NCBI GenBank assembly: GCA_963667855.2
Contig: CAXXKI010000019.1
Span: 127,411-191,410 of the forward strand
Length of the DNA stretch: 64,000 nt
Direction of reading: 5' to 3'
From: Phycisphaerae bacterium
Lineage (GTDB): Bacteria; Planctomycetota; Phycisphaerae; UBA1845
Shown piece by piece: positions 1-64,000 of the stretch. The translations under genes were made by a program, and so were the position numbers. The number at the start of each line of letters is the position of its first letter. Position 1 is the first letter of the stretch. The notes under the pieces are model-generated. The model ran no database searches. It was not told the DNA's origin and worked only from the letters and a program-made list of their open reading frames with translations.

Positions 1-129
1 ATTTTTCCTTGGCAGAATAATTATTCGTTAGTCAGGCAATTATCAATAACCCGCCTCCCAGTAATCCCCTCTTCGATATTACCAAGGACAACTTTCGCCA
101 GCACGCCATACCTGATAGCATGGCTTGCA

Positions 130-921
130 ATGGCTATCGCGGATAACAAATTCTATTACCCGACGGACAGGGAATACGACCGGCCAGAGAATTACGGCCT
201 GGGTTATGAGGAGGTTTTCTTTCCTTCTACAGGGGACAACACTCTGCACGGCTGGTTCTTCCCAGCGCAAAACGCTCGGGGAACGATCATTCACTGCCAC
301 GGCAACGCGGGGAACATCACCGCCCATTTCAAGTTTGTCGACTGGCTGCCGCAAGTCGGCTGGAATGTTCTCTGCTTCGATTATCGCGGTTACGGCCAAT
401 CGACCGGCAGCGTATCGCGCAGAGGGATAATCGACGATGTGGTTTCAGCAATCAGGTACGCAAGCGCCAGGAGCGACGTTTTGCCAGGCAGGATATGCCT
501 GTTTGGCCAATCGCTTGGTGGCGCGGTGGGGATAGTGGCCTCCACGGAGTGCGACGGGGCAATTGCAGGCATATGTATAGAGGGAGCGTTTTCCAGCTAT
601 CGAACAGAGGCCCGTTTCGTGACGCGGAAGACATGGTACCTCTGGAGCGTTTCGGGGTTGATTTCCCGTTACCTTATCAGCGATGATTTTTCGCCTATTG
701 ACTACGTATCACAACTTCCTGATATTCCAAAGATGTTTATCTGCGGCGTTAACGACCGGATAGTCGATTTTCGGCAGACGGTGGACTTATATAACGCTGC
801 AACCGCCCCAAAATCCATATGGCAAATACCCGACAGCGATCACACCGAAGCGGTTACCGGAGAAATCGAGGGCGGTAGAGAGCGGGTGGTTGATTTTTTT
901 GATACCTGTATGGAAAGGTGA
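130..921 (+). CDS. alpha/beta hydrolase (YfhR/ABHD13-like)
   Basis: HGNAGN oxyanion motif, DYRGYG, GQSLGG nucleophile elbow, downstream D...H triad residues (GVNDRIV, SDH). Confidence 0.9.
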   Translation: MAIADNKFYYPTDREYDRPENYGLGYEEVFFPSTGDNTLHGWFFPAQNARGTIIHCHGNAGNITAHFKFVDWLPQVGWNVLCFDYRGYGQSTGSVSRRGIIDDVVSAIRYASARSDVLPGRICLFGQSLGGAVGIVASTECDGAIAGICIEGAFSSYRTEARFVTRKTWYLWSVSGLISRYLISDDFSPIDYVSQLPDIPKMFICGVNDRIVDFRQTVDLYNAATAPKSIWQIPDSDHTEAVTGEIEGGRERVVDFFDTCMER

Positions 922-984
922 ATTCCATTTCTCAGTACACTCTGTCCCCTTTATTACCAAGGAACAACTATTTCGCAGCAGTTT

Positions 985-1344
985 CTATTCTACAGGCAGG
1001 GGTAGATTGTGAGCCCGCAGGAAAGACAACTTATCCCAATAGCCGCGTTGAAACACGATTTTTTGATTTTCGAATTTGAAAAAACCGCACCCTCGAAGCC
1101 CTAAGGGATCTTTCCATTCAAGAATCGCCCATTCACCGTCTTCGAAGACGGATTCGACGACGCAAATCATTTTCGCCTGGGAAAACTCGCGAGAAAACAT
1201 CTCTTTAATGGCCTGTTTACCTTCAACCGGTGATTCGGCCACCTGATGATTAACCGCGTCGTCAGCGTAAAACTCCGCTAACGCTTCAGCATCAGCCCTG
1301 TTGAACACTTCTACCCACTTGAGAAGAATATCTTTAGGTTGCAT
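985..1344 (-). CDS. SnoaL-like / NTF2 family protein
   Basis: FNRADAEALAEFYADDAV...GKQAIKEMF...FQRGYWD pattern; start placed at MQPKD. Confidence 0.85.
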   Translation of the reverse strand: MQPKDILLKWVEVFNRADAEALAEFYADDAVNHQVAESPVEGKQAIKEMFSREFSQAKMICVVESVFEDGEWAILEWKDPLGLRGCGFFKFENQKIVFQRGYWDKLSFLRAHNLPLPVE

Positions 1345-1641
1345 AGCTATTCTCATTGCCCCAGTCAAGGTTTCGATAAAAGATTTTCAGCATGTTATGA
1401 TTCCACATTCCACCGCACAACAGTATCAGCAAGAAAAGCTACCAAAACACTGGCGGGCCTGTGGACTAAACGTATTTGAACATAAAAACAGCGTTTTTTC
1501 GCAACGCCGAGGTTTAGACTACCAAAGGATCATTCGCGTGTGTATCGTGTTGTGTTGACAAACGGCGGGGCGCTTGGACGCCGCCGGGGCAGGAAAGAAA
1601 TTGATGCAAGCGGTAAAGGGTTGCAGCAAGAGGATTCGTAA

Positions 1642-2946
1642 GTGTCAAAGCTTTCGTACAATAAGGCGGATGTTCTCCGCGGGATCAGCCTGTTCGTTAT
1701 AGTTATCGCGCTGGTTGCCGCGATTATTATCCTTTGTTGCGGTTTTGAACTCGCGGGCTACGCCATATCGGCCGGCATTCTTCTCTTGGGAATATCCGTT
1801 TTCCTGCTCTGTCGCCAGGGAGCGGAGCTGGCTGAATCCAGACAGTTCCTGCAGCGAGTTATTGACAGCACCTCCGATCCGCTGCTGGTAATCGACCCGG
1901 ACTACCGGGTGATATTGGCCAACCGGGCGGCACAGCGGATTTCCGGGCGCAGTGTTACCGCCCCAGGGTGTCTCAGTTGCCACGAGTTTTCTCACGGCCG
2001 GGACAAACCTTGCGGCGGCTTGGAGAATCCGTGTCCGCTGAAAACGGTAGTATCGGGAAAAATAGCAACCACGGTCACTCACACACACGTTAAAAACGCC
2101 GGTCAGGAAACGGTAGTGGAGATAAGTGCGTCTCCTGTTCTGAACCGGTCGGGAGAAATCGAGTACATTATAGAGCTCAGCAGGGATATCACCGCTCGCG
2201 TGCGGGCGGAAGAACAGGTGCGCAGGCATCAGGCCGAACTCGCCCACGTATCGCGATTGGGAACCATGGGGGAAATGGCAACTGGGCTGGCTCACGAATT
2301 AAACCAGCCACTGGCCGCCATTGTCAATTACCTGCAGGCGGCACGGGAAAGGATTCGATCCGGCTCTGCCGACTTTCAGGAGTTGCTGCGGGATATCGAA
2401 GATGCCTCCCAGCAGGCACGCCGGGCGGGCGGAATAATCGAGCAGATTCGGAACTTCGTCCGTAAGGACGTGCGGGAGCGGTCCAAAGTCAACATAAACA
2501 CGATTATACAACAGGCTGTTTCACTGGTTAAAACCGAGCTGCGGAATAACCGTATAGAAGTCAATCTCGAACTGAGCGACGCTCTGCCGCAGGTGTCAGC
2601 CCAGGAAATCCAAATCGAGCAGGTACTGGTTAACCTCATAAGAAACAGCCTGGACGCGATGATCAATATCGAAGCGGACGCCCGGGTACTGACTATAAGT
2701 ACTTCAAAAACAGAGGCCGGTTTGATCTCCTGTACGGTTTGCGATACCGGATGCGGATTGAACGAGAAGGAACTTGACCAGGTGTTCAATCCGTTCTTTA
2801 CTACCAAAGCTGGCGGCATGGGAATGGGATTGCCGATCTGCCGGACTATTATCGAAGAACACGGCGGGAAACTGACCGCCGATAGTGATACCGACCGGGG
2901 AGCGTCGTTTACTTTCGTCCTTCCGGTTAATGAAGGCGAGAAATGA
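1642..2946 (+). CDS. membrane-bound PAS sensor histidine kinase (FixL-like)
   Basis: Two N-terminal TM segments, Cys-rich PAS, H-box LAHELNQPL, N box NLIRNS, DTGCG, FFTTK, GMGMGL. Confidence 0.92.
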   Translation: MSKLSYNKADVLRGISLFVIVIALVAAIIILCCGFELAGYAISAGILLLGISVFLLCRQGAELAESRQFLQRVIDSTSDPLLVIDPDYRVILANRAAQRISGRSVTAPGCLSCHEFSHGRDKPCGGLENPCPLKTVVSGKIATTVTHTHVKNAGQETVVEISASPVLNRSGEIEYIIELSRDITARVRAEEQVRRHQAELAHVSRLGTMGEMATGLAHELNQPLAAIVNYLQAARERIRSGSADFQELLRDIEDASQQARRAGGIIEQIRNFVRKDVRERSKVNINTIIQQAVSLVKTELRNNRIEVNLELSDALPQVSAQEIQIEQVLVNLIRNSLDAMINIEADARVLTISTSKTEAGLISCTVCDTGCGLNEKELDQVFNPFFTTKAGGMGMGLPICRTIIEEHGGKLTADSDTDRGASFTFVLPVNEGEK

Positions 2947-2947
2947 T

Positions 2948-3553
2948 ATGCAGGAAAAAGCAACCGTATTCATAGTGGACGACGATCAGGCCATCCGCGA
3001 CTCACTGAGCAGGCTTATGGATTCAATAGGATTAGCCACTGAGACATTCGCCGACGCACAGGCTTTCCTGGACAACTACGACAACGAGAAACCAGGTTGC
3101 CTTTTACTCGATATACGCATGCCGGGAATGGGCGGTATGGAACTGCAACAGGAACTGTCCGCAAGAAATATCAGCATTCCGATCATTATAATCTCCGCCC
3201 ACGGCAGCGTGGAACAGGCGGTGCAGGCCATGAAAACCGGCGCGGTTGATTTCATCAGAAAACCATATGACGGCGGCGTACTGCTCGATAGGGTAAAACA
3301 CGCATTAGAGCTGGACGCCGATCTTCGGCAGAAGGATGCCCAGCGAGCGGAGGTGGCCTCCAGAATCAACCTGCTTACTCCGAGAGAAACCGAAGTCATG
3401 AAACTGCTGGCAGCGGGGAAATACCCCAAGGAAATCGCCTTCGAACTCGGCTTGAGCAGAAAAACCGTGGACGTACACCGCAGCCATATCATGATGAAAA
3501 TGCAGGCGGACTCGGCAATTGAGTTGGCCCAAATGCTCCAGACACAGGAATGA
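2948..3553 (+). CDS. FixJ/LuxR-family response regulator
   Basis: VDDD, LLDIRMPG, KP receiver motifs; LTPRE...KTVDVHR LuxR HTH; ATG at 2948, 1 nt after the kinase stop. Confidence 0.93.
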   Translation: MQEKATVFIVDDDQAIRDSLSRLMDSIGLATETFADAQAFLDNYDNEKPGCLLLDIRMPGMGGMELQQELSARNISIPIIIISAHGSVEQAVQAMKTGAVDFIRKPYDGGVLLDRVKHALELDADLRQKDAQRAEVASRINLLTPRETEVMKLLAAGKYPKEIAFELGLSRKTVDVHRSHIMMKMQADSAIELAQMLQTQE

Positions 3554-3590
3554 GCATATAGCATTGCCATAAGCATGACAACACCAACTT

Positions 3591-3655
3591 GCAGGTCGGG
3601 GCATCGACCCGACGCGTGAGCATATGTTTTCCGTCGGGTCAATGACCCGACCTAC
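3591..3655. repeat. REP-like palindrome doublet, family A (GTAGGTCGGG...CCCGACCTAC)
   Basis: GCAGGTCGGGGCATCGACCCGACG...CGTCGGGTCAATGACCCGACCTAC; related copies at 4384-4406, 4639-4671, 22839-22867, 33876-33942. Confidence 0.8.
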
Positions 3656-3810
3656 GATTGTTCACATCGCTCTACTAAGAAAAATCCCTAGGCCTGTTCC
3701 CAATTGCAGAGCTTATCGGGCGGCGGTAATTATATCGCATAGAAGTGATCGGCCTGTCCGGTCGCGGTAGTCAAGCGGTCAGGCTGATGAATAATCCGGA
3801 GAGAACGAAA

Positions 3811-4239
3811 ATGTTCCGTCAGGAATTTTCATTCATTTTGACAGCGTGCATCTTCTGCTCAGTAAAGGGTTTCGTTGCCTCGACTTCCGTTACTGACCAC
3901 AAGATACACTACCCGCAACAGCCGGCTCCATCAGGTATTTGCATCAGTGCCTTTGGAGAAGCAGGGGAAGCGGTGGTCGACGATGAGAAGCTCTACGATT
4001 ACGGGCTGGTAAGCAGACTTCACATCGGAGATTCCCGGTTACAGTCGGGGATTGAATCCAACAATCCCTCCGCATTATGCGCGTCCCCGGAAATCTCCAC
4101 CGCCGCGATCCCGGCCGGCTTTGCCGCTTCCGGCATACCGGAAGCTGAAGAAACTCAAGTATGCCGGCATTCGTTATCCACTATCACCAACCAGGTGATT
4201 CACTCTGAAAAACAGGAGGGGAAGGAAGCTGTGGTTTAA
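3811..4239 (+). CDS. hypothetical protein
   Basis: Open frame with possible signal-like N-terminus and GGAG upstream; no recognisable domain. Confidence 0.3.
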   Translation: MFRQEFSFILTACIFCSVKGFVASTSVTDHKIHYPQQPAPSGICISAFGEAGEAVVDDEKLYDYGLVSRLHIGDSRLQSGIESNNPSALCASPEISTAAIPAGFAASGIPEAEETQVCRHSLSTITNQVIHSEKQEGKEAVV

Positions 4240-4638
4240 TTGTGGGGAAAAAGCAACGGAACGAATCCCGCGTGGGATTCACATATCAGTGGGGATGCGT
4301 GGCCTCTTCTTGTTTACTCGCATGCGAATGCGAGTTTCCTGGGAGGCCACGTTTTATTTCGGTTCGCCATGACAGTTGTGGATATGCATTCCGTCGGGTC
4401 TGTTGATCGCTGCGATCATCATCTTTGTCATTAGTCTTTTTCACGGTTTCCTGAATTTGGCGTCTTTGTGAATAACGGAGGAAGGTTTCGGCATTATCTA
4501 TCTGAAATTTGAAATCTAGAATTAGATTCATCAAGTCGTAGCGAGAACCCGAGCTGCCTGGCTAACATCGTGCTTAAAAAGATTTATGATTAAAAATGAT
4601 GTTTCCAGCGGTGGTCTATTGCCCCAACAGGCGTACAC

Positions 4639-4671
4639 ATGCATTCCGTCGGGTCTGTTGACCCGACCTAC
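4639..4671. repeat. REP-like repeat, family A
   Basis: ATGCATTCCGTCGGGTCTGTTGACCCGACCTAC; the first 23 nt are identical to 4384-4406. Confidence 0.75.
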
Positions 4672-4910
4672 AGGGCTACGGCTACGGAGTAAATTACTTT
4701 TCATTGAACAAAACTACCCATCTTAGCGGATAAACCGGTGGAATTGTGCAAATATCATCACCTTGCCGCCAATCGAAGGTTTTCAGGTAGCGTTAGCTTT
4801 CCAAGCTGGTTATCATGATTCCCGGGCAACCAGTTCTGTTGGACAATGGGTGAGTTGCATCAGCATTTTTCTGGTGCAGGGAAAAATAACATTCATTAAG
4901 GACACCTCCA

Positions 4911-6100
4911 ATGGCCGAGGCGAGAACCAATCGATTTGAAACGAAGTACACGGACACGTATTTTGCTCCAGCCGGACGTGCCAGCGAATCTGACCTACAA
5001 GCATCAGTGAAAAAGTTGACACACAATCCGATACTGGACGCAATGATGGAAATTCTGGGTTCGTGGGTACTTGCAGTGAACCAGCAGAGGCAAATCCTGG
5101 CCATAAACGCCAAGCTGATTGAGGAACTCGGAATTAAAGATCCAGCCCGTTTTCTTGGTTTGAGACCTGGCGAAGCCCTGGATTGCAAATATGCTTTCAA
5201 AGGTCCGGATGGCTGCGGTACAGGGCAGGCATGTTCAACCTGCGGTGCGGCGATTGCCATGGTTACCGCCCAGGAAACCGGCGAGGCTAACGATCAAACC
5301 TGTGTACTGACAACGGTTAAGGGAAACACAACTTACGATAGTGTTTAGTCTCCGTACGATGTGTACCAGTCAAACTGCCTGAAGAGGATATTCTTCTGGT
5401 ATGCATGCATGACATAAGTACCGAACAGCGCAGAAAGGCGTTGGAACGCACGTATCTGCATGACATCAGCAATCTCCTTTCGGCAATGTCCGGATCAATC
5501 GACCGGCTGCGGCCTGACGCCTCAGACGAACAGCTGCAATTGATCGACAACCTCAAGGAATGCTCTCACGCACTGATAAGGGAAATCCGTATTCAAAGAT
5601 TGTTCTGCACAAATGGGGGCCAGGGAATTGAAGTAAACTCTTCGGAGATTTGGCCTGAAGATGTATTAAAGCGAATCAAGGCTCTGATCCGCAATCACCC
5701 GGCCGCCATCGGGCGTAACATCAGCGTAGCTGAAGGGAGTTCCAGCGTGCCGGCGTTGTCGGACATGACCCTGGTTACGCGGATACTGGTCAACATGATA
5801 ATTAACGCCCTGGAAGCGTGCCAGGACGGCGACGAAGTCAAGGTCGGCTTTGACGAAGGAACGGAAATAACCTTCTGGGTATGGAACAAACAGCGGATTC
5901 CGGAAAACGTAGCCCCCAGGATTTTTCAACGATATTTCTCCACCAAAGCAGGCAGCGGACGAGGAACGGGAACTTTCTCCATGAAACTATTAGGGGAATC
6001 TCTACTGAAAGGGAAAGTGAATTTCGAAAGCTCAGCGGATACTGGAACCACCTTTCGGTTTTCTCTACCGGTGCATCCAAGCTATAAGACCCCTTCCTGA
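4911..6100 (+). pseudogene. Cys-rich PAS-like sensor histidine kinase, split by a frameshift near 5345 (possibly an assembly error)
   Basis: 4911-5348 carries LRPGEALDC...GCG...CSTC; the second frame continues VRCVPVKL...MHDIS...YLHDISN (H-box), NMIINALEA, RYFSTK, GRGTGT. Confidence 0.8.
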
Positions 6101-6383
6101 CTTTGCATGGCGATATTTTTCATTATCTGAAAACCTCGCATGATTCCAGTTGAAAGAACCGGCCAATAGGTTTTTCAGCTGTTCCGCCAATATACTTATT
6201 AAGTTGATCACGAATCGGAGATTGATCTCCTTTACTCCGTTCTTTGCGGAAAACCCGATTTAATACAGAGGTGTGTTTACGCGAGACATAGAACCAACGT
6301 ATTGTTTTTACCAACAATCTATGTCGGCCGCCCGCATTTAGCGAGCCAAATGCGGGCGGGCTTGGTTTTAAGACCACGAACGT

Positions 6384-6453
6384 TTTCCGCCGGTTGAAAC
6401 CGGCGGCTGCGCTTATGCCGTCCATCCACCTCCGGAGGATGGACTCGGCTTTG
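6384..6453. repeat. REP-like double-hairpin repeat, family B
   Basis: TTTCCGCCGGTTGAAACCGGCGGCT...CCGTCC[loop]GGACTCGGCTTTG; homologous to 33754-33813. Confidence 0.7.
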
Positions 6454-6754
6454 CCTCTTACCTGTTTTATGGCCAACTTCAAGTAGACGGATTCGGTTTT
6501 GCCATTTCCAGCTCTATAGTATTTTCCAATATCTCGCCTCCCGTGGACCTGGAGCGAACGGAGCCGATTCAACTTTTTGGGGCTCCGTGTGTTTTCCATC
6601 GATACGTTTCTGATCCGCCTCCAGTCCGTCTTCGGTCCTCCTTCGGCGGATAAACTATATAAGCTAAATACGTCAAATGAACCCAAAGTACTTTTCTGGG
6701 GCGAAACAGTGGAACCAGGTAAGTGCCCAGCAGATAAACGATACCCTCGTTTAC

Positions 6755-8170
6755 TTACAGTCTTCCATTACCGCCCATATACTTGTTCATGGCTATTGAT
6801 GCTCTCTTGCCGTCGCCCATGGCCAGAATAACCGTCGCACCACCACGGACAATATCACCGCCGGAGAAAACCCCGGGCATACTGGTCATCAGGTTTTCAT
6901 CAACCTCGATATTACCCCAACGGTTCAGCTTCAGTTCCGGCGTGGTCTGCGTCAGAAGCGGGTTCGCCCCGGTACCGATCGCCTCAACGAACACGTCACA
7001 CGGTAAATCGAATTCGCTCCCCTCAATGGGAACAGGTCTGCGCCGCCCCGAAGCGTCCGGCTCTCCCAGTTCCATTCGCTGGCAGCGAACCGCCTTTACC
7101 CAGCCTTCCTTATCGCCGATAATCTCAATTGGGTTTACCAGTAGATCCAGCTTGACCCCTTCCTCTTCCGCGTGCTTTATTTCTTCCACGCGTGCCGGCA
7201 TTTCAGCACGTGAACGACGGTAGACCAGGGTGGCCGCGTCCGCTCCCAGCCGAAGACCGGTACGCACCGAATCCATGGCCGTATTACCACCACCGACAAC
7301 CACTACGTTCTTCCCCCTTATAACTGGCGTTGAAGACTGCTCGCCCCGGAACGCGCCCATAAGATTAACCCGGGTCAAGTACTCGTTTGCCGAGTAGACG
7401 CCTTTCAGGTGCTCGCCGGGAATGCTTTGGAATACCGGCAGGCCGGCACCATTGGCAATAAATACGGTATCGAATCCCTCGTCCTCCAGCAATTCCTTGA
7501 CCGTATAGGTTTGACCGATTACCACGTCGCATTCGATCTTCACCCCGATCTCGCGCAGCTTGTCCACTTCCTTGGCGATAATCTCCTTGGGAAGCCTGAA
7601 TTCGGGTATTCCATACATCAACACGCCACCAGGTACATGCAAAGCTTCGAAGATGGTCACATCGTGTCCCAACTTGGCCAGCTCGCCGGCACAGGTAAGA
7701 CCGGCCGGTCCCGCACCGACTATCGCCGCCTTCTTACCCGTGTATGCTTTCGGAGCCGCCACTTTGGAGTAGTTGAGCCGAGCCCAGTCTGCCACGAATC
7801 GTTCGAGATAACCGATCCCCACCGGGTCTCCACTTTTACCCCGTATACAAACCTCTTCACACTGCGTTTCCTGCGGACAGACTCGACCGGTAATACCGGG
7901 AAGCACGTTCGCATCGTAAAGGATGTCCGCAGCTTTTTTCAGATCACCGTCCGAAACCGCGCCAACGAATCCCGCAATATCTATTCCCACCGGGCAGCCT
8001 TCAACGCATTTGGCTTTTTTGCACTGGAGACACCGATCAGCTTCGGTCTTGGCAATATCCGGATCCATCCCCAGGTTTACTTCCTTGAAGTTGCGACCGC
8101 GCACCTTGGCGTCCTGCTCCGGCATCCGCTGCCGCTTTATCTTCATTCTCTCAGACGGTTTCATCTGCAC
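6755..8170 (-). CDS. nfnB: NADPH-dependent glutamate-synthase-beta-like / Nfn transhydrogenase large subunit
   Basis: RCLQC...CVEGCPV and GRVCPQETQCE Fe-S motifs, GAGPAG, YGIPEFRLP, GGGNTAMD; paired with the upstream small subunit. Confidence 0.9.
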   Translation of the reverse strand: MQMKPSERMKIKRQRMPEQDAKVRGRNFKEVNLGMDPDIAKTEADRCLQCKKAKCVEGCPVGIDIAGFVGAVSDGDLKKAADILYDANVLPGITGRVCPQETQCEEVCIRGKSGDPVGIGYLERFVADWARLNYSKVAAPKAYTGKKAAIVGAGPAGLTCAGELAKLGHDVTIFEALHVPGGVLMYGIPEFRLPKEIIAKEVDKLREIGVKIECDVVIGQTYTVKELLEDEGFDTVFIANGAGLPVFQSIPGEHLKGVYSANEYLTRVNLMGAFRGEQSSTPVIRGKNVVVVGGGNTAMDSVRTGLRLGADAATLVYRRSRAEMPARVEEIKHAEEEGVKLDLLVNPIEIIGDKEGWVKAVRCQRMELGEPDASGRRRPVPIEGSEFDLPCDVFVEAIGTGANPLLTQTTPELKLNRWGNIEVDENLMTSMPGVFSGGDIVRGGATVILAMGDGKRASIAMNKYMGGNGRL

Positions 8171-8291
8171 TCCATCCTATTCGTGAAAAACCTATCCGTC
8201 CTGTTCAGATGTTATTTTCACTAACCGCATTCCCGTCGCCTGCACCGGGCGACATAAAAACCGGTCAACCAAGTTACTTAACAATTGCCTG

Positions 8292-9146
8292 TCAGCCGTC
8301 ACACTTGCATTCGCCGCATTTTCCCTGATGCAACCGATCCCAGGCCTCTTTTTCCCAGGTACGGTAGGCGGCCAACCGATCGGCCAGCTCTTTGAAATCC
8401 ACCTTATGGGCGTCGAATTCCGGCCCGTGTACGCAGGCGAATTTCTGCTTGTTGTCCACGGTCACCCGGCAACCGCCGCACATGCCCGTACCGTCCACCA
8501 TGATCGGGTTGAGCGAAGCGATGGTGCGAATCTCCTTCGGCCTGGTGACTTCCGCAATTGCCTTCATCATGGGCACCGGCCCGGCAGTCAACACCACATC
8601 GATCGGATTGGATTCATCGTCAATGAGTTCCTGCAGCTTACCGGTAACGAAACCCTTGTATCCGTAACTGCCGTCGTCGGTACAGGGATAAACCGCATCA
8701 CACACTTTGGACAACTCGTCCTCCATGATGACATAAGGTTTACTCCTGCCGCCCATGATCGCGGTAACCTTGTTGCCCGCTTCCTTCAAAGCGCCTGCCT
8801 GAGGGAAAATCACGGCTGTTCCGACACCGCCACCTACAAGCACGGCGTGACCGTAATTTTCGATCTCCGTCGGTACGCCCAACGGACCAACCACGTCGGG
8901 GATTTTCTGACCGGCCTCCAATGACGCGAGTATTTCCGTGGTAGCCCCGATCACCTGGACCGCAAGTACGATGGTACCTTCCTGCGGATCGGAATCGGCA
9001 ATAGTGAGAGGAATGCGCTCGCCATCCTCGCACGCTCGAACAATCACAAAGTGCCCCGGCTGATGACGGGCGGCCACTCGCGGCGCTTCCACCACTATCC
9101 ACCTTACTTCCGGGGCTAACCATTTTGCTTCACGGATGACAAACAT
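8292..9146 (-). CDS. nfnA: Nfn small subunit (sulfide/dihydroorotate dehydrogenase-like FAD/NAD-binding, 2Fe-2S)
   Basis: GERIPLTIAD, GPLG, GGGVG, MVDGTGMCGGCRV...CVHGPEF; start at MFVIRE. Confidence 0.9.
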   Translation of the reverse strand: MFVIREAKWLAPEVRWIVVEAPRVAARHQPGHFVIVRACEDGERIPLTIADSDPQEGTIVLAVQVIGATTEILASLEAGQKIPDVVGPLGVPTEIENYGHAVLVGGGVGTAVIFPQAGALKEAGNKVTAIMGGRSKPYVIMEDELSKVCDAVYPCTDDGSYGYKGFVTGKLQELIDDESNPIDVVLTAGPVPMMKAIAEVTRPKEIRTIASLNPIMVDGTGMCGGCRVTVDNKQKFACVHGPEFDAHKVDFKELADRLAAYRTWEKEAWDRLHQGKCGECKCDG

Positions 9147-9502
9147 GTCGTTGGGTTTCTCCAATACAAGGGAACGATATCCAGACTGGCTCAGGCAACC
9201 TGCGATAAGAAAACTCGCCTCCGCCGGCACTTACGAAGGCTGAATCTTTTTCGTTAAAACAACATTCAACCCGGTCCGGAACAAAAATACCTGCCCTCTG
9301 TACCTGCTCCGCACACTTAATTATTTATAATAGCGCCAATTACGGTGATAAAGCAACACTTTCAACCGCCATACTGGGTGTTAATCAACAGGTATTTGAA
9401 AGAAAAACGGTGTGGCCAGACAATCCATCCTGTGTATCTACAACCGCTCGGAAAAAACCTCTCCGGAAACGGCGAAAAATCCACCCGTTTTTGTGCTGCT
9501 TT

Positions 9503-10561
9503 CTATAATTGAGTTTGGGCCTGATCGCTTTGAACCTGGCAACCGTTACCGTTGCTTTTAGCCCCGCAGGAATCGCGCACCACTAATTGCGGCCTGAGCG
9601 ATACCTTTGTTGGCGGTCTTTTTGGATCAGCAACTCGCTGGCAGAGCACTTCGATCGCTATCGATCCCATTTGCGCCAGTGGTACTCTGACTGTAGTTAG
9701 AGCCGGACGAGTCATGCCCGCAACCCTGGTATCGTCGAAACCGACAATAGCCAGATCAGAAGGAACTCGAATGCCCTTTTCCTGAGCGACGGCCAGTATT
9801 CCAGCAGCCATCTCATCGTTGGCGGCAAATACACAATGCCCAGGACCTGCCCATGTCGCGATATGCTCAGCGGCCAACTCACACGCACGATCATAGCTGT
9901 AATCGAGGTGATAAATATCGTCTGAATTGTATGGCAAACCGGCCGCCTGCAATACCTCTTCATACGCCTTGCGACGAACCATGGTATCGGCGTTGGTTTG
10001 CAAACCACCTACGAAAAATATCCTATTAGCACCACAGTTATCCACCAGATGCCTCATGACCGCCAGTGCACCGCTTCGCTGATCGATCATTACGCTGTCG
10101 TGTTGTGTATCTTCAAGAAAATCATCCAGTATGGTTACGGGAATACGGAAACCGGCCAACAATTCCTCTATCCGGTCGGTAACCTCCGAAACCATTACGG
10201 CCATTCCATCCACTATTGAGCGCTGGCTTATCCCCTCTAAGAGGGCATGAGCGTCATCAACGTCCTTGGCAGAGGATACCACCAGGTTGTAGCCCAGCTC
10301 CCTAGCCTTGGCGTTGGCACCGCGGATAACTTCGGAGTAGAACCCACCATGCATATCCGGGAGAACCAACCCGAGCATCTCACTTTTTTGAAGCATAAGC
10401 CCGCGAGCGAAAACATTCGGCTTGTAATCAAGCTCGGCTATCGCTTTCTCTACGCGTTCCAGAGTAACCTTGTTGACCAGCTCCCGCCGATTTAGCACTC
10501 TGGAAACAGTACTGATGGATACGTTTGCCCGCTTTGCAACATCTTCGATAGAAACGGCCAT
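9503..10561 (-). CDS. LacI family transcriptional regulator
   Basis: SIEDVAKRANVSISTVSRVLN HTH, YKPN hinge, GFDD...PALTTV. Confidence 0.95.
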   Translation of the reverse strand: MAVSIEDVAKRANVSISTVSRVLNRRELVNKVTLERVEKAIAELDYKPNVFARGLMLQKSEMLGLVLPDMHGGFYSEVIRGANAKARELGYNLVVSSAKDVDDAHALLEGISQRSIVDGMAVMVSEVTDRIEELLAGFRIPVTILDDFLEDTQHDSVMIDQRSGALAVMRHLVDNCGANRIFFVGGLQTNADTMVRRKAYEEVLQAAGLPYNSDDIYHLDYSYDRACELAAEHIATWAGPGHCVFAANDEMAAGILAVAQEKGIRVPSDLAIVGFDDTRVAGMTRPALTTVRVPLAQMGSIAIEVLCQRVADPKRPPTKVSLRPQLVVRDSCGAKSNGNGCQVQSDQAQTQL

Positions 10562-10614
10562 TTATTCGTTCCCCACAAATACACCCCGGCTACGAAAGAG
10601 CCAGTCCAACTTTT

Positions 10615-10628
10615 TGACAGCGCTTTCA
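10615..10628. promoter_or_regulatory. putative LacI-family operator
   Basis: TGACAGCGCTTTCA, a near-perfect palindrome with central GCGC, lying between the divergent lacI and glucanase genes. Confidence 0.65.
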
Positions 10629-10650
10629 TAGTACCGTATCGTGGTCAATT

Positions 10651-12063
10651 ATGCGATCACTGACTCTAATTATAACCACCGTAACATTTTTTTCACTCCA
10701 ACTTAATTGCGCTCGCGGTTCTGAGCCCGATAAGAACATTCTCAGAACTCCGGAAACGCAAAAAGCGATCAACTACCAATTCTCAGAGCAAGAGAACGCC
10801 CTGCTTGATGAAATCCAGCACGGCTGCTTCCTCTACTTCTGGAAAGAGGCTGGAAAAGCCGGATTGGCGAAAGATCGGAGGAAAGCTCCGGTGGCGAGTA
10901 CGGCCGCTGTTGGTTTCCAGCTCTCCGCTCTGCCTATTGGAGTCGAACGTGGTTGGATCACCCGGGAGCAAGGACGGGATCGCGCGGAAAAGATTCTGCG
11001 AAGTCTCATTGATCGCAAGGATAACAAGCACGCGGGTATTTACTACCACTTCGTGGATTACGACACCGGTGGTTGCTCGACCAGCGGATATGAAGAGCTG
11101 GCCAGCACTATCGATTCCGCGCTGTTAATGGCCGGCGCAGTCCCCGCGGCCGAGTACTTCGGAGGCGAGGTCAAGAAGCTGGTCGAACGCCTTCACGCTG
11201 ACGCCAACTGGAGGGCATTCTCCAAAGGCGCTAATGGGGAATTATCAATGGGCTGGTACCCTGACGTCTCAGGGCACCCGGAGGGTAAAGGTAATTTCCA
11301 CGGGGCACTATGGCATTGCACATCGTGCGAAGAGCGAATCACGTATTTCATGGCCATCGCCGCTCCCGATCCCAAAAACGCTGTGGACGCCAAGGTTTTC
11401 TACGGGTTGCAGCGTCCCATCGGCAGGCACAAGAATATGAAGCCCTATGTGATTTCACCCCAGGGCACCATGTTCCACTACTTTTTCAGTCATTGCTGGA
11501 TCGATTGGCGTAACCTCAATCCGGACAACCCGGCGTTGTTCGGATACAAGTCGCCGCAAGTCGACTGGTTTGAAAACTCACGCCGGGCAACCCTAACCCA
11601 CAGGCAGCGATGCCTGGAACATGCGGATAAATTCAAGACCTTCGGTGGTAACCGCTGGGGGCAAAGCGCCTGTGCCGCAAGAGACGGCTACGTCGTACCT
11701 CACGTACAACCCAACATGGTCAACGTGGACTGCTGGGCGGATGGAACCGTGGCTCCCTACGCGGCCGGCGCGGCGATCATGTTCACCCCAGCTGAGAGTA
11801 TCGCCGCCTTGAAGGAATTCCGTAATTTAAAGAACAGTAAGGGCAAACCACTGGCATGGTGGGATCCCGCCGACGGAGGATACGGCCTGGTGGATTGCTT
11901 TAACCTGGATCAGGATTTTGCCAGCGACGACTACGTGGGCATAGACCACGGGCCACTGCTTCTGGGTATTGAGAATGCCCGCACAGGTCTGATCTGGAAA
12001 CTATTCATGCAGAGCGACACGGTTAAACGCGGTATCGAGAGGATGAAGATATCTCAGCGATAG
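10651..12063 (+). CDS. secreted glucoamylase-fold glycoside hydrolase (GH144 beta-1,2-glucanase-like)
   Basis: Signal peptide; STAAVGF, GIYYHF, STIDSALL, FSHCWID, GIDHGPLLLGIENARTG motifs. Confidence 0.75.
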   Translation: MRSLTLIITTVTFFSLQLNCARGSEPDKNILRTPETQKAINYQFSEQENALLDEIQHGCFLYFWKEAGKAGLAKDRRKAPVASTAAVGFQLSALPIGVERGWITREQGRDRAEKILRSLIDRKDNKHAGIYYHFVDYDTGGCSTSGYEELASTIDSALLMAGAVPAAEYFGGEVKKLVERLHADANWRAFSKGANGELSMGWYPDVSGHPEGKGNFHGALWHCTSCEERITYFMAIAAPDPKNAVDAKVFYGLQRPIGRHKNMKPYVISPQGTMFHYFFSHCWIDWRNLNPDNPALFGYKSPQVDWFENSRRATLTHRQRCLEHADKFKTFGGNRWGQSACAARDGYVVPHVQPNMVNVDCWADGTVAPYAAGAAIMFTPAESIAALKEFRNLKNSKGKPLAWWDPADGGYGLVDCFNLDQDFASDDYVGIDHGPLLLGIENARTGLIWKLFMQSDTVKRGIERMKISQR

Positions 12064-12499
12064 GCCTGACGCACCCTTATAGTACCTGCAGGAGAATAAG
12101 GTAAAGCTGCCAAGAAAAATCGTTCAATGTTATTTACTGCAGCCTTCTTATCTACACTGAAGAGACAGACTCTGTCATATGAAATGGATTCTTCGTAGAA
12201 TGCTGGTAGCTTCTTAACAGATGGGTTAAACCTCGTTTCGACGCCAGCGATTTCAGTATCGGTCCTATATCAAAAAGCTTTGACTATACGTTGTCGAAGA
12301 ATGGCCACTATTCGTCGTTACAACGTACTGTTTTACGAATCTGAAATAATCGTCCTTACCCGCTATTTCAAATCAAACTTTCCGGGTCGAACGCTACAAC
12401 AAAATCGAAGTTATTTTCACAGGTTGTCGAGATAACTGCTCGAAAATACAGCCAGCGTATTCCAGCAACCCCGGCCACCTCACGGGAGCGTCAGCAGCA

Positions 12500-12835
12500 A
12501 TGAAAGAGAAACGTAAATTCCCCAGAGAGCAAGTGCTGGCCAACGACGCACAGGCGTTCGTTCAGCTCCCCGATGGCAGGGAACTTCACGGCAAGGTCCA
12601 TGATGTTTCAGAGGGTGGAGCGAGGATCGACGGCGAAACAACAGGACTGTCCCAAGGCGATCAGGTCGATATCATCTTTTTGTTCCCTTCTGGGGAAAAA
12701 GTAAAACACAACTGCCAGATACGCCATGTGGATTCGGCTGGGAAGTATTTCGGAATAGAATATCACGGCCTGCCGGAGGTACTCAGCAAGCCTGAAGACT
12801 TCGCTGAAAGCGAGAACATTCGCGTGATACTCTAA
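12500..12835 (+). CDS. PilZ domain protein (c-di-GMP receptor)
   Basis: EKRKFPR (RxxxR) and DVSEGG (DxSxxG) motifs. Confidence 0.9.
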   Translation: MKEKRKFPREQVLANDAQAFVQLPDGRELHGKVHDVSEGGARIDGETTGLSQGDQVDIIFLFPSGEKVKHNCQIRHVDSAGKYFGIEYHGLPEVLSKPEDFAESENIRVIL

Positions 12836-13065
12836 CCAGCACACCAGGGCTCATAACCCCAATCACTGCCCAATCGCCGATTCTGAATAAAAACTATCGC
12901 CCGATAAAACTATCGATACCGATAATAACCCGCCTTATCGGTATTTCCTTAAATCATGGAAAACTAAACCAAGTTCCCCACTTGGCGTCATGTGTGTTTT
13001 AATTATATTCTTCCCTTGACCAGTTCTTTACTCTGTAACTTATTTCACAATCAAAGGAAACTAAA

Positions 13066-14082
13066 TTGTTTAAAACCAGTATATACGCAGCTTTTCTATC
13101 TACCTGTCTGATCGCCTCGGGTGCGGTAGCCACCACCATCAACCCGTTTGATTTCAATGTTTACAGTTTAGGGGATATCGGAACTGAGCACTCCGGTTAC
13201 CGCAGCGATTTCCAGGGTATAGCGGGAGCAGGTGGAAGCGCCTATTTCAACGGTTTCAGCCTGCACGATGTCGCGGCGTCCGGTCCGGGTACGCCCTATT
13301 CTCTTTATGCCGGAGGTAACGCCTACATAGGCGGATCGATCAATAACGGTGGTATAGAAGCGGGCGGGAACGTCCATATAAACGGCGCCAGCGTCGACGG
13401 AAATTTGAATATTGGCGGCAGCCTCTACGGCACCGGCGGAAGCATCAGTGGAAACGCATACATGAGCGGGACCGATTATACCGGATACTCTGTGAGCGTA
13501 TCGGGAAACATAGTTGAACAAAACCTCTACCAGCCTACCTTCGACCTGCAATCCACCAGTAACTACTTCCTCAATGCCAGTGATAGCGTTGGGAAAATGC
13601 AGGCGAACACCTCCTACACCGAACAGTGGGGGAAGATGAGTGTAGCCCTTTCATCTGGCACCAACGTGCTGGAGCTGAAAAGCGACGATCTTAAAGGCCT
13701 CTGGAACGTGGACATAACCGGTCCCGATGATGCCACCCTGTTTATCAACATTACCGATGACGACGTATCGCTTTCGCCCAGCTTGAGCTGGACTTATTCG
13801 GGCGGCATCGGCGCGGAAAACGTCCTGCTCAACCTGGCGTTTGCTGATAAGCTGAAGATCAACGGCGGAAGCCACACGGTGAACATTCTCGCACCGAACG
13901 CTGATGTTCAATTTCCCTACGGGCTGGTCACCGGAAACCTTATAACCGGCTCATTGACCGGCGGAGGACAGGTGAATTCCGGAGCGTTCGTGAATGACCG
14001 CATCATACCGGAGCCGACTTCTCTGCTTCTGCTGGGATTAGGCGGGCTGGTATTAATTCGCCGTAAGTGTATACGTAGATAA
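13066..14082 (+). CDS. choice-of-anchor A family, PEP-CTERM surface protein
   Basis: Signal peptide, Gly-rich beta-solenoid (FNVY...ENVLLN...ILAPNA), C-terminal IPEPTSLLLLGLGGLVLIRRK. Confidence 0.85.
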   Translation: MFKTSIYAAFLSTCLIASGAVATTINPFDFNVYSLGDIGTEHSGYRSDFQGIAGAGGSAYFNGFSLHDVAASGPGTPYSLYAGGNAYIGGSINNGGIEAGGNVHINGASVDGNLNIGGSLYGTGGSISGNAYMSGTDYTGYSVSVSGNIVEQNLYQPTFDLQSTSNYFLNASDSVGKMQANTSYTEQWGKMSVALSSGTNVLELKSDDLKGLWNVDITGPDDATLFINITDDDVSLSPSLSWTYSGGIGAENVLLNLAFADKLKINGGSHTVNILAPNADVQFPYGLVTGNLITGSLTGGGQVNSGAFVNDRIIPEPTSLLLLGLGGLVLIRRKCIRR

Positions 14083-14128
14083 TCGCAGACAAAACGCAAC
14101 TGCGTTCTAAAAAACAACCGTCGTATCG

Positions 14129-14163
14129 AACCCGGCGCTGGTGGCAACCGTCAGCGCCGGTTT
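14129..14163 (+). terminator. possible terminator hairpin
   Basis: CCGGCGCTG...CAGCGCCGG-TTT downstream of the PEP-CTERM gene. Confidence 0.4.
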
Positions 14164-14566
14164 GACGTTTTACGGGTGCTTGGAGAGCTACGACTGGCGA
14201 TATATATGGTTCCGTCCGAATCAAGCGAGCTTCCTGGTTCCAGGGGTACGTTGCGATCAAGCGGGAAAATCCTGCCCAGCGTTGCGAAACCGACCATTTT
14301 CAACACCATCGTAAATGGTCTCGACTATTTTACGATGGTGTTGAAAATAGTCAGAATAAAAACCGCGAAATGCACTTATGATACATTGCAGATTAAAAAC
14401 TCAAGCAACACACTTAAGTATTACAACCTGATAAACCTTTTTGCTTATTTTTCCAGAAAACCAGTCGCGGAAATACGTACGACGACAAAACCAAACCCTT
14501 ATATAATGTTTACTCTGATTGGCTTGAGTACTAATATAGTATATACCGTACATGAATGGAGGATGC

Positions 14567-15160
14567 ATGATCAAGCTTACAGACGTGTCACGAATACTAA
14601 AGGGACATTACATCGTTGTATCATTGCTTTGCTCTGTCTATTTAGTCTGTCTCACGTTGTGTATTGTTGGCAGTTCTTCGAGATCTTGCATGCGTCTTGC
14701 CGGCCTAGATAGCGTTTCACTTTTCCTGGAGGGCAATAGTGGAAAAGTTGGATTTGTTTTAATTACCTCACATGAACCTACAGCTTATAAAGTATTTGTG
14801 GATTGGTTCGGCAGTAAGGATTACACTGAAACAGAAGAGGCTATTCGAGAGAATAAAACTCTAGCATACCAACGTTACCGATCAAAAGCTGGCGGCTGGT
14901 GGCAACGAAGCGAATGGATTGCGTCGATGTTTGGCTGGCGCACTCTTGACCTGGAATATATCGATTTAAGAGTTTTGTATATGCCTTCCTGGTTACCGTT
15001 TACCGCAATCAACTTGCTCCTGGGCAGTTGGCTTATTTTGCGAACCGCTCGCTGCATGTGGCGTAAACATCATAACCAATGCATGGCATGTGGTTACGCT
15101 TTACGCGAGCTAACGGAAAACCGTTGCCCGGAATGTGGACGCTCGTTTATAATGCGTTAA
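14567..15160 (+). CDS. hypothetical membrane protein with C-terminal zinc ribbon
   Basis: GGAGG RBS; two TM segments; CMACGYALRELTENRCPECG. Confidence 0.75.
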   Translation: MIKLTDVSRILKGHYIVVSLLCSVYLVCLTLCIVGSSSRSCMRLAGLDSVSLFLEGNSGKVGFVLITSHEPTAYKVFVDWFGSKDYTETEEAIRENKTLAYQRYRSKAGGWWQRSEWIASMFGWRTLDLEYIDLRVLYMPSWLPFTAINLLLGSWLILRTARCMWRKHHNQCMACGYALRELTENRCPECGRSFIMR

Positions 15161-15252
15161 GCAGCAGTAAGTCACGACTGACATCGCGTCCTAACCGCTG
15201 AAACGTATTACCCAATAGCCAATAGTGCATTAAAAATACCCAACAAAAAAAG

Positions 15253-16566
15253 GGTTCATCCGACTAAAGCGTACATGGACTAGCAAAAAGGCGGACATGA
15301 TGTTCTCATCTGAGGTTGTCAAAGACTTCAGATACAGGAGACGCCATCATGTCCACCAGCTTACTATATCACGGATTCGGGGTTCGTGGCTATATTTACG
15401 AACGAACAGAATACAAGCACGGCCAGGTTTTTTTCTCGCTCAGCCAGCCACGAAACACCCTGCGGTGTTCAGCCTGTGGTTCAAAGAATGTTGCTCCCCG
15501 TGGCCACACTGAGCGGAGTTTCAAATCGGTACCAATCGGTGGCAAGGCAGTGAAAATCGTTCTTCCTATCCCTCGCGTTGAGTGTTCAGACTGCGAAGTC
15601 ATCCGACAGGTGGAGATTGGATTTGCCGATCGCCGCCGGAGTTACACCCGGTCGTTTGAACGATATGCGTTGGATCTCTTGCGTCATATGACGATTAAGG
15701 ATGTGGCCGAACACCTGCAGGTTAGTTGGGATGTTATTAAGAAGATACATAAACAGGATCTGCTTAAGCGGTTTGTCCGTCCAAAGCTCAAGCATTTACG
15801 CCAAATAGCTATCGATGAAATCTCGATCGGCAAAGGTCACCGCTACTTGACCGTAGTACTCGATTTAGAGCGTGGTGCGGTGGTGTATGTGGGCGATGGC
15901 AAGGGAAAAGAAGCTCTCAAACCGTTCTGGAACCGATTGCGAAAATCCCGAGCGAAAGTCAAAGCGGTAGCCACTGACATGTCTCCGGCCTACATTGATG
16001 CGGTCTCGAGTAATCTGCCAAACGCTGCACTGGTTTTCGACCGCTTTCACGTAATGAAGCTTTTCAACGATAAATTGTCGGAGTTGCGAAGAGATCTGTA
16101 CCGTGAAGCCAAGGATCAGTTGCACAAGAATGTGCTCAAGGGGACGCGATGGTTGCTGCTGATGAATCCCGAAAACTTGAACTCTGATAGCAGTGGACTA
16201 AAGCGTCTTGAAAAAGCGTTACACCTCAATCAACCTCTGGCCACGGCCTACTACATGAGGGAGGAACTACGCGAAGTCTGGGAACAGGAAGACGGCGAGG
16301 CCGCCCAGGCCCATCTGATGGATTGGATATTTCAAGCGGAGGCCAGCGGAGTCAGGATGCTCAAAAAGTTTGCCCAAACACTCCGCCTTCATGCGTTTGG
16401 TATATTAGCGTATTATGATTATCCAATATCAACCGGTCCTCTCGAAGGAACAAACAATAAGATCAAGACCATGAAACGCCAGGCCTATGGATTTAGAGAT
16501 AAGGAATTCTTCAAACTGAAAATCCTCGCCATTCACGAAACAAAGTACGCGTTAGTCGGATGAACC
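15253..16566 (+). mobile_element. ISL3 family insertion sequence (1314 bp)
   Basis: Terminal IRs GGTTCATCCGACTAAAGCGTAC / GTACGCGTTAGTCGGATGAACC; 8-bp TSD AAAAAAAG at 15245-15252 and 16567-16574. Confidence 0.95.
15349..16563 (+). CDS. ISL3 family transposase
   Basis: Zn finger CSACG/CSDC, IAIDE, ATDMS, DRFHV, LEGTNNKIK...AYGFR; AGGAG RBS. Confidence 0.95.
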   Translation: MSTSLLYHGFGVRGYIYERTEYKHGQVFFSLSQPRNTLRCSACGSKNVAPRGHTERSFKSVPIGGKAVKIVLPIPRVECSDCEVIRQVEIGFADRRRSYTRSFERYALDLLRHMTIKDVAEHLQVSWDVIKKIHKQDLLKRFVRPKLKHLRQIAIDEISIGKGHRYLTVVLDLERGAVVYVGDGKGKEALKPFWNRLRKSRAKVKAVATDMSPAYIDAVSSNLPNAALVFDRFHVMKLFNDKLSELRRDLYREAKDQLHKNVLKGTRWLLLMNPENLNSDSSGLKRLEKALHLNQPLATAYYMREELREVWEQEDGEAAQAHLMDWIFQAEASGVRMLKKFAQTLRLHAFGILAYYDYPISTGPLEGTNNKIKTMKRQAYGFRDKEFFKLKILAIHETKYALVG

Positions 16567-16625
16567 AAAAAAAGTATCTCTAACGGTAAAAGGGACATCT
16601 CTGATTTTTCGTTATCACTATGCAT

Positions 16626-17351
16626 TCATTTAACACCAACAGTTTCCGGCTCGTTCAGATAGGCCTGAAATGCTCCTTCAAATTCCTCCCACCATTGGGA
16701 GCCTATTGAAAAAGATGCCAGGTCGGCGTGGCAGTCGAGTTGGGCAATGGCGTTCAGGTTCGCATCTTTTTTCTGCATGCTTCTCAGCCGCTCGGCGAAG
16801 GCTTTGTTCACGATCCGTACATCCTCATACGATTTTGCCAGGTTCTTTAATTCCCAATCCGGCGTCTGGCCGTGCTGCTGCTTGAAATACTGAGCCAGCA
16901 GGTACATGGAAACCGCGCGGAACGTGGTCTGAGCGGTTGTGGAAAACGGAAGATGCGTAAACGCCATCGGTCGGAGCTTATCCAGGTGCGGGCACCCGCT
17001 GGTGGCCATCACCAGCCCCATGAGCGAACTTACCGCGTCCTGCAGGGAGCATTCCTTGTAGTAGCTCCTCGCCTCAGTGGCAATGGTAACTCCAACCCGA
17101 TCATAGGAAATGCGGCTACAGAAGGTACTGCTGACCGGGACAAGGTTGTAAGCTACGGGGCATACCTCACACATGTCGGCACTGAGTGTGCAATTCGGGC
17201 ATTGGTTAAACTCAAGACGAACCCAGTCCGGGATCTCCTCGACCTTTTCAGAAACCATTTCCAGCGAGGGCAGGTTCAGCTTGACCTCCAACTGCCTGAC
17301 ATCGCCATCGGCAAACCGGAATGAATAGACAATGCTCTCAAAGTCGGCCAT
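16626..17351 (-). CDS. conserved hypothetical Cys-containing protein (DUF6901-like)
   Basis: QCPNC...CPVA, SSLMGLVMATSGCP, FTHLPFS. Confidence 0.7.
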   Translation of the reverse strand: MADFESIVYSFRFADGDVRQLEVKLNLPSLEMVSEKVEEIPDWVRLEFNQCPNCTLSADMCEVCPVAYNLVPVSSTFCSRISYDRVGVTIATEARSYYKECSLQDAVSSLMGLVMATSGCPHLDKLRPMAFTHLPFSTTAQTTFRAVSMYLLAQYFKQQHGQTPDWELKNLAKSYEDVRIVNKAFAERLRSMQKKDANLNAIAQLDCHADLASFSIGSQWWEEFEGAFQAYLNEPETVGVK

Positions 17352-17531
17352 ATAAACACCCCGCTACCATAAACGATTTCAAAAAGACCAAACGCCCATT
17401 ACAGAAGGCACAAATTCTCTGTCGGCAACACCGGCAGATTGATTCACCGGATATCCAATCCGAATGAAAGGGTTATTTAGCAGGTAAGGTTAAAGGCGTT
17501 TTATGCGATTTGAGTTAACAACAGGCAAGGA

Positions 17532-17930
17532 TCAGGAACGCTTTTCGGCTTCTTTGCTGTATCGAGCATCAATCAACCCGGCCGCCAGTCTGGCGGTTAC
17601 TTCCTCAATAGAAGTACCTTTGGGCAGCAAGGCCGTATGCTCGCCATCGCTCACATAGGGAAATTCGTTGCTACCTTTCAGCCAGAGACTTGAATGCGTC
17701 TTCGGGTGCGGCCCCAGCAGGATCGCCAGTTTGCGCCTGGCGGACGATGACTGTTTACCCGATACAGCTTCGCCAGCCTCATTTTTCGTACATTTCCGAG
17801 TTGAAACCAGGACCAGTTCCGGTTTGCAATAATTAACCCACAGAAGAAAAACAACCGCGGGAAATAGAACCAGCAGGCCATACGGTCCCCACATCACCAT
17901 GTTCTCAACTGATACCGCGCCAATAATCAT
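17532..17930 (-). CDS. hypothetical membrane-anchored protein
   Basis: 132-aa ORF with one N-terminal TM helix. Confidence 0.5.
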   Translation of the reverse strand: MIIGAVSVENMVMWGPYGLLVLFPAVVFLLWVNYCKPELVLVSTRKCTKNEAGEAVSGKQSSSARRKLAILLGPHPKTHSSLWLKGSNEFPYVSDGEHTALLPKGTSIEEVTARLAAGLIDARYSKEAEKRS

Positions 17931-18067
17931 CTCAGGCCCCTCACGTGTGTAATGACCGTTTCCGGAAATCGCCAGACGGCTCTACAAAGAGAGCACCAGC
18001 AGCCTGTATGATCACATTATAAAGGGAATTGGGCGTCGTTTTTGATAGGGAATATCCCTTTACATTG

Positions 18068-18100
18068 AAAAAGCCCGTTTACCGTGCGGCAAACGGGCTT
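18068..18100 (-). terminator. rho-independent terminator
   Basis: AAGCCCGTTT-loop-AAACGGGCTT with a T-tract on the minus strand, after the 18129 ORF. Confidence 0.7.
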
Positions 18101-18128
18101 GTTTAAACGAATTAATTGAGTTAACGTC

Positions 18129-18557
18129 TTACACCGGACTGCTGATATTACCCAGCAGATCGGTCAGGCTGGTACCCGAAGGAAGTGAATCCAGCCCGGC
18201 GCTAGCCCGCAGAGCGGCCAGCAGCAGTTGCAGCTGGCTGTTAAGCCCGTCAAACAAGGTTTCAATTACCGCCACCTTGGTCTGGGTGACCAGATCCATA
18301 TCCGGTTCGGTATCGGAAATGGTAGGCCCGTTAGTGCTTCGAGCAATCGCTGCGTCATGCATTTCATCATAATCTGCCAGGGCAGAGCTAATCATGTTAC
18401 CCGGCTGCCGCTGGCCCATGGCTGAAGCTTTAGCTGTATTCCACGGAGCCTGAATATTCGCGGTAACATCATCGCCAACGATAAAACCACCGCCGGTGTT
18501 GGGCAGACAAAGCACAATCGCCATGGCGGCCGCTAGTATGGATACTGTCTTGAGCAT
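18129..18557 (-). CDS. hypothetical secreted protein
   Basis: AAGGAG RBS before MLKTVS; signal-peptide-like N-terminus; followed by a terminator. Confidence 0.65.
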   Translation of the reverse strand: MLKTVSILAAAMAIVLCLPNTGGGFIVGDDVTANIQAPWNTAKASAMGQRQPGNMISSALADYDEMHDAAIARSTNGPTISDTEPDMDLVTQTKVAVIETLFDGLNSQLQLLLAALRASAGLDSLPSGTSLTDLLGNISSPV

Positions 18558-18761
18558 GGTCGTACTCCTTGCAGACTCCTGGTCAATCAATCGCTGTTCG
18601 TTTCGCTCCGCTTAGAGGAAGCGAACGCGCTTATTATACAAACCACATCTGTCCAGGTTGACCTTTTGGACAAAAAGATCCCCGGTTTTGCGACGCGGCT
18701 CTGCAATAAGGTATCGGTATACCACAGCGGGAGCGCCAGTGGAAAACCGTACGATTTCAAT

Positions 18762-18795
18762 AAAAAACCCCGTTTTCAGGATATAAAACGGGGTT
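18762..18795 (-). terminator. rho-independent terminator of gyrA
   Basis: AACCCCGTTTT...AAAACGGGGTT followed by a T-run on the minus strand. Confidence 0.7.
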
Positions 18796-18805
18796 ATCGC
18801 TCAGA

Positions 18806-21427
18806 TTATTGATCGTCACCGGCGTTTTCTTCCGGCGGAGGCGAAGATTCAGAGGCCTGTTCGTCCGGAGCAGGCTCACCGCCTTCGGCGGCCGTCTCGT
18901 TTTCATCTTCCGGAACGACCCGGGCAACGGCAACAATCCTGTCATCCTTGATCATCCGCATCAGCTTGATCCCCTGGGTAGCTCGCCCTATCTCGCGAAC
19001 CTCCTTCAGGTCAGTGCGGAGCATGATTCCACCCAAGGTGATGAACATCAGTTCATCGCGATCCTCAACGGCCTTTATGGCTACGACTTTACCATTGCGA
19101 TCGGTAGTCTTGATATTGATCACGCCTTTTCCGCCACGTTTGGTCAGGCGGTACTCATCGATACTGGTCCGTTTCCCGTATCCGTTTTCACATACGGTAA
19201 GAACCGAACCGCCGGCACGGATAGTGATCATATCCACCACGGTATCACCGGGAATAAGTGTCATCCCCTTGACACCGCGGGCGGTTCGACCCATGACGCG
19301 AATGTCATCCTCTTTGAAGCGGACGGCCATTCCGTTGGCACTACCGAGTACAACCTCGTGGTCACCATCGGTTATTTCGACGTTGATCAGGGCATCATCC
19401 TCATCGAGCTTGATGGCAATGATACCGTTAGCCCGCGGCCTGCTGAAAGCACCAAGTGGGGTTTTCTTAACCGTGCCCTTGGCGGTAGCGAAAACAACAT
19501 ACTTTTCCTCAAACTCCTTGACCGGCAGAATCGCCCGATGCTTTTCGTTGGGCTGCATCTGAACCAGGTTGGCGATGGATCTGCCGCGAGCGGCCCTGCC
19601 ACCGGTTGGGATTTCATAAACTCGAGACCAGTAGCATCGCCCGGCATCAGTAAAGAACAGCAGGTAATCATGCGTACCCACAACAAAGAGGTGCTCGATA
19701 AAGTCGCCTTCCTTGGTATCGCTGCCCTTTACCCCCCTGCCGCCGCGCCCCTGCTTGCGGTAGCTCTCCGTATCGGTTCGCTTGATATACCCGTCATGAG
19801 AGATGGTAACCACCACCTGCTCTTGAGGGATAAGTTCCTCGATAGCGAAATCCCCAACAGCTTCCATAATTTCCGAGCGGCGGGGAGTGGCCAACTTGTG
19901 CTTGATCTCGCGAAGATCCTCACGGATAATATTGAGTACAAGTTGTTCATCGGCAAGAATAGCCTCGTATTCGGCGATTTCACTCACTAGCTTAACGTAA
20001 TCCTTAGCCAGCTTTTCGATTTCCAGACCGGTTAATCTCTGCAACTGCATAACCAGGATCGCCTGGGCCTGCACCGCGGTCAGGTGATACTTTCTTTCCG
20101 GATCACCGAAACGCTCAATGAACGATTCAGGCAGAAGCGACCGCAACGTGATGTCTTCGGTAAGCGACAACTCGCGAGCCATCAGCCGCTCCTTGGCGGT
20201 CGGCGCGTCGGGTGAGGACTTGATGGTTTCGATAATACCGTCGATATCCCCAATCGCCAGAATCAGCGCCTCCAGCAGGTGCGCCCGCTGCTTGGCGCGA
20301 CGAAGCAGGAACCGGGTCCTGCGACGAATAACCTCCTCGCGATGGTCGACATAAACATCGATCATACCACGCAAGTTGAGGGTTCGCGGCTGCTTTTCCA
20401 CCAGGGCAACATTCATCACGTTCACGTTGCTCTGCAATGGCGTGTACTGATAAAGCTGGTTTATCACCACGTCCGCATTTGCGCCTTTTTTCAATTCCAC
20501 TTCGATACGGATTTCATGCTTACGGTCTGAAGCATCATTGACCGACGCAACATCGGAGATGACGCCATTCTTGACCGCCTGGGCGATTTTTTCCGTAATC
20601 GTGCTTCGCAGAACCTGGTAGGGAACTTCACTAATAACGATGGTTTCCTTACCAGTACGGCTTTCCTCTATATTCACCTTGCCGCGAACGACAATCTGCC
20701 CGCGACCTGTGGAGAAAACATCGATAATACCCTTTCGCCCGCAAATCGTTCCGCCGGTGGGGAAATCGGGGCCGGGGATAACCTCCAGAAGTTCCGGCAG
20801 CGTAATCTTCGGATTATCGATAACCGCGATAATGGCATCGCACACCTCCCCGACATTATGGGGAACGAGGTTAGTGGCCATACCTACGGCAATACCCGAA
20901 CCACCGTTAACCAGCAGGTTAGGGAATTTACTGGGCAGTACGGTAGGCTCTTCGCGCGTGGCGTCGAAGTTGGGAATAAAATCGACGGTTTCGTATTCCA
21001 GGTCGGCCAGCATTTCCACTGCCGCCGTATGCATACGCGCTTCGGTATATCGCATGGCCGCCGGCGGGTCACCGTCGATGGAACCGAAGTTTCCCTGCTT
21101 GTCGATGAGCACCTGGCGGAGGTTCCACCACTGCCCCATGCGAACCATGGTCGGATAGATAACCTGGTCACCATGTGGGTGATAGTTACCCGAGGTGTCA
21201 CCGCTGATCTTGGCACATTTCCTGAAGTTCGACCGCGGACCGAGATTGAGGTCGTTCATGGCCACCAGAATACGCCGCTGCGACGGCTTGAGACCATCGC
21301 GTGCATCAGGCAACGCACGAGCCATAATTACACTCATGGAGTAGGTCAAATAGGAGGTTTTCATCTCCTCGATGAGTGGATGATCGATGATGTTCTCGCC
21401 GGGTCGTTCTTCAGTAATATCAGCCAT
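18806..21427 (-). CDS. gyrA: DNA gyrase subunit A
   Basis: RALPDARDGLKP, YHPHGD, AAMRYTE catalytic Tyr, GyrA-box QGRGGRG, beta-pinwheel repeats. Confidence 0.97.
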   Translation of the reverse strand: MADITEERPGENIIDHPLIEEMKTSYLTYSMSVIMARALPDARDGLKPSQRRILVAMNDLNLGPRSNFRKCAKISGDTSGNYHPHGDQVIYPTMVRMGQWWNLRQVLIDKQGNFGSIDGDPPAAMRYTEARMHTAAVEMLADLEYETVDFIPNFDATREEPTVLPSKFPNLLVNGGSGIAVGMATNLVPHNVGEVCDAIIAVIDNPKITLPELLEVIPGPDFPTGGTICGRKGIIDVFSTGRGQIVVRGKVNIEESRTGKETIVISEVPYQVLRSTITEKIAQAVKNGVISDVASVNDASDRKHEIRIEVELKKGANADVVINQLYQYTPLQSNVNVMNVALVEKQPRTLNLRGMIDVYVDHREEVIRRRTRFLLRRAKQRAHLLEALILAIGDIDGIIETIKSSPDAPTAKERLMARELSLTEDITLRSLLPESFIERFGDPERKYHLTAVQAQAILVMQLQRLTGLEIEKLAKDYVKLVSEIAEYEAILADEQLVLNIIREDLREIKHKLATPRRSEIMEAVGDFAIEELIPQEQVVVTISHDGYIKRTDTESYRKQGRGGRGVKGSDTKEGDFIEHLFVVGTHDYLLFFTDAGRCYWSRVYEIPTGGRAARGRSIANLVQMQPNEKHRAILPVKEFEEKYVVFATAKGTVKKTPLGAFSRPRANGIIAIKLDEDDALINVEITDGDHEVVLGSANGMAVRFKEDDIRVMGRTARGVKGMTLIPGDTVVDMITIRAGGSVLTVCENGYGKRTSIDEYRLTKRGGKGVINIKTTDRNGKVVAIKAVEDRDELMFITLGGIMLRTDLKEVREIGRATQGIKLMRMIKDDRIVAVARVVPEDENETAAEGGEPAPDEQASESSPPPEENAGDDQ

Positions 21428-21641
21428 AAATCAAACCTTCTCCGTCAGCGAAATCGCTTCGGTTATAATGTAAATTCAGAGTTTGTATTTTAGGGGAAAC
21501 GCGCGATTTCAGCAACTCGCGGAAGGTCAACTAATTACTGTTTCAAACCATAAAAACAGCGGATAAAAACACCCTATTTATTCACAACTGGATCTGCGAA
21601 TCCGCATTAAAAACCTAGCGAGTCGGTTTGCGAAAATTAAC

Positions 21642-22808
21642 TCAGGATACAGCTCGTCGACCGTAACGAATGGCTTGTTTAATCGGGTCAAAACAGTCGG
21701 GCGGAACTACCGCGTAACTACTCAAATCCACACCGGAGAAGCCTTGATCAGCAACCTTTTTTACCGTGGCGACCAATTGCTGCGGATGCTCCGCCGCCTC
21801 CTGAGCAACTTCCAGTTCCAGTGACGTTTTTACATCCTCGCCCAAAGCTTCTCGAACGTGATTGACCACATCTTCAAACGGATCGTCGATTGTATGCAGA
21901 TCCTGAATCACAACGCCGGCTAACCTGGGACAAGGCGTGAAAAACGGTGGTATCTGTTCGCAAACCTCCCATGGCAAAACTAACGCCAGACGGGAGGGCA
22001 GCTTATCGGCCAGATCGTAGAAAAGTGTGTTCAGTGTCGACACCTGGCATTGCATGTAAGCACCCAGGTCACTCCCGTCCACCAGTTCATCCATACAATA
22101 TTCGTCAGGTTTACCGGAAGTCAGGATTTTATTCAGCTTGGCTTCCACGGCAGAAGCAACGGCGGCCGAGTCCACCCCCTTTTCCATGGCTTCCTGCCTG
22201 GATGATTCACAGAAGCAGATCCCCAGTAGCCCCAGGGCACCCTCACCCGGGTTGAAAGCAAGTTCGATACCGTCATCGGACATCAACCCCGAGTGATATT
22301 CCAGATCGGTAATCTCGATGATGGATGATGGGAACCGACTGGCCAGGTCGTTGACCGTTCCGCGCAATAACGCCCGGACATCCGGATTAGCCGGACAAAG
22401 AGTCACCGGCGATGGGTCGCCGAAAACGGTTTTACTGGCCGCCTCCGGATGCTTCTGAGCGATACGGCCTACTTCGAAGGCACTTATACGAAGCCTGAGT
22501 TCCAGATCTCTTTTTTCGCAGGCGGCGGCGACCTGGGCTAATGGATCCCGGCCTCTCAACCAGGTGGAAGTCACAGGCTTCAACCGCGAATCCTGGTAAA
22601 GGTCTGCATTCGGCGGGAAGAAGAACCCACCCCGAGTTCGGTATACCCGCGGATTGGCGTCCGGATTGCTGCGAACGCGGGAAACGGCCCCACTGGTCGC
22701 CCAAACTGTGATCCCAGTTACACCAATCGCCTGCACGTGATCCAGGCAATCATCGATCCCCATATCCAGGAGGTCGGCCGGATGGAATAGAAACCTGGTT
22801 TGAAACAT
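21642..22808 (-). CDS. hypothetical protein, probable glycoside-hydrolase-like TIM barrel
   Basis: 388-aa ORF; DPLAQV...LCPANPDVR...CFC pattern resembles GHL10-like proteins. Confidence 0.55.
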   Translation of the reverse strand: MFQTRFLFHPADLLDMGIDDCLDHVQAIGVTGITVWATSGAVSRVRSNPDANPRVYRTRGGFFFPPNADLYQDSRLKPVTSTWLRGRDPLAQVAAACEKRDLELRLRISAFEVGRIAQKHPEAASKTVFGDPSPVTLCPANPDVRALLRGTVNDLASRFPSSIIEITDLEYHSGLMSDDGIELAFNPGEGALGLLGICFCESSRQEAMEKGVDSAAVASAVEAKLNKILTSGKPDEYCMDELVDGSDLGAYMQCQVSTLNTLFYDLADKLPSRLALVLPWEVCEQIPPFFTPCPRLAGVVIQDLHTIDDPFEDVVNHVREALGEDVKTSLELEVAQEAAEHPQQLVATVKKVADQGFSGVDLSSYAVVPPDCFDPIKQAIRYGRRAVS

Positions 22809-22838
22809 ATCTTCAACTCCTGATGATTAACCGGTTAC

Positions 22839-22867
22839 CATTCCGTCGGGGCTATGACCCGACCTGC
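22839..22867. repeat. REP-like repeat, family A, flanked by a direct repeat
   Basis: CATTCCGTCGGGGCTATGACCCGACCTGC between CTGATGATTAACCGGT (22820) and CTGATGATTAAACCGGT (22873). Confidence 0.7.
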
Positions 22868-22984
22868 GAATTCTGATGATTAAACCGGTCAGATGGTGTA
22901 ATGGTAGTTCAACGGGACCGATGGTCAATGCTACTCCGAGCATTCGGCCGATGCGATTGTAATCAACAAGCGGAATACACTTGA

Positions 22985-23969
22985 TCAGATATCTCGCTGG
23001 ATGATGAAATCGGCCATCGTCTCAAGCGATTGCTTACCGGGCGAGTCGGGGTAGTGCGGCCAGGTTTTCCATGGCTTTGCCGACATAAGCCTCGGCGGCG
23101 GATACCGCGTAATCGATGCTGCCGCTTTCCCGCAGAAGATCGACAATACGTTCCCGCTTGTCTTTTTCCTTACCCTTGAGAACGCCCATCAGCTCAGTGG
23201 CGGCAGATGGTACGGCATTGTTGAAATGATAAATCAGGGGCAGGGTGAGCTCTCCAAGTTCAATATCCCGCCCCAGGGTTTTACCCATTTTCTTTTCGCT
23301 GCCGACGAGATCGAGAATGTCGTCAGCTATCTGGAAAGCCATTCCCACGTTGACACCAAAGAGATTCATGGTCTCGACGATTTCATCATCGGCACCGCTG
23401 TACTTCGCTCCCAGATCGCAACAGGCACCGGTAAGAACGGCGGTTTTGCAGCGGATAATATCGAGATAAATATCCTCGGTAAGATCGAAATCGCCGCGAT
23501 GATGGATTTGCATCAACTCCCCTTCGCACACTCTGTTGGTGTGTGCTGCTTATAAGCTGCGAAGCGTAGTTGAGTTCCAGACTGCTGCCCAGTCGATAAG
23601 CATGACTGACCAGATAATCGCCAACCATTACGGCGGCCTGGTTGCCGTTTATCGAATTGATGGTGGGAAGATCTCGTCGCATTTCGGCCTGGTCGAGAAC
23701 ATCGTCATGAACCAGGGACGCCATATGAACGAGTTCCACGACCGCGGCCAACTTGTAGTGCTTTTCAGTGGTTGGTCCGAAGGATTCGGCCGTCAGGAGC
23801 AGCAATGCCGGCGAAGCATTTTACCGCGACAGCCACAGGCAACCTGGCACAATTCGTTGATAAACGGCAATTCACTGCTGATTTCCTCATCGATAATCTG
23901 GACAACTCTGTCCAACCCGGTCTTGATGGGCATGTACAAATCAGAAAGTGGCAAGCTGATATTACTCAT
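22985..23969 (-). pseudogene. ispB: polyprenyl (octa/heptaprenyl) diphosphate synthase with several frameshifts, probably sequence errors
   Basis: Fragments in different frames: GKMLR(P), SLVHDDVLD...RR, GELMQ, KTA, FQIADDILD, GKTLGRD. Confidence 0.85.
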
Positions 23970-24750
23970 GAAACGTCCCTGATCACGCGGTATCGATCCC
24001 CCAATGCCCCGGCCTCCCTGACTGGCGGACCAACGTATTTCCACTCGCGTAAGTAATCATAGCGGTTGGCGGGAACAGGCTTCAATCATTCAAATATTTT
24101 GAAAAGATGTGAAACAATTACGAATGCAGCTACCGCATTCCGCCCTCGCCCTCGTATTGAAATGGCTTGTAAAGACAGGCATTAATCTACTTTGCCATTC
24201 GAAGGAACAAGGTAGTTAATCGCATAATGCCCTGTTTCAGGTGGGAGGAGCGGAATCAAGGAAGCATAGGTGCGTCCCTGTTTGCACGTTCCCCGAAAAC
24301 CGTTCTGTACAACCGGTTATTCGAAAGCGGACTCTCAGACAGAAACGGGATCGATATTTCCCGTTCCGAATCCCACAGATACTTTCGAGGCGGGAAACCC
24401 AGCACACAGCTTGTTTTTCGCTTGGTTATTTCCTAATAATCACCAGTCCTTCCGTTTCAAGCTCCTAAGCAAAAGACTGCTCACCGTACAACTCCATACG
24501 CCGGTTCCGGGTATCCAATATAACTTTAAGACGGCGCCTATCCTTAATTCGCCTGATTTGCCGATTCAAAACGGGCTTTGGAGGCATCCCAAGGGCGAGT
24601 CACTTGATTTTACCTTTCTAAAGTTATATTTTTTTATATAGTTATAGCTGTTTTATTCAAGTGCCGCCCTTCTGAGCCGATACTTGATCTTAAATGCTGT
24701 TACTTATAATATTTTTATATGTTTAAGATACTATACTCAAGTGTACATAC

Positions 24751-25554
24751 AATGAAGTTTCGAGAACTCCATGTCAGATATCCCGTATTGACCAGAGATG
24801 AACTCCAAAGGTACCTCGACCAGGAGTACACCCGAAACAGCAAATCGCGGGATATGCTTCTGTCTTATCACCTGCGCCGGGGGAATATGATACGCGTTCG
24901 CCGGGGAATATACGCAACGGTTCCCCCTGGCAGCGATCCGCAAACATATCCTGTAGATCCGTATCTTATAGCGGCCAAGTCGGCTCCGGATGCGGTGCTT
25001 GCTTATCACACCGCCCCTCGAATTACATGGTAAAGCCCAATCCGTATTCGAACAGTTCGTCTATTTGAGTAACAGAACTCGCTCCCCCTGGGTGTTTCGA
25101 AATCACCGATTCGAGTGTGCAATTTTTCCCAAGGCACTGAGACAAAGGAAAAAACAACTATTTGCCACCAAAACAATAGACAGGCTGGGGCTAGAAATCA
25201 AAGTTACCAACCTGGAACGCACCATGGTGGATTTGCTGGATCGACCTGACCTGGGGGGGCGGATGGGAAGAGGTTTGGAGGTCCCTTGAGGCAGTGGAAT
25301 ATTTCGACCTGGACCAAGTTGTCGAATACGTCGAACTGATGAACAACAAAACCCTGGCTGCCAAAGTCGGATATTACCTTGAACGACATGCCGAACCGCT
25401 TATGGTTGAAAACAAGCATTTGGACGCCCTGCGAAAACTACGACCCAAACAACCACATTACCTCCAGAGAGAGAAAGGCGGTAGGTTCATAAAAACCTGG
25501 AACCTGGTTGTACCGGAACAATTAACCACTCAGGATTGGGAGGAACGCATATGA
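24751..25554 (+). pseudogene. abiEi: type IV TA antitoxin AbiEi-like transcriptional regulator, frameshifted
   Basis: RVRRGIY, DPYLIA, AYHTA|LELHG, TNLERTMVDLLDRPDLGG, WNLVVP across three frames. Confidence 0.8.
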
Positions 25555-26516
25555 AAGTGTCACGCGAAAAACTCCTGCGAGAGTCACAGAGTACCGATTT
25601 TCGGCCGGAGGTTCTGAAAAAAGCAATCCAGCTCCTAAGCCTGCTCGAAGGTTTTAATAAACATCCATTCCTCAAAAATCGATTGGTACTCAAAGGTGGA
25701 ACAGCTCTAAACCTTTTTACGTTTAACCTGCCACGCCTATCTGTTGATATCGACCTCAACTACGTCGGAGCAAAAGACAAAACGACGATGGAAACAGAAC
25801 GCTCAAAGATAGAACAAGGCGTTCAAGCTGTTTGCTCACGCGCGGGTATGAATGTAATGAGAGTACCGACGGATCATGCAGGCGGTAAATGCCGGCTGCG
25901 CTACGCAAGTGCCTTAAGCGAAGGGGGCAACCTGGAAGTGGATTTAAACTTCATGCACCGCGTACCTCTCTGGCCGGTCACAAAGGTGGACTCGACAATC
26001 GGGTTCCTATTCCGCCAAACAGATTACCGTCCTGGATATCCATGAGCTTGCCGCCGGTAAACTCGCAGCATTATTTGCCCGTCATGCCAGTCGTGATCTC
26101 TTCGATGCTCATCATCTTCTAACCCAAAACTAATCTTGACCTGGATAAACTGAGATTGGGGTTCATCGTTTACGGTGCAATGAACCGCAAGGACTGGCGA
26201 ACCATATCACTCGAAAACGTCGGCTACGATCCTCTGGAATTTGAAAATCAGTTAGCTCCCGTCGTTCGCAATGAATTTCTGGGCAACCACAAAACCGACG
26301 AATGGGCCAAGCAATTGATCTCAGAATGTCGTCGAAAACTTGAAGTTGTTCTGCCCCTAAAAAACAAACGAGCTGAAATTCCTCGACAGGCTGCTCGACG
26401 AGGGGCGGATAGAACCGCGATTGTTAACAGCAGATGGTAATATGTGCCAATTGATTGAGTCTCAACCACTTTTACAGTGGAAAGCTCTCAATGTAACAAA
26501 ACACAAAGGGGGATAA
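25551..26516 (+). pseudogene. abiEii: type IV TA toxin AbiEii/AbiGii nucleotidyltransferase, frameshifted
   Basis: LKGGTALN...PRLSVDIDL, VDLNF, then HELAAGKLAALFARHASRDLFD in another frame; ATGA overlap with the antitoxin stop. Confidence 0.85.
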
Positions 26517-26644
26517 ATAATCGACTTGGCGTTATTAGACATAACCAATATCGCTTCCCCCTTTGCATCTTAGATAACTTCATCGGTTTCCATTTATTCA
26601 TCACAGCCTCATGATACTATTTTTTACATGGTTATTCGGAATAG

Positions 26645-28237
26645 TCACCGTATTTTATCGCTGTTTTCCTCATCGGTGTTTTGGGGAATCAGTTTGTAAA
26701 CTACGTACTGACCCGCTTTGTCTACTTTTTGGTACTGATCTAGCAGGCGATCGAGGCGTAGTTGTAATTGCTCATTGAGGAACTTGCTTCCGTTCCACGA
26801 ATCGGAATCTGGTTTAAGCAGCAATTCTGCTTTTTCTTTTTCGAGGTCGGCGATAATTTCCTCGGCCTGCGATTTGGAGCGGGCGTAGACGAAACGGCTT
26901 GCGCATTTTCGGTCGGCGTGCAGGTACACTCCCGCATCGTAGCCTAGTACGTATATTGCCTGGTTTTCCGTTGAATGTTGCCTGATAAGTGATCCAAGTT
27001 TTCTCAAGCTCTGCCTCTCCGGATCGTTTTCCGAGTAGTTCAAATAGGAGCCGGCCAACCCGTGAATGTAGTTATCCATAAACGGTTGTGCCAGAAGGTA
27101 CGCTGCGCTGACAAGCACAAAAACCGCTCCGGCCCTGGTTCCGGGTCGCAGGCGGCGATAGACCATTTGCAGCGACCTGACGGCACACGCGGCGAGCCAG
27201 AGCATCGGAGGCCAGGTCGCCTGCCAGTAACGCATCGATCCGCTGGGACCGGCCAGTGCGAAAACGACTTCCAACAGCCACCAGAAAACAAGGACAATGG
27301 CAAACCGATTGGGAAATCGTCCAATTCTCTTTCCTACCACAAGGAAGATCAAAGCCAGCGCAGCCAGCCAGATGTACAGTTGAACCGGCTGTAATCCTTT
27401 GACCGCCCGGTGCCAGTCTTTTACAGCACTCTGAAACGATTGAACTGTCCCCAGGTTTTTATTGAAGGATATGATGGCCTCATAAGCCTGAGCCAGGTTC
27501 CCCCTGATAAACAGGATGGCCATAACGGCAAGTATAACCACGACGAATCCGTACCAGAGACTTGAAATATACCTTATTCGAATACGGCGGTTGGCTCGTT
27601 TGAAAATCACAATAACGACAACCAGAAGAGAAACGGCCAACAATCCCAGAACGCCAGTCTGCTTGCAAATCGCTGCCATTCCAAAGAATACACCGGCCAG
27701 GAATCCCCAGGCCATACTGCGATCTTCGCCGCGCGGGCAGGAGCTGCGCAAAACCAACGAGACGCCCATCAGGGCAAACATCGAAGAGAAAAAATCGGGA
27801 TTGATCGAGGGCGTGTCATACAAGCGGAAACTGATTAGCGCCGCGGCAAGGATCAGTATCCAGCGGGAGGCCATGTATCCCAGGATGCGCTTGGCTACGC
27901 TGGCGAAAACGGCCAGTGCCGCGAGGGCTATGGGACCGGGAAGAATCCAGGCACCGATCTGGCTGCCGCCGGCGAGTTTGATGGCCAACGCCCCCAGCCA
28001 GGCCAGTCCCGGCGGTTTATTCTCCCAGCAGTCGATATACATGCGCCCGCCGTCGTGAACGCATTGGCCCAGGTAGATCAATTGGTATTGATCACCGCGT
28101 AACCTGGCCCAGTAGGATGACCACAGGCCGATTGCTATGAGAGTTAAAGCTATGAGCCAGCTCAGCAGGCCGAACCAGCGGCAGTCAAACGACACGAGTT
28201 GTTTTTTCAACTTTGGTGTTTCGAGATCGTTGGCCAT
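26645..28237 (-). CDS. GT-C (ArnT/PMT-like, family 39) glycosyltransferase
   Basis: Polytopic membrane protein; D...Y, YIDCWENKPPG, KQTG motifs. Confidence 0.8.
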   Translation of the reverse strand: MANDLETPKLKKQLVSFDCRWFGLLSWLIALTLIAIGLWSSYWARLRGDQYQLIYLGQCVHDGGRMYIDCWENKPPGLAWLGALAIKLAGGSQIGAWILPGPIALAALAVFASVAKRILGYMASRWILILAAALISFRLYDTPSINPDFFSSMFALMGVSLVLRSSCPRGEDRSMAWGFLAGVFFGMAAICKQTGVLGLLAVSLLVVVIVIFKRANRRIRIRYISSLWYGFVVVILAVMAILFIRGNLAQAYEAIISFNKNLGTVQSFQSAVKDWHRAVKGLQPVQLYIWLAALALIFLVVGKRIGRFPNRFAIVLVFWWLLEVVFALAGPSGSMRYWQATWPPMLWLAACAVRSLQMVYRRLRPGTRAGAVFVLVSAAYLLAQPFMDNYIHGLAGSYLNYSENDPERQSLRKLGSLIRQHSTENQAIYVLGYDAGVYLHADRKCASRFVYARSKSQAEEIIADLEKEKAELLLKPDSDSWNGSKFLNEQLQLRLDRLLDQYQKVDKAGQYVVYKLIPQNTDEENSDKIR

Positions 28238-28453
28238 ATGAAAACCACCTGCACGGTAAGCCCGGTACGATTATGACAGCGCGTTTTAGAGATCCAGACG
28301 AAAATACCAGCAAATGATCGGTAATGGAAACGATCCAAACCGGTGAAATGGAAAATCGGGGAAATTAGGCTTTGATCCGCCCTTGCTAATCGGTACCTTC
28401 GGCCTGTAAAACGTGCGTCTGCAATAGAGGAAGTCAAAGGTCGGTAATGGTGA

Positions 28454-30523
28454 ATGAATATGGCTCAGGCAAAGAAGAAAACGGTAGCCGCAATTAAGTC
28501 CAACAGGTCGTCGAAACTGAACTACCGTCTGCCCGCTATCTGGGATTGCTGGGGATACAGCGGACAACAGCGGAAGATGGGCAAGGAGATCGTGGTTGAC
28601 CAGCGGGAATACCTGCAGGGTTGTCTGGATTGGGTGGAAAGCAACGCGATTTACGGAGGCAGACTCAGCGGGAAAAGTCTGTCGGCCATCCAGAAGATCA
28701 AGCCGGTGGGAACTAACAAGGTCAAGGACGGGGCAAGGACTCGTCGCGGTGGTGACTGGATTCGCACGCAGACCATGTATGGGATGATCATCCGTTGCGC
28801 GACGGCTTGGGATCATGATGGAAACGGCAACCTGCGCACCGGCCCGGTTAACGAGATGGGCACGTTTCTAAAGACGATCATGCTCCTGCCGCATCTCAAG
28901 CGGATGGGTATTACCCTGCTCTATCTGCTGCCGATTGGTAAAGCCAGTAATCTGTATCGTAAGGGTGAATTGGGTTGCCCCTATGCCTCGAAGAATTTCT
29001 TCGAGCTTGATTCTATCCAGTTTGAGCCGGCGCTGGCGGGCGATTACGGCGATATTGACGATCAATTCCGCCTGCTGGTTGATTCGGCGCACAAGCTGGG
29101 CATGCGGCTGATGCTGGACGTGGCACCGAGGACGGCCGCCCGGGACAGCGACTGGGTTTTGGATAACCCGGAGTGGTTCTACTGGATAGATCGCCGGTTT
29201 GAAGGTACGTACAAATCACCGTTAATTCCGGGAGTGGATTACATCAACGCCAAACCCGGGCGATTGCATGAGATATATAATGTTCCCGAAGTGCGGGAAC
29301 ATTTGAAGAAGTTCCGCTTCGCTCCCAATGTTACCGCTCCGGGCAAGTGGGCGAATTTTGTCAAGCAGGCCAGGAAAAAGCCACCGGCTAACCTGCTTAG
29401 GGAAATATCCAAGCATTTCGGCGTGACGACTACGCCTGGTTTTTCCGATTGCATAAACGATCCTCAGCCGCCGTGGAGCGATGTTTCTTATTTGCGGCTG
29501 TTTCTGGATCATCCGGTGGAGTCGGCTCGGCAATTGCCTGATCCGGAAAAACAGCCGCCTTATGTTCTGTTCGATACGGCCAAGGCCAGTCTGTTTTCCG
29601 GAAAAAAGCCGAACAAGAAGCTTTGGGATCAGCTTGCGGGGATTATCCCACATTATCAGAAAATGGGTGTAGATGGGTCGCGAGTGGATATGGCTCACGC
29701 TTTACCCAACGCGTTGGAGATGCAGATACTGGCCAAACCTCGCAAACGGGATAAGGATTTTTGCTTCCTGGCGGAGGAGTTGGGAACTCATCTGCACGCC
29801 AGTTTGTATAAGAGCGGGTATAACATTGTCATCGGTCCGAGCTGGTATGCTCAGCCGCGATCTGCTGAGGGAAACATGCACAAAATGGTCGCGGACATTC
29901 CGCCGCTAAAGGTACCGGTGATGGCCGCAGCGGAAACTCCGGACACGCCCCGATCGGCAGTCCGTACCGGCGGGAAGGCGTTCAGCAGGCAAGCGATTGT
30001 GGTTAATAATTTCCTGCCTAACGCGGTCCCCATGATCCACAGCGGGATGGAGGTATTCGAGCGTCAGCCGGTGAACCTCGGTCTGGACAGTACCCCTGAA
30101 AACCGATTAGCTTTACCCAAGAATGATCCGTTCGCGGGCAAGCTGGCGTTTTTCGACCGGTTTGCTCTGCATTGGGGAAATGCCGGCGGCAGCAAGATGA
30201 TCGAAACGGCTGTGAAAGCGGCGGAGCTGCGAGCGAAATATCTCAAGGTTTTGACAAATCGCCGGGCGTACTTTGTTCCGAGGCTGACGACCAACAAGAA
30301 GACCATATTGGCTACTGGTTTCTCATTGGGCAAAAACAAAGGCTCGCTCTACATGCTGGCCAACTTCGATTATCGCAAGGCAAGAAGTACGTCCGTAGCC
30401 GGCATAGGCAAAGGAGAACCGGAAGTTCTGCTGCAGACACTGGACTCCGCCGCACCGAAAAACGTGAAGGGGAATCTGAAAGTAACGCTGAAGCCCGGTG
30501 AGGCTATGGTGGTAATCGCGTAG
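28454..30523 (+). CDS. GH13 maltodextrin glycosyltransferase (Thermotoga MTase-like)
   Basis: GTFLK...LYLLPI...PYASKN, PRTAARDSD, WFYWI, DGSRVDMAHALP, LAEEL, ETPDTPR. Confidence 0.8.
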   Translation: MNMAQAKKKTVAAIKSNRSSKLNYRLPAIWDCWGYSGQQRKMGKEIVVDQREYLQGCLDWVESNAIYGGRLSGKSLSAIQKIKPVGTNKVKDGARTRRGGDWIRTQTMYGMIIRCATAWDHDGNGNLRTGPVNEMGTFLKTIMLLPHLKRMGITLLYLLPIGKASNLYRKGELGCPYASKNFFELDSIQFEPALAGDYGDIDDQFRLLVDSAHKLGMRLMLDVAPRTAARDSDWVLDNPEWFYWIDRRFEGTYKSPLIPGVDYINAKPGRLHEIYNVPEVREHLKKFRFAPNVTAPGKWANFVKQARKKPPANLLREISKHFGVTTTPGFSDCINDPQPPWSDVSYLRLFLDHPVESARQLPDPEKQPPYVLFDTAKASLFSGKKPNKKLWDQLAGIIPHYQKMGVDGSRVDMAHALPNALEMQILAKPRKRDKDFCFLAEELGTHLHASLYKSGYNIVIGPSWYAQPRSAEGNMHKMVADIPPLKVPVMAAAETPDTPRSAVRTGGKAFSRQAIVVNNFLPNAVPMIHSGMEVFERQPVNLGLDSTPENRLALPKNDPFAGKLAFFDRFALHWGNAGGSKMIETAVKAAELRAKYLKVLTNRRAYFVPRLTTNKKTILATGFSLGKNKGSLYMLANFDYRKARSTSVAGIGKGEPEVLLQTLDSAAPKNVKGNLKVTLKPGEAMVVIA

Positions 30524-30536
30524 GTTCAGGTATCCC

Positions 30537-30571
30537 ATTCCTCGCGTCTTTTGCGAGGAGTGGGGGATGGA
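30537..30571. repeat. REP-like hairpin repeat, family C
   Basis: ATTCCTCGCGTCTTTTGCGAGGAGTGGGGGATGGA; inverted copy at 59724-59758 (31/35 identical). Confidence 0.75.
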
Positions 30572-30642
30572 TAGGTCTGGAATAACCGTCGTACCTGCGA
30601 ACCGCCGACAGGATAGAGAACGCGATATGCGTTTTTGGCATT

Positions 30643-30870
30643 TCAGTAATTACGCTTATACCATTTAACGTCTTCACAGAATATTCGGGCGTCAAAGATT
30701 TTACGGAAATACTTGTTTCCAAATGTCGCTACCGGGTAACCTTCCTGAGTCAGCAAATAAACTTCCCGGCCGCGAGGAGGTCGATAGACCGAGTGAAAAT
30801 CATCCCAGGAAATTACCCGCTTGAAGCCATCCTGATCGGCAATTGTGATGCCAATGGACGAAAGAGTCAC
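30643..30870 (-). CDS. small hypothetical protein
   Basis: GGAG RBS and GTG start just after the upstream gene. Confidence 0.4.
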   Translation of the reverse strand: MTLSSIGITIADQDGFKRVISWDDFHSVYRPPRGREVYLLTQEGYPVATFGNKYFRKIFDARIFCEDVKWYKRNY

Positions 30871-30883
30871 GACTTCTCCGGTT

Positions 30884-31714
30884 TTAGCGGTTATTGTTTT
30901 TTTTAACGCACTGTCTTTCTATATGATCATTTATGATTTGCTGCTCCTCGCCTGAAATAGCCAGGAACAGTATCCTGTTTGCCTTGTCCCAACCTTCCTT
31001 TTGATGCCTATTATATTTAAGGGTTATACGGCTCAGGTTTTCGACTGCGGCTTTATCTGTGAATTCAATATTAAATAAGCGTTTTCGCGAAAGAAGGGAC
31101 TTCACAATTGAGACCTTTTTTATGCTATCGACAGGGATTTTCTTTATAACCGGATCGGCGATCTCATCCACGCCAATAGAAACCAAAACGTTTTCCTCGC
31201 GAATAATCAGGTAACCTTTTTCATGCAGTAATATCAACTCGTTGTCAGGATTAATCAATTCAAAATCGAACTCCCGGCCACACTCGCTGCACCTTGGCAG
31301 GGTAAGCCCCTTCAAGTCGTACCCACACATACGACAAAGAACAATACCTTCACCGAGCAATTGCCCCCGTAGATTAGAGCGGATTTTATTCAAAAACAGT
31401 ATTGGCAAAAAACCACCTAGAATTCCCAGGCTTGCTCCGGAAACAAGCTGAACATACATATCCGGCCAATTGACATATCGATAAATAACCGTCCTTATCC
31501 CAACACTCATTATCGTTAAGGTTCCTAAATATATAATTATTCGAACAAGCACACCCCCGGGAACCACTTGCACATATGCTAGATCAAGGGCATTTTCACG
31601 CCCTTTTTCTGATAAGATCTTCAACTCAGGGATACTGGCTTTCAAATACCGACCAGCAACCCACAGGCCGAACATAAACGCGGCTAAATGATAGAGATTT
31701 ACAAAAGCCAACAT
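30884..31714 (-). CDS. hypothetical membrane protein with internal zinc ribbon
   Basis: TM helices then CRMCGYDLKGLTLPRCSECG; AT-rich. Confidence 0.7.
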   Translation of the reverse strand: MLAFVNLYHLAAFMFGLWVAGRYLKASIPELKILSEKGRENALDLAYVQVVPGGVLVRIIIYLGTLTIMSVGIRTVIYRYVNWPDMYVQLVSGASLGILGGFLPILFLNKIRSNLRGQLLGEGIVLCRMCGYDLKGLTLPRCSECGREFDFELINPDNELILLHEKGYLIIREENVLVSIGVDEIADPVIKKIPVDSIKKVSIVKSLLSRKRLFNIEFTDKAAVENLSRITLKYNRHQKEGWDKANRILFLAISGEEQQIINDHIERQCVKKNNNR

Positions 31715-31794
31715 CAGATGATAAATCCAACTGCATAATTTATGAGTTAATCAATACTAACAATAGCGAACTTTTCCGTTGCAATATTATAAAA

Positions 31795-31833
31795 ATCAAC
31801 CTCGTTTCATTTGCGAAATGAAACGAGGTTGAT
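31795..31833 (-). terminator. rho-independent terminator of ftcD
   Basis: Perfect 18-bp stem ATCAACCTCGTTTCATTT / AAATGAAACGAGGTTGAT with a T-tract. Confidence 0.8.
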
Positions 31834-31860
31834 AATCATAAAGAAATCGGAGGCTAATTG

Positions 31861-33546
31861 CTACAGTTTGCTTTCAACTATTGCCAGTATTTCTTTTTCC
31901 AGGGCTATGGCTTTTTCCTGGATTTCCTTGCCTTTGGCTATTACGTCATCGACGTATTTCTTGTCGTCAAGTCCTGCGGTGTTGATCTTTACGTTCAGGT
32001 AGGCTCCCATGACGGCCGAGCGGGCGCAGATGGCTCCAACTCCGGCGTCGGATACTGAATTGGGATTCCCTATTTCGGCCATCGCCTTGATCACTTCCAT
32101 GGACTCCAGCGATTTCTGCATTACCCTGAAGGGGATTTCTATGGCGTGCTTTGTGGCGTCTGTTATAGCCTGTTTGCGTGCTTTTTTCTCTTCGTCCGTG
32201 CCTTTGGGCAAGCCGAAGGCGGCCATTATCTCGTTGAAGGCGTCGGTATCCTCGTCGATCAGGCGGAGCAGTTCCTCGTGGTAGGCTTTACCCTTAACCG
32301 CCCAGTCGGAGAATTCCTCCCACCTTTCGTCCCAGCCTCTTTTATGGGAGGAAAGGTTGGCCACCATGGTGGCCAGTGCGGCACCCATGGAGCCCATGGC
32401 CGCGGAGATCGAACCGCCGCCCGGCGCGGGAGATTCCGACGCGGTTTCCTCGACGAAATCGGTCAGGGTCATATCGACCAGTTTTTTGCCGGCTTTGTCG
32501 GCCAGCACGTACTCGATGATCTTCTCTTCCGGTTTGAACTCGTAGAGATCGTCGAGGCCCATGGATTTGACCGCGATCTTGATAATTTCCTTATCAGAGA
32601 TTCCCACGGAGCGCTGCTGTTTGCGAAGGAAGTACTTGCCGGCTTCCAGCATGGCATTGAGCGGAATGAGTCCGACCAGTTCCGAGCCGGTAACCCGCAC
32701 ACCTCTTTCTTCCGCTTTTTTACAGACCTCGTCGAAAGCGATGTGTACGGGGGTAACGCTGATATTGGTCAGGTTGATGGAGACCTGAGCGATACCGAAC
32801 TCCTCGATGAACCAGCCGATTCCTTTAACGCACTTTAGCGTACCGGGTATCCATTCCGGGTTACCATCGGCGTCTAGTACAGGTTTACCGGAAGGGCTTC
32901 CGTCATCGGTTCTTACCCTACCCTTTTCCCGCACGTCAAAGGCGATGGCGTTAGCCCGGCGGGTGGAGGTGGTATTGAGGTTGACGTTGTAAGCGATCAG
33001 GAAATCGCGAGCACTGACAGCGGTTGCGCCGGATTTGGGATTGAAGGCAGCCGGTCCGAAGTCGGGTTTCCATTCCGGTTTTGCCAACTTGTCTTTCAGG
33101 CCCTCGTATTCGCCGGCGCGGACGGTGGCCAGGTTGCGACGTTTTTCCTCGCGGGCAGCGTTTTCGTAGCAGTAGACGGTTATTCCAACCTCGTCGCCGA
33201 GTCTTTTAGCCAGCTTGTGGGCATACTCAACCGTCTCTTCCATGGTGATATTGGAGATGGGAACCAACGGGCAGACGTCGGTAGCTCCGAAGCGGGGATG
33301 CTCGCCGGTGTGCTTGCTCATATCGATGAGTTCGGCAGCTTTGCTTACGGCGAGGACGGCCGCATCGAGTACAGCATCGGGCGTGCCAACGAAGGTGACC
33401 ACGGTGCGGTTGGTAGCCGCCCCGGGGTCGACGTCGAGAAGGCGAACCCCATCGACCGATTCGATCTGGTCGGTGATCTGCTTGATTATGGTAAGGTCAC
33501 GGCCTTCGCTGAAGTTGGGTACGCACTCGATGAGTTGTTGTTTCAT
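31861..33546 (-). CDS. ftcD: glutamate formimidoyltransferase / formiminotetrahydrofolate cyclodeaminase (fused)
   Basis: ECVPNFSEGR, GEHPRFGATDVCP, GSELVGL, PAPGGGS, NPNSVSDAGVG. Confidence 0.95.
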   Translation of the reverse strand: MKQQLIECVPNFSEGRDLTIIKQITDQIESVDGVRLLDVDPGAATNRTVVTFVGTPDAVLDAAVLAVSKAAELIDMSKHTGEHPRFGATDVCPLVPISNITMEETVEYAHKLAKRLGDEVGITVYCYENAAREEKRRNLATVRAGEYEGLKDKLAKPEWKPDFGPAAFNPKSGATAVSARDFLIAYNVNLNTTSTRRANAIAFDVREKGRVRTDDGSPSGKPVLDADGNPEWIPGTLKCVKGIGWFIEEFGIAQVSINLTNISVTPVHIAFDEVCKKAEERGVRVTGSELVGLIPLNAMLEAGKYFLRKQQRSVGISDKEIIKIAVKSMGLDDLYEFKPEEKIIEYVLADKAGKKLVDMTLTDFVEETASESPAPGGGSISAAMGSMGAALATMVANLSSHKRGWDERWEEFSDWAVKGKAYHEELLRLIDEDTDAFNEIMAAFGLPKGTDEEKKARKQAITDATKHAIEIPFRVMQKSLESMEVIKAMAEIGNPNSVSDAGVGAICARSAVMGAYLNVKINTAGLDDKKYVDDVIAKGKEIQEKAIALEKEILAIVESKL

Positions 33547-33753
33547 TTTCTTATATCCTTCGCAAACGGTGGCAGTTGTTCGTGTTAACGATTCATATAT
33601 GCAGGTTGACGATTCGAAATTCGGTTCATCCTTATTAGCGAACCTTGATCATCTGTTTCATTTCGTCGGTTATCGAATTCGATACAATCCGCGGCGTTTA
33701 TGTCGGCCGTCCGCCTTCGGCGGAGCGGGCTATTTGGGTAAGGTCATGCTTTC

Positions 33754-33813
33754 TTTCCGCCGGTTTCACCGGCGGCTACCTTACACCGTCCGCTTTTAGC
33801 GGACTCGGTTTTG
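33754..33813. repeat. REP-like double-hairpin repeat, family B
   Basis: TTTCCGCCGGTTTCACCGGCGGCTAC...CCGTCCGC TTTTA GCGGACTCGGTTTTG; homologous to 6384-6453. Confidence 0.7.
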
Positions 33814-33875
33814 TTTTTCAAAGTCCGTCGTGTTTTTTACAGCATATGTTCACGACTATTACAACCGTTGTCGTC

Positions 33876-33942
33876 GTAGGTCGGGGCAACAGACCCAACG
33901 TATGTACATATGCGTTCCGTCGGGTCTGTTGCCCCGACCTAC
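33876..33942. repeat. REP doublet (REPIN-like), family A
   Basis: GTAGGTCGGGGCAACAGACCC...GGGTCTGTTGCCCCGACCTAC, 21-bp perfect inverted arms. Confidence 0.85.
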
Positions 33943-34005
33943 TTGCCTACATGTCTCAGCGCGGTCCGGATGGCTTGTCCGTCAACCGTCACTTTGTAAT
34001 TGTAG

Positions 34006-35301
34006 TCAGTTAGCCCAATTGCGCCATTTTCCAGCTACGCAGGTATGGGTGATACATGACCGATCGGCCCCGAGAACGAAGGCGGCGAGTAACGATTCGC
34101 GTGTCGCTCCGAGGAGGGATAGTCCCTGAGTATCCACGGCGATAAAGTCTGCCAGGGAGTTTGGGGCGATTTTCCCGCCGGGAATGCCCAGGGAAGCCGC
34201 CCCGCCGGTAGTGGCGTAGCTCCAGAGCGCGTGGGCACTGCGGCCATACTCGTCTACGCAGACACCGCGAATCTCCAGCTTAGCCCGTTGCAAATATTCC
34301 AGCAGACGCATCTGCTCGTTCATGCTGATTCTGGTATTGGATTCGGTCCCCAGGCACATTTTAGCCCGGAGCTTCACCAGTGAGGGGACATCCGGGACAC
34401 CATCGCCCAGGTTACAGCCGGTGGTCGGACAGATACACACGTGGGCACCGGTTTCACTTATAGCGTGCAGATTCTCGGCCGACGTGTGGGTGCAGTGAAT
34501 GAGAGTAACATTCTCACCAAGGACATTGTGTTTCAGAAGGATCTCAACTGGAGTGGCTTTAAGCTTGTTGCGGCACTCTTCAATTTCCTGCCTTTGCTCT
34601 TCGGCGTGAATATGGAGAACGAGGTTGTTGGCACGGGCGTAGTCGGCCAGCTCAACGATTTCTTCCGGAGTGGCACCGCGAATACTGTGAACGGCAATTC
34701 CAATCTTCTGCAGTCCGGTTGCCCGCTTGCGCAAGGCATCAACATGCTTGCAGAAGTGCTCGACGTTTGGCGAGCCGAACCTGGCCTGCACGCCTGATAA
34801 GGGTTCCTGAATTCCACCGTGAGCGTAATAGGCACAGAGAAGCACCACACGGATTCCGGCAGCTGCGGCCGCCTCCAGGACGAGATCATCGAAGGAATAC
34901 CCACTCTTACCGCGATCATGGTGAAAATAGTGAAACTCGCCAACCGTGGTAATTCCCTGTTGAAGCATTTCCTCGAAGGCGATGCGGCAGAGGTTTTTGA
35001 ATTCTTCCGCACCGAGGCATTTTACCAACTCGTACATCGCTTCCCGCCAGGTCCAGAAGTTTCCGGGGCTGGGGAACTCTTCTCCGAAGCCGCGCAAACC
35101 TCGCTGGAAGGCGTGGCTGTGGGCGTTGATCATCCCGGGTAGAAGCGCACTGCCCTCAAGTCTTAAAGTGGGTTGGATCTCCAGGTATCCAACTTGGGTA
35201 ACCAGCCCATTAGAACCGATGACTACCTGAACATTGGGTTCAAAAGCCCCGTCTACCCAGGTAAGGTCTGCTTCAACGATTGTTTCGCGTTCCATGATCA
35301 C
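34006..35301 (-). CDS. hutF: formimidoylglutamate deiminase-like amidohydrolase
   Basis: NAHSHAFQRGLRG, FWTWRE, VGEFHY, HSIR, HIHAEEQ, HCTH, NLGDG. Confidence 0.85.
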   Translation of the reverse strand: MIMERETIVEADLTWVDGAFEPNVQVVIGSNGLVTQVGYLEIQPTLRLEGSALLPGMINAHSHAFQRGLRGFGEEFPSPGNFWTWREAMYELVKCLGAEEFKNLCRIAFEEMLQQGITTVGEFHYFHHDRGKSGYSFDDLVLEAAAAAGIRVVLLCAYYAHGGIQEPLSGVQARFGSPNVEHFCKHVDALRKRATGLQKIGIAVHSIRGATPEEIVELADYARANNLVLHIHAEEQRQEIEECRNKLKATPVEILLKHNVLGENVTLIHCTHTSAENLHAISETGAHVCICPTTGCNLGDGVPDVPSLVKLRAKMCLGTESNTRISMNEQMRLLEYLQRAKLEIRGVCVDEYGRSAHALWSYATTGGAASLGIPGGKIAPNSLADFIAVDTQGLSLLGATRESLLAAFVLGADRSCITHTCVAGKWRNWAN

Positions 35302-35307
35302 TTTTTC

Positions 35308-36483
35308 TCAGCAGCAATCGGCTTTCATGCACCAGTCGGTTACGAATTCAGACAGAACATCGCAGGCTTTATTGTACTGGCTCTTGAGCAGGTACTCATT
35401 GGGTTTGTGAGCAACCTCTATCGAGCCGGGTCCGTAGAGTACACTTTGTATTCCCAGTTGTGCAAAAGGTCCAGCGTCACTTGCATAGTGTACGGCCAGT
35501 TCCTCCGTTTGGCCAATATGGCCGCACAACCGCCGGTTGATTTCCGAGTCGGCGTCGGTCAAAAGCGGCGGGCTGTCGGCGTTCACAGTGAGGGTAAGTT
35601 CGTTTTCGGCCAGTTTAAGCTCTGCAAGCCGCCGATTAATGCGATCTATATATGTTCTGGAACTTTCTCCGGGCAAAACTCGCAAGCCCAGGTCAAGTGA
35701 GCAGTAATCGGGAATAATATTAATGGCCTTTCCCCCGGCGACGATCGCCGGGTTTAATACGGCGTGCGGTGTTTCGGCGAAAAACCGACTGTATTCGGTT
35801 CGTTCGGATTCGATCTCCTTGCGCAAGTCGATAATCGCCTGGATAACCATCCCGAGTTTTTCCACGGCGTTGGACCCCAGCTTTGGATAACCACTATGGC
35901 CAGATTTACCATGAACATGAATGCTCAGTCGCGTATGCCCCTTGTGCATGCGCACGACTTTCAGGTTTGTGGGTTCGCCAATAATGGCCGAAGTGGGCAT
36001 GGGCCAGCGATTGTCCCAGTCGCGGACGAATTCCTGGGCGCCTACCGTTCCGATTTCCTCATTGCAGGTGAAAATACCAACCAGGGGTACGCACATTTTA
36101 TCGGCGTCGACAGCGGCCATTATTCCCGCTGCTATTGAAACGAAACCTTTCATATCCGCGGCGCCGCGTGCCGTGTACCGATCATCGGTTTCGATCAATT
36201 CAAAGGGATCGCTTTTCCAATCGGGTTCTGCCGCGGGTACAACATCGAGGTGTCCGGAGAGGATCAGCCCGCCTTCGCAATACGGACCCTTGCGAGCAAC
36301 CAGATTGACTTTTTGCCCATTGTCGGCAGGGAAGCGTTCAATGGAACATCCACGCCCAACAAGGTAATCGGCCAAATGGTCGGCCGCGGGAATGTTACTG
36401 TTGCAGCTGGTAGTATCAAACGCTACCAGGTCACGGAAAAGGCGGATCATTGCCTCTTTAGTTTTATCGCTCAATGCAGGCAT
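35308..36483 (-). CDS. argE: acetylornithine deacetylase family (M20) hydrolase
   Basis: LSGHLDVVP, RGAADMKG, NEEIG, GEPT...HKG, GPGSIEVAHKPNE. Confidence 0.85.
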   Translation of the reverse strand: MPALSDKTKEAMIRLFRDLVAFDTTSCNSNIPAADHLADYLVGRGCSIERFPADNGQKVNLVARKGPYCEGGLILSGHLDVVPAAEPDWKSDPFELIETDDRYTARGAADMKGFVSIAAGIMAAVDADKMCVPLVGIFTCNEEIGTVGAQEFVRDWDNRWPMPTSAIIGEPTNLKVVRMHKGHTRLSIHVHGKSGHSGYPKLGSNAVEKLGMVIQAIIDLRKEIESERTEYSRFFAETPHAVLNPAIVAGGKAINIIPDYCSLDLGLRVLPGESSRTYIDRINRRLAELKLAENELTLTVNADSPPLLTDADSEINRRLCGHIGQTEELAVHYASDAGPFAQLGIQSVLYGPGSIEVAHKPNEYLLKSQYNKACDVLSEFVTDWCMKADCC

Positions 36484-36743
36484 GAAGCGAGGATAACAGA
36501 TCGTCCGGCAGGCAGGCAAGAGAAACAGCGCACTGATCAAGTAATTTCCGCGGTTTTCAGCGCCCCGCCGGGCCGATACTCCGCGTCGGCAACCGTACAC
36601 AGGAAATCAACCAACCTTGAAAAGTTGCGAATTCGCCAAGTAAAAAACCGCCTTTCCCCCGTAACGAGAAAAGGCGAACGCAATTGCGCCCGCCTTCTCC
36701 ATCACGAAGATATATCGTAAACCGGCATCAACCGGGGACTGAA

Positions 36744-38666
36744 CTACTTGTCGTCCTTAACTTCGAATTCCGCGTCAATGACACCGTCATCCTTCTTTTC
36801 ATCGCCGGGATCGCCACCGGGAGCTCCGCCGGCAGATGCCTGTCCGGCCGCAGCCTGCTGCTGCTTGGCCATCTCCTCGTAAACGATCTTGCCAATAGTC
36901 TGGGCGGCTTCCATGAGAGCGTCAACCGCCTTGTTTATCGCAGCAGCGTCGTCACCCTTGGCGGTTTCACGCACGTGAGAAACAGCCTGTTCGATTTTCC
37001 CAATCTCGTCCGCGGGAACCTTGTCGCCGTGCTCCTTGACCTGCTTTTCGGTTTCGTAAGCAACATGCTCGGCTTTGTTACGCGCGTCGATGAGCTCTTT
37101 CTTCTTCAGGTCGTCGGCAGCATGCTCCTTGGCATCCTGCTTCATCTTTTCGATCTCTTCATTGGTTAAACCAGAAGAACCTTCAATCTTGATCGACTGC
37201 TCCTTGCCGGTAGCCTTATCCTTGGCGCTTACGGAAATAATCCCATTGGCGTCAATGTCAAAAGTAACCTCGATCTGCGGCAGACCTCGCGGAGCCGGGG
37301 CAATACCGCCTAGATTGAAATTACCCAATGACCTGTTATCCGAAGCCATCTGCCGGTTACCCTGAAGCACGTGAATGGTGACCTCGGTCTGGTTATCCGC
37401 GGCCGTCGAGTACACTTCACTCTTGGAAGTGGGTATAGTGGTGTTGGCCTCGATCATCGGAGTCATTACCCCGCCGAGAGTCTCCACGCCCAGGGTGAGC
37501 GGGGTGACATCCAGAAGAACAATATCATCCTTGTCGCCGGCCAGAATGGAACCCTGGATAGCGGCTCCCATGCCCACAACCTCGTCCGGGTTAATGCTCT
37601 TGTTGGGCTCTTTCCCAAAGATCTCCTTGACCAGCGTCTGCACTGCGGGGATACGAGTCGAACCCCCCACCAGGACCACTTCGTCAACCTCTGAAGCGGA
37701 AAGCTTGGATCCCTTCAGCGCTTCCATGACCGGACCACGGCAACGCTCCACTAACTGCCGGGTCAACTGGTCGAATTTGGTCCGGGTGATGGACATCTGC
37801 AAATGCTTGGGACCGTTCTGATCCGCGGTGATAAACGGCAGGTTAATCGACGTTTCCATGGTAGTGGAAAGCTCACATTTCGCTTTTTCACAAGCTTCCT
37901 TGAGCCGCTGCAGAGCCATTGGGTCTTTACGCAGATCCACGCCCTCGGTCTTGCGGAATTCCTCGGCGATATAATCGATCAGTTCCTCATCAAAATCGTC
38001 ACCACCAAGATGCCCGTCACCGTTAGAGCTGAGTACCTCGTAAACATTGTCGCCAATATCCAGAAGCGAGATGTCGAAGGTACCACCACCAAGATCGAAA
38101 ACAGCCACCTTGCCGGATTTATTTGAACCAAGCCCGTACGCCAAAGCGGCGGCCGTCGGCTCGTTGATGATTCGCTCGACCTTCAAACCGGCGATTTCAC
38201 CGGCATCTTTGGTCGCTTTACGCTGAGAATCGTTGAAATACGCGGGAACGGTGATGACCGCACGCTCAACCTTGGCACCGAGATAGTCTTCAGCGGTCTT
38301 TTTCAGATCCTGCAGGATCATCGCGCTGATCTCAGGCGGAGTGTATTCCTTATCTCGAATATCAACCTTAACCAGTTCGTCAGGTCCGCCGGAAACCTTA
38401 TAGGGAACAATCTTTTCTTCGCTGCTTACTTCGTTGTGACGACGCCCCATAAAGCGTTTGATCGAAAAAACGGTGTTAGTTGGGTTGGTAACCTGCTGAT
38501 GCCGGGCAACCTGCCCGACCAGCCGCTCTCCCTTGTCGGTAAACGCCACAACCGAAGGCGTGGTTCGTGCCCCTTGAGCGTTAGTAAGAACCTTAGGCTG
38601 ATCGCCTTCCATTACGGCCACTACTGAATTGGTAGTCCCGAGATCGATTCCGATGATTTTGGACAT
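36744..38666 (-). CDS. dnaK: chaperone DnaK (Hsp70)
   Basis: [33 protein letters not shown], acidic tail DAEFEV. Confidence 0.98.
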
Positions 38667-38764
38667 TTGTGTCTCTCCTTTGCTGTCAGATCACCGGGAC
38701 GGCCTGCTCAGCCGTCACACTTCCGGCCGATTGCACAAACGTAATTCGTCCCACATAGCCGATA

Positions 38765-38780
38765 TGCAAAGTAGAGACCA
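38765..38780 (-). promoter_or_regulatory. possible sigma-54 (-24/-12) promoter of dnaK
   Basis: Minus strand TGGTCTCTACTTTGCA: GG-N10-GC spacing with TTGCA at -12, about 100 nt upstream of the start. Confidence 0.35.
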
Positions 38781-38973
38781 ATGACATCAAAAAGAGAGAT
38801 TTTTATAATCGGTTTATTGACAAACACTTATAGAAATGCGCCAAATCAACAACCACAGGACACTGCCATCATGACAGGTATCGAGTCTGCGGTTTTGGCA
38901 CCCAGATGAACTTTCGTTTGAAGTATCCCTGAATTTATCTTTGCACTCTGACTGCGGGGAGTAAACTCGAATA

Positions 38974-39450
38974 ATGGACACTGAACCGTACTCCACCGAA
39001 TACGCCAGCGGTTATCCAACCGTAACGCAATTATCCATCTTCTTTGAAAACAGGCTGGGAGAGCTGCTTCGCCTCACCAGGCTCTTCGACAACACCGAAA
39101 TCCATATTCTGGCATTGTCCGTGGTCAACTCGGTCGACTGCGCCATCATTCGCATGATCGTAAACGACCCGGACGCCGCTTTCGACCTGCTCCGGCAATC
39201 CGGCTTTGCCGCCACCCAGACCGAAATCCTCGTGGTTTCTCTACCACAGGGGAAACGGGCCTTACTGCATACCTGGGTCGCTTTTCTGAACGCAGAAATA
39301 AGCGTGGCGTACGCCTACGCTCTTTTGTCCCAGCCTTACGGACGCTCGGCGATCGCCGTGCAAGCCGATCAACTGGAACAGGCCGCCGAAGCTCTCATCG
39401 AACGCGGATTTACCGTACTCGATCAGACCGATCTGGCCGGTGAATGCTGA
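38974..39450 (+). CDS. tandem ACT domain protein
   Basis: QLSIFFENRLGEL...IHILALSV...AIIRMIV; second ACT repeat with YAY. Confidence 0.85.
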   Translation: MDTEPYSTEYASGYPTVTQLSIFFENRLGELLRLTRLFDNTEIHILALSVVNSVDCAIIRMIVNDPDAAFDLLRQSGFAATQTEILVVSLPQGKRALLHTWVAFLNAEISVAYAYALLSQPYGRSAIAVQADQLEQAAEALIERGFTVLDQTDLAGEC

Positions 39451-39454
39451 CCTC

Positions 39455-39631
39455 AAAAAGGGGACATCACTGATATTCAGTTTACCCCTGCTCACTCGTT
39501 TTCGTATATTTTTACTCGATCAACAATACCCTTTTATGTATCGATATTGCCAACCAATGTTTTCGAGATCATTAAGTGAATATATCATCGCCAATGATAA
39601 TAACGGCAAAACACCATAATCAGTGATGTCC
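39455..39631. repeat. inverted-repeat pair, family D (AAAAGGGGACATCACTGAT), right arm interrupted by IS4
   Basis: 39456-39474 is complementary to the reconstructed ATCAGTGATGTCC(39619-39631)+CCTTTT(41101-41106); related copy at 16588-16607. Confidence 0.75.
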
Positions 39632-41091
39632 CAATAGTGTTCGGCACGGCAATTGCGTATTGAAGAATGGTGATGAAAATAATGCTTTATAATGAAGGTT
39701 AAAGGCATTATCGGGAATGGAAGGAAAAAATCTGCGCAGCATCAAGGGGCGGCTGGTTATAGATAAACCGCAGCTTAGGGTTGTGGTTTGAGTTTTTCGA
39801 TATGAGCAAGCAGTTCCTCTTCGTCAGCCAAGCCGCTCATGTAATAACAAAGCATTTCGTAGGTGCGAAGGGTCGGTTTCCGCCCCGTCCACAGAGTGAT
39901 CAGTAGAGATGCTATAATCGCCACGTAAGTTTGGATTTCGATGCCGTTCTGGCAGTGACTCAGCAAATGTCGGCACCCCAGAATATGTTTAAAAAAACGG
40001 AAGAATGTTTCGATGGCCCAGCGATGCTTGTAAATCAAGGCTATTACTTCCGGATCTACGTCCATGATGTCGGTGGCTACAAGAAGCACTTCGCCTTGAT
40101 CAGGGCCACCTCTGGCGTTTTTCTTAACCTTGTGGCGAGGTTCGCTGGCGATCTCTACTAATCGCAGAGGTCTGTTCATTCCGGTTTTGCCTGCCTGCTC
40201 TCCGGTAAATCGGATCGTCATGTCCCGTCGAATCTCACCAGGTTTGGCGTTGGGAGATGAGGCTCGTTCTTCCAGAACATCGAACACGCTGTTGTCGCGT
40301 ACGCGGCAAACGAACGAGGAATTCGCCTTAAGAATATCGGCAAAGAGCTCAAACTTGGCGTATCCCCGATCCAGAACGTAAACCCGATCGGGCGACAGGT
40401 TCGCCTGCAATACGCTTCTTTCGTTACCGTCGCCGTCAGTTAAGTCCATATGAGTTGGTACGCCTTTAAGCAATTCAAAATGCGTGTGCAACTTTATGCC
40501 GTGCATCCCTTTGGCATTACTCCACATCGCCTGCACAAGCTTTGGGAGAGCAGACAGGACCGTACCGTCCACCAATGTAATAATACCGCGAATGTCTTCC
40601 AATTCCCTGTTGCCCTTGAGAGTTGGCAGCTTGTCGACCAGTTCTCCGATAATTCCGCGAAGCAACTCGGCATCAAACACCCTCGCTGCTTCTGAGAGCG
40701 AACCGAGTGAAGTTCGAGGACAACCAAGGATTCTTTGTACTTTCTTCAATTCTCCAGCCTGTTGGATACCCCGCAAACTTGTGACTATAGGGTTAAAGAA
40801 ATACAGAAGAATCAAGGCCGTGTACTGGTCGTAATGGAGCTTCCGGTTACCGGCGATATCCCGGGCACAAGCGGCATCGTGAAGCTTGTCCAGCACTGGC
40901 AAAAGCAGCTTGAAATGCTTGAACCCTTGCAGATCCTGCTCTTGAATTTTCGGTTTTTTCTTCCCAGCCATACATGAACAGTATGAACCAAAGCCGCGCA
41001 ATGCGCAAGTAAAATGTGGCGCGACATGTAAAGCTATGCGCGACACGTGGTTATAGAAATCTACAAGCAATTGCCGTGCCGAACACTATTG
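39632..41091 (-). mobile_element. IS4 family insertion sequence (1460 bp)
   Basis: 25-bp perfect IRs CAATAGTGTTCGGCACGGCAATTGC / GCAATTGCCGTGCCGAACACTATTG; 9-bp TSD GTGATGTCC at 39623-39631 and 41092-41100. Confidence 0.95.
39775..40971 (-). CDS. IS4 family transposase
   Basis: VDGT, KLH, LDRGY, YKHRWAIETFFRFFK (YREK motif). Confidence 0.95.
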   Translation of the reverse strand: MAGKKKPKIQEQDLQGFKHFKLLLPVLDKLHDAACARDIAGNRKLHYDQYTALILLYFFNPIVTSLRGIQQAGELKKVQRILGCPRTSLGSLSEAARVFDAELLRGIIGELVDKLPTLKGNRELEDIRGIITLVDGTVLSALPKLVQAMWSNAKGMHGIKLHTHFELLKGVPTHMDLTDGDGNERSVLQANLSPDRVYVLDRGYAKFELFADILKANSSFVCRVRDNSVFDVLEERASSPNAKPGEIRRDMTIRFTGEQAGKTGMNRPLRLVEIASEPRHKVKKNARGGPDQGEVLLVATDIMDVDPEVIALIYKHRWAIETFFRFFKHILGCRHLLSHCQNGIEIQTYVAIIASLLITLWTGRKPTLRTYEMLCYYMSGLADEEELLAHIEKLKPQP

Positions 41092-41129
41092 GTGATGTCC
41101 CCTTTTCTCTATAGGCTGATCCCTCGCCG

Positions 41130-43322
41130 CTACCGCATGGCAATAACCGCATGCGCCGGCGGAACAACCAGGCAACCATCGTTCATTGCCGGCAATGGTA
41201 AATCAGCATCAGGGTTATTGATCCGCCGAAGCACCGCACTGCCCCGCAGATCCTCGAGAACCGCAGGCCATTTGAATTTCATCTTCTTCCCGTCACGATT
41301 GACCACCACCATACCCATAAGCAGACCGATAATTTCCTCGATCAGCACGGCGGTCCAATCAGTCTGCCATATAGAATTACCCAACTGATCACTATGCAGA
41401 CAGGGGACAGTCAGCCTGATTACGTTAGCGCCGGCCTCTCTCGCGGAATAATGTATCCCCTCCTGAAAAGCGTCCGCGTCAATCTTTACCGAAACCCGCA
41501 GATCGTCTTTTCCCCAGCAACTCGGCGACTGATCGCTTAAGCTTTCCCCAGCGGGAACACCACGATAGAAATGCCGCCCGGAAACAGTTTGCTCGGCAAG
41601 AGAGGGCAGAGCACCGGCTAATACGTCTGAGAATTCACATTTATCCGCCGCGGTAACGGTCACTTCGTGGGTATCCGAGGCAGCTACATCGATTATCGCG
41701 GCTATCGAGCCCGGTTCAAACTCCGCATCAATAGGAAACAGCTCAGGTCTTTCTTCCGGCTTCCAGCCGCCGGAAATCATTCCCGGCGTCGAAAGCGGTA
41801 TCCATGCCACCCGGCAGACCGAAGCCAGAGTTTTTGCATAGGGTGAATCATACGGGGCCTTGCGCACCAGGTGCTTCAACCAGGACATCACGCCGTAGGC
41901 ACCGATCAGATCGTCTTGGGAAAATCCAGAACGTATCAATACCAGCGGGCGATCGGGAACCGGCGAGCCTATCGTCGCTTCCGCCGATCCCACGTTGATC
42001 AACTGCAGTTCATCCAGATCGTCCGGCCCCAGCCCTTGAGCCCAGGCCAGGGGAGGAAACCTGTCGACCATATCGCACAGGTGATGACGAAAATCGGTAA
42101 TAGTCCTCGCGCATGCCGTGTATTGCCCCATTGTCGGCTGTTTTTTGCCCAGAGCACTCACCAGCAGTTGCCTGGCAATCGTGGGTTCTTCAAGGGAACT
42201 GGGTAGAGCTTCGGCCGGCTCGACGTCCATCACTATCACCGCACCACTATCCGTATGATGAATAAGCGCTATTGGTTTTTCAGAAGTGGACTCGGAATCC
42301 GTCACCGAATCAAGCAGAACATCGAAACCGTGCTCTTTACAGAAAGCATCAAACACCCGGTTCGTTCTGAACTGTCTCTGCGTCATTACTGTCGAGTGAT
42401 CACGCCTGCCGCCGAAGGGAATAATATCGTGCAAAGCCATTGCAGAGGTTACAAAATTCGCATAGCGCACACGGGCATGCAGGGGATCATCCGCCTGCTC
42501 GATCAGTTTGGTCAACACATGCTCGTCTGACATTTCCGCAAAAGCCTGCAGCGACACAATCACGATTTTGTTTTTCGCAAGAGACTTCAACGCCCGCACT
42601 GAGCGGCATGACGATGGCGCCTTGGCGTCGGGCAGAAAAACAGCATCAGCTGACCGGACTGCCCCGGTGAAGTTCTTTGAATCCGCAATACTTACTTTCT
42701 TATCGCCCAGGCATACGCGCAATATGTCCATGAGCGGGCGATCAGCGTCGGCTGTAAACACTACCGCACTCTTAACTTCCAGCGGTGCCGGATTCGCACA
42801 AGGCAGTGCGGTAATTGCCCAAGGATGGGATTTCAATTCAGAATCTATAACCGCCGCCACGCCAACACGGTGAACAGTGGCAAAACCGCGAACACCCTCC
42901 AGACCAATACGCAGTTCTATCTCCTTTACATCCGGGGGAGTCTTATAACTGCATCGCAGAGTATAATGCCTGGCTCGTCGCAACGGCGCGGTCCTCAACA
43001 CCTCTCCTGCCGAGCCGTCGGCACAAGTCGGCACCAGGGATAAAACCAAACCGCCCGCACTACCGTCACAATTACAGTCGCAGGAAACCACCGTCTCTAT
43101 ACGATAGTTCTGATTCTTCTTGGGCCTGAACGATTGAACCCACACTCCACTCGATTCGTCACACCGGCTGTTGATCTGCACACCGCCCAGATCGCCATTG
43201 TTCGAATTGGACACCAACCGCCAATCGACCGCGTCACTATCCGCCAACCATCGCCATGCCTTTGGCTTGCGAACTCCCTCGGAAAAATCACCGTTTTTAA
43301 TTTTGTTCAGATCGCCGAGCAT
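41130..43322 (-). CDS. large hypothetical protein with N-terminal CBM-like jelly-roll domain
   Basis: 730-aa ORF; N-terminal IKNGDFSEG...W pattern typical of CBM4_9-like modules; remainder unrecognised. Confidence 0.6.
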   Translation of the reverse strand: MLGDLNKIKNGDFSEGVRKPKAWRWLADSDAVDWRLVSNSNNGDLGGVQINSRCDESSGVWVQSFRPKKNQNYRIETVVSCDCNCDGSAGGLVLSLVPTCADGSAGEVLRTAPLRRARHYTLRCSYKTPPDVKEIELRIGLEGVRGFATVHRVGVAAVIDSELKSHPWAITALPCANPAPLEVKSAVVFTADADRPLMDILRVCLGDKKVSIADSKNFTGAVRSADAVFLPDAKAPSSCRSVRALKSLAKNKIVIVSLQAFAEMSDEHVLTKLIEQADDPLHARVRYANFVTSAMALHDIIPFGGRRDHSTVMTQRQFRTNRVFDAFCKEHGFDVLLDSVTDSESTSEKPIALIHHTDSGAVIVMDVEPAEALPSSLEEPTIARQLLVSALGKKQPTMGQYTACARTITDFRHHLCDMVDRFPPLAWAQGLGPDDLDELQLINVGSAEATIGSPVPDRPLVLIRSGFSQDDLIGAYGVMSWLKHLVRKAPYDSPYAKTLASVCRVAWIPLSTPGMISGGWKPEERPELFPIDAEFEPGSIAAIIDVAASDTHEVTVTAADKCEFSDVLAGALPSLAEQTVSGRHFYRGVPAGESLSDQSPSCWGKDDLRVSVKIDADAFQEGIHYSAREAGANVIRLTVPCLHSDQLGNSIWQTDWTAVLIEEIIGLLMGMVVVNRDGKKMKFKWPAVLEDLRGSAVLRRINNPDADLPLPAMNDGCLVVPPAHAVIAMR

Positions 43323-43506
43323 TGAACTTCACACGTGCCACACACGCCCTCAAAGACAGTAACTACTCACAGTTCCACTACGGAAAATAAGAAAACCTGC
43401 ACACTCTTTCATTGCGCCGCCAAGATAATGATCGATCATCCATCACCGGTCAACAGGAGATATGTTTCAGCCAGGTCATTAAGTAAATACACTGCTTCGC
43501 GAAACA

Positions 43507-43989
43507 CTATTTAAACAAGGCGAGAAACGATGTGAGCAGAAACGCCGCAGCCACAATTGCCACACCAGACATTACAGCAACCGCGCCTTTGAAATACTTA
43601 GGCGGGGCAGGAAGGTCGTCAACGGCCCAATGGGGAACAAACTTCAACCGGATTACCTGCAAACCAAGCCCGATCATAATCAACCCGGTAACCACCAGGA
43701 GTAACCGGGTTAAAAAAAACTGCCTGATCAACAGCAACAGTATTCCACCAATTAAACCGGCCCCGCCCAAATGTATCGCAAAATCAACCAGATCGTTGAT
43801 GTCATTAACTTTCTGCAGCGAATAAAACGTAATCCGGGCACGCGTGGCGAGCTCCTCCCATTCTATTTCACTACCACACTCCGGACATCTATTACCCGGC
43901 ACACCGGTTAGGTTATAACCACATTCAATACATATCGGAGGCAGCTTCTCCCGCCATTGCCCCCTGGTCAGACTACTGGTCATCGCCAC
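43507..43989 (-). CDS. zinc-ribbon membrane protein
   Basis: CIECGYNLTGVPGNRCPECG followed by three hydrophobic helices. Confidence 0.75.
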   Translation of the reverse strand: MAMTSSLTRGQWREKLPPICIECGYNLTGVPGNRCPECGSEIEWEELATRARITFYSLQKVNDINDLVDFAIHLGGAGLIGGILLLLIRQFFLTRLLLVVTGLIMIGLGLQVIRLKFVPHWAVDDLPAPPKYFKGAVAVMSGVAIVAAAFLLTSFLALFK

Positions 43990-44038
43990 TGTTCCACGAA
44001 TGGAAAACTAACTCTAAAAACACCTGTCACCTGGCAGT

Positions 44039-45880
44039 TCACTCCTCGTCGACCCGCCCCCGGTGAGGACGGCCTAGTATCGCCCACGCCCGGCGTCCAA
44101 GGATCACTGAGAATATATCACCACCCCGGCCATCTATATTTCTGGCGAGCAGTAAAATCAACGCAATAACCACACCAACTATAAAGCCACCTAGATGCGC
44201 CCAGTGAGCGGTTCCCGTATCACCACCGTAGATGGTGTAGAAAACATCAAAGCCGATGAAAAACAGAACAACCCAGAATCCACGCAGGGAAAATATCCGC
44301 AAATAAAGACAGAAGATAAGATACCGGAACCAGAAAGCCATATGAACTTTATGTACCGGAAACAGAACGAAATACATACCGGCCAATCCCATTATCGCTC
44401 CCGAAGCACCAACACACGGAGAGATAGTATCTCCATTCATTGAAACCACGTGAGCAATCGCAGCCCCAACAGCCAGGACAGGATAGACAATTATGGTTTT
44501 AAGGTTTCCGATCAATGCGTTTACCCTCGATCCGAAAACCAATAAAAAGAGCATATTGCCCAGCAGGTGCAACGGATCGCCATGAAGAAACGCGTGAGAA
44601 AACAGTTGCGATACGCTGAAACTGCCCACACATTTCTGGTTAGCGTTCAATGAATCGTGCGCAGCCCGTACGCACTCATCTCCACTTAAACCTTCATCTG
44701 TAAACCGATCCTTGGCGGCCAGATACGCCTGGGAATCTCCCCAGGATGTGTAGAAATACACCTCCTCGAGAATTTCCGGATCAAGTTCTACGTCCCCCGC
44801 CCAGAGCATGAGATTCTTGTGCGATTGCATTGATGATGAATTTTTCCAATCAACCACAAAGAACCAGCAGCTTATTATTATGGTTAAAACCGTTATAGCT
44901 CGGATAACATGCGGCTTCTTCGTCCCAAACGCCTCTGACGCAATTGGATAGATACCAAACCAGATGATCCAGCTTATCAGAAACAGCACCCCTTCCGCCG
45001 CCTCGCGATTATCATCCATCCCGGAGTCATGCGAAGTAATAATGGGTCTGCCGGTACGAATATCTATACCGCACTGCACGCAGATTCTACTGCGATCGGG
45101 TAGTCGTCTTTTACAACTCGGGCACTCTGGACCATTGTGATTACCTGCTTGCGGCGGTTTTACCGGCAGCGAAACCGGAGGACCGGCATCAAGCTCATCG
45201 TCGTCGATCAGGGTAAACATTGCCCCAAAATCACCGCTGTCATCGCTGGATTTGGTTTTGCTTTTTTTCGACGGCACCCGCTCCGGTATCGGCGGAGGAA
45301 CCGATTCCGATATCGGAATAGACAATGGAATCGGATAAGACACCGGCGGTTCATCGCGGTTTATTGGAACTTCTGAATCATGCCCGCTACCAGCAGACCC
45401 TGGTTCAAAAGTCGTCGAAACAACAGCCTTTCCACTACACCGCGGCGGTGGCTCGGCAATGTATTCCAGTTCATAGTTGCCGATCAGGACAACGTCACCG
45501 TTTAACAGGTTCCGGCCATTGACCAGACGCCCGTTAACCATCAACTCCAGAGTACGACTGATATTCTCAATGCGCCAGCCGTATCCTCCCTGGAGCAATC
45601 TGCAGTGCTCAATATCAACCGAAGAATGGCCCAGATGGAAATCAGCCCTTACCGATCTCCCGACGATCATTGGTTCTTCGCCGCAGGGAAAAACCTGCTC
45701 ATCAAGCCTGCCCGGTCCGTTGCGAATAATCAGCCGGGCCTGAGGGGTTGCGTCAGTCCGCAATCCACCGGCAGCTATTATTCGCGTTTTCCGCTCGCAA
45801 CGAGGACAGGATGTAAGTTTACCGACATGCTCACCGGGAAGCTTGAGATCCTTGCCACATTGACACCTCATCCTGATCAT
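44039..45880 (-). CDS. Zn-ribbon/FHA/Zn-ribbon-fused rhomboid intramembrane serine protease
   Basis: CQCG...CPRC; FHA-like VGR...EHC...VNG...GD; Pro-rich linker; CPSC...CVQCG; HAFLHGDPLHLLGNM, GASG, AHWAHLGG. Confidence 0.88.
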   Translation of the reverse strand: MIRMRCQCGKDLKLPGEHVGKLTSCPRCERKTRIIAAGGLRTDATPQARLIIRNGPGRLDEQVFPCGEEPMIVGRSVRADFHLGHSSVDIEHCRLLQGGYGWRIENISRTLELMVNGRLVNGRNLLNGDVVLIGNYELEYIAEPPPRCSGKAVVSTTFEPGSAGSGHDSEVPINRDEPPVSYPIPLSIPISESVPPPIPERVPSKKSKTKSSDDSGDFGAMFTLIDDDELDAGPPVSLPVKPPQAGNHNGPECPSCKRRLPDRSRICVQCGIDIRTGRPIITSHDSGMDDNREAAEGVLFLISWIIWFGIYPIASEAFGTKKPHVIRAITVLTIIISCWFFVVDWKNSSSMQSHKNLMLWAGDVELDPEILEEVYFYTSWGDSQAYLAAKDRFTDEGLSGDECVRAAHDSLNANQKCVGSFSVSQLFSHAFLHGDPLHLLGNMLFLLVFGSRVNALIGNLKTIIVYPVLAVGAAIAHVVSMNGDTISPCVGASGAIMGLAGMYFVLFPVHKVHMAFWFRYLIFCLYLRIFSLRGFWVVLFFIGFDVFYTIYGGDTGTAHWAHLGGFIVGVVIALILLLARNIDGRGGDIFSVILGRRAWAILGRPHRGRVDEE

Positions 45881-45968
45881 AACTGCATATTATACTTCAT
45901 CATGAAAAAGGATTCAGCCTTTATTGTGATTTTTAATATCTGATGTCGATATTCGGAAATAGATTCCG

Positions 45969-47474
45969 TTATCCCCAGGACCAGGCGAAACGATCTTTGA
46001 AATGATGGTAATATAAACCTATCACCCTCATGGCCACTATTCCGAAATATACAGATACAACCGACACGACCATTGACAATAGCAGCGGGTGATTTCCTAA
46101 TCCCGGCAAGGCACCGATCAGGAAACACGCCTTATACTTAGTCATCAATGCCAATCCCGCCATCAGGAAAGTCACCACATAAGGGACAAAGGTCTTTATA
46201 ATCGTGCTTACAATGAGGTCTGGCCGGGAAAAACAACTAAATCCCCCCATCGCCACCAGCAAAAGCACCATAGGCCACAAAAACAACCCTAAGCCCAGCA
46301 AGGTAAAGAAAATCCAATCCGGAGAACCCAATCTGACCACGCCCGGACCCGCAGTAGTCGCTATCCAGAACATACCGTAAAAGATAGCCGGACAGATCAC
46401 CATTAAACCGGCCAGAGAAAACTTTAAAAAGGGGATTATGACGCCATCAAACCAGCCGTCCGTAAAACTCAATTCGGGATTCTTCTTTTCGCCGGACGCG
46501 GCATACAATGCAGTATTGAAATAATACGAGAATATCCAACCATAAACAATTACCAAACCACATGGGATCAGTAAATACCCCATAATGCTGAACGACGGAG
46601 TAACAAACAAAAACGGCTCTATAACGGCAATAATCGCGACTACAATAAAAGAACTCAGGCTGTCGAAGTCTGTAAAAAACACAAAACTAGCCAAACAATC
46701 TCTCAAGAAAAACACCCAGCCTGTCCCCGGGGCCTTTTTCGTTGCCCCTTTCGCCCCCTCAAAATCCATCGGAGCAACTGCTATCGGTTGGCCGGTAAGC
46801 AGATCAATGCCGCACGTAACACAAACACGGGCATCGGCAGGACGAGATTTACCGCACGCAGGACACACCTGCTCGTCGCTCGCCAGGTTCACACCGCCGC
46901 CTTCAACGTGTTCAACTGGAACCGGCGGCACGCAGGAGACCGTATTTCCGCTATCCGGCAGATCATCCAGCAAGGTAAGCTCACCATTACCACTCCGCCC
47001 CACAACATCCAATCCTTCAGCAACATCGCCACCGCGTTGCCTTTCACCCATCCGATAGAGTAATTCGTATTCCCCTATCCGAATAGTATCGCCGTCGCAT
47101 AGATCATGCTCCCTCACCGAACAACCGTTAACGAACAGTCCATTAGTGCTGCCCAGATCCTCCACTCGCCATCCGGCAGCACCCATTACCAGACGACAAT
47201 GCCTGCGTGATACCGAGTCGGATCTCAACCGCAGTTGAGATTCCGCGGACTTGCCTATCGTGATTGCTCTTTCCCCTACAGGGTAAATACACTCCCCCTT
47301 TTGCTGAGGACCGCTCCGCACACGCAGGTAGTGTCCAGCTTCATTATCAGAATGCCCGGCCCCGGCCGATACGACCCGAACCTTATTGCCGCAACCGGGA
47401 CAGGCTGCCGGTTTCCCCAGCATACTGGAACCGAGCTTGAGCCACTTTCCACAATCGCACTGGATTCTGATCAT
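45969..47474 (-). CDS. Zn-ribbon/FHA/Zn-ribbon polytopic membrane protein (DUF4013-like C-terminus)
   Basis: CDCG...CPGC; FHA IGK...VSRRHC...DLGSTNG; CPAC...CVTCG; about six TM helices; GGAG RBS. Confidence 0.82.
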   Translation of the reverse strand: MIRIQCDCGKWLKLGSSMLGKPAACPGCGNKVRVVSAGAGHSDNEAGHYLRVRSGPQQKGECIYPVGERAITIGKSAESQLRLRSDSVSRRHCRLVMGAAGWRVEDLGSTNGLFVNGCSVREHDLCDGDTIRIGEYELLYRMGERQRGGDVAEGLDVVGRSGNGELTLLDDLPDSGNTVSCVPPVPVEHVEGGGVNLASDEQVCPACGKSRPADARVCVTCGIDLLTGQPIAVAPMDFEGAKGATKKAPGTGWVFFLRDCLASFVFFTDFDSLSSFIVVAIIAVIEPFLFVTPSFSIMGYLLIPCGLVIVYGWIFSYYFNTALYAASGEKKNPELSFTDGWFDGVIIPFLKFSLAGLMVICPAIFYGMFWIATTAGPGVVRLGSPDWIFFTLLGLGLFLWPMVLLLVAMGGFSCFSRPDLIVSTIIKTFVPYVVTFLMAGLALMTKYKACFLIGALPGLGNHPLLLSMVVSVVSVYFGIVAMRVIGLYYHHFKDRFAWSWG

Positions 47475-47975
47475 CCAAGTTCTCCGGACCGGCGATTCAC
47501 CCACTTCACCCTTTCCACGGTCAATCATCAGGTTACGCTAAAAATCAACCGCTTCACACCCGACTTCCAGACACTGCGATACGTATATTATCCTCTTCCA
47601 AGCCGACTTCCGCCGTTATAATAATCCTCAGACATTGTATAGCTTGCCTGCTATCTCTAATAGCTGCAATTCACGTATTACAAAACATCCCCCGCCACAC
47701 CCAATTAAACGTTTATTCCGCCATAAATCGGACAAATTAACGGGTAACTTGCTACTTGCGAATTCGAACAGAATTCGGAAATTCGGGCGACGCTTTGTTA
47801 AATTCGGTACGCAATTCTGCATTTGAATTGCTATGCTGATTTATCATCATCGGAAGACTGCTTAGAGTTTTTCCTTTGAAATCAGCATTAAGGGAGGAAC
47901 TGGCTATTCAGCACAGTCAGCGTTTTGGGCCACGATTACGTGTCGGCCGCCTTCGTCAATGGTTTTTCTGGGTTA

Positions 47976-48074
47976 TCAACTCTCTTCTGCTTTTGCGGGC
48001 TCGGTTTTCCTGGCCAGGATTATTCCTGCCGCTATTACCGGGGCGGGAAGGTGATCGAGTTCACCCCGGTCCGC
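47976..48074 (-). pseudogene. diverged relic copy of the natB 3' end
   Basis: Encodes ADRGELDHLPAPVIAAGIILARKTEPAKAEES* versus NatB ADRGELDHLPSKIIAAGIILVIIGILLARKTEPSKPEQPSAQ*. Confidence 0.85.
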
Positions 48075-48120
48075 GGAATTAAAACCTGTTTCAATTAATA
48101 CGAAATTCATACCCAATGAG

Positions 48121-48302
48121 GTGCCACTGTTCTGTGAACAGTGCTTACACATTTGCCTAACCCGTTATCAAACATTTTCGTACTAATCGCCGGGGAGTAA
48201 CATGTTAAGGTTTAATTACGGGTTTTGCGGTTTGTTTATATCATTTTGCTGGAGAACATTACATTGGGTTTTACATAAACACTGCTCACAGAGCAGTGGC
48301 AC
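48121..48302. repeat. inverted pair of REP-like palindromes, family E
   Basis: GTGCCACTGTTCTGTGAACAGTG (48121-48143) and CACTGCTCACAGAGCAGTGGCAC (48280-48302); the two differences are compensatory. Confidence 0.8.
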
Positions 48303-48399
48303 GTCGTAGTTTGTTGTTTTAAAAAACGACTTGAAATTACTACACGTGAACGAGGTTACTTTAATAAACGCGCAATCGTCAGGCGTCTTTCTCGTTTTT

Positions 48400-50532
48400 C
48401 TATTGAGCTGATGGTTGTTCTGGTTTCGATGGTTCCGTTTTTCTAGCCAGGAGAATACCTATTATCACCAGGATTATTCCCGCTGCTATTATTTTTGAAG
48501 GGAGGTGATCCAGTTCACCTCGATCTGCTATTCCCAGGGTTTCCTTATACTTAGGCCAGAAGGAAATCAGCACGGCCGAGCCGTTGTGGAGCATGTGGGC
48601 GATAAGTGAAGGCCAGATCGATTTTGACTGCCAGCATAAAATTCCCAGCAAAATTCCCAATCCGAAAGTGAGGGCGAATTTCACCAGGATCACGTGGAAT
48701 ACGGCAAAAACACCGGCGGTTACCAGGATTACCGTCCACTTGCCGGCCGAACTGCGTAATCCGGACATAAGGAAACCGCGGAAGAAAAACTCCTCGCAGA
48801 TTGCTGGAACCACGGCGATCAACAACAGCGGCAGAAAAATCGAATAAGGTTCAAACGCCTTGAGCATCTGATCGTTGTTAGCCAGGATCTCGGCCGGTAC
48901 CTTGATTATCTTACTCTGCAGAACGAAAAGTTCGTGCGCGGGAATCCAGGCGACCGCCCCGATCAATACTCCGGCGATTACGTACCGCAGCCTGGGCAAA
49001 CGCAAAGCGAATGTCCGGCTCAGATTCACCTTGAAATACAGTAGTATCAAGGCTGGTCCCACTACCAGGAACAGCGGCATCATTCGAGCGGTTGACCTGA
49101 AGGTATCCAACAGGCTGCCGTTTTCATCCGGTTGGATGGAGAACTGTACGAACATCCACAAGGGAAAGAGGATGGCCGCTATGATCAGGGATAAAGATAC
49201 AGTCGGCGTTGATGCTGGATTAATCAATCGCCGGGTGAACGTACAGCGGAGCGAGCCGGAATCAGCGAACACCACCGATTCCATACTGAAGACACGGGAA
49301 GCTATGGTTATGGCGGTAGCTGCATACATGCTCGTACTCACCATCACCAGAGCGATGATTGCCCAATCCCAATGCCCCAAGAGCAGTTCCCGGGCGAGCA
49401 GGACCATGTTCATTACCGGTACGACTGTGTTTACGCCGGTAAGCTCGGTTCCGGGCAAAGCGGCCACCCCGCCGGGGATAAGAGCTGCGAGAATCACCGG
49501 CATGATATAGTTTTGAGCTTCCTTGAAGGTACGGGCATAGCTGCAGACGGCCACCATGATCGCGGCGAAGAGCAGGGCAAAGGGAATAAGTGTCAGAAGT
49601 ATGATCGGCAAAACCTCAAGAGGTAATTCCGTATCCACACTGCTGACAATCTCCGTAAAACCGCCGAAGTATAGCGTCAAACCTACACTGAGCAGGTTAA
49701 GCGCCGCTCCGAGCATGGCGATGGTGGCCACCACCAGGTATTTACCGGTAATAAGCTCCATCGGCGGAACCGGACAGACGATAAGGGTTTCCAATGTACC
49801 CCGTTCCCGTTCGCCGGCGGTGAGATCGATGGCCGGATAAATTGCCCCGGTTATGGTCATCAGCACCAGGACCAGGGGAATTATGGTTCCCAAAACCATA
49901 CCACCCACCTTTGCCGGTGGAGCCACGTTGAACGACTCGATCTTGATAGGATCGATTACCGAATTGGGAATGTTATTACCGACCAGGTATTGATCACGAG
50001 TTGAGCGGGAGAGCGTGTCGAAGATAAATTCCACTCTGCGCATGGCGCTTTCACTGCGCAGTTCCGCCCGGTCATAGAACAGCTCCACTGAATGCTGGGG
50101 AAATCGGGGAGTGCCACCGGCGTTAAGAGTAATTTTTACACCTACATCGCACTGGCCTTCGGATATGGATTGCGTGATATCGGAAGCAATAAGAATTCTG
50201 ATTTTCTCGGCGCTCTCGATATTTTCGTTTACGATTTTTTCATCGTCGCCGTCGGGATTGGCCTGGAAGATGGTCTTGGCATCTCGCAAAACACTTTGGA
50301 AAATCGCCAGGTTCTCCTGCTCCTCTTCAGGAAGACTCGGATCACCTTCTACAGCCACGGTAATCTGTTCGATAGTACTTTCCTGCATACTGAGCAGGTT
50401 CACCGAACCGAGAATCAACAGTGGGTAAAGCACGATGGGGACAACGATCATGGCGATCAGCGTTCGATGATCGCGGCAGATTTCCACCAGCTCTTTGGTA
50501 TAGATAGTTCTGATTCGTTTTCCCGGTCGCAT
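48400..50532 (-). CDS. natB: NatB-like ABC-2 permease fused to a CPBP (CAAX) intramembrane metalloprotease
   Basis: KELVEICRDHRT, AGERERGTLETL, ARTFKEAQ; EEFFFRG, FAVFH, HMLHN. Confidence 0.88.
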   Translation of the reverse strand: MRPGKRIRTIYTKELVEICRDHRTLIAMIVVPIVLYPLLILGSVNLLSMQESTIEQITVAVEGDPSLPEEEQENLAIFQSVLRDAKTIFQANPDGDDEKIVNENIESAEKIRILIASDITQSISEGQCDVGVKITLNAGGTPRFPQHSVELFYDRAELRSESAMRRVEFIFDTLSRSTRDQYLVGNNIPNSVIDPIKIESFNVAPPAKVGGMVLGTIIPLVLVLMTITGAIYPAIDLTAGERERGTLETLIVCPVPPMELITGKYLVVATIAMLGAALNLLSVGLTLYFGGFTEIVSSVDTELPLEVLPIILLTLIPFALLFAAIMVAVCSYARTFKEAQNYIMPVILAALIPGGVAALPGTELTGVNTVVPVMNMVLLARELLLGHWDWAIIALVMVSTSMYAATAITIASRVFSMESVVFADSGSLRCTFTRRLINPASTPTVSLSLIIAAILFPLWMFVQFSIQPDENGSLLDTFRSTARMMPLFLVVGPALILLYFKVNLSRTFALRLPRLRYVIAGVLIGAVAWIPAHELFVLQSKIIKVPAEILANNDQMLKAFEPYSIFLPLLLIAVVPAICEEFFFRGFLMSGLRSSAGKWTVILVTAGVFAVFHVILVKFALTFGLGILLGILCWQSKSIWPSLIAHMLHNGSAVLISFWPKYKETLGIADRGELDHLPSKIIAAGIILVIIGILLARKTEPSKPEQPSAQ

Positions 50533-50536
50533 ATTT

Positions 50537-51325
50537 CTATTGTCCGCCGTGTCGTATTCTCTGGATAACCTCGGGTCCATTCACTTTGAAGTCGGCATAG
50601 CCGACCAGTTTGAGAAAAACACTGCTCAAGCGATGTTCACCTGACAGCTCCTGCAATTGAGCCAGGGTACCTTCGGCCAGCATTTTCCCTTCGTAAAGCA
50701 ATCCGATTTCGTCACACAGGGTTTCCGCCTCGTCCAGGTAGTGAGTTGAGAGAACCACGGTTTTCCCTTCATCCCTTTCCCGGCAGATAAAATCGAGAAT
50801 GAGACGGTTACTCAAAACGTCCAGCCCCAGGGTAGGTTCGTCCATAATCAGGATGGCCGGATCACCCACAAGCGCCCGGGCAATACTGGTTCGCTGGCGC
50901 TGTCCCGTAGAGAGTGCCCCACAGCGAAGATCGGCGAAAGATCGCATCTCCAGCCAGTCAAGCAGATACTCAACTCGTTCGGTGCGTTTGGGTTCGTCTA
51001 TACCGTGCAAGTCGGCGAAATACCCCAGCAGTTCCCTGGGCGATAAACGCTGGTACAAACCGGTGTTGGCCGTGAGAAAGCCTATATCGCGTTTAACCGC
51101 AGCTGGATTGGCGGCGACGTGCTTGCCATTCATTATCGCCCGACCGCCGGTTGGGGTCATTAAACCACTTAACATTCGCAGTGTGGTTGTTTTTCCCGCC
51201 CCGTTAGGCCCAAGAAGTCCGTAGATTTTTCCCGCGTCAATCTGGAAGCTCAGACCGTTGACCGCTTTCTTCGGTTCACCGCTGGGTGTCGGGAATGTCT
51301 TCTGCAGGTTGTCGGCTATGATCAT
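50537..51325 (-). CDS. natA: NatA-like ABC transporter ATP-binding protein
   Basis: GPNGAGKTT, LSTGQRQR, MDEPTLGLD, STH. Confidence 0.9.
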   Translation of the reverse strand: MIIADNLQKTFPTPSGEPKKAVNGLSFQIDAGKIYGLLGPNGAGKTTTLRMLSGLMTPTGGRAIMNGKHVAANPAAVKRDIGFLTANTGLYQRLSPRELLGYFADLHGIDEPKRTERVEYLLDWLEMRSFADLRCGALSTGQRQRTSIARALVGDPAILIMDEPTLGLDVLSNRLILDFICRERDEGKTVVLSTHYLDEAETLCDEIGLLYEGKMLAEGTLAQLQELSGEHRLSSVFLKLVGYADFKVNGPEVIQRIRHGGQ

Positions 51326-51816
51326 TCAATCTCTCACACGATCTCAAGCATAAACTACGGCCCGGCATTGGAACACTTATTAAGGCGAGTGTTTTCGGAC
51401 CTGAGTTTTCATCTTCGATTCGCCGCTGCGCCAAAAGCGAAACAGACTTTGCCGGTGTCAATCTCAATTGCACTGACCGGCTCCCGTTTCATCGACCAAT
51501 CAGTAAGGGCAGATTGGAACATAAGTCGCGCTGCTCCACAAGATCAGCACCGGTAAGCGGTATTATCGCCCCTGAAAACAGCTATTTATTCCGCACCTGC
51601 CGGTTCCTGTCTCATCTTTGCCGGAATAGTCTGCGTCACTGAGTCGTTTCGTCAATTCGCTGCCATTAGAAACCGATTTAATAATTGAACGCAGAAGGAA
51701 TCACTCTGCGCATAGAGGGCTGCGGTTGTCTGCTCGCGAGGTTGGAACATTTAATGGTATGAGATTGTCCGGATCATATCCGAGAACTGTCCGTTATCGT
51801 TAAGTAACGAGAGATA

Positions 51817-53781
51817 ATGAATTCAATGCTTACCAACACAAAACAAATCCTGAATTCAAACACACGTGAATTGGCGTTTACCCTAATTGAAGTACTGATA
51901 GTGGTAATAGTTCTAGCTGTACTGGCGGCGATTGTGGTTCCAAGGTTCTCCAACGCGGCGGATGGAGCTCTGGACGCGGCGGTTGCAGCGAATGTACGAA
52001 CGCTCAACACGCAGGCGGAAATCCTCTTCCGCACTCACCAGGCCCAGCATGCTCCCGAATCCGAATGGATCACTACTCCCGAAGCTCTCAAGCTGGCGGT
52101 AAACGGACAACTGCCCGACGACTGGACCGTAAGCGGAAACACCTTTATCGCCCCTAACGACCAGCAGTTTTCGTTTACTGCGGAGACCTCTTCTTCTGCT
52201 GCGAAACTTGAGGATGAAAACGGCGGAACCGGCGAAACCACAAACCCGGAAGCCACTCCCACTCCCACGCCAACTCCTTCCCCGGGGTTATCCACCGACG
52301 GTTATACAATGGAGCAGATTCAGGCTTTAACCGGCGAGGATTTGCTTAATGCCAATCTAACTCCGGAGCAGATGGCCTGGCTAACGCCGGAGCAACTGGC
52401 CCAGTTCGATAATTACGATCTGGCGTCACTCTCACAAGAGCAGATCCAGGCTCTCACCGCTGACCAGATAGCTTCGCTTTCTCACGACCAATTCGCGGCA
52501 GTAGCAGGTTCTTTATCTCCTGAGCAATTGGCCTCCGCCAGCCCGCAGCAGATTGCCGCATTGAGAGAAGATATTTACAGTTCCCTGTCAACGGAACAGG
52601 CGGCTGCCCTTACAGAGGCTCAACTGGCCGAACGGGCTATAGCGGACGACATACGAACCTGGAATTACTTTAAATTCCGAAACCTTAGTCCGGAACAGAT
52701 TCCCTACCTGACCGCGGAACAGATTGCGTCCATCCCCGACAGTTACGAGATGAGCACCATTCCGGCGAATTGCCGGGCGGCGTTTACTCAGGAGCAACTA
52801 CAGGCAATCAATACCAGTGACGTTTCGCTGAAATACCTCACCGAGGCACAGCGGGAATTATTGACTTCCGCTCAGTACGCCGCCATCGACAACTATTTCG
52901 ACTTGAGATATGTTTCTCCGACACGTATCGAGGACGTAAGCGCCGATCTTATTGCTTCTATTCCCAATAGCTATGAAATGAGTACTATCTCCGCCGATAC
53001 GCGAGCGGCGATGACCACCGAACAATTGCAGGCCATCAATACCAGCAAGGTTTCTCTAAAATACCTGACGGAAGATCAGCGAGAGCTTTTAACCGCTCAA
53101 CAGTATGCGGATATTACCAAGTATACAGACCTGCGTTACGTTTCGCCTGATCGTTTTCCCGATCTATCGACCGATGTCATCGCCTCGATACCCAGCAGTT
53201 ATGAGATGAGCACCATTCCGGCGGTGTCGCGAGCGGCGATGAGTACTGAGCAACTGCAGGCGATAAACACCGGCAATGTATCACTTGGCTATCTGACCGA
53301 AAGCCAGCGGGAATTACTATCCGCTGATCAATATGCCAATATCGATGACTTCTATGAAATCAGGTATATTTCTCCATCACGTATTGCTGACGTGAGTACC
53401 GATCTGATTGCTTCCATTCCCAGCGATTATGAAATGAGTAAAATGTCCGCCGCTACCAGAGCGGCTATGACCACCGAACTGGTGCAGGCCGTAAACACGA
53501 GCAAGGTTTCGGTGTCCTATCTGACCACCGACCAGCGCGATCAGCTCACGACTTCGCAGATTCAGAACATGAAAGCCAACGACATCTATCTTCTGTCGGC
53601 TTCGCGCATAACTGATGTCTCAACGACACAGATATCGAGTATTACCAGTTCGTACCAGTTTAATAAAATACCAACCTCAAGTCTGCAGGCCATGACCATG
53701 GACCAGGTGTTGGCCATCGACGATGATATATATGAAAGGTACAAGGATCGCTTTACGGCCGAGCAACAAGCGTGGCGATAA
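51817..53781 (+). CDS. type IV prepilin-like protein with C-terminal 76-aa tandem repeats (paralog 1)
   Basis: A|FTLIEVLIVVIVLAVLAAIVVPRF; PT linker; LTxEQ repeats; 228-nt period at 52723, 52951, 53179, 53407. Confidence 0.9.
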   Translation: MNSMLTNTKQILNSNTRELAFTLIEVLIVVIVLAVLAAIVVPRFSNAADGALDAAVAANVRTLNTQAEILFRTHQAQHAPESEWITTPEALKLAVNGQLPDDWTVSGNTFIAPNDQQFSFTAETSSSAAKLEDENGGTGETTNPEATPTPTPTPSPGLSTDGYTMEQIQALTGEDLLNANLTPEQMAWLTPEQLAQFDNYDLASLSQEQIQALTADQIASLSHDQFAAVAGSLSPEQLASASPQQIAALREDIYSSLSTEQAAALTEAQLAERAIADDIRTWNYFKFRNLSPEQIPYLTAEQIASIPDSYEMSTIPANCRAAFTQEQLQAINTSDVSLKYLTEAQRELLTSAQYAAIDNYFDLRYVSPTRIEDVSADLIASIPNSYEMSTISADTRAAMTTEQLQAINTSKVSLKYLTEDQRELLTAQQYADITKYTDLRYVSPDRFPDLSTDVIASIPSSYEMSTIPAVSRAAMSTEQLQAINTGNVSLGYLTESQRELLSADQYANIDDFYEIRYISPSRIADVSTDLIASIPSDYEMSKMSAATRAAMTTELVQAVNTSKVSVSYLTTDQRDQLTTSQIQNMKANDIYLLSASRITDVSTTQISSITSSYQFNKIPTSSLQAMTMDQVLAIDDDIYERYKDRFTAEQQAWR

Positions 53782-53831
53782 AAAAGGGGTCAGGCTTACT
53801 TATTGCCGATAAGTAAGCCTGACCCGCTTTT
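53782..53831 (+). terminator. palindrome/terminator after pilin paralog 1
   Basis: GGGTCAGGCTTACTTAT-TGCCG-ATAAGTAAGCCTGACCC then a T-rich tail. Confidence 0.7.
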
Positions 53832-53885
53832 CCCTTTTTATTCTATTACTTATCAGGCTCCGCAACACTCGGCGGAGACAAATGC

Positions 53886-55850
53886 ATGCGACGTAAAATA
53901 AACAATCATAACTTCTTAAAATCCACAAACGGTCCCCGATCAGCGTTTACACTTATAGAGATTTTGATAGTCGTCATTGTTCTCGGAGTACTTGCCGCCA
54001 TCGTGGTTCCGCGTTTCTCCGGAGCCGCTGATGGAGCAGTCGACGCGGCAGTCGAAGCAAACGTACATTCACTCAATACACAGGCCGAGATACTTTTCCG
54101 TACTCACCAGGCTAAACACGCACCGGAAAGCGAGTGGATCACAACTTTAGTAAAACTCAAGGCGACGGTAAACGAGCAGCTTCTCGCCGATTGGACCATC
54201 AGCGGTGAAACTTTTATCGCTCCCAACGATAAGCGATTTGCCTTTAACGCCGAAACCTCTTCGTCTGCGGCCAAGATCCTCGAAGAAACCGAGGAAACCA
54301 CTTCAACCGCAGGCGATGAATCTGATCCCCAGAACGGCGACGATTCCTCTTCGGGAACTTCCACAGAGGGATATACGCAGGAGCAGATCCAGGCCTTAAC
54401 CGGAGACGATCTGCTGAATGCCTCTCTGACTCCGGAACAGATGGCCTGGCTGACCACTGATCAACTGGCCGAATTCAGCGAATATGATCTGGCCTCGCTT
54501 ACGGCTGAGCAGATTGCCGCACTGACCGCGGATCAGATAAACAGCCTGTCGTACGGTCAATTTGAGGCAATAGTCGGGGCTCTTTCTCCTGACCAGTTAT
54601 CGGCTGCGAGACCGCAATTGGTCGCCGCTTGCAGTGACGATGTTTTCAATGCCCTTTCGGCGGACCAGGTTGCCGCTTTGACCGAAGCGCAATTGGCCGA
54701 ACGGGCAATAGCTGATGACGTTCGCCAACTCCGTTATTCCCAATTCGAGAGTCTTCCTCCCGAGCATATTCCCTACCTTACCCCGGAGCAGATTGCATCG
54801 ATTCCCAGCAACTGGTATATGGGTAAGCTTTCTGATGAGCAGCGTGCGGAGTTGACCAAAGCACAGGTACAGGCGTTAAACACGGCCGATATTTCCCTGG
54901 GGCACCTTACCGCTGCCCAGATGGAATACCTTACAGACGACCAATACGCCTCTATTGGGCAAATATCAAGTATTGCTTACGTCCCGCCGGACAAGGTGGC
55001 TCTGCTTTCAACCGACGTAATCGGCTCGATTTCCAGCGACTGGTATATGGGCCAGTATCCGGACGAGGTTAAAGCCGCGTTCACTGCAGAACAGGTTCAA
55101 GCGCTGAACACGGCCGTGATTTCAACCGGTCACCTGACCGAAGCACAGCGGGAATATCTTACCGATGAGCAGTACGCCGCGATCGGCGCCATATCCAGTA
55201 TCGCCTACGTACCACCTGAGAAAGTACCACTTCTTTCGACTGAGGTAATTGGTAAAATACGTAGTGATTGGTATATGGACCAGTACCCCGATGAAGTTAT
55301 CGCCGCTTTCACCGCTGAGCAGGTGCAGGCCCTGAATACGGCGGTGATTTCAACCGGGCACCTGACCGAAGCACAACGACAGTACCTTACCGACGATCAA
55401 TACGCCTCTATCGGAAGTATTTCCAGTATTGCCTACGTACCGCCGGAAAAGGTGTACCTGCTCTCCACCGACGTAATTAGCGATATTCCCAGTGACTGGT
55501 ATATGAGCCGGTATCCCGAGGAGGTTAGAGCCGCACTGACTACTGAACAGGTGCAGGCCCTGGATACCAGTTCCGTTTCCATTAAGTATCTGACCGAAAC
55601 CCAGCGTAGCGATTTAACCACCGGGCAAGTCCAGAATGTCCGCTCTTCTGATATCGCCAACCTGTCCGCTACTCAGATTCCTCTGGTTACCACCACTCAG
55701 ATATCGGGATTAACCAGCTCCTATTACTTCAACATGATTCCTGATTCCAGCCTGCACGCAATGACCCGGGAACAGGTTCTTGCCGTGAACGATTCTCTCT
55801 ACGAAAACCACAAGGATCGCTTCACGGCCGAACAGCAGTCGTGGCGATAA
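53886..55850 (+). CDS. type IV prepilin-like protein with C-terminal 76-aa tandem repeats (paralog 2)
   Basis: A|FTLIEILIVVIVLGVLAAIVVPRF; GGAG RBS; 228-nt period at 54792, 55020, 55248, 55476. Confidence 0.9.
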   Translation: MRRKINNHNFLKSTNGPRSAFTLIEILIVVIVLGVLAAIVVPRFSGAADGAVDAAVEANVHSLNTQAEILFRTHQAKHAPESEWITTLVKLKATVNEQLLADWTISGETFIAPNDKRFAFNAETSSSAAKILEETEETTSTAGDESDPQNGDDSSSGTSTEGYTQEQIQALTGDDLLNASLTPEQMAWLTTDQLAEFSEYDLASLTAEQIAALTADQINSLSYGQFEAIVGALSPDQLSAARPQLVAACSDDVFNALSADQVAALTEAQLAERAIADDVRQLRYSQFESLPPEHIPYLTPEQIASIPSNWYMGKLSDEQRAELTKAQVQALNTADISLGHLTAAQMEYLTDDQYASIGQISSIAYVPPDKVALLSTDVIGSISSDWYMGQYPDEVKAAFTAEQVQALNTAVISTGHLTEAQREYLTDEQYAAIGAISSIAYVPPEKVPLLSTEVIGKIRSDWYMDQYPDEVIAAFTAEQVQALNTAVISTGHLTEAQRQYLTDDQYASIGSISSIAYVPPEKVYLLSTDVISDIPSDWYMSRYPEEVRAALTTEQVQALDTSSVSIKYLTETQRSDLTTGQVQNVRSSDIANLSATQIPLVTTTQISGLTSSYYFNMIPDSSLHAMTREQVLAVNDSLYENHKDRFTAEQQSWR

Positions 55851-55863
55851 CCTTGAGAAAAGC

Positions 55864-55913
55864 AAAAGGGGGTCCAGGCTTGCTTTTTCATAAGCGAGCC
55901 TGGCTCTCTTTTT
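55864..55913 (+). terminator. palindrome/terminator after pilin paralog 2
   Basis: CCAGGCTTGCTT...AAGCGAGCCTGG with a T-tract; similar to the element at 53782. Confidence 0.65.
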
Positions 55914-55937
55914 ACCCTGGTTACAGTTGTTAAATGC

Positions 55938-58196
55938 TCACGCAGAAGCTGGTTTCAGGTGGGCCTGAATGGTTTCGATCAGATCCATTCTGTTTATCGG
56001 CTTGGTCGCAAAGTCGTCACATCCGGCGTCGAGACATTTCTGCCGGTCGTCTGACATAGCATGAGCGGTTAAGGCTATGATTGGACCGTTATAGTTCTTC
56101 TGACGCAACAGCGTAGTAGCGTGATAGCCATCCATAACCGGCATCTGCATATCCATAATTATGACATCAAACGGTTCACCCTGCTCCATGGCTTCCAGGG
56201 CAGCTTCAACTGCAAGTTTTCCATTAACTACCGAAATGATGGAAGCGCCGGCTTTTTCAAGTATCCGCTGAATGATAAGCCTGTTTGTACTGTTATCTTC
56301 AGCAAGCAGTAAACGTCCGGTGATAGTCGGTATTGCGGATTGGGTATCACCGGGAAGTTTGCTTCGGGTAATTGACGCCATAGCAAATTTATCGAGCATT
56401 TTAACATCATCCACCGGTCCGGTTTTGATTCTGAGGCGGAAAGCGCTCCCTTGCCCCGGAGTACTCTGAACGGTGAGATCGCCACCGAGGAGTTGAGCCA
56501 GCCTTCTGCTGATGGCCAACCCCAAACCGGTTCCGCCGAACCTGCGGGTAGTGGTAGCATCGGCCTGGTTGAAGGGTTCAAAAAGCTCGTCTATCTGTTT
56601 GCCCGTAAGACCAATTCCGGTATCGAGTACGTCGAACTGAATTACCGATTCGGCATCATCGTGAATGAAGCCGATTACCAAACGCACGCCCCCCTCCTCG
56701 GTGAACTTGATTGCGTTTCCCAAAAGATTGACCAGGATCTGTTTCAACCTTGTCGGATCGGTGTAGATGAATTCGGGAACCGCCCCGATAAACTCAACAT
56801 TAAACACCAGGTTTTTAGCATTGGCCCTCATTTGCATCAGCGATTTGACGTCGGCCACCAGATGTATCGGACAGCAGCGGATGTTTTCGACGTCCACCTT
56901 ACCCGCTTCGATCTTTGAGATATCCAGTATATCGTTGATAATCTGAAGCAGGTGTTCGCCGTTCCGACGCACGATAAGGATAGAATCCAGTCTTTCCGAA
57001 TCGGACAGGTCTGGATCAAGCATACTTTCGGTCAATCCGAGAATGGCCGTCATAGGTGTGCGAATTTCGTGGCTCATGTTGGCCAGAAATTCGCTTTTGG
57101 ACTGGTTGGCCGATTCGGCCTTTATTCTGGCGGAATGAAGCTCGTCCTGAACCTGGTTAATGGTCTCCAGCATCGAGTTAATATCATGCCCTAACTCACT
57201 CAGCTCATCAGATCCAACCGCCGAAATTCGGGAAAAAAATCCCCTGTTCATGGTTATGGCACTTAAATCCTCCTGCATTTGCGAAACGCGTTTTATCACA
57301 TAGTGATTCAGGAGAATCATGGTAAGTGCCACGATAACGACACTGACTATGATTAGACCAATTATATATTGTGACAGACTTGCCTCTCCGTGCGTGTAAA
57401 TATCCCTGTTGGATTCAACGCTGCACAGCAAGACCGGTTTACCGAAAATATCATTGACAACGAAACGAGCGGCGATTTTCGTTTCGCTCAACCTTTTCAC
57501 AAGCGGCGAATGAGCTTCAAGCAGCGCCGGCACATCTTTCCGCAGGGATTTTGGTAAACCGTCATTGTTCAAAGAGTGGAATTCGATATCCAACTGGGTA
57601 AGAGCAGAGAGTCGTTCAGCTTCAAGACCGTCCAGGTATCGCCCCATTATCAGAGTACCCCGTGGAGGTCCGCTCAGGTCGCTTTTTAATATTGGATTAG
57701 CTGTCAGTAAAAGAACCGCTTCCGGCAAACCAACAACGCCAGATACGGATGATTTTGGTTCCCCGTTTTTCAGCAGAGGGTAATTTTCGGCGATAAGGGC
57801 AAGCAGGGAATTGGGCGGTTGCCGAAGTTCGCTTTCCTGAAGATCCGCTCCCAGATACTGAACAACTTCTCCTTTTGAATTTAAAAAAACCATTAAGTTG
57901 ATATCCAGAATCAGGACCGTGTCCAGATTCAGGTTTTCGTCAATATACTCCTGGTTGCGTGTTTCCACGAAATCGTAAGTGGCGTCCCAGTTAGACCAGT
58001 CTTTGCAGCTGTTCTCCAGGCTCTGAAGTCTGTTTTCCAGTGCTACGGAAAGACGGGATGCGTTTTCCAAAACGATCGTTTCTTCCAGATTAAGATATCC
58101 GCTACGCATAGTGCTGGCTGCCAGCAGATACAATGCGAGTATCAATGAAAAGCCCACGGCAACGGTTACCAGAAGTGTTTTACGTCGTAATGTCAT
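55938..58196 (-). CDS. CHASE4-HAMP hybrid sensor histidine kinase/response regulator
   Basis: DWSNWDATYDF CHASE4, HAMP DELSELG, NMSHEIRTP, NAIKFT, GGTGLGL, receiver MDMQMP...KP. Confidence 0.93.
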   Translation of the reverse strand: MTLRRKTLLVTVAVGFSLILALYLLAASTMRSGYLNLEETIVLENASRLSVALENRLQSLENSCKDWSNWDATYDFVETRNQEYIDENLNLDTVLILDINLMVFLNSKGEVVQYLGADLQESELRQPPNSLLALIAENYPLLKNGEPKSSVSGVVGLPEAVLLLTANPILKSDLSGPPRGTLIMGRYLDGLEAERLSALTQLDIEFHSLNNDGLPKSLRKDVPALLEAHSPLVKRLSETKIAARFVVNDIFGKPVLLCSVESNRDIYTHGEASLSQYIIGLIIVSVVIVALTMILLNHYVIKRVSQMQEDLSAITMNRGFFSRISAVGSDELSELGHDINSMLETINQVQDELHSARIKAESANQSKSEFLANMSHEIRTPMTAILGLTESMLDPDLSDSERLDSILIVRRNGEHLLQIINDILDISKIEAGKVDVENIRCCPIHLVADVKSLMQMRANAKNLVFNVEFIGAVPEFIYTDPTRLKQILVNLLGNAIKFTEEGGVRLVIGFIHDDAESVIQFDVLDTGIGLTGKQIDELFEPFNQADATTTRRFGGTGLGLAISRRLAQLLGGDLTVQSTPGQGSAFRLRIKTGPVDDVKMLDKFAMASITRSKLPGDTQSAIPTITGRLLLAEDNSTNRLIIQRILEKAGASIISVVNGKLAVEAALEAMEQGEPFDVIIMDMQMPVMDGYHATTLLRQKNYNGPIIALTAHAMSDDRQKCLDAGCDDFATKPINRMDLIETIQAHLKPASA

Positions 58197-58501
58197 ACGT
58201 TCACCGCCGGCAATCGATGCTATTGCCATGCAAAACACCGATTACCGTTGCCGACCTGGAAAGGCAAAATGACCGCCATCACAGGTCATTGGAATAGACC
58301 GACCGGACTGCATTCCGGCATAGTTCGTATCAGCAGGATCGGCATCCTCGCTTAGCAGAATTACGAATCCGTAGAGAGGGGAATAGTTACAGCTTTGCGT
58401 GAGTAAGCATTCAACGGCAATAGATTATTTTCATATCACCAATCAGGCAGGAACCATAATCCCTGCCCGATGGTAAAATCCACCGGCTGGCATTAGTAAC
58501 G

Positions 58502-58774
58502 TTACTTGTTCCCGGCCGACTTCAGCCAGTTCTGGACATTTTGAGCGAGTAAAGCCGGGTCTCGCTTCTCCAAGAGATGCTGGGCCAATTGTGATTTGAT
58601 TTTCAGATTAGTCATCGCGGTTTCCGCCCGCTTCCACAGCTGATCCTGCTTTTTCTTACCTTCCGCCAGATATAATTCTGTCACCAGCTCCTGGAGCTTG
58701 GTGAGCATAATGGTCTCTTTGTTGTCGTAGTAGTTATTGATAACTTTCTTTTGATAGTTTGAATACTCGGCCAT
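58502..58774 (-). CDS. conserved hypothetical protein (planctomycete-type)
   Basis: YQKKVINNYYDN...LQELVTELYLAEGKK helical pattern. Confidence 0.75.
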   Translation of the reverse strand: MAEYSNYQKKVINNYYDNKETIMLTKLQELVTELYLAEGKKKQDQLWKRAETAMTNLKIKSQLAQHLLEKRDPALLAQNVQNWLKSAGNK

Positions 58775-58900
58775 CTGTTCTTCTCTATAATGTACCTGCC
58801 TGGCGCCGACGTTTTCGATACGAGCCAGCGAAGCAGAACAAGTTACCATTATAACAGACAAAGGGAAATGGCAGAGAAACGTGTTTCAGGAGTACCAATC

Positions 58901-59683
58901 ATGCCACGGTCAAAAGGGCAGATTTTTCGGAATACTATTTCCATAGTGCTATTGGTTCTGATGCCGGTAATGATGGTTACCGGTTGCGATTCAATGAATC
59001 TGCAGATACCTGATGAGAATGTTGTTTACATCGCGTTTGGAGATTCAACGACAGCCGGTCCCAGCGACAAGGATTACCACGAGTATTTGCGGGAGAAGCT
59101 CGGGGCAGAGGCCAACACTTTCGCCAACCGGGGGCATAGTGGGGAACGCACTCCAGATGGCATTGAGAGGCTGAAGCAACTTCTTGATCGCAATACCTAC
59201 CCCAATGCCCAGGTACTCCTGTTCTGGGAAGGCGGGGGCGATCTGGTGGATATTATTCACGATCTGGATCCGTTCCTGCTGTCTTCGCCTAATAGTTCGA
59301 ACTTCTGGGCAGCGGATGAACTCGATGAGAAGCTGGATGATATTCGGGATAACCTGATTGAGGCAATACAACTGGGCAGGGACGCGGGGTTGACGGTTTA
59401 CGTGGCCAATTATTTCGATATCCAGGATAGCACCATTCTCTGCGAGGCCATGCAGTTGGATATTTTACTGCCGGGCCAGGCTGCGTTAGCCAACGAGTAT
59501 GTAGCTTTACTGAATAACCAAATCCAACTGGCAGCACTTGCCGGGGGCGCGGAACTGGTTGATGTATCTTCAGTGGCCGAGGAGTTGGCCTCTGATTCCT
59601 CTAACTACGAAAACTGCACTCACCTAAGCGAGAAAGGCAACGAGATTGCCGCTGAGGTTTTTTACGAAGAAATGAGTAAATAG
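58901..59683 (+). CDS. SGNH/GDSL hydrolase, probable lipoprotein
   Basis: AFGDSTT block I, NRGHSG, GGGD, H(LSEKG); MVTGC lipobox; AGGAG RBS. Confidence 0.85.
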   Translation: MPRSKGQIFRNTISIVLLVLMPVMMVTGCDSMNLQIPDENVVYIAFGDSTTAGPSDKDYHEYLREKLGAEANTFANRGHSGERTPDGIERLKQLLDRNTYPNAQVLLFWEGGGDLVDIIHDLDPFLLSSPNSSNFWAADELDEKLDDIRDNLIEAIQLGRDAGLTVYVANYFDIQDSTILCEAMQLDILLPGQAALANEYVALLNNQIQLAALAGGAELVDVSSVAEELASDSSNYENCTHLSEKGNEIAAEVFYEEMSK

Positions 59684-59723
59684 GATCAGCGAAGCCTGCT
59701 CTACTCTTCAATATATCGTTTTT

Positions 59724-59758
59724 TCCATCCCACACTCCTCGTAAAAGACGTGAAGAAT
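59724..59758. repeat. REP-like hairpin repeat, family C
   Basis: Inverted homolog of 30537-30571. Confidence 0.7.
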
Positions 59759-59917
59759 AGAACAGCCGGAAATACATCAAAATCTCGATTATAAAATCCC
59801 AAACCCGTTTTCTACATATTTGTATGAAGAAAAACCAACGGCCGGACCGATGCTGGAATAACGGAGATTACGTTTGCCCAATGGCAAACCGCGATAGGGA
59901 ATCAGGAAGGGTATATC

Positions 59918-60643
59918 ATGAAAACTTTATTCGGATTTATTCTTATCAGCGTCTCGGTTTTGTGTACGGCCTGTAGCCGGAACCAACAGCGAAATTACGC
60001 ATACGATTCCGGCTATAATTATTTACGTGTTCGACAGCAAAGCCTGCCCGGGTCGGATCCCCGCGTAGTTGTTCTCGAACCATTACCGATTCCAGATTAC
60101 AAGCAGCCCTTCCCCGGTTTCGCCTCAGGCGCTGTACCAGTATACCTGACCGGTAACGGTATAAACCGTCCAACCTGTATAAATCCAACCGACCGACCAA
60201 TGGATTTGACAATCGAAGGGGAAGGTTTCTTCCCAGTCATGATAAAAAGAAACGGGCGGTTCACTACGGGTTACACCCGGCGAGGAAATTTCACAATTGA
60301 CGCTGAGGGAAGGTTGGCTCTAGGCAACAGTTCCGGCCCCTTGCTTGTACCATACATAACCATTCCGGAAGATACAATTGAAATCGTCATAACCTGCAAT
60401 GGATCGGTTACAGTAAAGGTTCCTGGCCATGATGGTTTTAACGAAGTTGGTAAAATCGAATTATCCAGTTTCGAATTTCCATCCGACATGGCCTACCTGG
60501 GCGATGAAATCTATGTAGCGACAGAACTATCCGGCGAAAAAGTAGAAGGCGAACCCGGTACCAGCGGGTTAGGCATGTTATCTCAAGGAATGGTGGAACT
60601 CGCCTGGCAACCTCGGTTTGTGTATTTATTGGGGATACAATAA
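59918..60643 (+). CDS. putative lipoprotein containing the FlgG/FlgE central (D1) domain
   Basis: LCTAC lipobox; TDRPMDLTIEGEGFF, YTRRGNF, G.L, SG...GEPG...QGMVE; lacks the D0 termini. Confidence 0.7.
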   Translation: MKTLFGFILISVSVLCTACSRNQQRNYAYDSGYNYLRVRQQSLPGSDPRVVVLEPLPIPDYKQPFPGFASGAVPVYLTGNGINRPTCINPTDRPMDLTIEGEGFFPVMIKRNGRFTTGYTRRGNFTIDAEGRLALGNSSGPLLVPYITIPEDTIEIVITCNGSVTVKVPGHDGFNEVGKIELSSFEFPSDMAYLGDEIYVATELSGEKVEGEPGTSGLGMLSQGMVELAWQPRFVYLLGIQ

Positions 60644-60824
60644 TAGAGTCACATCTGCCGAATCAACCGATTAACCGGGACAGGTTGTTCAGTCGTTGGA
60701 CAAGCCATAGCATACGTCTGAACATTCATTAGAAAATCAATAAAACCTGGTTCCTGGCGATCATCGAATTTAAATTTTCTTGCCGTATAATGACCGTTGG
60801 ATTTTTGTAACACAAGGAGTTGTC

Positions 60825-61457
60825 ATGGGCAAGCAGTATAATTCGAGCGAAGCGGGTAACACAGTCTCTGGTCGTGGGGATGGTGAACACCCAATCGAGC
60901 GAGTTTCGATGAATCTGTATTTTGGGGTATGGGTGGTAGTAATGGGACTTGTTTCGATCTTAGCTTTCGTTCCGGTCAGTTACGCTATCGCAGAGAATCC
61001 TAAACCGAGCAGTATTATTGCTCTTATGTATTTTGCTTGCTTTTTTGGCTTGGCGGTCGGGTTGTACGTTTTGTGGATTCATAGTCGGTATGTCGTTCTT
61101 GAATGGGATTCCGAAGGATTGGCTTGTCATACTGGTCTCGTGGATCCCGCTCATTATAGATGGCCTTGGTCGGACTTGGAAAAATCCTTCCTTTTCATTG
61201 AACAAATTAAATATGTAAAGGTATTTAGATTTGTTATAGTTTTACCTCAAGAAATTGTAGTAATCGACAATGCTCAGTTAGCTTTCCGAAGTGTTGACAG
61301 GCTTATCAATGCAATACGGCAACATGCAGACGTTGAAACATCAAAACTAGAGCGGAGTAAATCGCCGCGATTGCGGCTGTTGTCGACAATACAACCTCGT
61401 GCGGGTTGGGATGATATGCTACACCAATACGGTTTGGCCCAACAAAGATGCGAATAG
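60825..61457 (+). CDS. hypothetical membrane protein (PH-like C-terminal domain possible)
   Basis: AAGGAG RBS; two TM helices then a W...WS.L beta-rich region. Confidence 0.6.
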   Translation: MGKQYNSSEAGNTVSGRGDGEHPIERVSMNLYFGVWVVVMGLVSILAFVPVSYAIAENPKPSSIIALMYFACFFGLAVGLYVLWIHSRYVVLEWDSEGLACHTGLVDPAHYRWPWSDLEKSFLFIEQIKYVKVFRFVIVLPQEIVVIDNAQLAFRSVDRLINAIRQHADVETSKLERSKSPRLRLLSTIQPRAGWDDMLHQYGLAQQRCE

Positions 61458-61554
61458 TGCGTGTTTTCTTGCCAACATGGATCTCCAAAACGCGATCTAC
61501 GGAAAACTGGAATAGTAATCAGGCAGTCAAAACGACTCTCCCGCACTTCGAGCC

Positions 61555-61628
61555 AACCGGGACAGGTTCGGTTTTGCAGTTTAAGTGGATTTATCCACAA
61601 ACACGGATAAACCGATCCTGTCCCGATT
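61555..61628. repeat. inverted repeat (GGGACAG-type palindrome)
   Basis: AACCGGGACAGGTTCGGTTT / AAACCGATCCTGTCCCGATT; half copy AACCGGGACAGGTT near 60673. Confidence 0.6.
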
Positions 61629-61693
61629 ATTCATCTTATTGAAGATGCAGGGCTTGCTCGAATATTGTTTTTCCATGGTCCGCAAAGCGGACC

Positions 61694-63499
61694 CTACGCA
61701 TTCTTCCTGGCTTTTACTTCCGGACGGAGGTCTATGCCCAGTTCCTCCAGTTGTGCTTCGGCCACGTCGCCGGGGGCGTTAGTCAACGGGCAGACTGCTC
61801 TTTGAGTCTTGGGGAACGCGATCACGTCGCGTAGCGACAGGCATTTTCCCAGCATCATCACTATCCGGTCAAAACCCAGGGCCAATCCTCCGTGCGGCGG
61901 TGCTCCGAAACGCAGGGCATCCAGAAGGAATTCAAACTTGTCGTGAGCTTCTTCCGCCGACAGGCCCAGCAGTTCAAATATCTTGGACTGAACCTTGGCC
62001 TGGTGAATCCTTATGCTCCCTCCGCCGAGTTCGATTCCGTTAAGCGTGAGATCATACGCCTTGGATAACGCCTTACCCGGGTCGGTATCCAGCAGCGGAA
62101 TATCTTCATCCCGCGGCGCCGTGAACGGATGGTGCAGGCTGCAATATCGTTTTTCCTCCTCGTCCCATTCGAACATGGGGAAATCAACAACCCACATCAG
62201 GTTCCACTCGTCTTCCGGAATAAGATCGAGCATTTCAGCCAGCCGGGTTCGCACGAAGTGCAGGTACTTGCATACGTCGGCGTAGGTCCCGGGCATGCAG
62301 ACGATAAGGTCACCTGCCTCCGCACCGGTGGCCGCGAGCAAATCATCGCACACCGGCTGGAGGAACTTGGCCACACCGGTGGACAATTCTGGTTTACCAC
62401 CGTCTCCTTCAACAACCTTGGTAACCGGCATGCCGCCGGCGCCGATGCCTTTGAGCTCTTCGGTTAAACCGTCGGTCTCCTTGCGGGTCATCGTGCCGCC
62501 GCCTTTAACCACGATACACTTGACCACGCCGCCTGAAGCTATAGCTTCTTTAAAAATCTTGAAATCGGTTTTTTCACAAACCGCGGTTATATCCTGCAGC
62601 TCGAGCCCGAAGCGCATGTCGGGCCTGTCGATGCCGAAGCGGTCCATGGCCTCCTTATAGGTCATGCGTTTGAAGGGAATCTGCACATCGACACCGATTC
62701 CCTCCTTGAACATCCGCTGGACGGCCCCCTCGACGCAACTGATCACGTCTTCCACCTGGACAAAAGCCATCTCCAGGTCGATCTGAGTGAATTCCGGCTG
62801 ACGATCGGCGCGAAGGTCTTCATCTCGGAAGCAGCGGACAATCTGGCAGTAGCGGTCGTAGCCGGCCATCATCAGCATCTGCTTGTAAAGCTGCGGCGAC
62901 TGAGGCAACGCAAAAAACTGACCGGGATACACCCGCGAAGGAACGAGATAGTCGCGGGCACCTTCGGGAGTGGATTTTCCGAGTACCGGCGTTTCGATCT
63001 CGACGAATCCCTGCTCGTCGAAGTAGTCGCGGCTGGCTTTGGCCAACCGGTGCCTGAGACGCATCAGCTTCTGCATTTTAGGCCTGCGCAGGTCGACGAC
63101 CCGGTATTTGAGTCGAGAGTCCTCGCCGGCGTCTATATCGTCAGATACCTCGAAAGGCGGGGTGTCGGCCTTGCTCAGGAGATCCAGTTCGTGCCCCGCT
63201 ATCTCTATCTCACCGGTAGGAAGCTTGGGATTAACGTTTTCACCGCGAAGAATTACGTTACCACGTACAGCAATAACGTCTTCCCGGCGGATAGTTCCGG
63301 CAAGCTTATGCGATTCCGGGTCGGTCTGGGGATTGAACTTCACCTGGGTGATGCCCGTGTAGTCACGAATATCAATGAAGGCCATCCCGCCCAGATCGCG
63401 ATAATTCTGTGCCCACCCAACAAGGATGACTTCCTGTCCTTCGTGCTCTTTCCGGAGCTCGCCGTTCATATGCGTTCGTTTGTTGTATGGAATGGCCAC
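61694..63499 (-). CDS. aspS: aspartate--tRNA ligase
   Basis: RTH, RDLGG, PEGARDY, LPQSPQ, FRDEDLRADRQPEFTQ, GGGSIRIH, GAPPHGG. Confidence 0.97.
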   Translation of the reverse strand: MAIPYNKRTHMNGELRKEHEGQEVILVGWAQNYRDLGGMAFIDIRDYTGITQVKFNPQTDPESHKLAGTIRREDVIAVRGNVILRGENVNPKLPTGEIEIAGHELDLLSKADTPPFEVSDDIDAGEDSRLKYRVVDLRRPKMQKLMRLRHRLAKASRDYFDEQGFVEIETPVLGKSTPEGARDYLVPSRVYPGQFFALPQSPQLYKQMLMMAGYDRYCQIVRCFRDEDLRADRQPEFTQIDLEMAFVQVEDVISCVEGAVQRMFKEGIGVDVQIPFKRMTYKEAMDRFGIDRPDMRFGLELQDITAVCEKTDFKIFKEAIASGGVVKCIVVKGGGTMTRKETDGLTEELKGIGAGGMPVTKVVEGDGGKPELSTGVAKFLQPVCDDLLAATGAEAGDLIVCMPGTYADVCKYLHFVRTRLAEMLDLIPEDEWNLMWVVDFPMFEWDEEEKRYCSLHHPFTAPRDEDIPLLDTDPGKALSKAYDLTLNGIELGGGSIRIHQAKVQSKIFELLGLSAEEAHDKFEFLLDALRFGAPPHGGLALGFDRIVMMLGKCLSLRDVIAFPKTQRAVCPLTNAPGDVAEAQLEELGIDLRPEVKARKNA

Positions 63500-63785
63500 T
63501 TTGTTTCTCCTACCAGTATTGAAACGCTAAACCTTGTACTTGTATTATTTTGTCGATGTAATTGCAACGCAGGTGGGGCAAAAACGAGTGGCAAGAAAGA
63601 TAAAAAGGGGCTTTTAGCTGGTTTAGGAAGATGGTTTTGACTTCTTTCTACTGTCAGGTCGATTATAAGGGGGTAGAATAAACGCAACACGGCGCTTATC
63701 GGGCGCTGCGGAACAAAAAACGGAATCAGGTGGGGAACTGACACGAAAGTCAAGCGTCTAAAAGTATCAAACAGCAGGTGAGTAG

Positions 63786-64000
63786 GTGCAGATACCGGCG
63801 ACAACGGTGAAATTCGAGGATGCGGTTCTGGTCCGGCAGGTGCAAGCCGGCGAGGTTGTGGCGTTCGCCGACCTCGTGCGCAAGTACCAGAACCGGGTCT
63901 ACAACACCTGCCTGCGGATCTGCGGCAACCGGACGACGCCAGCGACCTTGCCCAGGAAGCTTTCCTGAAGGCTTTCGAGTCTATCGATTCGTTTCGGGGT
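63786..64000 (+). CDS. ECF sigma factor (5' part, truncated by the window end; 1-nt frameshift near 63930)
   Basis: DAVLV...AFADLVRKYQNRVY...; the shifted frame gives DDASDLAQEAFLKAFESIDSFRG. Confidence 0.85.

Follow-up and report, generated by a model that had tools for sequence, protein, structure and literature searches.

Two adjacent genes of a Phycisphaerae bacterium, referred to here as gene A and gene B, appear on balance to encode modular type IV filament subunits that display a helical rod for reach or contact, a reading based on their sequences and on structural models, with display and contact being the parts that we infer. In the window (the whole 64,000-nucleotide stretch of contig CAXXKI010000019.1 that was analysed), the ORF list places the two 654-aa genes next to each other with their starts 2069 nt apart, in agreement with a preliminary description of this DNA, and the encoded proteins align with 57% identity and zero gaps. 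The layout given in the same description, namely a prepilin signal followed by a pilin head, a flexible linker, helical repeats and a cap, was recovered with Pfam, TIGRFAM, AlphaFold and the unit HMM (Table 1). The hairpin directly downstream of gene A belongs to a dispersed palindrome family with 12 sites in the genome versus 0 in the control. The entire stretch was present unchanged in two DNA sequencing runs, which may be the window's own source, and small shares of it (0.10-0.13), from which nothing is concluded, were found in four seawater-metagenome runs and one marine-metagenome run. RNA runs were absent from the list of runs holding the stretch, which speaks neither for nor against expression.

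Table 1. Position of genes A and B, their modules and the adjoining hairpins in the window.
Feature	Position	Strand	Evidence
Gene A, modular prepilin, 654 aa	51817..53781	+	ORF list; Pfam N_methyl and ALTTAQ; AlphaFold pLDDT 87
Gene A, pilin module, residues 1-135 (20-residue leader, A|FTLIE, alpha1 23-76, 4-strand sheet 104-133)	51817..52221	+	
Gene A, PT-rich disordered linker, residues 136-160	52222..52296	+	pLDDT <50; sequence
Gene A, regular 8-residue LTxEQ (ALTTAQ-type) helices, residues 161-304	52297..52728	+	PF20080; 9ZEM alignment; AlphaFold
Gene A, four 76-aa higher-order units, residues 305-608	52729..53640	+	Unit HMM, 109-129 bits each
Gene A, degenerate partial unit and C-terminal cap (...YERYKDRFTAEQQAWR), residues 609-654	53641..53778	+	
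Terminator-like hairpin, 18-bp stem, directly 3' of gene A	53787..53825	+	
Gene B, 654-aa paralog of gene A	53886..55850	+	ORF list; Pfam; unit HMM; alignment
Gene B, pilin module	53886..54290	+	
Gene B, acidic linker	about 54291..54365	+	
Gene B, four 76-aa units	54798..55709	+	
Gene B, cap	55710..55847	+	
Terminator-like hairpin, 12-bp stem, 3' of gene B	55874..55903	+	

In the translations of both ORFs, a class III signal (A|FTLIE) is followed by VLIVVIVLAVLAAIVVP, with F21, E25 and P42 at positions +1, +5 and +22 of the mature protein, and all three residues showed at least 90% conservation in an alignment of 22 family members. The two proteins scored above the cut-offs of both PF07963 (N_methyl; 22.0 and 22.8 bits, cut-off 21.2) and TIGR02532 (18.6 and 22.9 bits, cut-off 16.3), and the family profile matched the solved pilins geopilin (3.8e-14), PilA5 (9.8e-12), MshA (3e-11) and GspG (7.6e-6). 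AlphaFold modelled the head of A as a helix (residues 23-76) plus four strands within residues 104-133, for which the MshA pilin was the best solved match (Z 6.1, rmsd 3.0, 85 aligned). The modelled head thus has the complete pilin fold, a long alpha1 packed on a small beta-sheet. The N-terminal ~70-90 residues of A and B also align to the GspG major pseudopilin (TIGR01710, E 9.4e-8 and 3.2e-10), but this match covers only positions 2-72 of the 134-position profile and, with 32.2 and 40.2 bits, fails the equivalog cut-off of 88.85; moreover, the small pilins (GspG, MshA, ComGC, geopilin) are without the C-terminal extension of A and B. The linker behind the head, acidic in B but rich in P and T in A, corresponds to the low-confidence stretch 136-160 of the model.

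The arrangement of head (residues 1-135), linker (136-160) and rod (161-654), together with the occurrence of the rod unit in non-pilin proteins, fits the class of pilus subunits termed modular pilins as defined by Raynaud et al. 2021 (PMC8179133), a paper that counts more than 1,200 such proteins with 264 architectures and proposes display at the tip or, given a flexible linker, along the filament body. According to the same paper, PilB and PilC of Streptococcus sanguinis resemble A and B in having a small N-terminal pilin module, a linker and a bulky extra module, whereas the module grafted onto A and B is an all-helical ALTTAQ-type rod of ~490 residues and not a vWA or lectin domain, and their linker is long (~25 residues) and disordered relative to the modular pilins described there. 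The terms ALTTAQ, PF20080, Phycisphaerae and Planctomycetes did not occur in the available supplementary text of PMC8179133, which is possibly incomplete. The rod of A and B is without a recognisable binding domain and may therefore be a passive spacer.

Pilus machinery was found in none of the 41 other ORFs of the window (Pfam scan), which confirms the absence of nearby assembly genes in the preliminary description; likewise, none of 25 neighbours at six loci of relatives was pilus-related, and no neighbours were common to the window and the loci of seven relatives at blastp 1e-10. The genome encodes one A24 prepilin peptidase (Peptidase_A24, 59.3 bits) and has 20 T2SSE matches, at least seven of them near full length, all of which are unlinked to A and B; ~105 kb separate the two genes from the closest ATPase of the T2SSE type on their contig. 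Forty-three prepilin-type N-termini were counted in the genome; the phylum is rich in them, and some may belong to proteins other than filament subunits. The remoteness of A, B and their relatives from any pilus machinery, the position of each gene alone with its own terminator-like hairpin, the number of prepilin-type N-termini in the genome and the presence of the same rod and C-terminal cap behind Sec-type signal peptides (e.g. P0024, P0075, P0083, P0101, P0127) and within giant proteins would all suit proteins that are not filament subunits, in which the prepilin N-terminus served only for export or anchoring and the rod acted as an envelope spacer or surface fibril, a part that the unit may likewise play in the giant non-pilin proteins. 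We consider this unlikely, as Glu5 and Pro22, which in type IV pilins are tied to filament assembly, are conserved in the family at the level given above, the models retain a complete pilin head that a mere anchor would not need, and minor pilin genes located away from the machinery are common.

The rod itself can be assigned by profile score to a curated Pfam family: PF20080 (ALTTAQ) matched A with 45 bits (E 8.6e-12, best stretch 195-228) and B with 67.4 bits (E 8.1e-19, best stretch 189-222) against a cut-off of 26.4. The repeat is thus no new family, and the view that it is a paralog-specific invention falls with these scores. The PF20080 profile has 38 positions and no described function, and covers mainly the regular 8-mer part of A and B; the term ALTTAQ was not found in a literature search. 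Turns of the ALTTAQ rod have S/T N-caps and, in most cases, an invariant Gln, and the protein-language-model neighbours of A and B were ALTTAQ clusters (top score 0.90). DUF5983 (30.9 bits, a 20-residue stretch of B), Homeodomain, FliG_N and other weak Pfam matches were treated as repeat-composition noise.

Superimposed on the 8-residue helix motif is a 76-aa unit, which is a higher-order repeat of this motif. The lag of 76 was the top autocorrelation lag in both proteins (41% identity for A, 42% for B), the unit HMM placed four complete units within residues 305-608 of each protein, at 109-130 bits apiece and with partial matches on either side, and Tandem Repeats Finder detected a 228-nt DNA period in B only (54925-55567, 74% matches). 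In A, the regular LTxEQ helices of residues 161-304 grade into a half-unit (residues 267-304), visible when the sequence is set out in 38-residue blocks, which resembles the latter half of a 76-aa unit. Both genes terminate in KDRFTAEQQ(A/S)WR; Y613, Q630, T647, Q650, W653 and R654 were invariant across the 22 aligned family members, and W-R plus zero to two residues formed the C-terminus of 21 of the 22 credible prepilin-type proteins, the exception being the start-truncated P0002. The unit was carried by 418 clusters, and among the best 150 of these it was mostly found outside pilins, chiefly in giant non-pilin proteins, with only ~6 clusters being pilin-type. Most carriers also had PF20080 matches, although the 76-aa unit, marked by a 12-residue loop, represents a distinct and much rarer sub-type (present in two of 401 genomes sampled from the phylum). 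Domain partners in the 34 non-pilin carriers scanned were G8 (15, mostly with a CEMIP beta-helix), RTX repeats (11), PKD (8) and Laminin_G_3 (3). Relatives with pilin heads carried 3-7 units, and these heads were, closest relatives excepted, only 27-36% identical to that of A.

AlphaFold predicted a continuous array of 4-6-residue helices over residues 165-653 of A, with a pLDDT of 87 for the whole protein and of 96.8 (pTM 0.87) for a repeat-only model. In the latter, the helix starts were spaced by 8, 8, 18, 8, 9, 8, 8 and 9 residues, adding up to 76, so that each unit is predicted to consist of eight helices and one 12-residue loop. Three helices per superhelical turn, as read from autocorrelation lags of 25 and 51, were dropped, because the 8+8+9 spacing alone yields these lags. 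The models depict a rigid-looking rod of a rare fold that would be hundreds of residues long. While the helical rod of the preliminary description was thus modelled with confidence, comparison with Foldseek gave no meaningful PDB fold for it: armadillo/HEAT solenoids were rejected for the full model (TM ≤ 0.16, rmsd 19-35 Å), as was mesothelin for the repeat-only model (TM 0.2-0.3, no Foldseek match at E ≤ 0.001), which was again the best of 962 realigned Foldseek top chains (Z 5.2, rmsd 9.1), and a viral structure library returned weak rows only (TM ≤ 0.39, mostly DUF4116 or uncharacterised proteins). In an exhaustive structural search, none of 48,161 solved chains reached Z ≥ 5 to the 76-aa rod. 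Ranked first for the repeat-only model was 7QLR, a natural screw in the receptor-binding protein of phage CDHS-1, with weak matches both to the model (Z 4.7, rmsd 4.2, 129 aligned) and to the repeat-only model (Z 4.9, rmsd 7.5, 217 aligned), the last being tied with unrelated rows.

A 2025 bioRxiv preprint (10.64898/2025.12.04.691947) describes an alpha-helical screw whose 8-mers are capped by S/T/D/N, have Pro at N1 and form a hydrophobic core, a fold which is almost absent among natural solved structures, has a single natural PDB example and is termed structural dark matter. With predicted helices of 4-6 residues at a spacing of 8-9 residues, A and B fit this short-helix screw. Residues 180-267 of A align to chain residues 29-112 of the crystallised design HeliScrew4 (9ZEM, E 1.3e-16), and the family profile matched the same entry with E 4.8e-27; the two have in common short helices repeating every 8 residues, capping by S/T and motifs resembling LTPEQ, while the non-helical loop of the 76-aa units is absent from the HeliScrew designs. 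As HeliScrew4 is a computational design and not a homolog of A and B, the resemblance probably arose by convergence or was learned. The fold searches did not list 9ZEM in any of their results and so gave no superposition on it.

According to the preliminary description, each paralog presents a repeated ladder of aromatic residues at the surface of its solenoid, with a ligand specificity of its own, homogenised by concerted evolution of the units. In line with this, units 1-3 formed gene-specific clades in the unit tree (91/92 for A, 100/99 for B) and contained the paralog-specific motifs (SYEMS/DWYMG, LKYL/TGHL and DLRYVSP/SIAYVPP for A and B, respectively), and their residues were disjoint between the genes at 28 of 76 positions, 13 of them strictly fixed, including aromatics (Y6/W6, E7/Y7, Y36/H36, L44/Y44). 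These discriminating positions spare the invariant scaffold and lie at sites that are somewhat more variable in the family (2.04 versus 1.67 bits), a difference that is only marginal (p 0.052). Moreover, the 228-nt units of the closest relative, which are 96% identical over 3.1 copies, show recent homogenisation. However, unit 4 of either gene lacks the motifs, and the two fourth units grouped with each other, by position and not by gene (97/88). Units of the same gene shared only 63-75% DNA identity in the genome of A and B, and the share of conserved residues with identical codons was no higher when interior units of the same gene were compared (0.32-0.54) than when the comparison ran between the genes (0.29-0.55). 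With synonymous sites close to saturation, there is no sign of ongoing gene conversion in A and B. In addition, the 28 positions are a mix of variable sites and conservative hydrophobic swaps (L24V, I27L, V32I, I67V), which look like core positions. A homogenised ladder with paralog-specific ligands is for these reasons improbable. A complex prediction of the A and B rods (residues 289-654 of each) reached a score of 0.00, the mark being 0.32, and carries no weight either way.

If A and B are modular filament subunits, the prepilin N-terminus and the small alpha1/beta-sheet head would form a carrier module, which the genome's prepilin peptidase would cleave and a type IV filament machinery of the same genome would insert. 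A disordered linker of ~25 residues would join the head to the rod of ~490 residues, which is predicted to be built of very short helices every ~8 residues, its distal two thirds being ordered into the four 76-aa units. On its flexible linker the rod may stand out from the tip or the side of the filament, as a shaft whose reach would be set by the number of units. Contact may be made by the strictly conserved free end (...T-x-E-Q-x-x-W-R), by one face of the shaft or by both, a surface or a polysaccharide being the most plausible partner.

We attach little probability to the broader proposal that ALTTAQ is an abundant natural alpha-helical screw, displayed on filaments of these Phycisphaerae as rigid, length-set rods (perhaps 15-25 nm) that capture polysaccharide by a face or by the W-R tip, the two length-matched paralogs offering two specificities. 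A curated but unstudied Pfam repeat nevertheless aligns to a crystallised design (E 1e-16 to 5e-27) and is predicted with very high confidence to build long rods, and, if this is confirmed, the screw fold would be common in bacterial surface proteins, with A and B as compact, expressible test cases. Modular pilins reported to date carry either globular binding domains or beta-rich ones, from which an all-helical rod of ~490 residues differs, and the variable unit count of the relatives would add reach or binding face to a filament in a different way. In molecular terms the surface fibres of the phylum have hardly been characterised, and the broader proposal would, if true, show what thick, pili-like fibres that bind glycans, such as those seen in other planctomycetes, are made of.

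Two adjacent prepilin-type paralogs of 654 aa on the forward strand, with starts 2069 nt apart, had been reported in the preliminary description, and ORF calling confirmed them (genes A and B; see the table). The two proteins aligned without gaps and were identical at 371 of 654 residues (57%), with identity highest over the pilin head and initial repeat region (up to 87% at residues 39-76) and lowest in the interior 76-aa units (39-50%). Since each gene has its own strong terminator-like hairpin on its 3' side, A and B are probably separate transcription units. Both hairpins are members of a family of dispersed palindromes (CAGGCTTRC ... GYAAGCCTG; 12 genomic sites versus 0 for a reversed-pattern control), which resembles a REP-like element doubling as a terminator. 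The 4,251-bp stretch was intact in a single contig, with zero differences, in two public runs, which are possibly the window's own source; in other contigs of the same samples, the match to the gene pair stretch was limited to the 40-50-nt palindrome. The runs listed included none of RNA.

Coordinates of the gene pair, its hairpins and other features in the window
Feature	Position (nt)	Strand	Remark
Gene A	51817-53781	+	ORF, 654 aa
Gene B	53886-55850	+	ORF, 654 aa
Terminator-like hairpin after A	53787-53825		18-bp stem
Terminator-like hairpin after B	55874-55903		12-bp stem
ABC-2 permease and its ABC ATPase	48400-50580, 50537-51325	-	overlapping genes; permease with C-terminal CPBP/Rce1-like intramembrane protease domain
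pAdhesive_15 protein	13066-14082		E 3e-28
Transposase genes	15316-16563, 39775-41070		ISL3 family and DDE_Tnp_1
AbiEii toxin-domain fragment	25536-26045
FHA-domain proteins	44039-45880, 45969-47528	-	adjoining; one fused to a rhomboid protease domain
FlgE/F/G D1 domain protein	59918-60643		flagellar rod or hook type, E 4.5e-15
225-aa ORF	60780-61457		next after the FlgE/F/G D1 protein; 0 Pfam matches

Both N-termini comprised a 20-residue leader, the sequence A|FTLIE and an unbroken hydrophobic stretch up to a proline at +22. The class III signal proposed earlier was borne out in both proteins by PF07963 (22.0 and 22.8 bits, cut-off 21.2) and TIGR02532 (18.6 and 22.9 bits, cut-off 16.3). The GspG equivalog TIGR01710 scored 32.2 and 40.2 bits, far under its cut-off of 88.85, and matched in the N-terminal half of the profile only. 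A 22-member family profile matched solved pilins, including geopilin (3.8e-14), PilA5 (9.8e-12), MshA (3e-11), PilA and PilE chains, and GspG (7.6e-6). The AlphaFold model built with the family alignment (22 rows; mean pLDDT 87, pTM 0.62) showed a head consisting of a helix (residues 23-76) and four strands within residues 104-133. When the whole model was compared exhaustively with 48,161 PDB representatives, the head gave the top match, to the MshA pilin (Z 6.1, rmsd 3.0 A over 85 aligned residues). F21, E25 and P42 were conserved in at least 90% of the family. So far as sequence and prediction go, the N-terminal module is a bona fide pilin module. The linker behind it was PT-rich in A and acidic in B, as previously described, and residues 136-160 were modelled with a pLDDT below 50.

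In line with the preliminary description, a Pfam scan of the other 41 ORFs in the window showed no pilus machinery. The permease/ATPase pair lies directly upstream of A on the opposite strand, and a CHASE4 hybrid histidine kinase is encoded downstream of the gene pair, also on the opposite strand. The genome codes for one A24 prepilin peptidase, 43 prepilin-type N-termini and 20 T2SSE matches, at least seven of which are near full length; on the contig of the gene pair, the closest T2SSE match lies some 105 kb away. No neighbours common to the window and the loci of seven relatives were found at blastp 1e-10, and none of 25 neighbour proteins scanned at six loci of relatives was pilus-related. 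A non-filament role, in which the prepilin-type end of A and B would act as an anchor or export signal, is to be weighed as a serious rival, although we consider it unlikely. As a separate observation, a protein with a pAdhesive_15 domain (a putative ice-binding-like adhesive domain) is encoded in the window, and a second one (L003:6437-7468, - strand, E 2.1e-21) lies directly upstream of, and divergent from, the pilin gene of the closest relative (P0003, at locus L003). The remaining features found in the window are included in the table.

Behind the linker, residues 165-653 were modelled as roughly 50 short helices, each of four to six residues, following one another without a break and with a pLDDT above 90 nearly throughout. 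In a separate model of residues 289-532 alone (pLDDT 96.8, pTM 0.87), helix starts within one unit were spaced by 8, 8, 18, 8, 9, 8, 8 and 9 residues, the 18-residue spacing containing a 12-residue non-helical loop (INTSxVSLxYLT). Because these spacings sum to 76, the 76-aa repeat is a higher-order repeat built from an 8-residue helix motif. Its periodicity proved solid, both by lag-76 identity (41% and 42% in A and B) and by a unit HMM (four full units per gene, 109-130 bits). The helix motif itself is not new and already has a Pfam entry, PF20080, the ALTTAQ repeat (A, 45 bits; B, 67.4 bits; cut-off 26.4); A and B were the only PF20080 matches in this genome. The top match in a PDB sequence search was 9ZEM, 'HeliScrew4', at E 4.8e-27 for the family profile and 1.3e-16 for A by itself; residues 180-267 of A paired with chain residues 29-112. 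According to a December 2025 preprint (bioRxiv 10.64898/2025.12.04.691947), HeliScrew4 is a computational design with a crystal structure at 2.2 A, and the alpha-helical screw has 8-residue repeats with S/T/D/N caps, proline at N1, a hydrophobic core and 2.5-4.0 units per turn; 7QLR is named there as the single natural PDB example of a fold termed dark matter. As a designed protein, HeliScrew4 is not a homolog of the rod; it is an experimental proxy for the rod's regular part. Fold searches with the 76-aa part gave no match at Z >= 5 among 48,161 chains. The top row was 7QLR, a receptor-binding protein of a Clostridium difficile phage, with a weak match (Z 4.9, rmsd 7.5 A, 217 aligned residues) less than 1 Z from unrelated rows. 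Foldseek returned no match for this part at E <= 0.001, and realignment of its top 962 chains gave mesothelin (Z 5.2, rmsd 9.1); matches of the rod in a viral structure library reached a TM of at most 0.39, and 9ZEM was absent from the results of every fold search. A complex prediction for the rods of A and B (residues 289-654 of each) scored 0.00 against a mark of 0.32, which speaks neither for nor against their pairing. From sequence matches and models, we concluded that the rod is a predicted short-helix solenoid of the ALTTAQ/helical-screw type, without a close solved counterpart. At 2.5-4 units per turn and an assumed rise of about 1 nm per turn, it would very roughly measure 15-25 nm, and its length is predicted to vary in proportion to the number of units.

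Of the 36 proteins that a word-indexed search yielded, 24 were close (E <= 2.5e-46; length 380-1041 aa), and the named ones belonged to the Phycisphaerae or Planctomycetes. Of 11 genomic loci recovered, ten were in Planctomycetota MAGs or genomes, and one, a weak partial match, was in a Mariprofundus MAG. Prepilin-type members carried three to seven full units, and 21 of 22 ended in T-x-E-Q-x-x-W-R plus zero to two residues, the exception being the start-truncated P0002; W653 and R654 were invariant in the 22-member alignment. Pilin heads diverged far more than rods: the head of A was 70% identical to that of B, 68.5% to P0003, 30-36% to the P0010 group and about 27% to P0001, P0008 and P0014, and several others were alignable in the hydrophobic helix only. 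Among 1.84 billion representatives, 418 proteins matched a profile of the eight window units at E <= 0.001, including 164 at <= 1e-10 and 62 at <= 1e-30. Among the best 150 of these 418, about six were prepilin-type; most of the others were giants of up to 4,414 aa, many with an LExLExRxxLS-type N-terminus, or small proteins with an ordinary signal peptide and the same C-terminal cap. Pfam domains in the 34 best non-family matches included G8 (15 of 34, mostly with a CEMIP beta-helix), RTX (11), K319L-type PKD (8), Laminin_G_3 (3), cadherin-like, Big_9 and DUF642 domains, and these partners mark the unit as a portable extracellular module, often beside carbohydrate-related or adhesion domains. 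The unit is rare: in an even sample of 401 genomes from the phylum, two carried it at E <= 1e-8, one of them the window's own. As mere leads, ALTTAQ-type repeats were also seen in P0025, from the green alga Mesostigma viride (by source name), and language-model neighbours were clusters of several bacterial phyla, some with Mesothelin or phage tail-chaperone Pfam families.

The preliminary description had further proposed that each paralog bears a repeated aromatic ladder of distinct binding specificity, with concerted evolution of the repeats as the shaping force, and it named clustering of repeats by gene as support for the latter. In a maximum-likelihood tree of 38 units from nine proteins chosen out of 38, clustering by gene stood for units 1-3 of A (support 91/92) and of B (100/99) and failed for unit 4, which formed one group in A, B and P0003 (97/88); interior units are thus gene-specific and the terminal unit positional. 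Units within a gene shared 63-75% DNA identity, and identical codons at conserved residues were no more frequent within genes (0.32-0.54, units 1-3) than between them (0.29-0.55), so that there is no sign of ongoing gene conversion in this genome and the gene-specific residues are old and maintained by selection. Turnover is active elsewhere in the family, as the 228-nt units of the 655-aa closest relative, the sole copy found in that complete chromosome, were 96% identical over 3.1 copies. Residues of units 1-3 were disjoint between A and B at 28 of 76 positions, 13 of them strictly fixed. These positions spared the invariant scaffold (I2, M8, Q23, L37, Q41, L45, Q49), were slightly more variable in the family (2.04 versus 1.67 bits, Mann-Whitney p 0.052) and included conservative hydrophobic swaps. 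Family consensus residues (Y6, Y36, D58, R60, R66) were mostly found in A, and B, like P0003, represents a derived form. The ladder proposal is thus backed in part, and we regard it as possible but doubtful. A, B and P0003 (L003:7944-9911; 654, 654 and 655 aa) have four units each, and A and B differ by no indel despite near-saturated synonymous divergence, while unit number varies across the family; length seems constrained in this subclade.

Modular pilins are already known, as is ALTTAQ, which has a curated Pfam entry, and the helical screw is on record as a designed fold. The following appear undescribed in the literature searched: a pilin joined to an ALTTAQ rod of about 490 residues, the 76-aa higher-order unit, and a connection of ALTTAQ repeats, as they occur in nature, to the 'dark matter' helical screw. 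The best-supported reading, which we consider probable, is that A and B are both modular subunits of type IV filaments, of the modular pilin class as presented by Raynaud et al. 2021 (PMC8179133). The pilin module would then serve as carrier, with the ALTTAQ/helical-screw rod as the module on display; presentation on a filament is inferred, as is any part in adhesion. In other planctomycetes, outside the Phycisphaerae, 12-nm pili-like fibres are reported to bind gold-labelled dextran (Boedeker et al. 2017, PMC5394234), and a link of the A and B rods to such fibres would be speculative. The rod might also be a passive spacer. Its conserved free end, its variable unit number and the glycan-related domains that accompany the unit in other proteins suggest a shaft that sets reach and whose distal end is functional.
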